Numbered from the stretch's first letter, positions 1 through 64,000 are shown. The stretch is 64,000 nucleotides of DNA from Gnetum montanum (GCA_015680685.1 MNCI01000744.1:47783-111782), one strand, 5' to 3'. Notes: generated from the sequence alone by a model not told the origin. A program made the numbers and translations.

Positions 1-1285
1 TTCTGAATACAGTGAACGAACATGTGCCCAAGTCCATACTATTGTAGATTTGGCAGGAAGCCATAGTGTTGATAGAAAGATTTCTAGTACACTTTGGTAG
101 CTTGGCTAAGCTATTGGAAATTCATTTCGCGTTTTTGCCTTGCCTACGACAAAGACTACAAGTGAACCTACCTCAATACTTCCTTGTAGCATTGCAATGC
201 AAGCTTTCAAGTAGGCATTCTGGTCTTATCTTGGCGCTATGGAGGGCTAGGATGCTAGTGCTTCCACAGGTGCTGACATCAAAGCCTACGGTAGTCTACT
301 ATAGAAGGCACATTCAGTCCAAGGGGACAAGGTCAATGTTGCTCTCAGGGGAGGTGCAAATGCCTAGGCCTATCACTTGGCATGAGGTGACGCTAGAGAA
401 GGTTGGGCCATCAAGGGAGGATGCATAGAAGAGGTAGGAGGAGGAGGAGGCAGATGCTCACATTGAGATCGGGGCCCAAATTCAAAGAGTCATGGAGGAG
501 GTGGTCGAGCATGCCCAGGTGGAGGAGAGGACTGTTTGGAAGGCCTAGTGGAAAGCAAGGAAGGAGGATCTACAACAGCAAGTAGATTTGGCCACACAGC
601 AGTGGGCATCATTGGAAGTGGAGATGTATAGTAGCAAACAAAGGTAAGAGGAATCAACCAAGGGGCTACTGATAGACAAGTTGCACTTACAAATCTAGGC
701 AGAGTTACAGGAGGAGGGTTGGCACCGTCAAACGGTGGAATGGGAGCCTAGGATGAAGCAGGATAGGCGAGGCACTAGGATTGTTCAACTCCAGTTGCAA
801 CTGGACGGAGCTATAGTAACTAACACTCACGGTTGGGTCGGACACATGAGAGATGATGGTAGGACGAACCATGGAAGCAGTGATGGATAGGTGGCTCTTG
901 GAGGTGGGGATCTAATGGGTGTTGGGCACTAAGAAATGGGAGTGTCTTTGTGGCATTGTCTGCGCAGGGTTATAGAGTTTTGAAGGAACTAATATGTTTA
1001 CAAAGGTTGGAGTCTGAAGGTTTGGGATGGGGGGCTCTTGATTTGGGTAACTAGGGGTCTATGGCCTATATAGCTGCATTACTAACTCTATTTTTTTGGG
1101 TGCGGCCACCGTTGGACTAATGGCTATTTTTGGGGGTCTTTGGGTAGGGCTGGGTTCCTAGTGGTTGAGGCTGCCAATTTTTTGATGTCTTACTGGTCAC
1201 TAACGGCCTCTCTAGCCTGCATTGTAAATATTTGTTTATTTATATAAATCCTGATCTTTTCCCAAAAAAAGAAAAAAAAAAGAAA
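1..1285 (+). mobile_element. 3' part of an L1 LINE (extension domain, coiled coil, 3' UTR, poly(A)); no J-domain recognisable
   Basis: ORF 66-428 (FLVHFGSLAKLLEIHFAFLPCL..QVNLPQYFL..RHSGLILALW) is homologous to the extension of the other copies; poly(A) at 1264-1284. Confidence 0.8.
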
Positions 1286-1532
1286 TTGCTTCCTCTCTCC
1301 ATGTATAATGTTCTAGATAAATCAGCTAAATACATTTCTACTTCCTTATTGCTTCTATCATACTAGCTCCAAGCATTCACATCTCAAAAAAATTGCCTTA
1401 ATGTAATACCAAAAAAATTTGAACATTCAATATCATTCTTACTACTTGAAAACAAAATCTAAATAACGCTAAATTATTTATTTGTTAAAGTATATGCAAA
1501 TCTGTTACACAATGAATTGCAAAGTTTCCTAC

Positions 1533-1598
1533 CTTCAAATTTATAATCCTTGCCAAAAGTGTTGAAATCTTCAATGTAAACAATGGTGATGGAGATGT
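1533..1598 (-). CDS. WD40 gene exon (TSPSPLFTLKISTLLARIINLK)
   Basis: ttgcag acceptor, aag|gtagga donor; phase 0. Confidence 0.8.
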
Positions 1599-4500
1599 CT
1601 GCAAACAATGTCTATTTAACTGTGTTAAATTATTTAAAAAAAAACATACACATACAGAAAAAGAAAATTCAAAGAAACCAAAAAATACAGAGTATTTTAC
1701 AATCCATCAACCTTTTAGTATAATTTTAATGTACCATCAACAAACAAAAGCATCATATATAAACAAAGGAATCAACACTTGTTAATCAACTAGGATGCAG
1801 TGCCATCTTTTTGTACAAACAACATAATTACTTTATCTTATATGTTGTCAAAAGTGATAAATTAGATGGACTTAAACTTGTTTTCAAACCTCATATATCA
1901 TTAAATATGAGTCTTATGGTTACATGTTAATGTAAAAATTTTTAATTTGACTATCTAAGAAAAATTACTATTTCTTACAATTAAAAAATATATTTTTTCA
2001 TTGTTGAATGAGACAAAGAAAGTTTAACACCATTCTAGAATAATACTTAAATATTAATGGAAATATAGAACTTTGAATGGAGGGCAACGCAGCAATCACA
2101 AGGACCTTTATGGGCAAGACAGGCAGGCCGGGCAGGACAAGCAGAGTGGCTGGGGTAGGTAGGATGACATGCAGGCCAGGCGGAGTGGATGCTAGGGGAG
2201 GGATGAGGGACCCAGACACAATGGGTGGCCCAGCTAGGGGGGGATTGCATGGCTGATGGATCAAGAGGCCTAGTGAAGGGGAAAGGCAAGAGTCGATAGG
2301 AGAAAAATGGGTCAGTTTGGCGACCGAGGATTGGGGGTGTAGACAAGTGTGTGCAAGACAAAGGCTCCTTGCATTTTAAAATGCAGGCCAAGGAGGGTCT
2401 GTGGGCCATGGACATAGGTTTAATCAACAAGTTCTTCTTTGCTAGTGCACCACTGCTGCTTGAACAGGTAAAGAAGTGGGTGGTGATTCATTCGAATTTC
2501 TACCCCGTCAAGGTACACTATCTTGTGGGTAGGCTCTTCTTGTTTGTCTTCAAGTGCTTGCAAGACAGAGAGTGAGTTCTGATGGGGGGCCCAAGCTCTT
2601 TGGGGCGAGGAGTTTGACGTTGACCTACTGGTAGTCAGGGGCCCATAGAGATCCCAAGTTGTTTTCCAAGGCCCTAGTCTAGGTCCAGGTGTCCGATATC
2701 CAATGGGAAATCTAGACAAAGGAGTTTCTTCATACCTTGGCCAGTTGCCTTGGTGAATTCATTTGTTTCGACTATGCAACAGGTTCCCTAGAGTAGATGG
2801 TCTTTGCCTATTTTTGTGTGTGGTGATCCCTTTCGCTTGAGGACCTAATTCAAGAGATTACCCTTGATTACTCAGCAAGGGATGAAAAGGTGAGAATAAA
2901 GTATGAGAATGTGAAGGTTGATCCCTCGGGCAGTAAGGAGACCTCAGGAGTACATTCATGTGCCATCTGTGGAAAGGCTAGTCACCTGGCTGTGGCCTGT
3001 AAAGTTGGGCGTAAGGCATAGGCTCCAAAGAATGGAGGCAATGATTGGACCCTGGTAACTTGACAAAGGCAGGTGATGCAACATCAAGACAAGAAGATAG
3101 AGATTTTGAAGATGGGAGGGAACTCAAAGTCTCCACGGCAAAAGTCATCGATGGTTGCAAGGGGTCATGAGCCTAGTCACCAGCCTATCCAAGAGGTTAG
3201 CAAAGGAGACCAATTGTCTTAGGGTGTGATGGAGGACCTGCCTGTGCAACCTACTTGTCAAGAGGAGGATCCAGGATCACCACTTTCACTAGCATCTAGT
3301 AAGTTGATGAGGTTGTTTGGATCATCAGGCTCTCTGGGGTCGCCTGGCAAAGGTGACTCTTGGGAGGAGCTCAATAATGCAAAGGCCAAGCTCCCCCGCT
3401 TGATCGATTGGATTTTGGTGGTCAAGGGAAGCCCCATGCCATCTATAGAGGAGATTGTGAGAAGCGATGGTGGTGCAAGGTATGAGGGTGCTTTTGTGGT
3501 CTCGTTTAATGTTGATAAAGTGGGGAGGTCATCGACTTCGCTTGCCCTAACCAAGTAAACTTAGATGGAGGTGGATTTGGGGGTCCAGCTGACCCTCAAT
3601 GAGGTCTATAAACGCACAAGATGTCAGACATGAGGTTCCTTTCATGGAATTGTAGGGGGCAAGGTACCTCCTATAAACGCAATACCCTAAAGGAAATCGT
3701 GAGGCAAGAGAAGTGCGAGGTGGTCAATATGCAAGAAACCAAGTTGTAGCAGCCGAAGTCTCATTGGCTCTAGTGGCCAAGATGGCATGTTCAAGTCGTC
3801 CCTAGTTGAGGTAGGGTGGGCAATTTGGCCCTACTATTGCAAGAGTGGTTGGAGGTGCTAGACTACTCTAGGTGGAGTATTACAGCTCTTCTTTCAAATT
3901 CCAGAATTTGGATTACAAATTTTTAGGGGGCCAAATATTGGGAGGGTTGTTTTCAGGAGTTGTTGCAAGTTGCAGCACTCATGCTAGACTAGCAATGTTG
4001 GATGATCCTTGGGGATTTCAACCAGCACCTCTATGGATGGGAGAAATCGGGTGCAAGAGCTAAAGATCCATCAGGAGCTCAGGAATGCCTAGAATTTCTA
4101 GAGAAGAATGAGCTGGTCGATTTGGAGATTCAGGGGTGCCAATTCACGTGGAGTAACCAACAAAAAGGGAATGACTAGGTTTTGACCAAGTTTGACTATG
4201 TCTAGGTCAGTTTCCATCTTTTCATAACAAAAGGGATCATGGCGTTGGGCCTAGAAAGAGTGGCCTTGGACCATTGTGCTATCATTTGTTGTGTGGGTGA
4301 TGGTCAACCAAGGAGAGCAGGGCCATTTTCGTTTGAGCATTATTGTATCCACAAGTCATGGATGTGACTACTAGTCACCGAAATCTGGGGAACATACATG
4401 TGGTCTCAAGACCCTCAGGATTTCCTAAAGTATGGGTTATCTCGATTAAAGTAGTCTCTGAAACGGATCAATGCCGAGGAGAAGTATTCGTTCAGAAATG

Positions 4501-7500
4501 AGAGAGGGAGGCTCACACAATGGCTTCTAGAGATCCAGAATAGATAAAAGGCTAGTTAGGATCTGGAGCAGGAGAAGAGGGAGGTTCTCACCCTGGTGCA
4601 GGCGATGGACCATGCAGCAGAGGCCTACTAGTGACAATGGTCTAGGATGCAATGGCTGAAAGATGGGGACTGAAACACACATTTCTTTTTCACGGAAGCC
4701 TCAACGGCAAAAGCGGATTTCTCATCTCTCCTTCCAAGGACGTGAGATTGTGGGGGAGGAGAACATTGCTCAGACACTGATGAAATTTTGGTCTGACATC
4801 TAGAGGAGCCAACCAGTGCAATTGCTATCTATTAATGTCAAGTATGTTCTTCAAAATGAGGATAATTGTCATTTGTTGTCCCCACCTTTCCATAGCTGAG
4901 TTGGAGGAGGCCTTGGGATCCATGAAAATAGGTACAGCACCAAGACCTAATCGGTGGTTGGTGAAATTCTTTCGAAGCTTCTAGGACCTTCTTCAGGACA
5001 ACATCCTTGATGCTTTCAATGCTATGCTACATTGGCGTCAAATTCGCTAGGAGATAAAATGCGCACAGATTGTGTTAATCCCAAAGTCCAATTTGGCTTT
5101 GAAACCTACCCACTTTCATCCAATCGAAGTTTGCAACACCTTGCTCTATCTCTTTTCCAAGGTGCTAGTGTTGTGGTTAAGTCCGCTGATGATTGCGCTA
5201 GTAGGGGCAAATCAGGCAGGGTTTATTCATGGCAAGCACATCCAACACCAGAACCTTTTGGTGCAAGAGGTCTTACATTCACTCAAAATGACATGTTTCC
5301 CCAGGTTTGTTTTAAGCTCAATATTTCAAAGGCTTATGATACTATATCATGGGAAGCAATAGAGACAATTATGCTAAGAAAAGGGTTCCACCTCAAATTT
5401 GTACAATTATGCCTACCCATTCAATGGTCCAGGGGATTTCTGCTGCACTTAAACGGAAAGTTATTGGGGTTTTCCTCCCTAGCAAGAGGACTACGACAAG
5501 GGGACCCATTGTCCCCCTATTTGTTCACCATGGTCATGGATTCCCTGTACGCATATGCTAAGGTAGAGGGGGTTAGGGGGTTGGAGGTTGCGAGAGTTAA
5601 TCGTTGGTCAAACATTACGTCGACGATATGATTATGGTCTCCCATGTAGTTGTCCTGCAGGCCATTGTAATTAATAATCCACTAGTGCGTCTGGTGGCGG
5701 AGGTAGGCTTGGCGATCAATAAAGGGAAGTCATCAGTACATTTGTTAAACACTCTTGCCAAGGTATGGGGCCTAGTCATTCAGACTTTGGGGGTGCTTCC
5801 CGGTTCATTGGAGGATGCATACTTGGGACTTCCCTTGTATCACTGGCAAAAGAAGAACATTTGGAGTGGTTTAATGCAACAAATTCAAAAGAGAACATCT
5901 CATTAGACAGCTCATTTGCTAAGGCAGGCGAGTTGGGCACTTCTAGCCTCTTTGGTTTTGGCTACCATGGCTAAATATGTGGCTTCAATGGCTTGGCCAC
6001 CTATGGGGAAGGTGGAGAGGATTGATCAAATTGTACGGAACTTCACGTGGTTTGGGGGCAAAGGGGGACAATAGCTCCATTTGGTCAAGTGGGATGTGGT
6101 GGGTCTCTTGAAGAAGGCTGGGGGATGGGCATACCGGAATTTCAGGATATCATTGAATTCGGGAACCATGCCCTTGCTAATAGGATTTTTAGGCCAAAAC
6201 TAGACCCACCACAATGGTCACAGTTGATGGCAGGGAAGTACCAGAGTTGGGAGGCTCGTTCACATGATTCACATGTGCAGGTCCATCTACCAACATGTCA
6301 AAATGGTGATGCCTTGGAGACTCTTGGGGGTCCCACCAAAGGATCTTATTAATCATAGATACCCTGTAGTTCATGATTCAGGGGGATTATGGAAGGGTAA
6401 GCTTCTGAAAAGAATCAATTTTTTCTTATGGCTAATACAGCATTCTGCACTTCCAGTACAAGCAAAACTTAAATGATGGGGGATTAATGTTGAGGACACA
6501 TGTCCTCTATGCATGCCCACCGTGGAAACACAAGAACACCTCCTTTTAAACTACATTTTCACTAGACAAGTTATTCAGGCCACGAATATTCAACAAAATT
6601 TGAAAATTTTCAGCAATTTGATGGCTTCGAAGATTCTTTGGGCATTGTGAAAAGCGCACAATTCACAGGTGTTTCGAGGTGTTGCACTACCCCCACCGGC
6701 ACAAATTGCTACATAGGGCATCAGGCTATGGGTGGAAGCAACAATGGCCATGGAGGTGACACCAACGGTTGAGCCCAGTTGTCATGCTTTTCAGGCCAAT
6801 CCAACTCTCTGGGAGTTGGTGCAATGAGCTGGATGCGTGAACCTTCTCCCTCAAATGCAAGGGGACACGGATTTGGCTGATGAAGGCTTCTTTAGGAATT
6901 GGATGCGTAATGTCACTGTATTTAGGGAGGTGCATATCACTTTGACCATGGAGTCGGTTGCGACGTTGTTGGGCCTACCTTTGGACAGAAAGGTCATCTC
7001 CATCCGCGGGAGGGGATTACAAGACGTTGTGGACTTTTTCTCTAGGCCCATTCCCAAGACAGGGAGTGGTCAAGTCTTGCAGTCGACACTACCTACCCTG
7101 TGGCAAGATGTCGCAGAACTGGTTAAACTATTCTTCATCCAGTCTAGTAACATTTCTAAGCTGATGGGGCTCCACTTCACCTTCATGTGGTGTCTATAGG
7201 GGGATTTGCAAGTCAACTTACTAAATTTTCTCCTAGCCACCTTAAGAAGACAATGATGGGGTCGGCACTCCAGTCTCATCTTAGTGCTATGGTGGGCGAT
7301 GGCTACGAGGGTTTCCTTAGCAAGAGCTGAGGTTGCAAAAGCTTCCTCTTCGGGGGCTAGGGCTTCAACGGGTAGGGTGTATGTCCAAAAGTAGACGAGA
7401 TGTCTAGGGCCGATGGCAATGGAGATCACCAACGGATCGAAAGGTCATGAGGTTGGGGGGTGGTGGCAGATACATTGGATAGTGGAACCCCCGTCCCAAG

Positions 7501-10500
7501 AGCCTAGTGTGACTAGGGGGGTTGGGGAGGAAGTGCCAACCGAGGGTGATGCTCATGTTGGGGGGCGACGACACTAAGTGTGCACCAGGTGGAAGAGGCC
7601 AATTGGCAGAGGCGATGGGATGACCATGTAGCAAAGCTTCGATGCCAACTGGAGGAAGCAACGTGATTGAGGGCCTCTTTCAAGGAAGAGGTGGAGGCAA
7701 TAGCCAACTAGGCCAAACTAGAGGAACGGGAGAGATGATAGGTGGTGCTGACCAAATGCAAGATGGAATTCTTGCACCAGAGGGAGGAGGACAAGCACCT
7801 ATGGCAAGAGCAAGAGCACCATATGAGGGATCTAGCTAAGGCGATAGCCAAGGAAGCCATGGAATGGGAGCTACGGGAGCATTTGACAATGGAACTCTAG
7901 GAGGAGGCTCACCTACAGGAACTTTGGGAACAAGAGGGACAGGAGCATCATGTGCATAAGGAGCAGGAGGTGGTCAAGATCCAACCACAATTGGATCGAG
8001 CACACAAGAAAAGAACCAAAGATTGGCTGGACTAAGGGCAATGCCCATACATGATTATGAACATTGGACACTCCATATCTTGGCATGATGTGTGGTGCCA
8101 CATCAAATGCCATGGGAAAGATTTGCATTCAAACTGCACAAGCACATATGAGGAATGAAGAAGGAAGGTTGAGCAGTTCAAGTCATTTCAAGAGGTGGCA
8201 CACTTTGTTGATTCCAAGCACCATAGACATATGTTGGACATAATCCATGAGGAGGTGAGGCCTTACTATGAGTGCTCGAAGCTCCCCACTAATCCTTAAG
8301 GGTTCGATCTCTGGGGGTGGGGCCCCTTGTTGTGTTTTGGTTCTAGGCCAGTTGTTTAAGCATTGTTCTATGTGGTCCCCTTTTGTTAGGTGTGGCTCAG
8401 GTTAGTTTTTGTGTCCTCCTTTGTATTGTCATATGGCTGGTTTGGTTGGGATGTCCTCCATCCAATTTTGTCTATGTGGGTGGTTGGCAAATCTTGGCCA
8501 GTTTAGGGCTTTCTTGCTTTTGTACAGTTGCGTTTGTTAATCTAACACCTAATCTTTTTCAAAGAAAAAAAAAAGATTAATGGAAATATGACTTATGGTT
8601 TATCTTTGTATATTAAATATTTTAATTAATAAAATACTATCAAAATTCAAAGTCATCTAATCCAGCTCAATTTATGTTTTCAAGCCTACAAATAGGGAGG
8701 GTTTTACATTTGCAGGTACTTTTCTACCATGTCAAGACCACAAACTATTTCAAGTGAGCAAGTGTTAAGATCCACTTTCTCTCTTGTTTGTTTACACTTT
8801 TTCTTTGTTTGTATTCTTTAGGGAAAAAAATAGGTTTACACTTTCTTTGTTAATTTAGGTCCTTCATAATTTACGTTAGATAGATTTCTTTGCTTTTAAA
8901 AAAATAGCTAACTATTCATCCATTGTGTTTGGATATGTTTCTAAGAATATAATGTTTTTTAATATCCTGTTGTGTTTGGTGTTAAGGGACTATCATTTAG
9001 AGAGATCGTAAGGTGCCTAATTCTGAAGTCAAAAGACATGGGTTCAAGCCTAAGCACAACAACTCAAAGATGTTACACTTTCACTCATCCATCAATCCTA
9101 CTTCAAGGGATGAGAATTGAGGCTTCACATAATGATACTTTTGTTATGTGCTATTATGCAATTTTAATTTAATTTTCTATATAAATAGCATCACATTGAA
9201 ATTTCAAAATTTTTTAACTCAAAATAATAGTTAAAGCCATGATGAGCAAAAAGACTTAACCAATCTAAACATGTGTTGCCCCTAGCGTAACGTTAACCTT
9301 AACTGTAAACTATCTCTATGTAAAAAAATAAAAATAAAAATAAAAATAAAAACCTTTCCATTCATACCTATTGCCATAATAGTGAATCATTTGCTCAAGG
9401 TTCTTGACCAAGCTTCAACAAACAGTTTGTAGCTTTTGCTACATTGGAATTTATTTATTTATTTATTTTGGAAAACTCTTTGGATAGTTTTAACAAAATA
9501 TGTACAGAAAAAGTACAAATCAGAAAAACAAAAATGAACCAGAAAGGTCCACAACCAAACAACAAACGAGGAGCCCCCAAGCATCGGGCAAACGAGTTCC
9601 AATACAGCCAAAAGCAGGCATGACCAGCCCCAAAAATTTGCAAACAAGCCGTGGGCAACCCCAAGCCAACAAGAGTGATGCAAAGGAGCATCCCACACTA
9701 GGATTCAAAATAACAAACTAAAAAACTAAACCGAATCGATGAGGTGTCGAAACAACAAAAACAGACAAATCCCCCAAGCCAAACAATAGGACATGATCCT
9801 CATAGAGTACAAAAAGGAAAACCATGAAAAATGCCCCCACCAATATGGGTGTCAGGGCAACCTATCACAACAGCAGTGTGGAATGTGGGTAGCGTATAGC
9901 TCATCTAGCTACATGCAAAATTCATGCGTTGACACAAAGGCCACAGCCTCTTAGAAACATTTGAAAGCTTCCACCGTCCGGGCTTGTTCTTCAATGGATC
10001 CACTTCCATCAGGATGGAGAGGGGCCGGAGCAATGCGAATGTGACGGCACAATGCTAGCCACGTCACCTCACGGTTAATGCGCATCCACATATATGGGCA
10101 TTTCCCAACCTATAGCCAAGCCATGGCATTAGACTTATGAGCCCACATCATTTGGTCTTGTTGTTCTATGTCTTCCTGAGCCTCATGAATTTGCTGCTCT
10201 TTAGCCTCTTGTTCTTGCACCTTTGGCACTACGCCTCATTCTCCATCTCTACCCTAAGCTCAACCCAAATTCATTCTTCAAGTGTATTTTGGGCTAAATT
10301 AGCATTATCAATGCATGTTTGAAGCCTTTCACTAAATCCTTAGTCTACATCTAAAGTTTCCGTTGTTTCTAGTTTTTTCTTTCTTTCTTTCTTTCTTTTC
10401 TTTTCTTTTCTTTTTTTAAGAAACGTCAAGATTATATTACAGCCCCAAACAAAACCATGGAAATAGAAGACATGGGGGCCCAAGAGCAGCATCAAGGAGA

Positions 10501-13500
10501 GCAACACCCTAGAGAAGGGGGTAGAGCTCCCCAAAACAAGGCAGCAGAAAATGACACCACATAGTGCCATAGTAAGAGGGAGAAGAGACAAATTTGCCCA
10601 ATATCCAAGCCAACTAGACAACCATTTTGAAAACCAAATCCCAAGAAACCAATAGACTGCACCCCTTCTTAACAATTGTGAAATTCACCATCAAATAGGT
10701 AAGAGGAGTCTAATACAAGGGCAACATGGCCTTTCCAACATGTGGGCCAAGTCCAAAACATCCTTGTGGTGCTCAAATGCCACAAAAGTTGTAGCCTTGG
10801 ATATGATTTTAAGATTTTAAGTTTTAGATGTTTTCACATTTGTACTATACCTTGGATGCAAGGGGTATTGAGAGATGTCAATTATCATATTGACAATCTC
10901 TTACTACTATATCCTTGGACCATTGATTGCATCACATAATTTTTTTTCTTCTACTTTATTTTAATTCATAGTTATTTATGTTAGTCAATATGCAAGTTGA
11001 ATTTCTAATAATTGATCAACTGTTTGGAAAAAAAAGTTTACCCTTGAATTTTTAGTGAGCTTGTTGGGGACTTCAAGTACTAACTCTTGACCCCTACAAA
11101 TAGGTGTTACAGTATCCCTCACATAAAATGGCAAACCGTGATATAGGACACCAATGGTTATACTCGTAAACATTATATAATGAAATGGTGGAAGTATAAA
11201 AGTGTAAATAACATGCTAACAAATATTATGGAGTTCACGAGTTCACCACAAGGTTAACTAATAAACATAATGGAAAATTGTGGATATAGAACTCCATATT
11301 TTATGATGTATCCCCATGGCTTAGGATATAACACAATGGTTTAGCATATAAATGGTAGTATAATTTATATATGAATGATAAACATCACTAGATACCATAG
11401 ATTGAAGAACCTATGAATATAACACCAACACAAGCTTTAAACATACTACAATTAATCATGGTTGGCACGGTTTAACACTAAATGCAACCCCTATGATATC
11501 TATTGTATTTAGAAAACATGGAACACAGTCTCTAACCATTGTAGTCAACAACCATCAGGAATATCAGCAATTAAAGGCCAAACCGTGAAGTATATCTTTC
11601 ATGGTTATGAACCACAAAGAGAATTCTCAAACTCCAAGTTCCTCTCTTTTATACCTCCATAGGAAATTTTATGACTATTCAGTCACATGTCTTTTAATAA
11701 ACTACTAACCATCATTAGTTTATGATAAGCACTATGTACGATTTAACATATAGATCCATTAATAATGTAACATGTTGAGGTTTCTATTAAGAACCATCAT
11801 TAGTTTATGATAAGCACTATGTACGATTTAACATATAGATCCATTAATAATGTAACATGTTGAGGTTTCTATTAACTCAATATTCTTAACAAAGTTGTCT
11901 AGGAAAGGCATATGGTAAGTAAAGCAAATAAACAAATTTTCACGTATTTAACAAAAAGTGTGAAAGTAACATAATTTTTTAGTAATGTAAATTAGATAAA
12001 TAAACTCAGACAACGTTAATGGAGTAACCAGTCAACGAGATGACAGCTCAAATGATAATTTGTTGGTATACTAACAAATAAGTTATGATTATATTAACAT
12101 CAGCTCGTTGTACACACTAGGGATCACACAGTAAATGGTTCTTCCTTCAAACACAGTAAGACCTATCATAACTATAGCAGAAATATTTCTGTTCTTAATT
12201 ATATTTTGATAGAAATGCTAATAGTTTTGCATCATTCCATGCCCATAATTCTACAGAAGGATACCACCGTGATGCAATTTCATTTGGAAGCACGCAATTT
12301 AACTTCTTAACAGCAATAAATCTATTTTGAAATTTGAATGTTATATTCCAACAGTTTCATGCCTGACTAAGAAACTTGACTGAAGTAGACGACGAATTTC
12401 CTCCACGGAGATCCATTGCATAAACAGTTCCATTTTTGCTTCCAACAACCACTACCTGTTGAGCAAGAAGAACTTTTGTTAATTTTCTGTGCATTCTATT
12501 ATAATAAAGATTTAAAAAGTAACTCTTACAAAATGCACATTATTTTCTTTTCGTAATGTTCTTAATGCTTTTTCCAATCTATCTTATGTATTAAGGGACC
12601 AAATCAGATGGTTTTACAGCTGGCCACTCAGAATGAATTAATCCCAACATAAGAGTCAAAGCCCTGCCTCTCATTCAAGAGTTGCAGATGCCAACAGCCT
12701 AATATGTCATGGGGACTAACATTTTTCTTACAGTTTGCAAAAAACCTTATACAAATATATAAGTTCATCAATCACATGAATTGGTTATCCTGAACATCAA
12801 ATTAGCATCTAACAAAATATTTAAAAATCAACTTTCTGTTTCTGGCATTTTTACCTGCTCATCTGTTGTCAGTTGAAGACAGCTAAGGTGGTTTAAATGG
12901 GGAACAGACATTGTAGAGCATGAAAGCTTGCTAGCTCTTCTATCCCATTGATATAAAGCACCATCTAGACCGCATGCAAACACTCTGTCATGTTCAATAT
13001 CAAACTTAGATGCTTGAAAATTAATTAATGTCAATCAATGCTTCATTACTATATATTTAAATACTTAAATATTAATAATTTTAACACAGTACTGAGATTA
13101 TGTAGAACTGTTGATTCGAAGAAACACTTATGGAAATTACAAGCAAAAGTTGTTGGCCAGATGCATTTGCTCAACACTTTACTTTTGTATGTATCTTTTT
13201 TTTTTTTTTTTTTTTTAGNTTTTTTGAGCTGCAGCGAGATTCTTCTTTGGATCATAATTCATTGGAAATGGACAATGTTGCCAAGCAAAATATTAAAATT
13301 CTCATCCGATACAAATTTACTGAAAAAAGCTACACCCAATAAAAGCTGCCTTATTCCAAAGTAATTATATAGAAATATAATGAAAATAGCAATGAAAAAC
13401 AAACTATAGCAGCCCACTTTTGCCCATGTCATCTTCATACTTAATATCCCATGTTATGTTGTCAGGCTTCTTAGAAATTTCCGTGATGGGTTGTTGGTCT

Positions 13501-16500
13501 AATTGAAGGACCAATTAAGTCCTAAACTTCATTAAATGGTCCTTGTCCATAGTTGCATTTCTCACATTGTGAAAACAGGAATGGCTGGAAAAAGAGTTGA
13601 GAAGTTTTTAAGGGTTCATTAAGACGTAAATCCATCTTGGTAGTCAAAGCTTGCTTGGAACATGCATGTCACTTAGGTATAGTTTGTTTTCTCTATTTTG
13701 CTCATAAATTAGAATTTTGATTCCCTTGTTAGTGATGATTCTTCTCTTGAAGGCAATTATTATTGGTTCTTGATAGTGATAGTTTCATGGTTGTTTATCT
13801 TCTTTTTCTCCATGTATTCTTATATGCACACATACCTTCAAATATGTTCTATAATGAAAAATCAGAATTCAAATCCCCCTTCAGAAAAGCAAGTGTTCTT
13901 AACTTCATGCATTCTTTATGGGCCAACATGTAATTTTTTAATGCATATCAGGAAAATTAAAAAATGGTTATGTAGTCAGCTACCGGTACGCAAGTGTGTC
14001 TCATTTTATACTACTATTCTCTACTCAAAATGTCAAAATTACCCCAAAAACAAAACCATTAAATTTTATATAAAACATTTTAAAAAACATATGAGTCACG
14101 TTATACATTTCCTCGTGAATAAAATCACAATATTTTATATAAAACATCAAATCATAAATCCCGTTACACCTTTTCATACTTTGTTTCTTGATTGTGGGTA
14201 AACATTCACCACCATTCCTGAAAATTGTCCACCAACATGGATACTTGTAGCTGTGAATTTTGAAGCTGTAAATTTCTTTGGAGCTATTCCAAGTCAATTT
14301 CTGTTTCTGATGCCTGTGCTGGGGAGCTGTTTGACCGCGGCAGAGTCTTATTTGGTTTCAGGCTTTCCACAGTTTTTTTTTTTTTTTTTTTGAGAGAGAA
14401 TGTTCGGGTTTGTATTACTATAAAGTATGGTACACAAGCATACAAAATAAAGGGACATCAGGGATGGCCCACCGGAAAGGGGAGGAGGTGGAAGCCTCGG
14501 TACCCCTCATAACCGCAGAGTTCAGAGCGCGAAAAGCTCAGAGCTCAAAANNNNNNNNNNNNNNNNNNNNNNNNNNNNNNNNNNNNNNNNNNNNNNNNNN
14601 NNNNNNNNNNNNNNNNNNNNNNNNNNNNNNNNNNNNNACAGGCACACTGAGGCCGTTCAAGCTCATGTAGCAAGTCCAGGGTGTTGCGGTGCTCTTCGGT
14701 GTCCATGAAGTTCGCCGCTTGTTGGATTCCCTGCATAGCAGCCTCTCTCCTGCTCCGGTCAGCCGATGAGTCCCCTGCATCCGGATGGAATTTTGCTGAC
14801 GTGCGTCTAATGTGTCGCCTGAGTTCCCCCCAAGAGCTCTCACAACTAATGCCCAAGAGGCTGTATGGGCAACGCCCCCCCCCCCCAAGCCACTGCCAGG
14901 CATTGTGCTCGTGCGCCCGGTCAAGCTGCCTTTGTCGTTGCTCTTCTTCTTCCTGCATGTGTTTCTGCTCTTCCCGAGCGGCCGCCTCTTGGGCTTGACG
15001 GGCCACCTCCTCCTGGCGCAGCTCCTCTCTAACTTGGTCCCGGAGCTCATCAATGAGTTGGGCACGAGAGGCCTCCATCATGATCGTGTGTTGTCGGGTC
15101 AGCTCTTGTTCTCGTTCGCGGAGCTGGGCCTCGTGTTCGGCACGAGACTTGGCCAGGGCCTCGGTCCACTTTGCCTCCCATTCCCGTTGTTCAGCCTCCC
15201 ATGCAGCAGCGGCCGCCCCCTACTCGGCCTGATGTAATTCCACCGCCCAATTTGGGGGGGCGCTGGGGGGGTCGGGCATGGGGGCAAGTTTTGATGGGAT
15301 CGGCGCCCCCAGGTGAGGCCCAGAACCGTCTGCGGCTGTTGAGTGGCCAGGCTGGGGGGCTGGGATGGTAGGGGGGGCATCAACGATGCACCCTCCAGGG
15401 AGAGCAGAAGACGAGCCCGGTGCCCCCCCCCCCNNNNGCCCCCCTCCTCAACGCCAAAATCAGCCCCGAATGGCGACCTCATCTCTTAAGAAGGAGGGTC
15501 TCAAGAAAAAACCGCGACAGGTTAATCTGGACACCAAACTTCAAGCACCGCAGGAAAGTGAAATGTAATCCCTGGAGCTTTGACACGTTGCTTGACTGGA
15601 CGAAAAAATGGTCCACCAAGTCTGCGGCCCGGGCCCAGAGGCGTGGGAGAGAAGATAGGGGGATCTGGCGGCTCTGCGTTCTTGGGGCCGACCCCTCGAA
15701 AAAGGTGGCGGCATCCTGGAGGCCACGGGTTGTGGGCAGGACGATTTCACCAGCGGCCGGGACCCCCAAACAGCTGGCAGTCGCAGATTCAGTGACACGA
15801 ATCTCGCATCCTTGGAAGTAGGTTCTGTCATTGTGCCAGTTAGTAAAAAATGGGGCGTCAGCAAGGTCAAGGTCGCCGACCAGCCGCTGTAGCAGGTCGG
15901 CCCAGCAACAACGGATAACCAACTGCCATAGCTCCTCGTCTTCCCGGTACTTGGTGCAGTCAGGCTCAAACATTGGTGTGGCTCCCATTGTATCCATTAT
16001 CTCTCTCCATGCTCTTCAGGTCTGCGCGATTTTCCGCTGGGGACGGGGTGTTCTGTCATGCAGAAAAACCGTGCGGTTACGCACCTTCCAGGCGTGCCAT
16101 AAAAGCAGGGATGCCCAGGAGTTGCCATTAAGCCATCTCGGGGGGGCACCGCCGTTGCGCGCCAGATGGCAAGCATGCAAGGGCACTCATGAAGAAAGTG
16201 TGTGAGGTCTGGGCCGGTTTCACATCGTGGGCACGTGTCATCATGCATGATGCCGCGTTGCTGCAGTACGGTGCGTACGAGAAGCGCTTCAGATTTTATG
16301 AGCCAGAGGAACATTTTGATTTTCTCGGGGAGCTTCCCGCACCAGATCTCCTGCCAGCCGTCCTCCGGTGGGTATTTTTGTGTCAGCATGGCGCACGGCT
16401 CGAGGTGGGTCCAGCCCAGATGTATCATTTCCCGTGCGTGCCGGCAGATTGTCTGCCAGGGCCGCGATGAGCACGGTCCAAGTTGCCATGGCGTGTACTT

Positions 16501-19500
16501 TCGTTGGGTGATGCAGGCCCAGTGGCTGAGCTCCCCTTGCATGCGCGTCAGCCTGTGGACGAGCCATTGTTGGCCCATCATCCTTTCGTCCTTGAAGGAC
16601 GTGACCCCCAGCCCCCCCGCTTTACGAGGGTGGGCAATGCGATGCCAGTTGACTAGATGAAGCTTGCTCCCCCCTTTGCCCCCCCCNNNNNNNNNNNNNN
16701 NNNNNNNNNNNNNNNNNNNNNNNNNNNNNNNNNNNNNNNNNNNNNNNNNNNNNNNNNNNNNNNNNNNNNNNNNNNNNNNNNNNNNNNNNNNNNNNNNNNN
16801 NNNNNNNNNNNNNNNNNNNNNNNNNNNNNNNNNNNNNNNNNNNNNNNNNNNNNNNNNNNNNNNNNNNNNNNNNNNNNNNNNNNNNNNNNNNNNNNNNNNN
16901 NNNNNNNNNNNNNNNNNNNNNNNNNNNNNNNNNNNNNNNNNNNNNNNNNNNNNNNNNNNNNNNNNNNNNNNNNNNNNNNNNNNNNNNNNNNNNNNNNNNN
17001 NNNNNNNNNNNNNNNNNNNNNNNNNNNNNNNNNNNNNNNNNNNNNNNNNNNNNNNNNNNNNNNNNNNNNNNNNNNNNNNNNNNNNNNNNNNNNNNNNNNN
17101 NNNNNNNNNNNNNNNNNNNNNNNNNNNNNNNNNNNNNNNNNNNNNNNNNNNNNNNNNNNNNNNNNNNNNNNNNNNNNNNNNNNNNNNNNNNNNNNNNNNN
17201 NNNNNNNNNNNNNNNNNNNNNNNNNNNNNNNNNNNNNNNNNNNNNNNNNNNNNNNNNNNNNNNNNNNNNNNNNNCGATCAAAACCTTTTTTATGCATGAT
17301 GTCTTGTAAGGCATCCCAACTAAGCGTGTCGTATGCCTTTGCTATGTCCAGCTTGAGACACATACCAGGAAAACCCGTGGTACGAAGGGAATGGAGGACC
17401 TCTTGCATGAGAAGAACCTGATCTTGGAGGGTCCTACCTTGAACGAAACCCGCCTGATTGCTTCCAATCAACTTGGGCAGGAGGGGCCCCAGGCAGTTGA
17501 CCAGGAGTTTGGAAAATATTCTAACGAGGACATTGCAAACTCCAATGGGACAAAAGTGTTCCGGGCGGTGGGCGTCCAACTGTTTTGGGATGCAAACGAT
17601 TCAAGAGCAGTTGAGTTCACACCGCACTTGTCGTCTGGCCAGCATGACGTTGAAAGCATCCAGAAGATTGGGCCCCACAATATCCAGGAAGACTTTGAAG
17701 AATTCCAGCGACCATCCGTCCGGTCCAGGCGCTTTGCCTCCCGGCATGTTGTTGATGGTGTTAGTCAGGTCTGGCCAGGAGAAGGGGGCCAGTAGACGCC
17801 GATTGTCCGCTGCGTTGAGCACTTTCTCCACATGGACTGAGATGGGTTGAGTAGGTCGCTTGGTCCAGACTTCCCCCCAGTAGTGCGAGAGCTCATTGGC
17901 GATCCCCTGCGGGTCATCGATCATCTCCACTGTCTGGGTGCGGAGGCAACGGACCTGAGTTTCGCCACAGGCCATGGCGAAAAAGAATTTTGTTTGTCTG
18001 TCTCCCTCGCGGAGCCATCTGACCCGGGATCGCTGCCGCCAATATGTTTCCTCCTCTTGGTCAAGATTCTGGAGTTGACGGAGAAGATGCATCTCCTCCG
18101 AGTACATGTCCGCCCCAATCTCTTGTTGTGCCTGGACGTGGCTTAGCTACTCCCAAACCATCTTGTGGCCAGCCCGAAAGGAGAATTTCTCCCCCACCAG
18201 GAGGGCTCGGATGGCCCACTTGAGCCAAAGGAGAGCATCTTTGAGGAAGCTCCGAGGGTCCATCCGATTAGGCTGGTAATCGGCCCAGATGTCCTCAACC
18301 AAGGGGCGTAGCCACGGTTTGGAGAACCATGTGGTCTTGAACCGAAGGGGGCATGGGGCCCGAGGCTTAGGCGGGCCGATGGACACGACCAGCGAGCGAT
18401 GATCAGAGGCGGCCCGTTCTTGCCCCGTCACGGTGATGGCGGTACCGAGGAGGAGATCGAAGCTGACACAGACTCGATCAATGCGGGAGAGGATACGGTG
18501 CACCCCTTTCCGCCGGTTGCTCCAGGTGAACCGGCAGTTCGCAATGGGTAAATCAACCAAGGAAAATCTATTCAGGCAATCCATGAAATCCTACGCGCCT
18601 GGAGGTGGGGGGCGGCCCCCCCAGACTTCTCCCAAGGGTGCAGACGTTGGTTGAAGTCGCCAACCACCAGCCAGGAGCAGCGGTTGGGCACCAGCTGGGC
18701 CACGCGGTTCAGCTCACGCAGCCATGACTCCTAGTCTTGCGCCCCATAGAAATTGGTCAGCCAAAACCCGTGGGCTGGGATGTGGATTGTAATGGCCCAT
18801 GGGGATGCATCCACTAGAGTGGCGGTGGCCCGTGCGAGAACGGCAAGACCGCCGGCTCTGCCCTGGCAGGGGTGCAAGTGGGTGGTCCAGCCCGCCCACT
18901 GGAGGTGGCCAGATTCTTCCGCTTGCAGTTTGGTTTCTTGTAGGCAGACCATATCACAATTCTCCTCTCTGACAATACGTTGCAGGGTATTTCGTTTATA
19001 GGGGGTACCCTGAGCCCTGCAATTCCAGCTGAGAATCTTCATGTGCAACCAGATGCGCGGCGTTGGTAGACCTCCCGTAAGGTCTGTTGTTGGCCCAAAT
19101 CAATGTTTCGTTGAGCTTGTCTACTTCGGGACCGATGCTCGGTCGGTCGGCCTGGGTGTCCCTCCCCATCTCATACCATAGGGATACAACCGGCCTCCTC
19201 GGTTGGGGACTGCTGTGCCTTGCGCTATCTGGTTCGGGTGCTCCCCCGGACAATGTTAACCCATTCCCCTAAGGGGGGGAGCTCTGGTTCCAGTTCCTGT
19301 GGGAACTGTGGGCGTTGCTGGACGGTTGGTACCCGGGGGGCAGGTGGGTGGTGTCTGGTAGTTGTGAGTGGTGAGATGTCCTGGCTGGGGATATGTGTGT
19401 GGTAGTGGGAGAGAGGGGGTGTGNNNNNNNNNNNNNNNNNNNNNNNNNNNNNNNNNNNNNNNNNNNNNNNNNNNNNNNNNNNNNNNNNNNNNNNNNNNNN

Positions 19501-22500
19501 NNNNNNNNNNNNNNNNNNNNNNNNNNNNNNNNNNNNNNNNNNNNNNNNNNNNNNNNNNNNNNNNNNNNNNNNNNNNNNNNNNNNNNTTGGTTGGATGAGG
19601 GGCGTAGCCATCCCTTACGGCCCATGATGACCCAGTTGCCCCCCTCGAACAACTGGCAAGCCGGGTTAGTCGGTCTTGACCTGCGGAACCTACAGTTCGC
19701 CTCGCGATGCCCAGGCTTGCCACAGCACCCGCAACCGTTCAGCCGGTCCACTCGGGTGGTTGAGCCATGCAGCGTGGGAGCTCCAATGTCCAGGTTTTCA
19801 AAGGTAATCTGGAGGGGTTCCTCCCCCCCGGGGAGTTCCAACACGACCTCCCGAACGAGATCGGTCTCCAACAGGTTGCGCCAAACGCAAAATCTAGCAA
19901 AGCCCATCCGCTCCATTGACCTCGTAACCCGGTCGAAGGCGATGAAGTCGCCGAAGTGTCCCGCCACCTCCTTTAGGAACTCAAGGTATGCATTCTTCAG
20001 ATTAAATTTGTGAGTTCCTTTACCCTTTCCCTGTATTCCAACTTTAGTTTAGTGTGTAGTCTTGTGTGCATGGGATGATGGGGTGGTTAGAGATTGGAGT
20101 GTTGTGGAAGTGATATTCCTTTCTGGATTCAAAATTTGCAAGCTTGATTTTTCCTCCCAAGTTTCTTTTTTCTTCATGCACAGAATTCTGATTATCATTT
20201 GACACAGGGAAGGTAGCAGTGCTGAGTGTTTCATGTATGTTGGTTATTCCCCTTTTTTGCCCAACTATAGTCCGAATCCGTTTATGTGTGGCAAGTCTTC
20301 TAGTCAATATGTATACAGTGTTTCGCTATAACTTGAAATTGTTAATACTACATTACACAAACTGTATACATCTCCAATAACTGCCCGTAACCTTTTCATT
20401 CCTAGATATACAAGATTCCGAGCAGCATATCGTTCTTTTTTGCATGGGTGTTTCCAACTTGGTGATTCTTATTAGTATTTGAACAGTAAAAAAACATACT
20501 GAGACTAGAAAAACAACACACAGTGATTCAAGCTCAATGTCACCAATTTCCCTATGTTTCTAAGGAGTTATAGAAGAAAAAAAATGGCCTTCTAAATTGT
20601 AATTGGTTGACCAAGACTAACTATTTATAGCTGACCCTGTGAGCCAATATTGTGTACTAGTAGTTAAAGATTCCTTCATTTAGTGTTTATGTAACATTTC
20701 ATTCTCGGATGTCATGGCAAATGTCATATCACATAATATTTGACATTATGCATAAAAAAATAAAAAGGAAAATGTAAAAGAAAAATGAAAAGAAATGCTT
20801 TATTAAAATGAAAATAATGTATCTGAGTCACGGTCTGAGGGTTCCTTAGGGTTGGCTTCCTTCAGCATCTATTCCTTACAGGCATTCTGGCATTGCCACC
20901 ATGATTAGGCCTATAACCACCCAGAAGGGACCGCCAACCACATGCTTGTCCTGCTTCACCCAACACCCATTAATCATCATTGATAGCTCCACAACTCCAT
21001 GCTAATACAACCTTTGATGTCCATGTATAAATATCTTAGGTAAAACCCTCAAAGGTCATCTCAAGGGACATGCCCATTATTAGAATGCACCCTTTTCGGT
21101 CTTAATTACAACTTACCCTTTCCAGTCTTCTTACAACTATGTTTTACTAAGGTGATGGAGTCGACAATATTAGTGAGCATCAAGGTTGATGAAGGGGATG
21201 GAGCCTAGATTTATGTATGTATTTGTACTTTCATTTATAACTTAACTTATGAGATGAACATATTTGCTTAGGGCTTTGGCAAGGACAACCGTGGCACTAG
21301 GCACATAGGGTGATGTGACGTACAAATGCATTTGGTAGGCTTGTGGCACATGTACTTGAAATCTATTTTTTGACAAGAGTTCAGGATTTATTAATTAAAA
21401 TTAAAAGAAATATTTACAAATAGGATCAATACACCCGTCAGACACCATTCAACATGCAGGTGCCTCTCTAACAAACCCAACATGATCTCCAGGTGCTACC
21501 ACAAAAACAGAAACCTTCATCGTATTTTGCAATCTCTCCTACCCCAAAACAAGGTCCCGAGACCATTTCAGACACATCTAGCACAGCGCAAGACCCATAC
21601 AACATAAGCTCAACAACACAGCCCAAAATGCCCCAACAATCAATCACCAACAAAAAACTCTCATCCATCCAAAAGACCTAACTCACATTGGGTTATCTGC
21701 AATTGCTGCTACTTCCCCCAGTAGCTGCCTAGGCCAATCCCAGGCAGCGATCCCTCCCAATCCTAAAACTGCTTTGTGCCCTGCTATGGCTATTCTGTCC
21801 CAAATCGCATTTCCCTCTCAACCTTTGTGCAAATCTGCTCATGCAAGTCATCCAGCATGAGTTGCAATCTCATCACCTCCTATTGCAACCAAGTCCTACA
21901 AATCAAACCTTGCTACTCTTCTCTTTGCCTCTTCGCTAGATCCACATCCGTCCACAAGTCCCACTCGCGAGCCACCCAATGAGCCTCCCAAGCATGCCTT
22001 TTGACAGGCCGAGCTTGCTCAACCACATCCCTACATGCCTTTCGTACCTCGGTCTGCATCATCGACCCCTACTCACGCCCATCACTGGTTCCACGAGACA
22101 AACTACCCTTGTCACCCACCTCCCAATCCTAGGCAAAGCCCAACTCAATGCCCGAAACCTCCACCATTGGTAAACCCATAGAGGTGCCAAACTCACCACC
22201 AACAGCACCATGGTCCCATACCACCAAAGAGCCTAAATAAGGCCCAAATGTCTCCCTGGTCTTCGATGCTGCAACGGGTGCAAAAAGAAATGCAGCAGAT
22301 TAACATGCACACCATGATTTAGGTAGTGCAAGAATGCAAAATGCACACCAATTATCTTTGACACAGTTCCAGATTGGACAAGGAACCTATCAACCAACAC
22401 CACCATCGTCTGCCAAATTGGCAACAACGTAGTTCTTGGCATGTGACCACTAGTCATTTTCAACATTCTACCACAGAAAAATTCATTTCCGTACACATAG

Positions 22501-25500
22501 CTATTCATCACCAGCAGAATCTCCTCTCCCTCAACTGATACACCTAACACCTCTGCCACCACCAATTTGGTTAAGACAATTCTCTTTCCATGGAACATCG
22601 GCTCCTCTCCCTCCTAGTTCCCGAAAAAATTATCATCCGTGAGGTCTGGCACTCCTTCGATCTGGGGCAGAAATTCCTCCCACTTGATCCGTCGAACCAA
22701 CATCCACAGCTTGCCATTTCCTTTGAAATCCTACACCGCTGGATCTTGATATTGTTTTAGCCTCATACTATGCTCCACTTCCTCCCACAACCGCATCCCA
22801 GCATCAGCAACAGCAATCAATAGCAACAGCCTTTGCACTCTAAAGATCAAATTGTTGCAGTGCCTCCACACTACCCAAAACACTACTGTCACCTTCTCAT
22901 CCCTATGCAGTCAGACTTCTGAAGCAAGCCCAATAGCTTGCCAAGTGTCCATCACGTAAGCACATCAATACAGTAAATGATTAATGGTTTCATCAACCGC
23001 CATGCATAAGGGACATCAAGGGTCAATATCTAGGCCTCTCTCCTTCAAGAATCCCTATACCAACAACACCTTGTGTGCAATGAGCCATGTGAACACCTTA
23101 ACTTTTTTAAGTAACCTACCTTGCCATATGGCCTTCCAGCCAAGAATTGGTGGATACCTATTCTAAATTATTTCTCTAGGCGGCTTGCCCTAATAGTTGG
23201 CACTATCTCATCTGCATCACATCTCTACACAACTCCACACAAAACCACAATCACCTAGACCTAGGCTCCCAAAGTTAGTACTTCCACCTTACAACGTTGA
23301 TCGACTGCGCATGTTGCTCCCTTTGCACCATTACCCGGTTTGCCAACCTCTGCATCCCCAACAGAACTTCATCATTGAAGGTCAACATTCCAATTCCCCT
23401 TGCATTCATGGGTCTTGCCATTTTTCCCCCAACAAAGGAGGTGAAGTTTGTCTCCTCCCTTCTCTCCTAACCAAATGAAATGTTGAAGGATCTGGTCAAT
23501 TTTTTGAACCACCCCCACCACAGGACAAGCCATGGAGGTCGTAAACCTTGACATTGCCATCAAGACAAACAAAGCTAAAAGGATTTTACCCTTCCTAGAC
23601 ATAAAGTGATTAATCCAATTTGCAGTCTTCTTTTCTAATTTTTGAACCAAGGCATTCCTCGTTGGCCTCTTGTTCTATTCAAACACCAGCATCCCAAGGT
23701 AGGAATCTTGCAACATCTCGGACAGGATACCCAAAGGTTGGCAAATCCTACTCTTCACTTGCACCTCTGTATTGACTAGGTGCAACGCCAACTTTTCCTT
23801 ATTGACTTCCAACCCTAGCTCTGTCTCCATCAACGCCAACACTTTCTAGAGCGCCATGGCCTGAGGCACAGCTGCCAGAGAAAAAAGGATAGTTTCATCA
23901 ACATAGTGCTCTACAATGCAGTGCATCCCTACCACCAACACACCACAAAATCCCTCCATCTTGCAGTACCCCTACAACAAGTCCATCATGAGAATGAACA
24001 GTAGGGATGATAGTAGATCTCACTAATGCAACCCCCCCAGACACCTCAAAACCCCAAAGCCAACCCTCAATATCAAACAAATACCTTCCTGACACCTGAA
24101 TTTGAAGACAAAGATTCACAAATTTAGGTGCAAATCTTTTTCACAGCATCATTTCCTATAATGCCCTCCAGCTTACCGTACCATAAGCCTTCTTAATATC
24201 AAGCTTCATACAAATCTAAGGGAAGCCCGAAATCCAAAACGAATGTGGGATTTTTTGTAACAAGATCACCTGATCCTATAGGAAATGATCCTTCATGAAT
24301 CCTGCCTAATTCTCCCTTACTAGCCAAGGCATTAGCAACGCCAACTGTTGCACCAACATCTTATTGAAGATCCTGATAAGGGTATTACAAACCCCAATTG
24401 GCAAGAAATATGCAAGCGAAGATGGCATCTGAGTTTTGGATACCAAAACAATCCATGAACAATTGATCTCCCGACATACTTCCTACCATCACAGCATATT
24501 GTTAAAAGCATCCAAAAGATTCTCGTCGATAATATCCATGAATTCCCTAAAGAATTTGATGGGCCCACCAGTCAGGCCCTGGTGCCTTGTTAGTCTTCAT
24601 TATGCCCATCATTGTCTCTAGTTCCTGCAAAGTGAAAGGTCTAAGCAATGCTTGGTTTTCAACAATCCCAATAACCTGTTGAACAAGCACTGATAAAGGA
24701 GTAATTTTTTTTCTACTCCACATATCCCCCTAGTGCTATTGCACCAGTTTGACAATCTTCTTCCCATCATCCGTAGCAACCCCTTCATGTAACAGCCTCA
24801 GTTTGTTTTTCTCCTACCCTTGCACCTTGGCCAATGCAAAGAAGAACCATGTTTTTTTGTCCCCCTCCCTAAGCCACGTGATTCTGGCTCGCTACCTCTA
24901 GTAAACCTCCTCCTCAGCAACATTTGTTCCTCTACCACCAAATCTTCGCTATGCTCTTGCCTTGTCTGAACTACTATCAATCATTGGGACAGCTGAGTAT
25001 GATAGGCCCAAAACCCATATTTATCTATCATAGCCCTATCCTTAATATGCATCTTGAGCATTTGAAGGCCCTATTTTAGGAAATCTCTAGGCTCCCTCTC
25101 CCAAGAATAATTTTGCCATATGTCTTGCACCATTGACCTCAGCCATGGCTTAGAGAGCCACGTACGTTTGAACCTAAATGGCCTAGGAGCCACACCCTGG
25201 TTGTCTCGCAATTCACACAAGAGTGATGTATAGTCGAAAGCTGGACACTCCCTGCCCATCACATGAATGTCAAAACTAAGTACTAACCTCGTACTTACCC
25301 ACACCCGATCAATCCACGACCATACGCAATCTTTACCTTTTCTCCTGTTGCTCCACATGAATCTACACCCATCCACCTCCATGTCCACAAGGTTATGCCC
25401 TCGAAAAAATGCCAACAATTCCTACCTTCCCAAAGGGATAATGCCCTCTCCTCCAATCTTTTCCCATGGGTAGAGATGTTGATTAAAATCCCCTATCAGG

Positions 25501-28500
25501 ATCCAATGCTCCTTCTCTGGCCATCACCGCAACACGTTGGAATTCATGTAACTGAGCCTCCCAATTTTGTGCACCATACACATTTGTAAGCCAAAGGTTC
25601 ACCTAGACCATATGGACCATTTGGCTCTAGGGAGACTCATCCACCAAAAATAGTGGTGTCCGAGACAAAATGGCAAGCCCACTAGCCCTACCTCTACAAG
25701 GCGCCAACTACGACATCCAACCATTCCATTGCAACAAACAAAATTCCAACTACTATAGCTTGGATTTTTGTTAACAGACTACTTCACAATCCTCCCGTCA
25801 AACAATCTCCTTCAAGGTATTTCTTTTGTAGGGTGTACCTTGGCCCCTACAATTCCAAGATAAGATCTTCATGGGCAGCTTGATGATCGTTTGTTAAAGA
25901 CCTCTCATAAGGACTTTTGAAACCCCAAGTTAATTTCCATTTGTCCATTTGTGTTTGTTTGCCTTTCACAATAGCTATACTTGGACACCCGACCTGAAAC
26001 CCCCCCCCCCCCCCAGGGCATGCTGGAATAACCACCCACACAACCTCCACAGTGCTATAGCCCAACACAACAATTTCAAACATCAAAGGTCAAGAAGACC
26101 CTTGGACTACTGACATCCAACCCCCCATAGGTGGGAGCTCCAGAACTGGCAAGTCCCTCTGTTCAGTACTCCTTACAGGCATGCAAGGGGACCACATGGG
26201 TGAACCCCCATTCACAACTTCTTGTTGCCATATCTCCTCAATCATCGACTTCGTCGACACTAGAACAGGATGCCCCTTCTGGACTTGAAACCACCCTACC
26301 TCATTTGCCAATTTCTCCTTAGGTTTTAACATGATTTTGACTTTCTAGCAAACTACGCAATCTACAACTTGATGGACTAGCTTTTTGCAAATAGAGCAAC
26401 CCTTCACAACTTTTGGCACGAGAGTGGATTCCCCAAGTATCTCATATTCTATCTAGATTGTTTCCTCACCCTCGAGAAAATCCAGCATTACTTCTTTAAC
26501 CAAGTCTTTTGACGACAGCAGTTGCCAAACATAGAAGCAGTCGTCATGGAACCAATAAATCGGTCAAGGGTATTGAAGTCACCAAAGAACCCTGCCAATG
26601 CTTCGAGAAAATCCAGTGTCCACATCTCCCAAGGGATCTACAACACCCTAATCCACATCGGCACCCTGGCAAATAGGTCTTCCTCCTTGTGTGTTCCTAG
26701 CCTCCACAGCATCAAGGCAAGACCTCGTGCCCCATAAAACTAGGGTCCCTCAACCAAAACACGGTCACATTCCTCAACAAATCAGAAAATAAAAAGCAAT
26801 AGATCCCCTAACAAGAAGTGGACCCCAACATCCCCAACTTTCCACATGGTCTGTGTCCACTTTACAACTAGATCTAGCCTAGGCCTTACCCCATTGGAGA
26901 TAAATTTTTCAATGAGGCTTCATTCCATCGCTTTCACACCCTCTTCAGAATAGCCTCACATCCAAAGCCTCAAACTACTCTCCTGCTAGGAGGAGGCCTC
27001 TATGCCTCCCACTCCTAGCCTCCAACCCATCCCGACAAGCGCCCCCATCCCTGGGTCATCCCCCAAACTCCAAATCGAACCATCAGCATTACTCGGCCTC
27101 CCCTACCCACACGTGCCTATAGTCCTACACCCCACAAACTTGGGTCCATCTCCCACTCCCACACCCGCACTCACCTTCAAACCCCCATTGGAGTTCAAGC
27201 TTGCACCCATGTTGGCATGTTCTCCTACGCCCGCTCCCTCATTGACTCCTACTCTTGCTCCCTCATCGGCTCCTACTCCTCCCATTTCAAAATCATCTTT
27301 GTTCTCCTGTCTTGTTCCGAAAGACCCGCATACTTGTCATCCCTTGGTAATGGACAAATAGTTTGTTTTGTATGCTTTGCATATACTGATATGGTAATGT
27401 ATACAAGTTTGTAGATTTCAAATGATGAATGGGTGTAGTAAGCATATTCTAAGAATTGTTTTTAATTTGTGCTTCTTTCTTGTGTTGTAATTATTGATTG
27501 ACTGTATACAATTATATACTACTCAGATCAATTATATATTGCTCAGATCATTAGCAGATAATAACCCCTACCAAACCCAAGATTAACCCATGGCATTAAA
27601 TTCTATGGTTTCTTTGAATCCCACTTAGCCCCCATTTTTTTCTTCACATTTAAAGAAAAATTGAAAGATTGGAAGTGTCTTTAAATGAAGTGAAACATTA
27701 TTAAATCCCCAATACCTCTTATGAATTGTCTTGACATATATTATTTCATATCTATTTTAAGCCCTCATTTCCCCTACATTCAGATTTTGGTTTGCCAAAT
27801 ATTAAGATGCCTTAAAATGGAGGAAGGATTGGTTAATTTCCATGCCTTCTTGAGCTTATGTTAATATTCACCTATAGTGAGATAGTAACTATGAGCAAGG
27901 TCCAAGGCTAGATGTTCTTCTAGTTCCTCCCAATGGTTTAGTGGCCATGGAACACTCTAATGTGCCCTTGAGTGGCACTCAAGTGTTAGAAAACCCATCC
28001 TAGCTTGGCGGAACCAAGCCAACAGAAGGACGCCCTCCTGTTGCATCTGCTCTAAGTCCTCTTCATACTTACCCTCACACAGAGAGTTACATGGCCCTAA
28101 TTCTATGACAATCACAGATATGTAGGCAACTAAGATTGGATAGTTCCAGTGCAGTGCCTTGTTGTACCTTGTACCATATTGTGAGGAGTCTAGGGGTGAG
28201 GTGCCCCTTGTAGATACATCATCTCCCCTTCCACCAATGAGGTGCCTGTCCAAATCGAAACCAACCCGAAGGGAGCCTCCATGATGACCAAAGCAAGCAC
28301 ACCAATGCTTGATGATCAAAGGCCTATCTCACTTTGCAAGTGAGCTGCATCTCATAGTCATAAAACATTTCAACATGTACCCAAGCTCTATCAATCTGAG
28401 ACATCACCCTACTAGCTCTGCTCCTCCTATTGCTTCAAGTATACTAACCACCTTGGAGCTTAAGATCAACCAAATTATTCTACTGTAAAAATTGAAGAAA

Positions 28501-31500
28501 CTCCTGATTGCCAAGAGGAGAGACAAAATCAAGACCGGCACCATGACTAGACTTCTCTCAAGGGTGAAGCCGCTGATTGAAGTTCCCAATGAGAACCCAC
28601 TTCCGCCGATCAAGGACCCTCTAAACCACCTGCACCAACTCATGCAACTGGTCTTGCCAAATCTAGAGCCTATAAAAATTAGTGACCCATAGACCAAGCA
28701 AAGAGCAGGGCATAGTCAGACTCCACAAAGACTCATCTAGCACCTGAAACGAATGTAAAGATAGAGTGGCCACACCACCTGTCCGGCCTCGATAGTAGAC
28801 AAAAGAGCAATGCCACCCTTGCCATCACAGGAGGGTAAAGCTAGACGCATTCAGCTTGGTTTCTTGTAGACAAACCAATGAAAAATTCTCCTCATGCACC
28901 AAATCCTTCAAGGTATTTCACTTGTACGGGGTACCCTAGCCCCTGCAATTCCAAAACAAGACTTCCATGGTCTATTAGCAAACCTTTTAGTATAGACCTC
29001 CTTGAGGGTTTTTTGAGACTTGAGGTCAATCTCCAACTGAATTTTCTTTGTTCGCATCTTCTAATCGAAAGGCCTGCTCAGCTATTTAGGTTCATCGGCC
29101 ACAAGAAATCCCATCAGGTCCTCCTTGAAGATGTCTTTAGCAGCCAACCCCTGCAGTGTGGACACCCATTAACCAAGCAGGGAAAGCTCGCCTACAGCAG
29201 CCCATGCAACACCAAATGGAGTAGCCTGACCAACCCCAAGAGAAGCAAACACATTACTACCCAAAGCATCATTTCCCGCACTAACCGTGCATTTGGGAGG
29301 AGGGGAAGAAGGAATCAAGGTTTCCAGATCAAACCCCTTCCCACTAGCACCTTTTGCACCATCCTCCTGTCATGGCCCATTAGCGCTGCTGGTTGGGGCA
29401 GGCAGGACCAGCGACACTTCTATTAGGCCCTATGCAAACCGTTAAATAAAAGTAGTAACAATGGCATTGCAAGACTATATCCAAAAGTAGTAAAAATATT
29501 CTGAGATAAACAATTGTAGTGATGCTCTTTGGGTTCTTTCCAGTAACAATGGAAAACCTACTGCATTTAAAATCACGTGGAAACAGGGAAAATTTAAGGT
29601 GCATGATTGATCAAACATCTTCTCAAGCACTAAATCATTGTAAATAATTAGTTGCTTTTGTCAACTCAATTCTAGAAATATTTCAAGAAAATGTTTACTT
29701 GCCTATTCCTATTAGCAGCAGAGAATGCCATATCACTGAAACCAATATACTCAGGTGTTTGTACCTTAGTTGTCCTCTTCAATACCTGAATTACAAGAAG
29801 AATAATGCAAATATTAATTAGTCGCTCTATCTAAGACAGGGTATTCAAATTTTGATCAATTTTTCAAATATTTTCTTAAAATCTTTTATATCTATATATC
29901 ATAAAAATTCAGTTGAACATTAAGAACGAATCAGAAAATATGGTCTAATGTGATATGTTCAGTAACATAGTTATGAATATGTTTCCATATGAGTTTAAGT
30001 TTTGGTACTAGCTAGGTAATATTATACCATTCATTGTTTAAAGAAAACATATCAAGCTGTGCTTATTTTAAGAACAGTTAAGAATTTCATCTAAGCACCA
30101 TAGGGCTATTTTGGATGCAACCCACACCTAGGAAAGGCCACACTACCTTTGTACCATGCTTCCCCAACCCATCTAATGTTAAAGTTCACAAGGATTAAGA
30201 AGGGTTGTCCGGTGTGGTCTATTGGTTCCTTGTGATGGGGTTTTGAAAATGGTTGTCTTGGTAGCCAATAGCCTAGGTATCAGGCAATTTTGTCTCTTCC
30301 CCGTGTTGTGGGATGTCATAATTTCTCTTTCTATCGATTTTGTTTTTGTGGGGACTCTACCCCCTTATGGGGGTGGTCCTCCACATGACAATGGTCTATG
30401 AGGAAGTTTCCTTCCCATGACACTACCATGTAGGGGTTTCTCCCCCCAAGTTGTGTATCTACATGGTTTTGTTTTCTTGGCTGTAATATATTCCCAACAT
30501 TTCTCTGAAAAAAAAAACATAGGTATAGAATGTCATTTTCAGAGGATTCAACCTTTAAAAAGAGCAAGAATCAATTTCCTATAACTCAAGAGGGAGGGTT
30601 CCTAATCTTAGGGGAAAATGTTAAAAATTATCTAAGTTACTCCCCCTAAATTGGGACCTAATGGTTTGGCTTCTCACTTAACTACAGGAACATCTAACAC
30701 TACTAATAAATGGCTAAGAGTTATCTGAAACAATGTTATCCTCATTGGTCCTTGTTCATCTGATCTTGTAGAAATCTGGTTGCCAGTATCCATGGAAGGT
30801 GATATACTAGAAAGGCTCCTTTGTAACATGTTCCATAGGTATGAGTTATCTTGAACATCATGTAACTTTGGTACTGTTTCATGATTCACCCTGAATCTTG
30901 GCTAATGGTCATCATTGGATCGTGGTTATCTCTTGACTCTAAATTGCCCTAGGTCATGGTTTGCTTTTATACCAAGTTTAGCATCCTATTTCTGGATGTT
31001 CAGCAAACGTCAAATATATGTTACATTCAACATTATGCATATTGAACATTATAGGGAATATACAAAAAGAAATGGAATGGAACTTTCTTATCAACGGAGG
31101 AAGCTGACGAGGAGTTTGACGGACTCCCCGAGGAAGCCAATGGTGCTGGCCCTCATGGCCACAGGGAGACAAACGGTTGAGGCTGTTTTTCACACCAATG
31201 AGGGTGCTGAGGAGGTTGAGGTCAACCTTTCAAGGTTGGAGACACAGCTAGCGTCTACATGGGAGGAAACGGCTTTGGCTACTAGGGCAGACGAAAGTCG
31301 AGTTTGGCAAGCCAAGTGGAAGGCTAGGGAAGAAATGTTTCAGCATTAGATGCATGAGTTGCAGATGCACCATTCTGTCAAAATTGAAAAACTACAACGA
31401 CAATGGATGGTTGGGGAGGCTAAGGCTCAAGCCACGCTTCAAGAATAGCTTTGGGAGGAGATCAGGGAAGAACTAGAGAAAGAGGCACAACATCAAAAGG

Positions 31501-34500
31501 CGCAAGAAAAGGCGGCAAAGGAGCAAAGAATTCACAAGGCCCAGGAAGACGCCGAGAGGCAAGAACAATTGCTAAAGGCTCACAAGTCTAATGCCACGGC
31601 TTGGTTACAGGAAGGCAAATGCCCATATACACGAATGCACATCAATTGAGAGTCACCATGGCCAACACTGGGCCACCATATTCAGCTTGCCCCTGCCCCA
31701 CTCCACCTAGATGATAAGGGATCAACCACAGAACAGGCCAGGAATGCAAAGGCCTTTAAAAACTTCCAAGAGGCCGCAGCGTTTGTTTCCACTAAGGAGT
31801 TCTATGCACAACTGGACAAGCTACATGCCAGTATTATTCCACAATGTCATTGTGATAGGTTTCCCCAACACCTATAGTGGTGGGGGTTTCTCGGTCTCGC
31901 CAGGTTGGGATTTCTTGGTCTCCCCATGTTGGGGGTGTCTCGCTTGTGTTCTTTTGATCTCTGGTTCTTTTCTTCTATTTCAATCACAAGTTCTTGGCTT
32001 CCTAAATTCTTGTTGGCTTCACTGCGCAGGGGCCACTAAGGTCATCATTCTGGCTTGATTTTGGCTCTCTAGCAAGCTGTCCAACTGTTGGATCCACCTC
32101 CAACTCAGCCTTCATTGTTCACAGTTGTCTATGAGAGGCACCACAATGTTGAAGAGGGTGCTTCTTCATTGGTACCGATGCTGCACGGTGCTATGTGTGG
32201 GCTAAGGGAGGGGTCAAGGTCCAATTGGCAAGAATCTACCACCAACCAGCCATCCAATGTGCATGAGCATGTCATGCAAGCTACCAAAGCGCTCCACTAG
32301 AAGCTGCAAGTGAAATACAATGACCTTGCTAGAGCCATCACGAAAGTGGAGACCAAGGTGCATACAGAGGAAAGGGTTGCTTGGGAGGTAGAGCTGGAGA
32401 AGCAAAAGCAAGAGATACAATTGTGTGCATAGCAAGAAGCACAGCACCACATGGAGGCTGCCAAGGAGGAAAAATGCCAACCGAACCATCAAGAACAAAT
32501 TAGAGGATGCTCAAGGAAGAGCCTGAGTACAAAAAAAAGGCCTAAAGAAAAGAAGGAACAACAAGCCATAGACCTACTAGAAGAACAACAAATGAAGCTG
32601 AGCCAAAACACTATGCATGAATTAAATGCTCATCGTTGGCTGCAAATGGGACACTGCCCTTATGTTGCCATGGCCATTAACTGCAATACTACTTGGCATG
32701 CTTTGTGCAAATTCATCTAGATTACCACGAGAAGGCTGCATCCCAATGACGCCAAAGGGATGGGAGCTGAGGAGTGCATGAAATGAGAAGAACAATACAA
32801 ATATTTCCAAGAAGATGTTCCTTTCGTGCCTTTTGAACATCACAGGGCAATCCTAGATGCCATCCATGCCTAGGAAAGGGCTCACTGCCCTTGCATGAAA
32901 CTGCAAAGACCTCTTTAGTGTTCAGTTCTAGGTGGGGATGTGTCGTGGGGTGTGGGGCTGATTGACTGTTTCTTGCCTTTTGGGTGGGCTGCTTGTGCTT
33001 ATCTAGCAAGTTTTGTTTAACGCCTCTTGAGGGCCTCATGGTTTGGTGCCTGTTTTGGTTTTGTCTAGTCTAGTTGGTGGTCATCTTTAACCCCCAATTT
33101 TGTTTTCCAAGAAGGGGGTTTTTCTCCCCTTCCCCCTCAGATTGTACATACACCGTTACTGATTTGGTTATAATATAAAAACCCCAATCTCTTCTCAAAA
33201 AAATTAAAAGGAACATTATCATAAAGGAAAGTTTCTGAAGTGTTCAAATTGTTCGACTTTCAAAAACGTAGCATTGTAACATAAAATAAATGTCAAGTAC
33301 TCTGTTTTTGTTAATAAATTCAATATCATAAATTAAAAAGAATCAATAGACATTCAAGTACTAATATATCATATAAATAGACGGCTTAGGAATTTAATAA
33401 AAGTAGATAATGTTTTAAAATGACTCTGCTAATGACGAGGAATACCTCAGAAGCTTTAGAAGTCACGTATGTAATATCAAAAATAGACACCTTGCTTGTT
33501 CGTTCTGCAACACAACCAACCTAAAATGCAATTAAATGAATGCATTACGTCTAGTGTACACAAACAGCATTATTATAAGTACGATCACAGATAAAGATTG
33601 AAAGTTCACTTTCTTAAAATCGGTGCATTTAAAAGAATGGCTAACATAATGTACCTGTACATTTCTCATGTTATAATAAGAAAATTGTAATGCTATTCAA
33701 TGAGTTAAAAGCAGCGCTGTATAACATCAGTTTCTTGGATGATTTTGATTTTAGTGTTGGTGAAACATGGAAACAGGAGGATTTGAAAAAAATTTAATTC
33801 ACCTAAGTTAATTAGAATAAAAGAAGCAAGTGTCAAATCTAATAAATAGGGAAGACCATCAGGAGGATTATCTTGCATCTTCAAACAAAAGACTATAACA
33901 AGTAATCAATGTGGAAAAATTGAAAGCGCACAAACATCACCTTTGACGGAAGATTATCCAAAGTACTGTCACTTTCACCTGAGAGATGCAACATTTTATA
34001 AAAAGCCAAGAAAATCATATAGCTACTTGTATGAACTCATATTTTACAACTTATATACGATGAAGGAACAAAGAGAATTAAGTAACTAACCTCAGGGAAA
34101 AGTAGTAGATGCAAAAAGATTGTATGCTAAATTATAAAATGGTGAACAATTAGGTTTTTTTAAGAAAAAGATTGGGCAGAGTATATTACAGAGAAAGATG
34201 TAAAAAACAGTAGGGAAGGAAATTATATTGAATGAGGATGAACAGACAAAATCAAGGGGGAGAAATCCCTGGGTACATCCTCTGACATAAAACTAATTAT
34301 AACAACCCTAGCGCAGAAGTGGGTCCATGAGGGTCCACCAGTTCTTTCATACCTAAAATTCTTGAAACCATAAAACCTAAGACAAACCCCATGACGAAAG
34401 CAACAAAACCAACACATCATACTAGAATAAGAAGGTTCTTGCAAGAGCAACGTGGTATTTCCTACATGCTGACAACAACATCTCTATCAGCTTCAGAAAA

Positions 34501-37500
34501 CAGGAACCCCGCTGCCTGCTAAAATATATAGTACTTCTCCTCCATATGATCGTGAATCTTCACTAAGGTGATTGGACAAAGGCTGCAGCCTCTCATATCT
34601 TCTCTTATTGGGGTGCAACATGCAAGCTGTGTTAAGGAAACATATATCCAAGATCAAATCCTCTAGCTACAAGAATGTAAGCATTCAGCACATACTGCCA
34701 AGTTCCCTGGTATGTTTCTTAAGTTAGATATTGCTAAAGGATATGATACTACAAGCTGGGACTCACTCCAAAAGATAATGCTAGAAAAAATGATTTCATC
34801 ATAGATTTGTCAACTTATGTTTGCATATGCAACACACAGGGGCCTATTCCTTTGATATTAATAGTCAGTTTTGGGGGTTTTCCTAGCACAACATGGGCTC
34901 AGACAGGGGGATCCCCTTTCCCCCTATCTTTTTTTCTGGCCATGGATAGTATGAATTCTTATTACAAGTCTGAGGGTGTATGTGGTTTGCAAGTCGAGGG
35001 GGTTACTTGCATAGCTAACCAATATGCAAATGACACTATTGTGACAACAAAAGCAACCGTTCCCCAAGTGGAGGCCATTAAACGAGCACTATATCCTATA
35101 ATGAGCTATGTTTAAGCATCAACGGGGCCAAATTGACAATGCATTTTGTTTAGACTAACAAGGTGATGAAAGGAAGAATTTGTAGATTGTTGGGAACTAG
35201 ACAAGTACGCCATCAAGACTCTTATTCTAGGATACCCATTTATGCTTGTAGATGCAACGTTACATGGTCCTAGTCCATTAAATAGCTTTAGCCTCGAACA
35301 GAATGCTGGACATCAAGGTTCTTAACTAGTAAAGGCAAAGTTCTCCTTGCCATTTCAATTTTATCTACAATGTCCAGATATGTGGCCTCAATTATTATCC
35401 ACTTTGCCTATCTTTGCCCCTTCTCTACTAATGCCTGGACAGCTACTGCCATTCAGCTGCTGGTCCACTTACATGGTGATGTGCCTACCACTGCCATTCT
35501 CTAGTGTCTCTGGTGTGCCCATAAAAAACTGATGTTCATGTCAATGCTGCTCCAACCACCTACATAGATTGCAATCCTTGGGCTGTGGCTGTGAAAAGAA
35601 GCAATAGTTGCTATGGGTGTGACATTGATGTATGAGCCAACGTTCGAGGGCTTCTAGGGCAACCAAGTGCTCTAGGAAATGGTCATGAGGGTGGGCTGGG
35701 CCGACCTTTTGCCTCTACTTGTGGGAGATCCAAATCTGGCAAACGATGCCTTTTACAAAAGGTGAAGAGGCAACTCCACTACCTTCCATCGAGTGTGCAT
35801 CAACTTAACTAAGGCAGCAATTGCAAGGTATTTGGGGGAGCCGAAGGATGGGAAGGTGGTCTTTAGCACAGATCGGAGGTTGCAGGATGCAAAGGGTTTC
35901 TTCAACAGGCCGATGCCCTAGATTAGCAATGGCCAAGTTCCAAAATCAGCACTACCACAATTGTGGCAACACACGGCAAAGTTGGTGGACCTATACTTTG
36001 TGCAGTCCAGTAACGTTTGAAAGTTGCAAGTGGCACATTTTTTCTTCATGAGATGCATGCAGCTTGGTTGCAAGGCTGACATCCCAAAATTCCTTTCGAC
36101 CTCACTGCATAGGGAGAGCAAAGGTCACCACTCGATGTTAATCTTGGTGCTATGGAGGGTGGCCTAGCTACTTGACCCACCTCACACTCAACCTTCGCCA
36201 TTCACAATGGTCTATGACCAACGCCATGTTGTAGAGGCGGCCTCTTCATCGTTGGCACCAACTACACTAGGTGTTGTAGGTGGGCATAGGGAGGGTCTTG
36301 GATCAAATTGATAGGAATATGTCACCAACCAACCACCCAATGTGCAAGAGCTAGACATGCAAAGCACCAACTCAAGAACTACAAGCCAAATATGAAGCGG
36401 AACTTGCCAGGGCTATCGTGGAAGTGATGGCTTGGGTTCGTGTAAAGGAGAGGGTTGCTTGGGATGTGCAATTGTAGAAGCAGGAACACGGGCAATGCCT
36501 ACAGGACAAGCAGGAGAGAAGCAGTGCCGCATAGATGCAGCCAAGGAAGAAAAGCACCTGCAGCACCTCAGGAAGGCAACCATATGAAGTGAGCGAGAGG
36601 ATGCCCTCCGTGAGCAGATCAAAGAGGAAATGCGCAAGGAAGAACAAGCCCAAAAAAGAAGAGCTGAAGAAGAGGCAAAGCAACAAGCCAAAGACATGCT
36701 AGAAGAAGAACAAATAAGATAAAGCCAAGATGAAGCACATGAGGCCAATGCCCGCTAGTGGTTGAGAATAGGACATTGCCCTTACATCATCATGGATGTT
36801 AACCACAACATCTTGTGGCATGCCTTACGTAGATATAGCAGGAAAACAATGGCCAAGCTTCATCCTAATGGGGCAAGGGGAGCTAAGGAGCACATGCAAT
36901 GGGAAGAGAAATATAAAGAATTCTAGCATGCAACTTCTTTCATCACTTCCAAGCATCATCGGGCAATGTTGGATGCTATTCACACGCACGAAAGGCCTCG
37001 CTACCTTTGTACCAAAGTGCCAAGATAGCTCTAACATTGTTTTCTAGGTGGGGGTGGGGCCACGATGTTGGACTATTTTTGCTTTTGCTCTCAACTTTGC
37101 TTTTAGTTCTGAGGAATCCCCTATTTTATCAAGGGGGCATGCAGGGATCATGGCATGGGGCCTAAGGTCTTCTTTGTTTTCTATCAATCTGGGGTATTTT
37201 CTCCCCCGATGATGCTGGGGGGGGGGGGGGGNCCCCCCCCCCCCCCACCTTGTTTTTGTTTCTAGAGAGGTTTTCCTCCCCTTCTAATTACCTACTCTTA
37301 TACATATGCCATTGTGAACTATTTACAATAGAAAATCCTGATTTCTTCTCAAAAAACACATTTGAAGACTCGATCATGCATGGCCATCATAACCTTATCA
37401 AGAGGATTATTGATGGAGATGAGGCTCTTAGGGTCACATTCATAAGGAGGAAATAGAGGCTTTGGGAGTCTACTCAAACTAATTCTATTTTTGACAGGAT

Positions 37501-40500
37501 ATCTGCAAACAATACTGTATTTTGCAACAATTTTCATTGCCCTCAAATGCCTCCATGAAAGACATCTTGCAAGGAAAGTCCAAACTTAAGCAAGGATGGC
37601 GTACCATCTAGAAAGGAATGCTTCTTGAAAAAATTAAAATGTTCTTGTGCTTCCTTCAAAATCAGGTGGCTTAGGGCGGGGGCGGGGGGGTGGGGGGGCG
37701 CGGGCAGGGGCACGATGCCTNNNNNNNNNNNNNNNNNNNNNNNNNNNNNNNNNNNNNNNNNNNNNNNNNNNNNNNNNNNNNNNNNNNNNNNNNNNNNNNN
37801 NNNNNNNNNNNNNNNNNNNNNNNNNNNNNNNNNNNNNNNNNNNNNNNNNNNNNNNNNNNNNNNNNNNNNNNNNNNNNNNNNNNNNNNNNNNNNNNNNNNN
37901 NNNNNNNNNNNNNNNNNNNNNNNNNNNNNNNNNNNNNNNNNNNNNNNNNNNNNNNNNNNNNNNNNNNNNNNNNNNNNNNNNNNNNNNNNNNNNNNNNNNN
38001 NNNNTGTCGAGCACTGTGCTCGTGTGCCCAATCAAGCTGTCTTTGCCTTTGCTCCTCCTCCTCCTGCACACGCTCTTGCTCCGCCCTCTCCTCCTCCTCC
38101 AGCGTTCTATGGGCCACATCCTCCTGCCTCAACTCCTCCCACACTTGGGCCCGGACTTCATCAATTAACCGGACCCAAGCAACCTCCGCCATTAGCTCGT
38201 GTTGTCTCATCCACTCCTATTCCCGCTCGTGGAACTGGGCTTTCATGTCGGCCCGAACCTGAGAGAGGGCCTCGTGCCATTTGGCCTCCAACTCACGCCG
38301 CTCTGCCTCCAGCGTGTCAGCCACAGCTCTCTGCTCAGCCTGTCGCAGTTCTTCGTCCCAGTTTGTGCAGCCGCTGGAGGGGTCCGGCAAGGGGGAAGCC
38401 GGCCTGATGAGGCTAGCAGGGAGGCATTGTTCCTACTGTGAGCATCGCCCCCGCACGAAGGTTGTCGCTGGCAGGGTCCAGCGGGTCCCCCGGCTGGGCG
38501 AGACCAAGGGGTCAGGGGGGCAGGTAGGGGTGACCCCCCGTTGGGGGGCAGAGGACAATGGGCCAAGTGCCCCCCAACCCCCCTCCACAGAGCCAAGATC
38601 AACCCCAAATGGCGGCCGCGTCGCTTAAGAAGGAGGGCCTCCAGGAAAAAACGCAGGAGGTTAACTTGGAGGCCTAACTTTAAACAATGCATAAAAGCAA
38701 AGTGCAGACCCTGAAGCTTGGACCCGTTGCCAGATTGGACGAAAAAATGGTCCACCAGATCGGCCACCCGGGCCCAGAGACGGGGGAGGGAAGATATGGG
38801 AACCTGTCAACTTTGCGTGCGTGGCACGGGCCCGTCAAAGAAAAGCTCAGCATCTTGCAGGCCGTCGGTGGTTGGCAGAATGATTTCTCCAGCGGCCTGG
38901 GGCCCCAGACAGCTGGCGATAGCGGATTCGGTGACGCAAATCTTGCGTCCTCGGAAGACGGTCCGGTCGTTGTTCCAATTAGCAAAAAAAGGCATCATCC
39001 ACCAAATCTGGGTCGCCGACTAGCCGCTGCAACGGCGCAAACCAGCCACACTGGGTTACCAACCGCCAGAGCTCCTCATCCTCCCGGAAGATGGCGCAAT
39101 CCAGCTCGAACGTCGGCGTCACACCCATTGCCGCCTCGATTTCGCTCCACGCACAACGGGCCTGAGAAACTAGCCACTGGGGGGGGCAACCTATCTTGAT
39201 GAAACACTGCAGTTTCTTGCCTTCCACGCCACCCATAAAAGTAGTGTGGCCCAAGAATCGCCCGTAAGCTGCATCGAGGGGGCACCGCCGCCGTGCGCCA
39301 AGTGGCACGCATGTAGTTGCATTCAGTAGTAATGTGTCTAACCATCTCGGGTGCGGCGCCGCAGCAGGGACAGGTGTCGTCCTGCATGATGTCGCGCCTG
39401 CAGAGGAAGACACGCACAGGGAGCATGTCCAATCGCATGAGCCAGAGGAAGATTTTAATTTTTTTAGGGAGCCACCCCCGCCAGATTTGCTTCCAACCAA
39501 CCTCCAGTGGATATTTGGCTGACAGCAAGGTGTGTGGCTCGAGGCCTGACCACCCCTGGGCCAGCATCACCCGTGCGTGCTAGCAGATCATCTACCAGGG
39601 CCACGAAGCATGTGTCCCGGCCTCCCACTGCAGGTATTTTGCATTGATGATTTGGGCCCACTGACTTGATTCCCCGTGCAGGCGAGTAAGGCAGTGCAGG
39701 AGCCGTTGCTGTCCTAACATGATTTCATCCTCGAAGGACGTGATGCCCAGCCCCCCTGCCTTACAGGGGTGCGTGACACGTATCCAACTCACAAGGTGGA
39801 TCTTGCCCCCTGCTCCCCCACCCCCCCTAAACAAAGCTTCAGACCATCAAGTTAATCTTATTGATGATGGCATTTGGGGGGGCGACAACAGCCACCACGA
39901 ACCAGGTGACGGCCATGAGAATCCCAGTTGCGACGAGGAGACGACCCTTGCGAGTCAAAAAGCGATTGGCCCAGTGGTTCATATGTCGCTCAACCTTCTC
40001 CAGAAGCGTCCCCCACGAATTGTTTCAGCCCCCATGAGGTATGTGTCCTTGGTTGTCCCAAGCTGGATATCTAAGATTTGCACCACTCTGCCCTTAACTT
40101 GCGCATCAACATTAATAAAGTGAGCCACGGATTTGGTGCAGTTAATCTCCAATCCCAATTCAGCTGCCAATCATGTCAAGGTCATGTTAATGCAGTGTGC
40201 TTGTGGGGCCGCTGCCTGACTGAGCAGCATGGTGTCATCTGCATAGTGTTCGGCCCGGCAGGCCACCCCGGCAATGTCCAAGCCCTCCACCCCGAAAGTG
40301 CTGCAATAATGCTGCATGAGGTCCATAGCAATGATGAAGAGCAGGGGCGAAAGCAGGTCGCCCTATCTCAACCCCCTGCCTGGGGATGAAAAGCCCCCCA
40401 GTCCCCCCCCCCCCCCCCACATCGAAAGAGAAGCCGGCAGAGGACTGGATGTGGATACAAAGCTAGATGAAACTTTGGTCAAACCCTTTTTGACGCATAA

Positions 40501-43500
40501 TGGCTTGCAAGGCTTCCCAGCTGAGCGTATCATATGCCTTGGTGATATCCAATTTGAGATAGAGGCCGAGGAAGCCCGTAGATCGAAGGGAGTGCAACAC
40601 CTCCTGCATAAGGAGAACCTGATCCTGAAGGGTCCTACCCTGCACGAAGCCAGCATGATTAATCCCCACCAACTTGGGCATAAGCAACCCGAGCTTGGAG
40701 AAAATCCGGATGAGGACATTGCAAACTCCAATGGGATGGAAGTGCTCCGGGCGGTGTGCATCAGTCTGCTTGGGGATGCACACGATGCGAGAGCAGTTGA
40801 GTTCCCTCCGCACCTGCGACCTGGCCAACATGAGATTGAAAGCATCCAGGATATTGGGCCCCACAATATCCAAAAAAGTCTTGAAGAACTCAAGGGACCA
40901 TCCGTCCGGTCCAGGCGCTTTCCCTCCTAGCATGCTATTGATAGTGGCAGTGAGTTCCAGCCAGAGGAAACTAGAGGAAACTAGAAATAAAATTTAGGGG
41001 CAATCACATCACATTGTCAAAAGAGGTAATTACAGAGTATCTCCCCCTACCCAATGCTGTGGAAGTCTTCCTTCCTTCCTGCCAAGGGATTCAGGATGCT
41101 AAGCCTTTCTTTCAAGGATCGATCCCCAAGACATCTAGTGCCCAAGTACCAAAATCATGTCTACCAATGCTATGGCAAGAAGTTGTGAATTCTTTGATCA
41201 GTTTTTTGTCCATTTAGAGAATGTCTAGAAATTGCAAGGCATTCGCTTCGCCTTTCTCCAATGTCTTCAGCTGGCCCTATAGGTCAATCTTCCAAAATTT
41301 TTCCTTGCTACTCTTTAAAAGAAAAGAGATGGTCACCATTTGGATCTCATTATCGTTCTTTGGGAGCCTATGAAAGCCTTGTAGGCTCAAACTCCTCTTG
41401 AACCACCAAATGAGCACTACTTTTGTATAGTTTATTGCAAAAGGTAAGCGCTACAAGATGGAGAGTCCACTTCCTACCCTATTTGTGCCAATAATCAAGT
41501 TGTCAGTCATGAGGCCAATTGCCCTTTGCTGAAAGAAGACATTTCAGCCCATTTGAAACATAGTTCCAATACTTCTATTTAACCAATGCAAATCCTCAAT
41601 AGATACAACAGCAGCTAAAGGGAAAATGTATGAGATCTTGCAACAATGTCTAAGAGAGATAGACGTGGATCCCCATGTTGGCTATGCCTTTGCTTTGGCA
41701 AGATGCCGCAAACCTTGTTGAATGCTTTTTTGTCCAATCGGGTAATATGTGAAAGCTCCAGAGAGTGCACTTCACCTTCCTCCATTGCATGCAGCTAGGG
41801 CAACTGCCCAACCTGCCCAGATTCTTCTTGGCTTTTCTTCGGTGAGGGTGAAGGGGTCAACATTCCAGCCTAATCTTGGCCTTGTGGCAAGCAGTGCGGC
41901 CTTTGGAGTTGCCACAAACAAAGCTCACTTCCTTCACGATGATATATACATGGTGTAGGCCATTACAAGAGGAAGAGTCATCCTTTGCATAGGTTGTGCT
42001 GGAGGAGAAAGAGGGTCCAACAAGGGCAAGGGAGGGCTCTGACTAGTAGGGTTCTACCACAGTGCAGCCCTCTTGCCTTAAGGAACAAATCTCAACCACT
42101 GAAGAACAAATCCACAAGGAGCTGCAAGGTAAGTTCAAGGCTAACCTTTGCAGGGCCACTACTAAGGTTGAAGCCAAGATGAGGGTGGAGAAACAGGCAC
42201 AATGGAAGGCTGAATTCCAGCATTCCAAGGAGAAGCCCAAGGCTAAGCAAAAGTAGGATGAGTAGCAACTCAGAGAGGTGGCAGTGGAGGAAAAGCACCA
42301 AAAGAATCTACAAAACATTGCTTTCAAAAATGTGATGGAGGACCAACTCGAGAAGCAAATAAAGGAAGACATATGATGGGAGGAGTAGAAGCATCTTAGA
42401 AGGGAGGAAGAGAACAATGAACAGCAAACCAAGGCCCTCCTAGAGGGGCAGCAAATAAAGATGAACCAGGAAAACACACGAGTCAAACGCAAGGCATTGT
42501 TTTCATATGGAAAGATGCCTATATGTGGTCATGGGAATAAATTTCAATGCCTTGTGGGCCAAACAAAGGAGATTCATTGGGATAACTTGCAATGCCTCAT
42601 GGGCCAAACTGAGGAGATTCATAAAGACCAATTCCACTAAGCTCCACTTGGAAAAGGCTACCACCCTGGGCAAAGCCACCAAGAAGTAGCAAGAGGAGCA
42701 ATATAAAGAATTTTAGTAGGTTGAGGCTTTTGTTGCATTGGAACATTACAAGGCAGTTCTGGACGTAGTGCATAACCAAGAACGGTCGTGATGTCCTTGT
42801 ACTAGACTTCCAAGACCCATCTGATGGCATAGTTTACAAGAACTAAGAAGAGTTGTCCGGTGTGGGCCTTGGGATTTTTGGGGTTTGGATTTGATTGTAA
42901 TACCTCTGATAACCCAACAAATGGGCAATTTTATACTCTACCTTCCTATGGATGTTCTAAGCATGGGCATTCTAACACCTAGTTTTGTTTTCTTGGACAA
43001 GCACCCCTTGTGTGGGATTCCATTCCCCTTGGGGCCCTTGGCTGCCCTTGGGGTTTTTTTTCCTAGGCTTTGTATTTTCCTTCTTCCTTTCCCACTATTT
43101 ATAGCCTCAAAATGTTCCAATGCTTGGATAAAGACTTGTACATCAAATTTTATTCATTGGATACAACTCAACAACCCATCCACAAATTCCCCTTTTCTTT
43201 ATTCATGGTATGATAGTAACCTAACACAAACATGCAAGGTCTTAAATCCATAGGACATGAGTTAACAGCTGAGAGTCAATATTGAACAAATCTTTTATCC
43301 TTTGGTCAACCATTAATGTGAAGTAGAGCTTAAACATATTTTAAAAAGACAAATCATCCCCTTAATTTTTTATGATTATTATTGATAAATCACTTGGTCA
43401 ATAGCAGCCATTGAACCACTAGATCAATCTATAAACTACGGAACATTTGACCTTACATAAGAGAATGCAGAAGTAGTAATCTAGCTAAACTAAAAGCAAA

Positions 43501-46500
43501 TGAAAGAAACATATAACATAATAAAATCAAAAAATCCCTATTGATAAAACCTGTTAACAATGGCTCAATAGATAATGCTAGACACATGGCAGTTAGAAAA
43601 ATGCAAAAACCTAGCTAAACTAGAAAATTATTTTGAAAATTAGAAAATCTTTAAATATTAAGCTACATAATAACAATGTGAATAAAGTTGGAGTTTAAAA
43701 GATTAATTAAGGTTGGTAGCCCCTTATTATCAAAACATCAAACAATAGAAAATGAGATGCCCTTTTCTTTAAAGTGTATTTAGTAATATTAAAAGGATTC
43801 TCCATTGGTTGACTTAGCTCTTAGGTCATGAGTTCAAACCTTAGCAATATTAACTAGTAAACTCTTTCAAATGTTAAAATAAATTAATTATGAACCTTAA
43901 TAATAATGTAATAAAATGCTTCATACCTACCCATTATAATTATTAATATATAATAAAAATGATAATAAATAATAAATTTTCAATCATCATCCTAACCTTG
44001 TCTCAACAAAACAGGGTCACCTAAATTAAGAATAAATTTTGAAATTAAAAGAATAAAGATTTTCTAACATGATCAAATAAAATAAAATTAATAAAGCTGA
44101 CTGACTTTTGCAGGTTTCATAAAAATATAACATGTTCCACTAATTTCATTTCATACCATTGATGATGAATCCAGAGAAAATTTGAAACTAGCATGGTTTC
44201 ATATTGTGAGCAGCAGAAATTCTCAAAAAATAATAATTTAAAAAATTAGAAAACCAAAATTAAAAAAAAAAAACTCTAAGATATCAACATTCATGCTATT
44301 GCAAAAATTGCATACCTCATTTTGACATGTTGGATTCCAATGAATAACATCTAACCTTTCATGGTTATGAATCTGAACTACAGGTTCTACAGCAGCAGCA
44401 ACACAAACTATAGAAAACAATAAAAAATAAATCCATTAACATTATGAAAAATAAATCTTTTCACATGCATCAATTAGTTTAACCTAGACATTTTAAATCT
44501 TCACAGGTAGAGAGACATGGCTCTAATAAATAATCAAAATGACTTGGTAACTAAGATACATAGTTTGGATATTTTTACTAAAATTAATTTTTATGGTAAT
44601 CATTTAAATATTTGACTTGTGTCCAAAACATCATATGTCAAGCTGAATAAAGTTTTTTATTAAAAAGATTCAATTTTCAAACACAAACATCATGGAAGGA
44701 TATCATTAAAAGACAATGAATGAAATCCATGTAGCATGACCCAGTGACTTGGTAACTCAACTTTCAAATTTGCAGCACAGTGCAATAATATTCTGTGTTT
44801 AAACTGTAAAAGAGCAAGGTGCACAATCTGGCTCTTCACCCTAGCATCAATATTGAGTAAGTGAACCACAAATTTACCCCTATTAATTTCCAGTCTGATC
44901 TCCTCAGCCATACATTGCACCACCACCCTATTGATCAACTGCACCTGGGACACCGCCACCCAAGAGAATAATATCGTATCATCAGCATAGTGCTCCACTA
45001 GGAAACTGACACCACCAATTTCCAGCCCTCTCACCCCCTCCGATGCACAACAAGGTTACATCATATCCATTACAAGGATAAACAGATACAGCGAAAGGGG
45101 GTCCCCCTTATCTTAACCCCTTACTAGGGGAGGAAAACCCCCAAAGTTGCCCCTCCAAATCCAACGAAAAGGCCCTTGACATTTGGATATGCACACAAAG
45201 ATCCACAAAGTCTGGGTGGAAACCCTTTCATAGCATGATTTCTTTGAGAGCACTCCAAGACACCATGCCATAAGCTTTGGTAATATCAAGTTTAAGGCAC
45301 ATACCTGGTTACTTGCTTGCCCTCAACAAATGCATCAATTTCTGCACCAAAATGACCTAGTCCTGAATGAACCTACCCTTAACGAATCCTACCTATTGCT
45401 ACCCAACTAATCTTGGCATCATGGGCCCCATCCGAGCCACCAGCATTTAGTAAACAAGCGAAGCAAAGTGTTGCAAACCCCAATGGAAAGGAAGTGGACA
45501 AGAACCATAGGATTAGCTGTCTTGGGGATAAGCACCAGTCAGGAGCAATTGATCTCCCGCCGGACCTATCTCCAAAGCAACATAGCATTAAAGGCATCTA
45601 GTAAATTGTCCCCCAGAACATCAATGAAAGCTCTAAAAAACTACACCGGCCAACCATCAGGTCCAGACACCTTCCCCTCCTTCATAAAAGCCAAAGCCTG
45701 CCCCAATTCTTCTCGATTGAAGGGAGCCAACAACCACTACTTATCGACCTCTCCCAAAATTTGGTCAATGCAGATAGATAGGGGCATAGTTTCCTTCCAC
45801 TTCCAAATACCTTACCAATATTCCATCAAGGCCTAGATGACCTCTTGTTTACCTTCCACTATAGCACCCTCAACAATAATACTATGAACATGTTTGGAAA
45901 CCCGCATCGAGTTAGCAACCACAAAGAAAAAGTGAGTGTTCCTATCCCCCTCCTAGAGCCACTGTGCATGCCCCTACTACCTCCAATAGGCCTCCTCCTC
46001 CACATCCAAATTTTGGAGTTCCACAAGCACCTCCCCCTCCTCATGATCCAACTCCTACCCCTGCTCCTAGCTTGCTTGAATCACCACCAAGTGCTACAAT
46101 AACAACCCTTGGCAGGACTTAAAGGAAAACTTGTCCTCCACTTTCAACACCCTAATGTTCTACTTTGCATAGTCAACCCCTTCTTAAGAAACTCCCTAGG
46201 ATCAATGTAGTAATTCTTCCAGATCTCCTCCAACAATGGCCGCATCCAAGGTTTAGCCAGCCAAAATCTTTTGAATNTTGTCATAACCTTGTCCTTGCCT
46301 TTTCTACAGTTGCTCCACATGAACTGGCAATCCTTGATGTCCATATCAACCAAACCATGAGCTTCTAGAAACTGCAAGAACAGCTATGCACCAAGAGGCT
46401 CTTGAGTCCCCCCATCAAACTTCTCCCTTGCGTATAACCTTTGGTTGAAGTCCCCAACCAGAATCCACTTCCCCCAATCCAAGATTAGCAAAGCAATCCT

Positions 46501-46645
46501 CTACAACTCCCTCAACTGCTCATCCCACCTCTGTGCTTCATAGAAGTTTGTGAGCCAGATTCCCCTCTGTCAGAGGAGAATGATAACACTCCACATGGAT
46601 GCATCAATAGTCTTGAAAGGCCAAAGGGAAAGGGAGGCCAGCAAC

Positions 46646-46676
<31 letters not shown>

Positions 46677-49600
46677 ACCAACAACCCACAAACTATGTTT
46701 GCCAATCAAGCCAGCATAACCAATGGCATTCGCATTGTTGATGCTTTGTCTCTTGTAGACAAACAATGTCACAACACTCCCTACACATTATTCCCTTGAG
46801 GGTATTTCATTTGTAAGGGGTACCCTATCCCCTACAATTCCATGAAAGGATTGTCATGGTTTGCCAATTGAATGCTTTTTGTATACCTCTCGAAGGATCG
46901 TTTGGACCCCCAAGTCAATCTCCATCTGCCTTATTTGTCTAGGACACAACGGTCGATGGTCTCCCAACCTTGCCTAAATCCAAAGGGGCCAGAAAGGCCC
47001 CTTCTAGAGAAGCACCTCCCCTAGTAATTTTTGACATTGATGGAATAGGTCTCCCTCTGAGGATAGACACCCATCCACCCAAGGGGGAAAGCGCCCCCCC
47101 CCCCCCCCCCAAGTTGTTATCCCCTCTGTAGAGAGTCAAGTCCCACCCAAAACTAGGATCTCGATGTAACCTTCTCCTATCCATCTTGGGGAACCATTGC
47201 TTTCCCCAGGCCCTCCTAGGGTCCCCCATTGGAACCTCCTACAAAACCTTCGCCATCGCTCCCAAGTTGACCTAGTGAGCCTTCTCAAGGGCTTGCATTC
47301 CTGAAGTACCTTGCACCTAATTCAAAGGTTGTTCCCCCCTCCCAACAGGTCGCAATCGTCCACCCATCTCCAAGCTTCTTCTAGCCTGAGGTTTTTTGCC
47401 TCACTCAACAATCTGTTGTCATGTGACCTGCCTTTCCACACACCCCACAGTGCTTCATCTCTGAGGGTTTTTTCACCGCAAGCACTTCTATCACAACATT
47501 CTCATATTCCACCTATACCTTCTCCTTGCTAGTCGAGAGGTCAAGGACCACCTCCTGCAACAGATCCTTCGACGATAATGATCTCCAAACACAAAAGTGT
47601 GTGTAGCCCATTCTATCTGTGGATCTCATGAATCTATTGAATGTAATAAATTCTCCAAAGAAACCCACCAACGCCCGTAGGAAATCAAGCATCCACATCT
47701 CCCATGGCATCCTAGAAACCCAGATCCACACCAACATTCTCAAAAAAAAATCTGGATCTCTATGAGTGTCAGGGCACCATTGTGTGAGGGTCAATCCCCA
47801 AGCACCAAAAAACCAAGGTCCCCCCAGAAGAACCTTATCCCAGTCAGACGTAGTTTGGAAGATAAATAATAATAGATCCCCTAGGAGACTACAAATCACA
47901 AATAGGCAAAATTCCCAATGCACCATCATCCACTTCCTAACCAGCTCCAATTTGGGACTAGCACCGACTGAGACAAACTTCTCAATAAGACTCATTTCCA
48001 TGGTCTTCAGCTCCTCACTTGGAATGGCCTTAACCTACAACCACATGGAACCCTCCCACCAAATACACTCCTCGATACCCCTTGCCCCGAGATACCAAGG
48101 AGGGGGGCCCCTCCAAAAACCCCATACCCCAACCCACTGCAAACTAACCTCACACCCAAAGCCCCACCCCCCTCTACACCCAAACTGAAGCCCATCGCTG
48201 ACTCCTCCCCTGCACCTCCCACACCTGCAACTCCAGAACCCCCACCAATGCTACCCACTTCGTCCATGCACAAAGATAATTTGTGGTAGGTTCTTGAATA
48301 TTAGTTACTTGGCTGACCTTGGTTTAGATGTGAACCTTGAGTTTTGATACTTGGGTTCCTTCTCCTTGGATGGATACAATCTTGGGACAATGTTGTAGGT
48401 CATGGAACCATGAGCCACCCTTGCACAAATTTGATTTAAGTTTCCCTAAATGTTAGCCCCTCTTAGCAGCCACTCTTGATGCTCTCGATGTGGGAAGTAA
48501 ATCCTTCCCAAACCAAGGGTCCTCATGACTTGGGACCCATGGCTCAATTTGGTTGAGATTTTATGGTTCTTGCTCTCTTGGAGGTGTGGAATTTTTTCAA
48601 TGCAATTTTTCCCATTCAGTGTGCCTAGACATAATTGATAGTGAACTAATTTGGTAGTTGTTCCTTTGGCCTGATGGCATGGCCTACTTTCCTTATACAA
48701 ATCCCATAATTGATTTTGTCCATCAGCACAAGCAATTGGGAGTACATCATGATAAGTCCAAATTTTAAACTTCAAGGCACATTGCTCTCTCACCTCTTGA
48801 GAGAAGTCTCTTGACAACCAATGCACCTTGTAGGGTCTAGGATGAGGATTTGTCCCTAAACCCAATCTAGTAACTATCCTACAAGAAACAACATTTTCTA
48901 GAGCTTCCCCATCAATCAAATATGAATCCATTCACCACCAAGCAAACATCTAGCCCCAATCTAAAATAATAATTTTCTTAATGGATGATTTTCTCTATTC
49001 AAATTTCTCATAAATGCAAAAAAATTCAATTCAAAAACTTCTTCAATTTTGAGAGCATTAGGATTACCTCTCTAAAGAGCTTGGCTTGATGTCTCCTCTG
49101 CCTCCATGGTTTGTAAATCCTTACACTTGGTTAACTTGTGAAGTGGACATTCCAAGTGCTTGTATCTCCACTCTCCACATTTGAAGCATTGAATATTGGA
49201 TGAGTTGCTACCTTGACCCTTGCATACTTTGACTTGGTTCTTCTTAGCCTTGTCCTTTTCATCGCCCTTGTCTTGCTTCATGTCATGGCTACCATCTTTG
49301 TCTTTAGATCTTGACTTGGATCCTTTTTTTTTATTTGGATATTTTGATCTTCCCATTTGAAGTTTGTTTGCTCCTATTCCCAAATCCATTAAGATTCTTT
49401 TCTGCCTTAACTACCAAATCATAAGTCTCATCAAGGGTTTGAGGCTCATAGAATTGTAATCATCTTGAGTCCTCCAAGAAAGATTGAAGCTTGTTCATAA
49501 TTCTCCCAGTTTACCTTAGCTTCATGAAATAGTTCATAAAATTTAATGTAAAACTCCTTGACATTTTTGTCTCCCTGTCTAAGGAATTTAAGCTTCATGA

Positions 49601-52600
49601 TTGTCTCTTGTCTCTACTGAGATTGTTCAAATTTCCGTCTTAACCTTTATTTCATCAAATACCAATCCCTAATAGGTTGACCATTTTGCCTTGAGACTCT
49701 TTTTCCCACCAAGTTGAAGTCATACCTTCAAGTGTAAATTCAACAATTAGTACCCTCAAGTAATTTGGTACCTCCTTAACCTCAAAATGTTTATCAAGTG
49801 CCTTCAGCCAACTTCGAAAAGCATTGGTGCCATCTACACCGTTGACAGTTTTCAATTTCATATAAGGAAGTCTTGCAACATTTCTAAATGCTCTAGCAAG
49901 TCTTGCTTCATCTTTATCGTCAAGCTTGCTATAAGAAGAAGTAGATGTTTGTGATAGAGAGCTCTTGGAGTTCTAACATGATGATTTGGATTCCATCCTC
50001 TTGGAATCCTAGGCCAATAGGTTCTTACACTCCCATAGCTGGAATGCTCTTCCTCCTCATTTGCTCTTCCTCTTCAGGTTGAGAAACTTTTTCATCACCA
50101 TTTGAACAAAAATGCTTTGTATCACCACAAGTTTGAATACAGCTAGGACCTACATTCCTATCTACCTTAGCACTAATCTCATCCAATCATTCAACCATCA
50201 ATTGAAAGGCAAATTGCATGCTCTCCATGTCTATGTTCAAGGCTTGAACATTTTTCTTCTTAGGAGCCATCTGAAACAAACATAGAAATCCACAACCAAA
50301 TTCCAAACAACAAACCCATGCTCTAAAACCAATCCTGGAGTCGAGTCACTCCAATTTACTTTAACCCTTGAAAACACATTGAATCCAAATATTATGCGAG
50401 ACAATTTAGTTATAAAATAAGAAACTAGCTTATCTTCTATTAATGCTGGAAGAAGATTACAAATACAATGAAACCCAATCCATATAATAATAATCATTCA
50501 CACACTCAATGATATTGCAGAGCATGAGTCTCTACAACCACACACACAATCAATCTCAATGCAAGGCACAATCGATCTGGATCTCTTCCTTACACAGAAG
50601 CAAGATCAAAACACAAAGATATATGACCAATACCACCACACATGATTAACCATTGAGATGCACACCACTCTCATGCAATCTCTCACCCAACTCTCATGCC
50701 AAAACATGCAATACAAACCCAATATTTATCAAACACAAAGCTAGAACCCTAGGGAAATTTTTCACATATTGAAGTTGACATTCCTAGCTATTTTCCATCT
50801 TGAAACTACCACATCAGAACTTTCCACAGCCAAAAAAGATGTCTACAAGCTTGACAAGATGTCTCTCTGGCAAACCCATCCTTCAAGCAAGACATCTGCA
50901 TACAAGGCAAGATTTCTCCTCTAGAGACAAGGCATCTCTTCTAGGAACAAGATGTCTCTAGCAAGACATCTACACTACTAGAAAGACGTCTCCTCTGTCA
51001 ACCTAACTTTCGAGCAAGACATCTACACAAATGGGGAGACATCTCCTCTGAAATCTCAACTCTCAAGCAAGACATCTACACTACTAGAGAGATGTCTCCT
51101 TTGAAATCTCAACTCTCAGGCAAGACATCTCTTAGGTCACCAAGACAACTCCTGTAATATCTCAGCTCTCAAGCAAGACATCTACAAATGTCCAAGACGT
51201 ATTCCAAGCTACCTGAAACCTTCATTCTTCTACATGTAGAGATGAAAAGGGGCTTTGAAGAAATGTCTCTATACCATATGGACTAAATTTTCCAGCAATT
51301 CATTCATTGGACCAGTAAGACTCCTTGGTCTCAACGCCAAATGTGGAACCTAGGGTTCCTACAAATTTTGGGTTTGCTTGCTAAGGCATCTCTTAGACCT
51401 AATAAAGGAACAAGTCTAATGAATGCCTTAGTGGTGTTGATCCTTTGAGTTGGCCTTATCCCTCTCATCATGGAGTATGGACAATTTCTTGGCTCCACCA
51501 AGAGTTCTTCGTGTTTCATGGGAGGCTTTAGTTGGAAGAACATAACAAGTCTTTGAGGTTGGTATCTTCCTTTGAGCCTGACATCATTTGAGATGGATCA
51601 CTCCTTGAATGTGACAGAGTTTGAACCTATCTAAGAAGTGCACTCTCAAAGCTTATCCTAGGCTCCACTCTGAGACATCGCTTCTTTTGTGTTGGGAAAA
51701 ATTGTCAAAAAGGTCTTAAGGTAAATGGTTCCCTTAGTTCCTTCCCATAGGTTGAGGACCATGGAACACTTTGAGTTGTCTATCCATGGCACTCAAGTAT
51801 TAGGAAAACCACTCCAACTTTATAGTTCCAAGGAACAACAAGGTTCCATCCTATGCCCCCACCACCAACACCCCCCCACCGTCCAAACCACCCACTCTGT
51901 CCTTCTCATCATCCCTTCATGGATAGAACTACAAAACTACATAGGGCCTGATTCTGTGACAATCACAAATATGTAAGACAAACTAGATTAAATAGTTTAA
52001 GTACAACTGCACGTCAAACCTTGTACCAAATCGTGAGGGTTCTAGATGTAAGGCAGCCCCTGTAGAGAAATCATCATTGCCCACAAATGATGTCTATAGG
52101 GTTATTTGCTTGCTTCCTTGCTTGTCCTCATTTGGAGCCATGAGTGTTCTCCTAGAGGCATATGCATAACTTATGAGGATTCAATGCACTGTGTGTTCCC
52201 TTCTAGATATCAAAGTGAATGCATTCCTTTCTTGGAGGCATAGTCCCAAAGTCTTCTACTTCGGATCCAATGGATCTAATAGAATTCCTTGGGGGGCTAG
52301 ACAACGTCAAGGCAAAATTGTACAAAATATGCAATTGATGCAACAATCCTTAGAATTAAGAAGTAGGAAGGCCTTCACTCATCACTAACTTCTTGTGTCT
52401 GATGACGGAAGGAGGTACGTAGGCCCTATAATCAACTCAGCATTATATGAGTCACATCCTTATTAGTTCCTAGTGTAAGAAGAGGATTTGAGAAAAAAAA
52501 ATTGCACTGAATTTTAGATGGTGGTTATTAGGGATCCCACATTATCTTTAGATAAGACTGGTATAAATCGATTATTTATTGTAGTATCCATTGGTGCTGT

Positions 52601-55600
52601 AGAGTGTAAAGCACAGTATAGATGTTATTCTGTTACTTCTTATTCATTTTTTTCTGCAGTCAGCCATAATTCGTTGTTGTTTGTCAATTTTAACAGTGCA
52701 CATTTATCGTTGACATCATCATGATTTGGTCTATTTTTCTTTAATTAAGATTTATGCACTTTAGGCAACGAATTTTCCTATGTGGTAGTTATCATAATGT
52801 CAATGAAGGGAATTGTTAATAATTAAAAACTCCAAATAAAATGCTCATTTTAGCGTAGAACAAAATGCGGTAACTTTCTTCAGCTTCTTATGTATATATA
52901 CATAAATCATTAAACAGAAGAGCATATTGTATCAATGAAAGTAATTTACAATTTTAAGAAACAAATATGCCTATAAATTAAAGATATAGGATATTTTGCA
53001 TCTACAAAGATGCAAAAAAGTTCCACATGTAAAAGAAAGACAGCATTACCAGATTCCTTCAAGTTACGAGGTACTTGTTTAGCTGCATTACACATCTCAA
53101 GGATTCAGTTTTATCATTATTATCAGAGAAAAATAACATATTAAATTATTCAAAAAAAGCATTCCAAACTGAAATGAAACCGTACTGTAGAGCATCTCAA
53201 AATCATGAATTGATAAGCATCCTGCATTTTTTACTGATGCCAAATAAATGCCCTACAAAAAGACAGAAAGCCCATGATTTGAAATTCAATACAAAGGCCT
53301 TTCTTCACAAGGAAATTTTAAAATAAAATATTATTCAGCAAACTCTCAAACACTGATCTTTCTAAGGAAAATATATAAAGCAATTTCTAGGCAGATGATA
53401 ATCTACATAAGAGTGTCCCAACATTCTGCAACCATTGAACTCAAGCCAGAAAAATAAAAAATTAAAAAAAAAACACTATCAAAACTAATATACTATACTA
53501 TAACTAATATTTCAGAACATAGCCATTGTCTCCTGATATAGATTAGCTTGAAGTAAGGCAGACATGGAATAACTCTTTCTATCCTCCTATACTGTTGCAA
53601 TCATTTATATTTGTAGCTTTACAAGAACTAAATACTATTAGATGAGGATTACGTGTTTTTTGGATTTTTGGTTACATTCTGACGATCTTCATTTCTAGGT
53701 ATTTTTGGCATTCCTGAAAGCAACAATTTCTTTCAGTGTATCTTTATCTAACACTAACTCTATTAAGATTTGTGCATGCAAACTTTGAAAACAGGAATAA
53801 CTTATGAGTCAAACAAACAGATATAAAGAAGTTGCAAGAGCAACCACAAATATTTTGTACATCAAGTACGCAACTGAGAAACCATAATAATATGCCTCCA
53901 CAAATATAGAACACTTTAGATGCAACATTGACCTTATGACTTGGCCTTTTGTAAACACTTTTATGCTATTTTAAACTTCTCAACTACAAGTGTATCTCCG
54001 AGTTTAAAATTGGTGTAAAAGCGATCATCTCTACAAATTACAACAGTTCAATCATATCGATAACAAAACCAGGATATAAATGGTAGATTATTTACCTTTG
54101 AATCAAATTCAACAAACGAAACGCGTTCCCTTCACATACACAAAATATCATTAGCTATGCAGAATGTGGGGATTCATTAAATTGGTACAGTAAAAGACAC
54201 ATTACTTTGCACAAAATGAAAAACATTAATTAAAACATAAGCTAGCATTAATTTGCTTCTAGATATTTTTAATACATATGATATAATCTTCTTCTCAAAT
54301 TCATATAGTTGAACAAAAATAGCTTCAAGTATATTTGTCATAAAACATACAGGAAACGTGTGCACACAATGCCTTAAGATCTTTACCATATTTATGGGAG
54401 GAAAACAAAAATGGGCATTATCTCATATTTGAACAGTCTCAGAATAATAAAAATAATGTTTAGAGAATAACCTGCTTAAAACATTTCTCCAATCAACGTG
54501 TGTGTGATCTACAGTTCCTTGACTTCCCAAATTGAACTGCAAACCAAAAACCACTGCTATCTCAAAAAATTGTATGTGATCTATTTTCTTTTTCCAACAG
54601 GGCTAAAAATTAATAAGAATATAATTTACATTTTACCAAGTTACAGAGGTCTATGATACTTTACACAGATCAAGTACATAAAGAAGCTATTCACTGAAAG
54701 AAAATTGGCCTACTTTTAAAGTTCATGTATTTTTTTCAAATAATATAAAACAGAAAAGATTTAATAATAAATAACCATATAAAACAAGGTTCAATGATAG
54801 TTAACAAATGTTGTTTCTATGACAATATTGGTGAGAGTGGCAATCATATCTTTATGCACTTCCCTACAATTGCTCATTTGTGGAATAAAATTTGGACAGC
54901 TAAAAATCAGTGATTTATAATGCCAAAATCTTTACAAAATCCTGCAGCAGCTTAGACTTGGATTATGGAATACAGCGTTCAAATTTGCTCCTATCACATG
55001 TGATCTTTGAACTTTGAAAGTAAAGAAATAACTAAACTTTTCAGTGAATAGTATGAATAGAACATGATGGTTAGTGGTAAAAAGTTGAAAAGATGTTGTC
55101 AAAAATAAAATGGAATTTAACTGCTCAATAACATGAATATTACCAAATTAGAATTTCTATTTGATTATTTCATTTTTGTGTTACAGCTATCATTGTTTGT
55201 GTTACATTTCAAATCCTTTTTTTCTTTTTTATTTTAATAAATGGTCAGGATGTTATATTATATACAGTAAAGAGTTGCAAGTAGGGAGAGTAGGGTCAAC
55301 TCTCCCAAGGCCAATGGCGGGGGATGTAGAACTCTCATTTACAAAAAGAAATGATGCACAGAACTAAAAATGAAGAAGAAACTATGGAGAAATCAGTCCC
55401 TGCCCCTGCAGTATAAGAAGCTAGACAGTGACCAATTGGCCCACAAAAACCAAAAACTGGAGAACAGAACCCTTTAACAAAGAGACAAAATTGATAACTC
55501 ATCATCTTCGTAGAAGAAGAGAAGTGCAATGACAACCATAGACCAACCACAATATTCCTCTCAGCCTTTGACTTAATAAGATTTGAGGCTTCCTGAATCC

Positions 55601-58600
55601 TTTGGAATTTAGTTTGAAGGTCTTCCCCTTGTGGAGGCATCAGCTCGTGAACTTTATTAAGATGTAGGCCAAAGGCCTTCCTCCTAACAAACCCTTTAAT
55701 CTTGCCCCATGAGGTCCTTATGTGGATCCCTAACTCCACATTAGGACACCTACCAAATCTAAACCAAAGTCTAACAGTGCTCACCAAGGAACCAAGGAAA
55801 TGTTGGTATACCTCCCCTTGCTCCTATTCTTCTTGATGTCTCCCCCCTAGTTTTGTTGGGCTTCATAACAGGTCAACCACTCCTCTTCCATGCACCCGGT
55901 CCCCTCTTCCTAGGCCCGTTATTGTTCCTCCCTCCAAATCTTCTCTGCCCTCCAGTATTCCTCTTCCCTTCTGAAGCATTCCTGTCCCACTTCTTCATAC
56001 AACTAGTTGGCAAAGGGCATCAAGCTCAATCTAGTAACAACGCTAACCCTTCTACTTGAGCCAGAGCTCAATATCTTCCATGACCCGAGCAATCTCAGCC
56101 ACCAATTTAGCATCTAAATCCTTTTTAATATTTTCTTCAAGTTCCTTGAGACAAGCCTGGAACTTCACCTCCACCTCTTGTCAAATTTGTGTGGATATCT
56201 TTTCCTTAAAGCACCTCTTAAAACCTGAGGGCACTCTGCATTCTGGAGACTTGGCCTAGGACATGGGCAACAAGGACAGCTGGCCAGTGGCAGTCTATAG
56301 GCTATCCCCAAGCAGGGAACAGGAGCTGAGAAATCTTATTTCGTTAGTAAAATTTTCTTTTTGCCTTTTCCAAAAAAATATAATTTAGATTTGAAGGTGT
56401 ATTCTATAATACATCAAATAAAACTGAAACTGATTCATTTTGGGAATCAGATAGGTAGAAAGAACATTTGAATCTATTTAAAGTAAAATAGGTTTCAAGA
56501 GAGCAGAGAGACTGCTTTTGACAATTTCTGTTCATAATTTCTTTCTGTCTCAAGTTGAACGATCAGAGTAGAACCTATGACCAGCCAAAACATGTTACAA
56601 GTTCTACAGTACGGGCTACATTTCATTGATCATTCAATCAAAACAACCGTAATGTTAAAAGTAGTGAAGAACTAACTGATTGTACTGCATCATTAGCCAC
56701 CAATTTTATGTTAAGAATTTAAGTATTAATATCAACCTCAATGTTTGTTATGCATATCCACATGTATAACCACAACGGTTTATCTAAACAAGACTAATCT
56801 AGTTATTACATGATTAGCTAAGAAAAGATATGACTGTTGAATGAGCCATGTCCTTTGATTTGACTGTATTAAATGGAAGCCACTGACTGTTTCGCAAATA
56901 TGATACGACATACTCTAATATTGTGGTGTACACACCATAACCGTTCTTTGTAATTCCTATGGTTGTTCACTATGGTCTTCTTTTATGTTCCTTGTTTTAT
57001 GTATACTGAGATCTATATGTCTGTATTCATGTTTACACAAGTTACCTTGTTAGTTTTATCATCTGATTCTATAACTGCCGATGTTTAAGATCACGGTTGA
57101 GTGCTATCATGATGTAGCTAAGTTTCTATTTTTGGTTACTCTGTTTGTCATCAACCAATATCCTTACATCATGGTTTGTTGATCAATATGTGTATCCTGC
57201 GCTTACATGTATTTACAACCATGGTTTCTATCTATTCTCATGTTCACGATTTACATGTTGATACTACATATCAACCTTCTGATTAGTTGGACTTGGTTAT
57301 CCTTATTCGAAGGACCTCAATTTCTTACATTTTACAATCATTTTCTTTTAAATTGATGAAGTCAACTTCCACATTAGGCAATAATGTAGGCATATGCTTT
57401 TAAATCCAACACGATCCATCTTTTTTTTTGTTGAGAAAGTTCAGGTTATCTATTAAATATAACCAGTAAGGTACAAAAAGGTCACCCTTATGACCCAAAT
57501 CACAAGCAGCTAAGGGTCACCCCCTCCCAATGCCCAGAACCGGGGGTGAATTATCCCTCACCATCAAAGAACATGACCAAAAGAGACAAAAGAACAGAAC
57601 AGGAAGCCCCTCCATCAAAAACTGAAGAGAGATTCCCTCCCAACACACTGAACCAGAGTCAAACTCCCCCCCTTCCCACGATCCATCTTGAAGCAACTTG
57701 CTCCTATAATACATTGTATATGTAATGTTTTTTTAATTTCATAATTAATATCCAAAAAATTGATAAGACAACCAAAATCACCTTTTTTCCTATTTGTTAT
57801 TACACACCTTCTACCACTTTACATATATCTTACTTCTTTCATCTTTTGCTTATGCATCCCTAGGAAGCTCATTCTAGTGTCCAATAAACATGGCTTTGAG
57901 AACATAGGTGTAGTAACTTCTACACAAAAAGAAGTTTTCTACAATTATCGACATTTATGCATCAAGCCTACCGTAATGGCTTGAGAGTTCATCCTGCTTA
58001 TGTAAGTTGATGTAAGAGGACTTTCCAAATGCACAGTTCCTACTCGCTAAAACATTAATTTACATCCTTTCATATTTTTTTTCAAAAATAGCCTTCAAAA
58101 AATAACATTGTAATATTATGGCAAATTGATGACACAATAAGAATATCAACATATAGAGGTCGACTACTGTGCCAATGATAGAAGATTTGGTAATAATGAC
58201 ATGGTACTTATCTATAGATCATGAAGGTGATCTACACATGGTCTGCTGGGTGTCTGAACACTTATGTATGTTGTGTCCTACACCACACCAGATGTTGCTT
58301 ATGTAGTTGGAATTACGAGTATGTTCATTAGAAATCCCCATTAGCAGCAAGAAAATTAAGCGGCTACTTTGATACCTAGAAGAAACATCTTAATTAAGAT
58401 TGCGTTTCAGCAACACTAAGATACAGATGAAAATTTTTGTGGAGGTAGATATGATTAGCAATGTGGATTATTAGAATGTACCAGAAATTATGCATTCACA
58501 GTGGCTGCACAACCATGAGTTGGTAGTCATAATTACAAGTGATGGCATTACTACATCTGACGGTAGGTATGTCATTGATATACAGTTAAGCAAAAATATG

Positions 58601-60130
58601 ATATGTTTATAGAGATTTCTTTAGGAGCTTTTCTTGGAGTTTTATTCCTTCTACCTTGTTCTAATTTAGAAGATGAGAACTGTGTACTCTACTGATCAAT
58701 CAGCAAACGATTAACTGTAATTGAGGCATTGATATTTTAGGGTTATTCATCAAATTTCCGTCCTCTTCTTTGCTCCTCAAAAAATTTCTTTTTCCTGTCT
58801 GAATTTGTCCAAATTTTTTGCAATATCTTTTTGTTACCCTTCATCTAAAAATTTAAACATCACCCCCCAACTCTTGAATATTGAAGCTGAAACTGAATAT
58901 TAATCTACCACTTTTCCAATACCGTGTTTGCTCTTCATAAAAGCAACCTTTATCTTGGGTAACTTCCATAACTGCCTTACAGAATTAGTCCTTCAAAGCA
59001 TTTGGTCTTATAAACATAGGCAACAAATTAACACAATGCTTTAGCCTCCAAAGGCAACATACTTCTTTCAAGTGATAGCATATCATATGGTGTTTGCATT
59101 TTAACCTGAAATTCTGCAACGAATTGTTTTTGAACTTTTATAATTTTCACCCATCATTTTCAGCCAACCCTAGTCTAAATACTTGACAGCCATGCTCAAC
59201 AGCTATGGAGAATAACAGTAGCTTGAAAAAGTTGTTTCCTATCTTACCAAGCCTCAATCCCTAACTTTCCAGAATTATCACTTACAGGATCCATCATTAC
59301 TCTAAAAAATTCTTTCTTGGACACATACATTCCACCCAAATATTTTTAAGATATTCCTATATCTACTTGTTTATGTCCAAGCTTAAAGTTGTAGTTCTCA
59401 TTTCTCATACCACTGCACATGATTTTAGTTTTGTACAATTGTTCAATAAATTGTTAGCTTTGTTTTACATGCCATTAACCATTGACAAGTTGGATTACTA
59501 TTGTCTCTCAAGTTGAAGTGTATTTTCATTTACAAATAGTCATGTTAGCTGATGTATAGCTAAGATTTATGAGTTTTTAACTACTATGAGGCAGTTACCT
59601 CATTGTTCTATTATTCCCCCATACTTATTTAAGTAAAGATTCGATGGTTTTTATTGTGCTTAATATTGAAGATTCACTCTAGCTCTGCTGTAGCATGTAG
59701 TCTTTCTAATCCCACGTCAAACTATTGACTAAAAAGTTTTGATCTAACAGAGTGCTCATTTGTTGATTTTAAAACATGAACGTTTAATGATTATAGCAAT
59801 TTTAAAGCGGTTGAATAAAGTAAAGCCTCCTAATTTAATTATGTTTTAAAAAAACAAAATACAATATGGAAATTTCGATACCATTAGCAACTTCTTAAAT
59901 TGATAATAAAAAAATTAGCAGTGATGATTAGCAACCTACTGAACCTAAACATAGAAAAAAAAAGTGGAATCAAATAACTTGATGTTACTTTAATGTGAAG
60001 AATGGATCATAAGAAGAACATGTTGCAAATACAAACAAAGACGATGATCAAACAAATATATCTGAGTGTTCCATACATTACTAAAAAAATGATTTCCGGA
60101 CCTTGAAACTGACTGCGGAAAAACACCAAG
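1533..60130 (-). CDS. Host gene, internal part (11 exons) of a plant transducin/WD40-repeat protein; the first and last exons were not identified and probably lie outside the window
   Basis: Exons 60077-60130, 54472-54536, 54096-54129, 53186-53252, 53050-53082, 44316-44407, 33446-33520, 29703-29785, 12855-12984, 12363-12455 and 1533-1598 splice with compatible phases into 264 open codons: LGVFPQ...RERVSFVEFDSKGIYLASVKNAGCLSIHDFEMLY...ERLDVIHWNPTCQNEVGCVAERTSKVSIFDITY...GFSDMAFS...RVFACGLDGALYQWDRR...VVVVGSKNGTVYAMDLRGG...TSPSPLFTLKISTLLARIINLK. WD/FD-ending repeats are present. Resemblance to the Arabidopsis AT5G12920-type family is from memory and unverified. Confidence 0.88.
2080..3620 (+). 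pseudogene. LINE ORF1 remnant (DUF4283-like RRM region and CCHC zinc knuckle)
   Basis: LINKFF...VKKW...GRLFLFVF...VLMGGP segment typical of plant L1 ORF1; CAICGKASHLAVAC at about 2959-3000. Confidence 0.8.
3630..8299 (+). pseudogene. LINE ORF2 remnant: APE endonuclease, RT, zf-RVT, transposon-protein-like domain, coiled coil, J-domain
   Basis: MRFLSWNCRG..QETK (3630); GDFN, FTWSN, DH; KLNISKAYD, GLRQGDPLSPYLF, YVDD (~5617), YLGLPL; FFLWL..CPLC..EHL; then MEVTPTVEPSC..ITLTMESVATLLGLP; CPY..LHSN..FKSFQEVAHFV..LDIIH. Confidence 0.9.
8985..9150 (+). mobile_element. tRNA-like SINE remnant
   Basis: A-box-like GTAAGG and B-box GGTTCAAGCC (9041-9050); clearly homologous to 63178-63345. Confidence 0.5.
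9449..10340 (-). mobile_element. 5'-truncated LINE: coiled coil, J-domain (HPD), 3' UTR
   Basis: Minus strand GKCPYMWMRINREVTWLALCRHIRIAPAPLHPDGSG..EAFKCF*EAVAFV; HPD at 10016-10008; (TAAA)n-type tail at about 9449-9468. Confidence 0.85.
10373..10800 (-). mobile_element. Short 5'-truncated LINE (J-domain C-terminus, 3' UTR, A-rich tail)
   Basis: FVAFEHHKDVLDLAHMLERPCCPCIRLL on the minus strand; T-rich tract 10373-10417. Confidence 0.75.
11105..11891 (-). mobile_element. Probable solo LTR related to 56709-57329
   Basis: TGTTA...TAACA ends; minus-strand start TGTTAAGAAT..TTAATA..AACCTCAA is shared with 56709; no TSD found. Confidence 0.4.
11707..11875. repeat. Perfect tandem duplication, 84-bp unit
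   Basis: 11707-11790 is identical to 11792-11875 with a 1-nt spacer. Confidence 0.95.
12363..12455 (-). CDS. WD40 gene exon (VVVVGSKNGTVYAMDLRGGNSSSTSVKFLSQ), probable GC donor
   Basis: aacag acceptor; WD repeat; CAG|GCATGA in phase 0, with an in-frame TGA following if unspliced. Confidence 0.85.
12855..12984 (-). CDS. WD40 gene exon (VFACGLDGALYQWDRRASK...TTDEQ)
   Basis: gacag acceptor, cag|gtaaaa donor; canonical WD repeat (DGxLYQWD). Confidence 0.92.
14373..19985 (-). mobile_element. Relatively young, GC/CpG-rich L1 LINE, 5'-truncated in ORF1, with extended ORF2 ending in an HPD J-domain
   Basis: ORF1 part with CGCCGKPGHREANC; ORF2 MKILSWNC at 19042; APE, RT (part in N gap), zf-RVT; extension 15997-15479; J-domain ORF 14545-15081; 19-nt poly(T) at 14373-14391. 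Confidence 0.95.
14640..14871 (-). CDS. LINE-encoded DnaJ/J-domain
   Basis: CPYSLLGISCESSWGELRRHIRRTSAKFHPDAGDSSADRSRREAAMQGIQQAANFMDTEEHRNTLDLLH fits the J-domain pattern Y..LG...E(I/L)(K/R)...HPD...F/M..I..A..L...R..D; HPD at 14787-14779. Confidence 0.8.
21365..27345 (-). mobile_element. Near full-length degenerate L1 LINE; has the extension domain and coiled coil but no recognisable J-domain
   Basis: ORF1 remnants at about 27300-25880; ORF2 MKILSWNCRGQGTPYK at ~25872; EN 25418-25071; RT HYVDE at ~23900; zf-RVT at ~23000; extension 22800-22230; short poly(T) at 21365-21371. Confidence 0.88.
27850..29440 (-). mobile_element. Internally deleted L1 remnant (ORF1/ORF2 junction, EN) with a different 3' segment
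   Basis: MEVLFWNCRG*GTPYK*NTLK at ~28968; LLWSSWR at ~28290, followed by sequence homologous to 51720-52090. Confidence 0.6.
29703..29785 (-). CDS. WD40 gene exon (VLKRTTKVQTPEYIGFSDMAFSAANRN-R), GC donor
   Basis: ttcag acceptor; donor AG|GCAAGT gives the phase 2 required by the next exon. Confidence 0.85.
30085..30517 (+). mobile_element. Short 5'-truncated LINE (J-domain tail, 3' UTR, poly(A))
   Basis: FISKHHRAILDATHT*ERPHYLCTMLPQPI*; poly(A) at 30508-30517. Confidence 0.7.
31060..32060 (+). mobile_element. 5'-truncated LINE: coiled coil and J-domain (HLD variant)
   Basis: AWLQEGKCPYTRMHIN*ESPWPTLGHHIQLAPAPLHLDDKG..AKAFKNFQEAAAFVSTKEF..LD..CHCD; same subfamily as 9449-10340. Confidence 0.8.
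32060..33210 (+). mobile_element. 5'-truncated LINE: linker, coiled coil, J-domain (HPN), 3' UTR, poly(A)
   Basis: RWLQMGHCPYVAMAINCNTTWHALCKFI*ITTRRLHPNDAKG..EEQYKYFQE..HHRAILDAIH..CPC; poly(A) at 33197-33203. Confidence 0.82.
33446..33520 (-). CDS. WD40 gene exon (VGCVAERTSKVSIFDITYVTSKASE)
   Basis: ttttag acceptor, gag|gtattc donor; 75 nt. Confidence 0.9.
34154..34655 (-). mobile_element. 3' end of a divergent J-domain LINE; probably continues at 37356-37665, split by the nested element
   Basis: MLHPNK...MEEKYYIF*QAAGFLFSEADRDVV...PRCSC on the minus strand; poly(T) at ~34155-34161. Confidence 0.6.
34660..37355 (+). mobile_element. 5'-truncated, internally deleted LINE: RT fragment, zf-RVT tail, full extension, J-domain (HPN), poly(A)
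   Basis: KLDIAKGYD, GLRQGDP, QYANDT; MGVTLMYEP at 35613; GHCPYIIMDV..LHPNG..YKEF..HHRAMLDAIH at 36771-37029; A-run at 37351-37356. Confidence 0.88.
37665..40960 (-). mobile_element. Relatively young 5'-truncated LINE (RT, zf-RVT, extension, coiled coil); the J region falls in the N gap
   Basis: KAPGPDG..KLDITKAYD; HYADD at ~40240; zf-RVT 39500-39300; MGVTPTFELDC; coiled coil ending QLDWAHEHSAR at the gap; very similar to 14373-19985. Confidence 0.9.
40985..43110 (+). mobile_element. Two adjacent 5'-truncated LINE 3' fragments; the second carries the coiled coil and a degenerate J-domain
   Basis: Extension motifs at 41005-41400 (ITLSKEVITEYLPLP..QVPKSCLPMLWQ) and again at 41680-41900; J-like 42507-42825 ending LDVVH..CPCTRLP. 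Confidence 0.78.
44316..44407 (-). CDS. WD40 gene exon (VCVAAAVEPVVQIHNHERLDVIHWNPTCQNE)
   Basis: ttctatag acceptor, gag|gtatgc donor; LDVxxWNP motif. Confidence 0.9.
44815..48270 (-). mobile_element. L1 LINE with ORF1 and EN/RT, lacking its 3' half
   Basis: ORF1 DUF4283-like 48001-47513 (VLLGGPWFFG..LVWIWVSRMPWE); ORF2 MTILSWNCRG at ~46858; HYADD at ~44990; ends shortly after the RT core. Confidence 0.9.
48440..51585 (-). mobile_element. Decayed Ty3/gypsy LTR retrotransposon (putative 5' LTR, gag, zinc knuckle, aspartic protease)
   Basis: gag-like WLKALDKHF..LEGMTSTWW (49861-49655); CFKCGEWRYKHLEC; protease-like LIDGEALENVVS..PHPRPYKVHWL; PBS-like TGGTGATACAAAGC at ~50115-50128. Confidence 0.75.
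50845..51200. repeat. Degenerate ~52-bp tandem array containing AGACATCT/AGATGTCT inverted pairs, inside the putative gypsy LTR
   Basis: Repeated CAAGCAAGACATCTACAC...GAGATGTCTCCT..AATCTCAAC units. Confidence 0.7.
53050..53082 (-). CDS. WD40 gene 33-nt exon (TKQVPRNLKES)
   Basis: tgcag acceptor, g|gtaatg donor; symmetric phase 1/1. Confidence 0.65.
53186..53252 (-). CDS. WD40 gene exon (GIYLASVKNAGCLSIHDFEMLY)
   Basis: tgtag acceptor, gtacgg donor; WD-type strand ending IHDF. Confidence 0.9.
54096..54129 (-). CDS. WD40 gene exon (ERVSFVEFDSK)
   Basis: aag acceptor, aag|gtaaat donor; continues into GIYLAS. Confidence 0.85.
54472..54536 (-). CDS. WD40 gene exon (FNLGSQGTVDHTHVDWRNVLS-R)
   Basis: ttgcag acceptor, ag|gttatt donor; phase 2 end matches the next exon. 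Confidence 0.7.
55217..56330 (-). mobile_element. 5'-truncated LINE of a divergent subfamily: coiled coil and J-like domain
   Basis: WFRFGRCPNVELGIHIRTSWGKIKGFVRRKAFGLHLNK..QTKFQRIQEASNLIKSKAERNIV; T-rich tail at 55217-55235. Confidence 0.75.
56709..57329. mobile_element. Solo LTR (621 bp) with 5-bp TSD
   Basis: Starts TGTTAAG, ends CTTACA, flanked by TTTTA at 56704-56708 and 57330-57334. Confidence 0.7.
57421..57700 (-). mobile_element. LINE 3' UTR-only fragment
   Basis: Poly(T) at 57421-57429 next to the family 3' motif AACCTGAACTTTCTC (minus strand). Confidence 0.55.
58210..58640 (+). mobile_element. Degenerate Ty1/copia RT-RNase H fragment
   Basis: LMYVVSYTTPDVAYVVGITSMFIRNP resembles the copia motif LMYAMVCTRPDIAYAVGVVSRFMSNP. 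Confidence 0.65.
58760..59450 (-). mobile_element. Very old non-L1-type LINE remnant (post-RT region)
   Basis: KYLG-like segment, VILHSC*AW and TPYDMLSLERSMLPLEA resemble the region downstream of RT in other LINE clades; heavily decayed. Confidence 0.35.
60077..60130 (-). CDS. WD40 gene exon (LGVFPQSVSRSGNHFFSN)
   Basis: ctgcag acceptor, gtatgg donor, 54 nt; phase 0 joins the next exon. Confidence 0.65.
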
Positions 60131-61609
60131 CTGCAGAAGCCAGTGAAACAGTAATTCATGTGTAATTATATTAAAAGAACAAAACAATTTTTTCCTGAAA
60201 GAACTATTAAAAAATAAAAACATGATATAATCAAAAAAAATTAAAATAAACCTTTTCATATATCAGAATGCTACAAATCAGTATCTTTTATTCTAAAGAA
60301 AAAAAATGATGTCCCTGAATTTGTGCCAAATAAATCAATAAAAAGTAACAACTATTTTCTAAAGCTGCATGTCATATTAAAATGTACAGTAAATGCCAAA
60401 AGTACTTCAAAATATCGAAGATGGAATTTATGCATGTTCAGGTATCCGGGCTGTTGGTCATGAGTCAGAAAAGGCACTTCATGGTCTACTGTTGCAACAC
60501 TAAGAGTGCACAACAATTTATGAATCAAGTCCTCCTACATGATTTCTTTTTTAAAAAGGCTTTATAATCCTGTTGGAGGACCCCTAATAACCATCCTCTA
60601 AAATCAGTACATATTTTATTTTTCTCTAATCCTCTTAAAACATGGGCCTCGACTTACACTACTAACTAATAAGGATATGACTCATTATAATGATAGGTTA
60701 ATTACAGGGCCTACATAGCTCCTTCCCTAATTAGTCATAACAAGTTGATAAGATGAGACCTTACTAATTCTAAGGATTAGTACATCAATTACATACTACT
60801 ATCTATCTTGAGTAGTATCATGATAGCTTAAAGACTAGCATAGCCAAAGATGGTGGCTAACACTTCCCATCACTTAAGAAGCTAGAGACTTATTTCAAGT
60901 TTTGTTTAAAAATAGCACCAATGGATGTGGTTGGATGTAATCCTAACCTTCCACTATGTTTCCACCAAACAAGATCATTTAACTTATAATAGGCTTCAAA
61001 CAATAGCTAGGGATCAAAAATGTATAAGTTTCAACAACTTTGCCTATGCAATATGGCATTGCATTCCTACATTGAGGGTCATCCCATGCGAAGAACTCAA
61101 GCCTTAATTTCACCAAGGGAATGAGGGAGAAATAGGTAACAAACTACATGAGTTACCCACCCCACCTAGTGAGGGTGCAACCCAGTTCCATAATGTAAGC
61201 TCTGCCTAGTAACAACTGTACGGGGGCTACCTTTGGGGTGCCATGATGGAGGGGTGTAAGCCCTGCAAGCGGCAATCACCATCTGGTCATGAGTTAGGCT
61301 ATCTTCAAGTTCTATGCTACACAAACAAGAATTGGCTCAACCATCATTTTTAGACTATACCTTGATATACTCCCAAAATAGGTGACCAAGGATCATACAT
61401 GAGGTGGATACACACTTACAAATGATGCTTGCATCATGCACCTATGAAAGAGTTTAGGTGAATTGTTTATTCTAGGGTCCAAAGGGCTTCTAACCATAAT
61501 TCATATGGGTTCATTTTATAGAAAGCAAATAAACATACATGATCACATATATATTTTCTTTCTTTTCTTTGCACAAATAAAAGAACATAATTATTGATAA
61601 ATAACTGGG

Positions 61610-62796
61610 GTTAGCAACGGGGGGAGCCCTCTTTCCGTGCTATTTACGGCCAACGGTTGCACTATGTTCCGCCAGTTGTTGTGGACATTTCATCTGAATT
61701 GGAGGTGTCTCTGCAAGCAGAGGGGAGGAGCTGACACCCAGAGGGGATTTCAAGGGATGAGGGGGTGGATGTACATGGGGAGGAGAAGGGGGATGCCATA
61801 GGGGGTGTGGTGCTTGGTGTTTAGGTACAAGGTGGGGGTCCATCGGCTGTTACGCTAAGAGAGGAGGTAGAGGATCTAGCGCGTGGGGGTGGTTTCCACC
61901 TCTAGGGGGCTCATTTGCTGAGGCGATGGCATGGGGGTAGACTAAAAGGGCAGTTTGAGAGGAGAGGTGGTGGCAGCAAGAGGAAGAGTTTCAGTGGGAG
62001 TGGAAGCTCTAGACTCTGCAATAGGCTGAGGCCATTTGGGCAACCATCAAAGAGGAAAGGGTTTGTCAAGATTTGGCTAAAGCAGTGTTGCAACATGAGC
62101 ACAAGGCAAAGCTCCAAGATAGGATACAATAGGAACTGGAGGAGGAGGCCCAACAACAGGAGACAGAGGAGACCAAGAAGGGGGCTGGAGGCGACCCAGA
62201 TACAACGTTAGCTAGATAGGGCCCACGCTAACAAGGTGAGGTCTTGGTTGAGGCAAGGCAAATGCCCTTATGTCATTTTAGACATTGGCAGAAATGCGTT
62301 GTGGTCAACCTTGCGGCGCCATATCCATAGACAAGGCAAAGAGTTCCACCCTGACAGGAAAAGAAGTGAGGCAGCGAAAGCCTTCAAGAACTTTCAGAAG
62401 GTGGTGACTTTCGTTAATACTAAACCGCACAAAGATGTTCTAGATGCCATTCATGCAAAGGAGTGTGCTATCTGTCCATGTACTAGGCTGTTGTATTGAC
62501 TTTAGGTGTTGCTAAGTTCGACGGAGGGGTGGAATTTTGTTGGCAAAGTAGAATGTATTGGTTTGGGCTGCAGGTTTGGTAGCTATAGGGGCTTCTTTGT
62601 TTGGGGGAGGTCTTGGAGGGGTTCTACCTTCTAGCCTCATCTGCAGGGATGTTTGGTTAGCTTGCTTGGGGTAGGCATCCTCTCTATTTGGGGGAAAGGG
62701 GAGATTCGTCTCCCCTATTTTTTGGGGGTTTGGCTTTGTACATTCTGTATATTGAACTTTGACATAATAAAACCCAAATTTTATCCAAAAAAAAAA
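61610..62796 (+). mobile_element. 5'-truncated LINE: linker, coiled coil, intact HPD J-domain, 3' UTR, poly(A)
   Basis: ORF 62236-62499; poly(A) at 62787-62797. Confidence 0.88.
62236..62499 (+). CDS. LINE-encoded DnaJ/J-domain (uninterrupted copy)
   Basis: WLRQGKCPYVILDIGRNALWSTLRRHIHRQGKEFHPDRKRSEAAKAFKNFQKVVTFVNTKPHKDVLDAIHAKECAICPC; HPD at 62347-62355. Confidence 0.8.
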   Translation: MRSWLRQGKCPYVILDIGRNALWSTLRRHIHRQGKEFHPDRKRSEAAKAFKNFQKVVTFVNTKPHKDVLDAIHAKECAICPCTRLLY

Positions 62797-63177
62797 CATG
62801 AATAAATAAATAATATTTTACTTTGCATTGAAGGAGAACTTAATAGTGACAAAATATACACAACATTCATTAGGCCTTACAAGGCTTGCTCCAATGAGAC
62901 TTCTAGGCTTCCAAGATCCACTATCCTCCCTTACAATAAAGAGAAGATCACTATGTATTTCCAACAAGTTCTTAAATGTTATATAAGAAAAACTAGCTCG
63001 CACATCAACAATGGAGAGTATTACAATACTTAGGTTTGTCCATTATTTATGTCAATGAGAAGGAGAATTATTACCTTACACTAATGGTCTTTGATGAGTG
63101 CTCACATGTGAAAATCAACTAATACTTCCTTTATTTTAAGGCATTCTAAACTTGGCAAATAAAGTCTAAGGATAAGG

Positions 63178-63345
63178 CAAGGACTACCACTAGGAGTGAT
63201 GGTAAGGTGTTTGTTTCTCAAGTCATAAAACTTAGGTTCAAGCTCATGTAGAGTCACTCAAAAGAGGTTACACTTTCATTCATCCACCACCCTCCCAGGA
63301 CCCTACCTTGGCAAGATGAACATTAAGCATTTGGGTAATGATCTT
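63178..63345 (+). mobile_element. tRNA-like SINE remnant
   Basis: TGGTAAGG A-box-like, GGTTCAAGCT B-box-like; homologous to 8985-9150. Confidence 0.5.
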
Positions 63346-63679
63346 TAAAGTCTAAGGGTACAGCCTAAATTTTTGGCAATCAAATCTAAGTATAGAAAAA
63401 ACCAGGACTAAAATGTGGGGATTGCACAATGTTTCCCTTCAGCCCAAGGCATTTTTAGTTTTTGGAATATCTTTAATTTAAAAGGCAAAATCATGGGAAA
63501 TAAATTACTAGCCTTGGATAGAAGGATGAGAGCTATTCCTTAAAAATGATCACCAAAACATAAAATACCAAGCGCACATGACCCAAAGAAAATGCTAACT
63601 CGTAAGCCTGACACATGCATGTCAAAAAAAAAAATAGATCTATGACTTATGAAAGACCCCATACGAAAAATTCAAGGTC

Positions 63680-63950
63680 GGCGGACACAGGCTGTGGAAC
63701 AGACGCTGGAGCTGACGCTGGAGCAGACGCTGGAGCCGACGCTGAAGATCAATGGAGCAGACGCTGGAGCCGACGCTGGAGCAGACGCTAGAGCCGACGC
63801 TGGAGCAGACGCAGACCGTGGAGCAGACGCTGGAGCAGACGCAGACCATGGAGCGGACACAGACTGTGGAACAGACACAGACCGTGGCGCGGACACAGGC
63901 TGTGGAACAGACACAAACCGTGGAGCAGACGCCGACGCCGACGCAGCCGG
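63680..63950. repeat. GC/CpG-rich minisatellite of 12- and 18-bp units
   Basis: GACGCTGGAGCA/GCC and GTGGAGCAGACGCAGACC-type units. Confidence 0.85.
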
Positions 63951-64000
63951 CGACAAAAGACCCGCAACAACCGCCGCGGGCGGACAGCCCGCTTGGCCAA

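Follow-up and report, generated by a model that had tools for sequence, protein, structure and literature searches.

A long terminal extension of ORF2 in an L1-type LINE

In a 64,000-nt stretch of Gnetum montanum DNA (GCA_015680685.1 MNCI01000744.1:47783-111782; hereafter the window, whose coordinates are used throughout), we found a LINE family in which about 520 codons continue past the zf-RVT domain of ORF2 in the same frame, without an ancestral stop, and end in a J-domain. We consider it likely that the family is an old, diversified plant L1-type lineage whose ORF2 extends into a four-part accessory module, for which recruitment of Hsp70 is suggested by inference. In this reading, the module would consist of a ~170-aa VANC/PMD-like domain, a basic disordered linker, a long charged helix and a C-terminal J-domain with HPD.

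The reference element, e1, is an APE-bearing non-LTR retrotransposon of the L1 type, as shown by its target-site duplication, its poly(A) tail and the succession of its Pfam domains, Exo_endo_phos, RVT_1 and zf-RVT, which is the order expected for a LINE (Table 1); the assignment does not include an RT phylogeny. A piece of the RT matched R2 and LINE-1 ORF2 proteins in the PDB (E 5e-9 to 1e-6). The hallmarks of plant L1 elements are present in the family, namely zf-RVT (E 4.9e-13) and DUF4283 (E 1.7e-14, in ORF1 of copy c7) in the best copies by Pfam, and the zinc knuckle in ORF1 of e1. However, e1 is badly decayed, and its longest ORF has only 199 aa. A first-pass annotation, made from sequence alone, had described this locus as a full-length, TSD-bounded and poly(A)-tailed LINE, which held, except that "full-length" is true of its extent and not of its integrity. 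Its proposal that the extension stands in place of RNase H is consistent with our finding no RNase H domain in the scanned pieces of e1 and c2. The UTRs of e1 contained no tandem motif arrays.

Table 1. Features of e1 and of the related copies in the window.
Feature	Position	Strand	Basis or remark
e1 5' target-site duplication, 14 bp, ATTAATGGAAATAT	2053-2066	+	read from sequence; identical to 8576-8589
e1 body	2067-8575	+	direct sequence reading and Pfam domains
e1 ORF1 remnant, DUF4283-like region and zinc knuckle	2077-3558	+	ORF pieces; homologous to c7 ORF1
e1 ORF1 knuckle, CX2CX4HX4C	about 2950-3010	+	read in translated ORF pieces
e1 ORF2 core, many stops and frameshifts	3621-6650	+	Pfam on ORF pieces
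e1 AP endonuclease	3621 to about 4370	+	Exo_endo_phos E 7e-4; Exo_endo_phos_2 E 3e-3
e1 reverse transcriptase (RT)	about 4870-5900	+	Pfam RVT_1 E 3.9e-9
e1 zf-RVT	about 6350-6570	+	Pfam zf-RVT E 3e-4 and 1e-3
e1 junction, zf-RVT end (WKxRN-type motif) into extension, in frame	6651-6743	+	three-frame reading, five copies
e1 middle domain, from conserved methionine	6744-7260	+	tblastn E 6e-33 and 1.5e-32 to other copies
e1 linker, Gly/Pro/Ser/Arg-rich, poorly conserved	7261-7600	+	translations
e1 charged helical spacer, ending in conserved LDRAH motif	7601-8032	+	translations, composition
e1 J-domain remnant	8036-8299	+	alignment with other copies; Pfam DnaJ in c2, c62k
e1 3' UTR with TTGTACA and AATAAA-like blocks	8300-8575	+	A10 tail at 8565-8574
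e1 3' target-site duplication, ATTAATGGAAATAT	8576-8589	+	read from sequence
c2	14373-19967	-	least decayed; four N-masked stretches
c2 A19 tail	14373-14391	-	
c2 charged helix and J-domain	14545-15081	-	HPD
c2 middle domain	15482-16015	-	
c2 zf-RVT	15997-16581	-	
c2 RT	16653-18107	-	
c2 endonuclease	18147-19042	-	
c2 ORF1	19269-19967	-	
c3	21366-27033	-	most divergent lineage
c3 tail	21366-21371	-	
c3 J remnant	about 21700-21800	-	
c3 middle domain	22236-22670	-	
c3 zf-RVT into extension	22560-23200	-	single frame
c3 RT	23450-24510	-	
c3 endonuclease	25140-25875	-	
c3 ORF1	26785-27033	-	
c4	34703-37356	+	5'-truncated; part of RT onward
c4 middle domain	35694-36164	+	
c4 charged helix	36588-36719	+	
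c4 J-domain	36759-37025	+	HPN
c4 tail	37351	+	
c5	37600-40933	-	close relative of c2
c5 J region	37721-38004	-	N-masked
c5 charged helix	38005-38210	-	
c5 middle domain and linker	38246-39100	-	
c5 zf-RVT	39076-39570	-	
c5 RT	40264-40933	-	
c6	40975-42812	+	5'-truncated; extension only
c6 middle domain	40975-41214 and 41681-41989	+	
c6 J-domain	42465-42812	+	45-bp internal duplication; HLE replacing HPD
c7	44837-48079	-	ORF1, endonuclease and RT only; 3' part missing
c10k fragment	9954-10235	-	5'-truncated; charged helix, J-domain with HPD
c30k fragment	30084-30517	+	5'-truncated; J-domain end, 3' UTR, A10
c32k fragment	32502-33203	+	5'-truncated; charged helix, J-domain (HPN), 3' UTR, A7
c62k fragment	62101-62796	+	5'-truncated; J-domain piece, 3' UTR, A10

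The extension is read in the ORF2 frame

The architecture of the extension, the continuity of its frame with ORF2 and its location inside the element's own transcription unit are shown by comparison of the copies. A single frame leads from the tail of zf-RVT into the extension in e1, c2 and c3, which represent three lineages, and ORF2 of e1 spans about 1,560 codons (3621-8299). The methionine at the start of the extension is conserved in five of five copies; the stops found upstream of it in e1, c2 and c4 do not fall at equivalent positions, and c3 lacks any stop in this part. The stop closing a 172-aa ORF in c2 is private to that copy, as related DNA contigs and RNA reads differ at that letter. 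In seven copies, the stop of the J-domain is followed by a 3' UTR that contains TTGTACA and AATAAA-like blocks, with a length of about 270-340 nt in the copies measured, and then by a poly(A) tail of A6-A19. There is no uninterrupted ORF2 in the window, so the fusion protein was read across decayed copies.

The conserved coding stretch of ~1.5 kb that had been proposed at 6744-8299 of e1 was confirmed as coding-like and conserved. Its recurrence in many copies also held, at the protein level only: at least nine copies besides e1 carry the extension, with protein identities of 30-79%, and blastn returned no DNA-level copy. A tblastn search with pieces of the e1 extension recovered the middle domain in five more copies, with E values as low as 6e-33, and the J end at eight more places in the window.

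Pfam gave no match for the e1 extension pieces. A c5 piece covering the end of the middle domain and the linker has a calculated pI of 11.7. The charged spacer is composed of 40-68% Glu, Arg, Lys and Gln, with Pro and Gly nearly absent; the coiled coil suggested for it earlier was not shown; the segment is a helix of high charge, and its heptad pattern is weak.

The C-terminal domain is a J-domain

The last ~80 codons of the extension were identified as a J-domain by Pfam, by a profile search of the PDB and by Foldseek of an AF2 model, whereas binding to Hsp70 and stimulation of its ATPase are inferred. The identification rests on the less decayed copies c2 and c62k, since e1 itself has no Pfam match. 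Against Pfam DnaJ (PF00226), c2 scored 28.4 and 30.4 bits (best E 4e-7, model positions 2-63 of 63), only slightly above the cut-off of 27.8 bits, and c62k, whose uninterrupted piece of 95 codons begins at LDRAH, includes the J-domain with HPD and ends at the stop, reached 24 bits (E 4e-5), which is under it. When a profile of all copies was searched against PDB sequences, all 32 matches were J-domains (best E 7e-4). Likewise, all 34 Foldseek rows up to E 1.7 for the AF2 model (pLDDT 70) were J-domain-containing chains, and J-domains made up almost the entire list; the best row had an r.m.s.d. of 2.8 Å over 60 residues and a probability of 0.99, but an E of only 0.13.

The HPD motif, preceded by a basic helix II of the LRRHIRR type, is kept in three of the seven readable copies (c2, c10k and c62k), and the other four bear the decayed variants HPN (twice), HSN and HLE. 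HSN is the variant of e1, in which the J remnant also has an internal stop (8156-8158) before the ORF2 stop at 8297-8299. A motif specific to the family lies in helix III/IV, and a Cys-rich tail comes after this helix.

The middle domain has a possible VANC/PMD-like fold

For the middle domain, an exhaustive HMMER search of 1.84 billion representative proteins returned just 21 matches, none of which carries an RT. The best named matches are stand-alone proteins of Ginkgo and Taxus, with which the alignment of the LINE domain begins at their start methionine and includes an N-terminal MGG.P..EP motif. Within the whole reading, it is therefore likely that the ~170-aa domain derives, from the start codon onward, from a plant gene or a transposon gene.

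No Pfam family, including PF10536 and PF20167, matched the middle domain of the LINE copies at E up to 1. PF20167 was touched by 3 of 22 aligned relatives (best E 0.003), and leads in the ESM Atlas were ATHILA ORF-1 and Transposase_32 clusters (scores 0.84-0.85). The AF2 model of the c2 domain (pLDDT 82.8) had a sole outlier among structure matches, VANC21 (9lnk_A), with Z 5.3 and an r.m.s.d. of 4.7 Å for 162 of 178 residues aligned. The next row had Z 2.8, and the VANC21 score is below the tool's caution level of 8; Foldseek with the same model did not recover VANC21 and found nothing. The predicted fold is hence closest to the anti-silencing protein VANC21, of PMD type, by a model match under the level for a fold claim, and a role in DNA binding or chromatin is only inferred. 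The domain is not basic (pI 5.6-9.0).

The extension is under purifying selection and co-diverged with the RT

Purifying selection on the extension and its co-divergence with the RT are shown by comparison of copies. For c2 and c5, the only pair unsaturated for dN/dS, we obtained a dN of 0.11-0.18 and a dS of about 1.3 (dN/dS 0.09-0.14). In all other pairs, synonymous sites are saturated and the protein is still 30-50% identical. The differences listed in the J-domain between c2 and related copies were all synonymous third positions (6/6). The rank order of identity among copies was the same for the RT and the middle domain.

The first-pass annotation had named three outcomes that would refute its reading: no profile or structural match to a J-domain, no purifying selection on the extension, and a cassette that is an independent insert. 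Examined as far as the tools allowed, none refuted it. Its DnaJ domain held through the less decayed copies, in both profile and structure checks; the selection check was passed by c2/c5; and the independent insert was rejected by the shared frame, the co-divergence and the common poly(A) signal. Its label "transposon-protein-like" is weakly supported by sequence (PF20167 in relatives) and better by fold (VANC21), and the Hsp70 and chromatin roles that it proposed remain inference.

Alternative explanations

One alternative is that the extension is a separate product, an ORF3 or an internally initiated protein outside the ORF2 protein, translated from the conserved methionine on full-length RNA or on thousands of 5'-truncated copies and acting in trans as VANC does. 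The conservation of this methionine in all five copies, its alignment with the start codon of the stand-alone homologues, and the predominance of truncated copies with the module alone speak for it. However, no stop is conserved in the interval from zf-RVT to the methionine, the frame is shared by e1, c2 and c3, and the stops observed are non-equivalent. Moreover, a captured whole ORF is expected to leave a relic start codon, which need not have any function today. We therefore regard a separate product as unlikely.

It is also improbable that the C-terminal domain is a pseudo-J-domain, which lost its work with Hsp70 and was kept as a helical structural or interaction domain, for example for multimerisation or target-site choice. 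In support of this model, the domain is a divergent one with marginal Pfam scores, a helix III/IV motif of its own and a Cys-rich tail, and multimerisation via long helices is predicted for VANC and Athila-type accessory proteins (PMC13547354). Against it, the three best-preserved copies have HPD at its canonical place behind the basic helix II, the HPN, HSN and HLE variants are what point decay of HPD would yield, and the six of six synonymous differences indicate selection on the J-domain.

A cassette foreign to the LINE, either an independent element in LINE 3' UTRs or a functionless one-off 3' transduction, is very unlikely: the module was clearly captured from elsewhere, because it aligns with stand-alone proteins from the start codon, but it shares the ORF2 frame, it is not set apart from zf-RVT by any internal poly(A) tail or target-site duplication, it co-diverged with the RT across lineages with saturated synonymous sites, it is under purifying selection, and in seven copies the element's own poly(A) signal comes after it.

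A possible role of the module and comparison with known systems

In our preferred reading, an ORF2 tail that recruits Hsp70, the J-domain would dock through HPD on host Hsp70 in the ATP state and trigger ATP hydrolysis, by which Hsp70 would be loaded onto a client held nearby. The most probable client, which we infer with as much doubt as confidence, would be the ORF2 protein or the ribonucleoprotein that it forms; this would happen in cis and would serve folding, the loading of RNA or release at the target. Another inferred candidate, against which we lean, would be chromatin or silencing proteins on LINE DNA, to which the VANC/PMD-like domain would give access. A bolder reading, unlikely though possible and likewise inferred, takes the tail for an anti-silencing device carried by the retrotransposon. 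Its VANC/PMD-like domain would locate the DNA or chromatin of the element itself, where host Hsp70, engaged by the J-domain, would dismantle silencing complexes. The device might be a free protein, translated from the internal methionine that is conserved or from the numerous truncated copies. If true, this reading would mirror, on the side of the parasite, the host pairs of a reader and a J-protein, SUVH1/3 with DNAJ1/2 and MBD5/6 with SILENZIO, and the tail would be the first retrotransposon-encoded J-protein and the first anti-silencing factor of a non-LTR element. We found no published J-domain LINE in the literature searched.

Plant L1-clade LINEs have an ORF1 with a zinc knuckle and an ORF2 with AP endonuclease, RT and zf-RVT; their ORF2 is reported to occur with or without an archaeal-type RNase H (Smyshlyaev et al. 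2013; Heitkam et al. 2014). The present family resembles them in its target-site duplication, poly(A), DUF4283 and CCHC ORF1, endonuclease, RVT_1, zf-RVT and frequent 5' truncation, and differs in the ~520-codon VANC/PMD-like domain, linker, charged helix and J-domain after zf-RVT and in having no RNase H. A foreign C-terminal domain gained and kept by ORF2 has a precedent in insect R1 LINEs, which carry an SF1 helicase domain there (PMC4686597), in another clade, another host and with another domain.

VANC21 (PDB 9LNK), the sequence-specific anti-silencing protein of the VANDAL21 MULE, is similarly a transposon-encoded accessory protein with a long helix after its domain, and VANC is reported to be structurally homologous to MAIN (PMC13547354). 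Nevertheless, the LINE domain has no detectable sequence similarity to VANC21 or to the PMD proteins MAIN and MAIL1 and no PF10536 match, and VANC, which lacks a J-domain, is encoded by a DNA transposon as a protein of its own. Among plant chromatin J-proteins, SILENZIO acts with MBD5/6 (PMC8616336). DNAJ1/2, with SUVH1/3, are further plant chromatin J-proteins. In both cases, as would be inferred for the LINE, the J-domain, which has Hsp70 as a partner, reaches particular DNA through a separate reader or binding domain. Yet these are host proteins working in trans, whereas the LINE J-domain is part of a retrotransposon polyprotein, and nothing shown here connects it with methylated DNA. Polyomavirus large T antigen carries its own J-domain and uses host Hsc70 for replication; that domain is N-terminal, belongs to an animal DNA virus and is unrelated by descent to the LINE J-domain.

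Abundance of the module and RNA reads

Truncated copies with the module alone are the most abundant form of the family. At the J end, DNA words have a depth of 2,000-3,500, versus 50-800 further 5', which is the pattern expected from 5' truncation. Poly(A)-selected (oligo-dT) RNA reads were few and mostly 90-95% alike, which is weak evidence. Some RNA reads clearly derive from a LINE fragment that lies within a different transcript, as seen from loose ends at 14700.

Element e1 and its copies

The first-pass annotation had described e1, the LINE on the + strand, as a full-length element with a captured J-domain module on ORF2. The element limits that it gave held exactly: read from the sequence, e1 is flanked by ATTAATGGAAATAT on both sides, and an A10 run plus one G lies directly before the second ATTAATGGAAATAT, which therefore defines the inserted body (see table). 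The term "full-length" held for extent but not for integrity, because e1 is strongly decayed and its longest ORF has only 199 aa. When the ORF pieces were read and scanned with Pfam, the 5′ part proved to be an ORF1 remnant bearing a CX2CX4HX4C knuckle, and ORF2 (~1,560 codons) showed Exo_endo_phos (E 7e-4), RVT_1 (E 3.9e-9) and zf-RVT (E 3e-4 and 1e-3) in this order. The core is likely an ordinary plant L1-type LINE, although no RT tree stands behind this clade placement, and the novelty lies in the tail, an extension of ~520 codons after zf-RVT.

Blastn of e1 against the window found zero DNA-level copies, and further copies were detected by tblastn with e1 ORF pieces, that is, by protein queries only. 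Clustering of the LINE copies is striking: the 64 kb contain at least 11. The least decayed copy, c2, is nearly full-length, c3 is the most divergent, and c4, c5 and c6 cover only parts of the element; the 3′ end alone is represented by four short fragments (near 10.0, 30.1, 32.6 and 62.2 kb), and c7 and one other 5′ fragment lack the 3′ part. No intact copy was found in the window. Protein identity between copies is 30-79%, indicating several old subfamilies rather than recent sisters. The target-site duplications of six other copies could not be recovered as exact matches of ≥9 bp, and an Rfam scan of the window gave no match.

Runs of N hide the J-domain end and parts of the RT and ORF1 of c2, as well as the entire J-domain of c5; these are the two best-preserved copies, and both may be more complete than apparent. 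Copy c5 breaks off inside the RT close to where c6, which consists of the extension only, starts. The two share 42% identity and are members of different subfamilies, which means that one LINE was inserted into another. A middle-domain fragment in the first 150 bp of the window is likely the end of another copy cut by the window edge.

Coordinates of the features in the window
Feature	Positions	Strand	Remark
Middle-domain fragment	9-146		33% identity to e1 7059-7196
First ATTAATGGAAATAT	2053-2066		
e1, inserted body	2067-8575	+	
e1 ORF2 start (ATG)	3621	+	
e1 ORF2 stop	8297-8299	+	
e1 3′ end in alignment A4	8485-8574	+	
A10	8565-8574	+	
Second ATTAATGGAAATAT	8576-8589		
Perfect tandem duplication	11707-11875		85-bp unit
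N runs in c2	14551-14637, 15434-15437, 16687-17274, 19424-19586		
RNA-read segment X22, X23	14639-14700		loose ends at 14700
Stop private to c2	15479-15481		
N run in c5	37721-38004		
c5/c6 boundary	40933-40975		c5 (- strand) ends at 40933; c6 (+ strand) starts at 40975
Tandem duplication in c6 J-domain	42529-42622	+	45 bp
Minisatellite	50955-51186		53-bp unit
Minisatellite	63695-63930		12-bp unit

The ORF2 tail ends in a J-domain

The C-terminal part of the tail is a J-domain. In c2, Pfam DnaJ scored 28.4 bits with the whole ORF and 30.4 bits with the domain piece (E 4e-7; cut-off 27.8 bits), and the match spans positions 2-63 of the 63-position model. An uninterrupted 95-codon piece of the 3′ fragment c62k reached 24 bits (E 4e-5), and Pfam gave no match on the e1 extension pieces. 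With a profile built from seven copies (A3), all 32 chains retrieved at E ≤1 among all PDB sequences were J-domain proteins, the best at E 7e-4. When the c62k piece was modelled with AF2 (pLDDT 70), Foldseek likewise returned a list made up almost entirely of J-domains, in which the top match had an r.m.s.d. of 2.8 Å over 60 residues and a probability of 0.99, yet an E of only 0.13. The loop tripeptide HPD follows the basic helix II in c2, c10k and c62k, and is replaced by HPN (two copies), HSN or HLE in the remaining copies. The ORF stops ~15 codons past the J-domain. A homologous-protein search with the helix and J-domain piece found no match, a result made uninformative on full-length ORF2 proteins by length limits. 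Binding of Hsp70 is inferred. In c6, a tandem duplication within the J-domain repeats the helix I-II region.

The J-domain is preceded by a segment of 40-70 residues in which Glu, Arg, Lys and Gln make up 40-68% and Pro and Gly are almost absent. This segment is a charged helix; the coiled coil proposed in the first-pass annotation was not confirmed, as the heptad pattern is weak only. The other segment separating the J-domain from the middle domain is a linker, weakly conserved and with a high content of Gly, Pro, Ser and Arg; the c5 piece comprising the middle-domain end and linker has a pI of 11.7.

The tail continues the ORF2 reading frame

For five copies, all three frames were read across the junction. 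In e1, a single frame runs from zf-RVT via a WKxRN-type motif into the extension. The same one-frame run is seen in c3, where the first stop lies well inside the extension, and the frame of c2 is unbroken from the WKxRN motif onward. Translation of the tail separately from ORF2 is possible, with low probability. Stops do occur just 5′ of the extension, 12 (e1), 10 (c2) and 7 (c4) codons before a conserved methionine, and the aligned places are sense codons in c5 and c3. The stop positions are not equivalent, and hence there was no ancestral stop; read across decayed copies, the extension continues ORF2. A 172-aa ORF of c2 ends at a stop private to this copy, at which related DNA contigs and all seven covering RNA reads have a different letter.

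The tail is under selection and was inherited with the RT

The only pair not saturated at synonymous sites is c2-c5, for which the middle domain gave dN 0.11-0.18, dS ~1.3 and dN/dS 0.09-0.14; all other pairs are saturated (pS 0.6-0.96; pN 0.28-0.5). When c2 was compared with related copies in reads, 6/6 differences in the J-domain were synonymous third positions, against 1/6 in the helix and 6/15 in the middle domain, mixed results to which CpG decay of c2 itself contributes. Only the best-supported differences were counted, and the sample is small and selected. Pairwise identities of the RT and the middle domain have the same rank order, indicating that the tail was acquired once and then inherited with the RT.

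Pairwise identity between LINE copies
Pair	RT	Middle domain
c2-c5	0.83	0.75
e1-c5	0.58	0.50
e1-c2	0.55	0.47
c2-c3	0.50	0.38
e1-c3	0.42	0.32

Relatives and predicted fold of the middle domain

Pfam found nothing at E ≤1 on the middle domain of any copy. A profile from alignment A1, searched against 1.84 billion representative proteins, retrieved only 21 matches at E ≤0.001, none of which (0/21) contains an RT. Among eight matches with source looked up, five came from Ginkgo biloba and one from Taxus chinensis. These closest matches indicate a gymnosperm source. A word-indexed search with the wider profile A2 returned only the Ginkgo Gb_ multi-copy family without Pfam domains, and a homologous-protein search with the middle domain itself gave no match, which length limits again make uninformative on full-length ORF2 proteins. 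Jointly aligned with the stand-alone proteins, the LINE domain matches them from their extreme N-terminus, an MGG.P...EP motif, and the methionine equivalent to that N-terminus is present in all five LINE copies. The simplest reading is that an entire ORF including its start codon was captured and then fused to ORF2.

The Ginkgo family is itself likely another transposon-borne family. P0004 (Gb_08968) and P0002 (Gb_10421) fall within it; among the stand-alone relatives, the domain is fused to a PPR-DYW editing-factor body in one gene model, and a different model contains two tandem copies.

The AF2 model of the middle domain is confident (pLDDT 82.8, pTM 0.78). Neither Foldseek with this model nor profile A2 matched anything in the PDB. 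PF20167 (Transposase_32) matched weakly in 3/22 aligned sequences (best E 0.003), and the ESM Atlas pointed to clusters of ATHILA ORF-1 and Transposase_32, which serve as leads only. An exhaustive VIA-align search produced a single outlier, chain 9lnk_A of VANC21 solved together with its target DNA (Z 5.3, next row Z 2.8; r.m.s.d. 4.7 Å, 162/178 residues). In VANDAL21, VANC21 acts as a sequence-specific anti-silencing protein (PMC5735166); it is reportedly a structural homologue of the PMD protein MAIN and multimerises via a long helix (PMC13547354). A VANC/PMD fold is considered likely for the middle domain, not shown. The UTRs of e1 contain no VANC-type tandem motif arrays.

Transcription unit and abundance

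Seven copies share one 3′ arrangement: past the stop of the J-domain comes a 3′ UTR, ~270-340 nt long in the copies measured, in which TTGTACA and AATAAA-like blocks are conserved, and then A6-A19. The ORF2 tail thus forms part of the transcription unit of the LINE itself. In A4, which aligns the 3′ ends of e1 and six other copies, TTGTACA lies ~45 nt and TAATA.AAA.CC ~20 nt before the poly(A) tail, and the blocks are common to subfamilies saturated at synonymous coding sites. They look like the far-upstream and near-upstream poly(A) signals of plants, and we consider them likely to be the element's own plant-type signals; a recognition site for the RT is a possible alternative.

The family is very abundant in this genome. 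Word depth in a same-species DNA run was 2,000-3,500 at the J end and 50-800 further 5′, a pattern expected because LINE copies are 5′-truncated. Two poly(A)-selected (oligo-dT) RNA runs gave thin coverage over the entire 2-kb stretch, with reads on the LINE mostly 90-95% alike. Loose ends at one position in 11 and 14 RNA reads (X22, X23) continue into one identical unrelated sequence, so part of the RNA signal comes from a truncated J-domain LINE fragment in another transcript elsewhere in the genome. The RNA data show the presence of the sequence and do not demonstrate autonomous expression.

Possible role of the tail and its significance

Retroelements have gained foreign domains in other cases: a helicase is present in R1 LINEs (PMC4686597), and an m6A demethylase in an orchid Ty3/gypsy element (PMC9289625). 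The literature searched contains no description of a LINE or other retrotransposon with a J-domain; many journals, Repbase and Dfam were outside its coverage, and novelty is likely, not proven.

The data show the architecture of the element, the continuity of the frame, the identity of the J-domain, selection and co-inheritance. Any mechanism for the tail is inferred from general J-domain action, without an assay of Hsp70 binding. The HPD loop and basic helix II would dock on ATP-state Hsp70 and trigger hydrolysis, whereupon Hsp70 would clamp a client held nearby. A C-terminal J-domain may thus bring Hsp70 to newly made ORF2 protein or the ORF2 RNA complex. Hepadnaviral polymerase and telomerase RT require Hsp70, Hsp40 and Hsp90 for binding their RNA. 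We infer with no more than even confidence that ORF2 protein or its RNP is the client. Alternatively, the VANC/PMD-like domain might lead the J-domain to chromatin or silencing complexes at LINE DNA. This reading, made by analogy, echoes host pairs of a reader and a J-protein such as SILENZIO with MBD5/6 (PMC8616336), and we consider it the less probable of the two. Other explanations take up the remaining probability.

LINEs are thought to have a minimal toolkit, with the host providing further factors in trans. In this case, a long-lived LINE lineage carries a putative host-chaperone recruiter in its own replicase, adjoining a domain that is likely, though not shown to be, of a type used by plant transposons as accessory or anti-silencing proteins. 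The J-domain LINE offers a natural, sequence-defined handle on which LINE replication steps need Hsp70, and on a second open question, whether non-LTR elements actively counter silencing. The family also bears on annotation: where such genomes show a J-domain or PMD-like ORF, it may represent the truncated tail of a LINE and not a host gene.

Other repeats

The window also contains an AT-rich unit duplicated perfectly in tandem (2.0 copies, 100% match) and two minisatellites, one with the unit TGGAGCAGACGC in ~13 repeats beside an 18-bp variant, and a second with 4.4 repeats of a longer unit.
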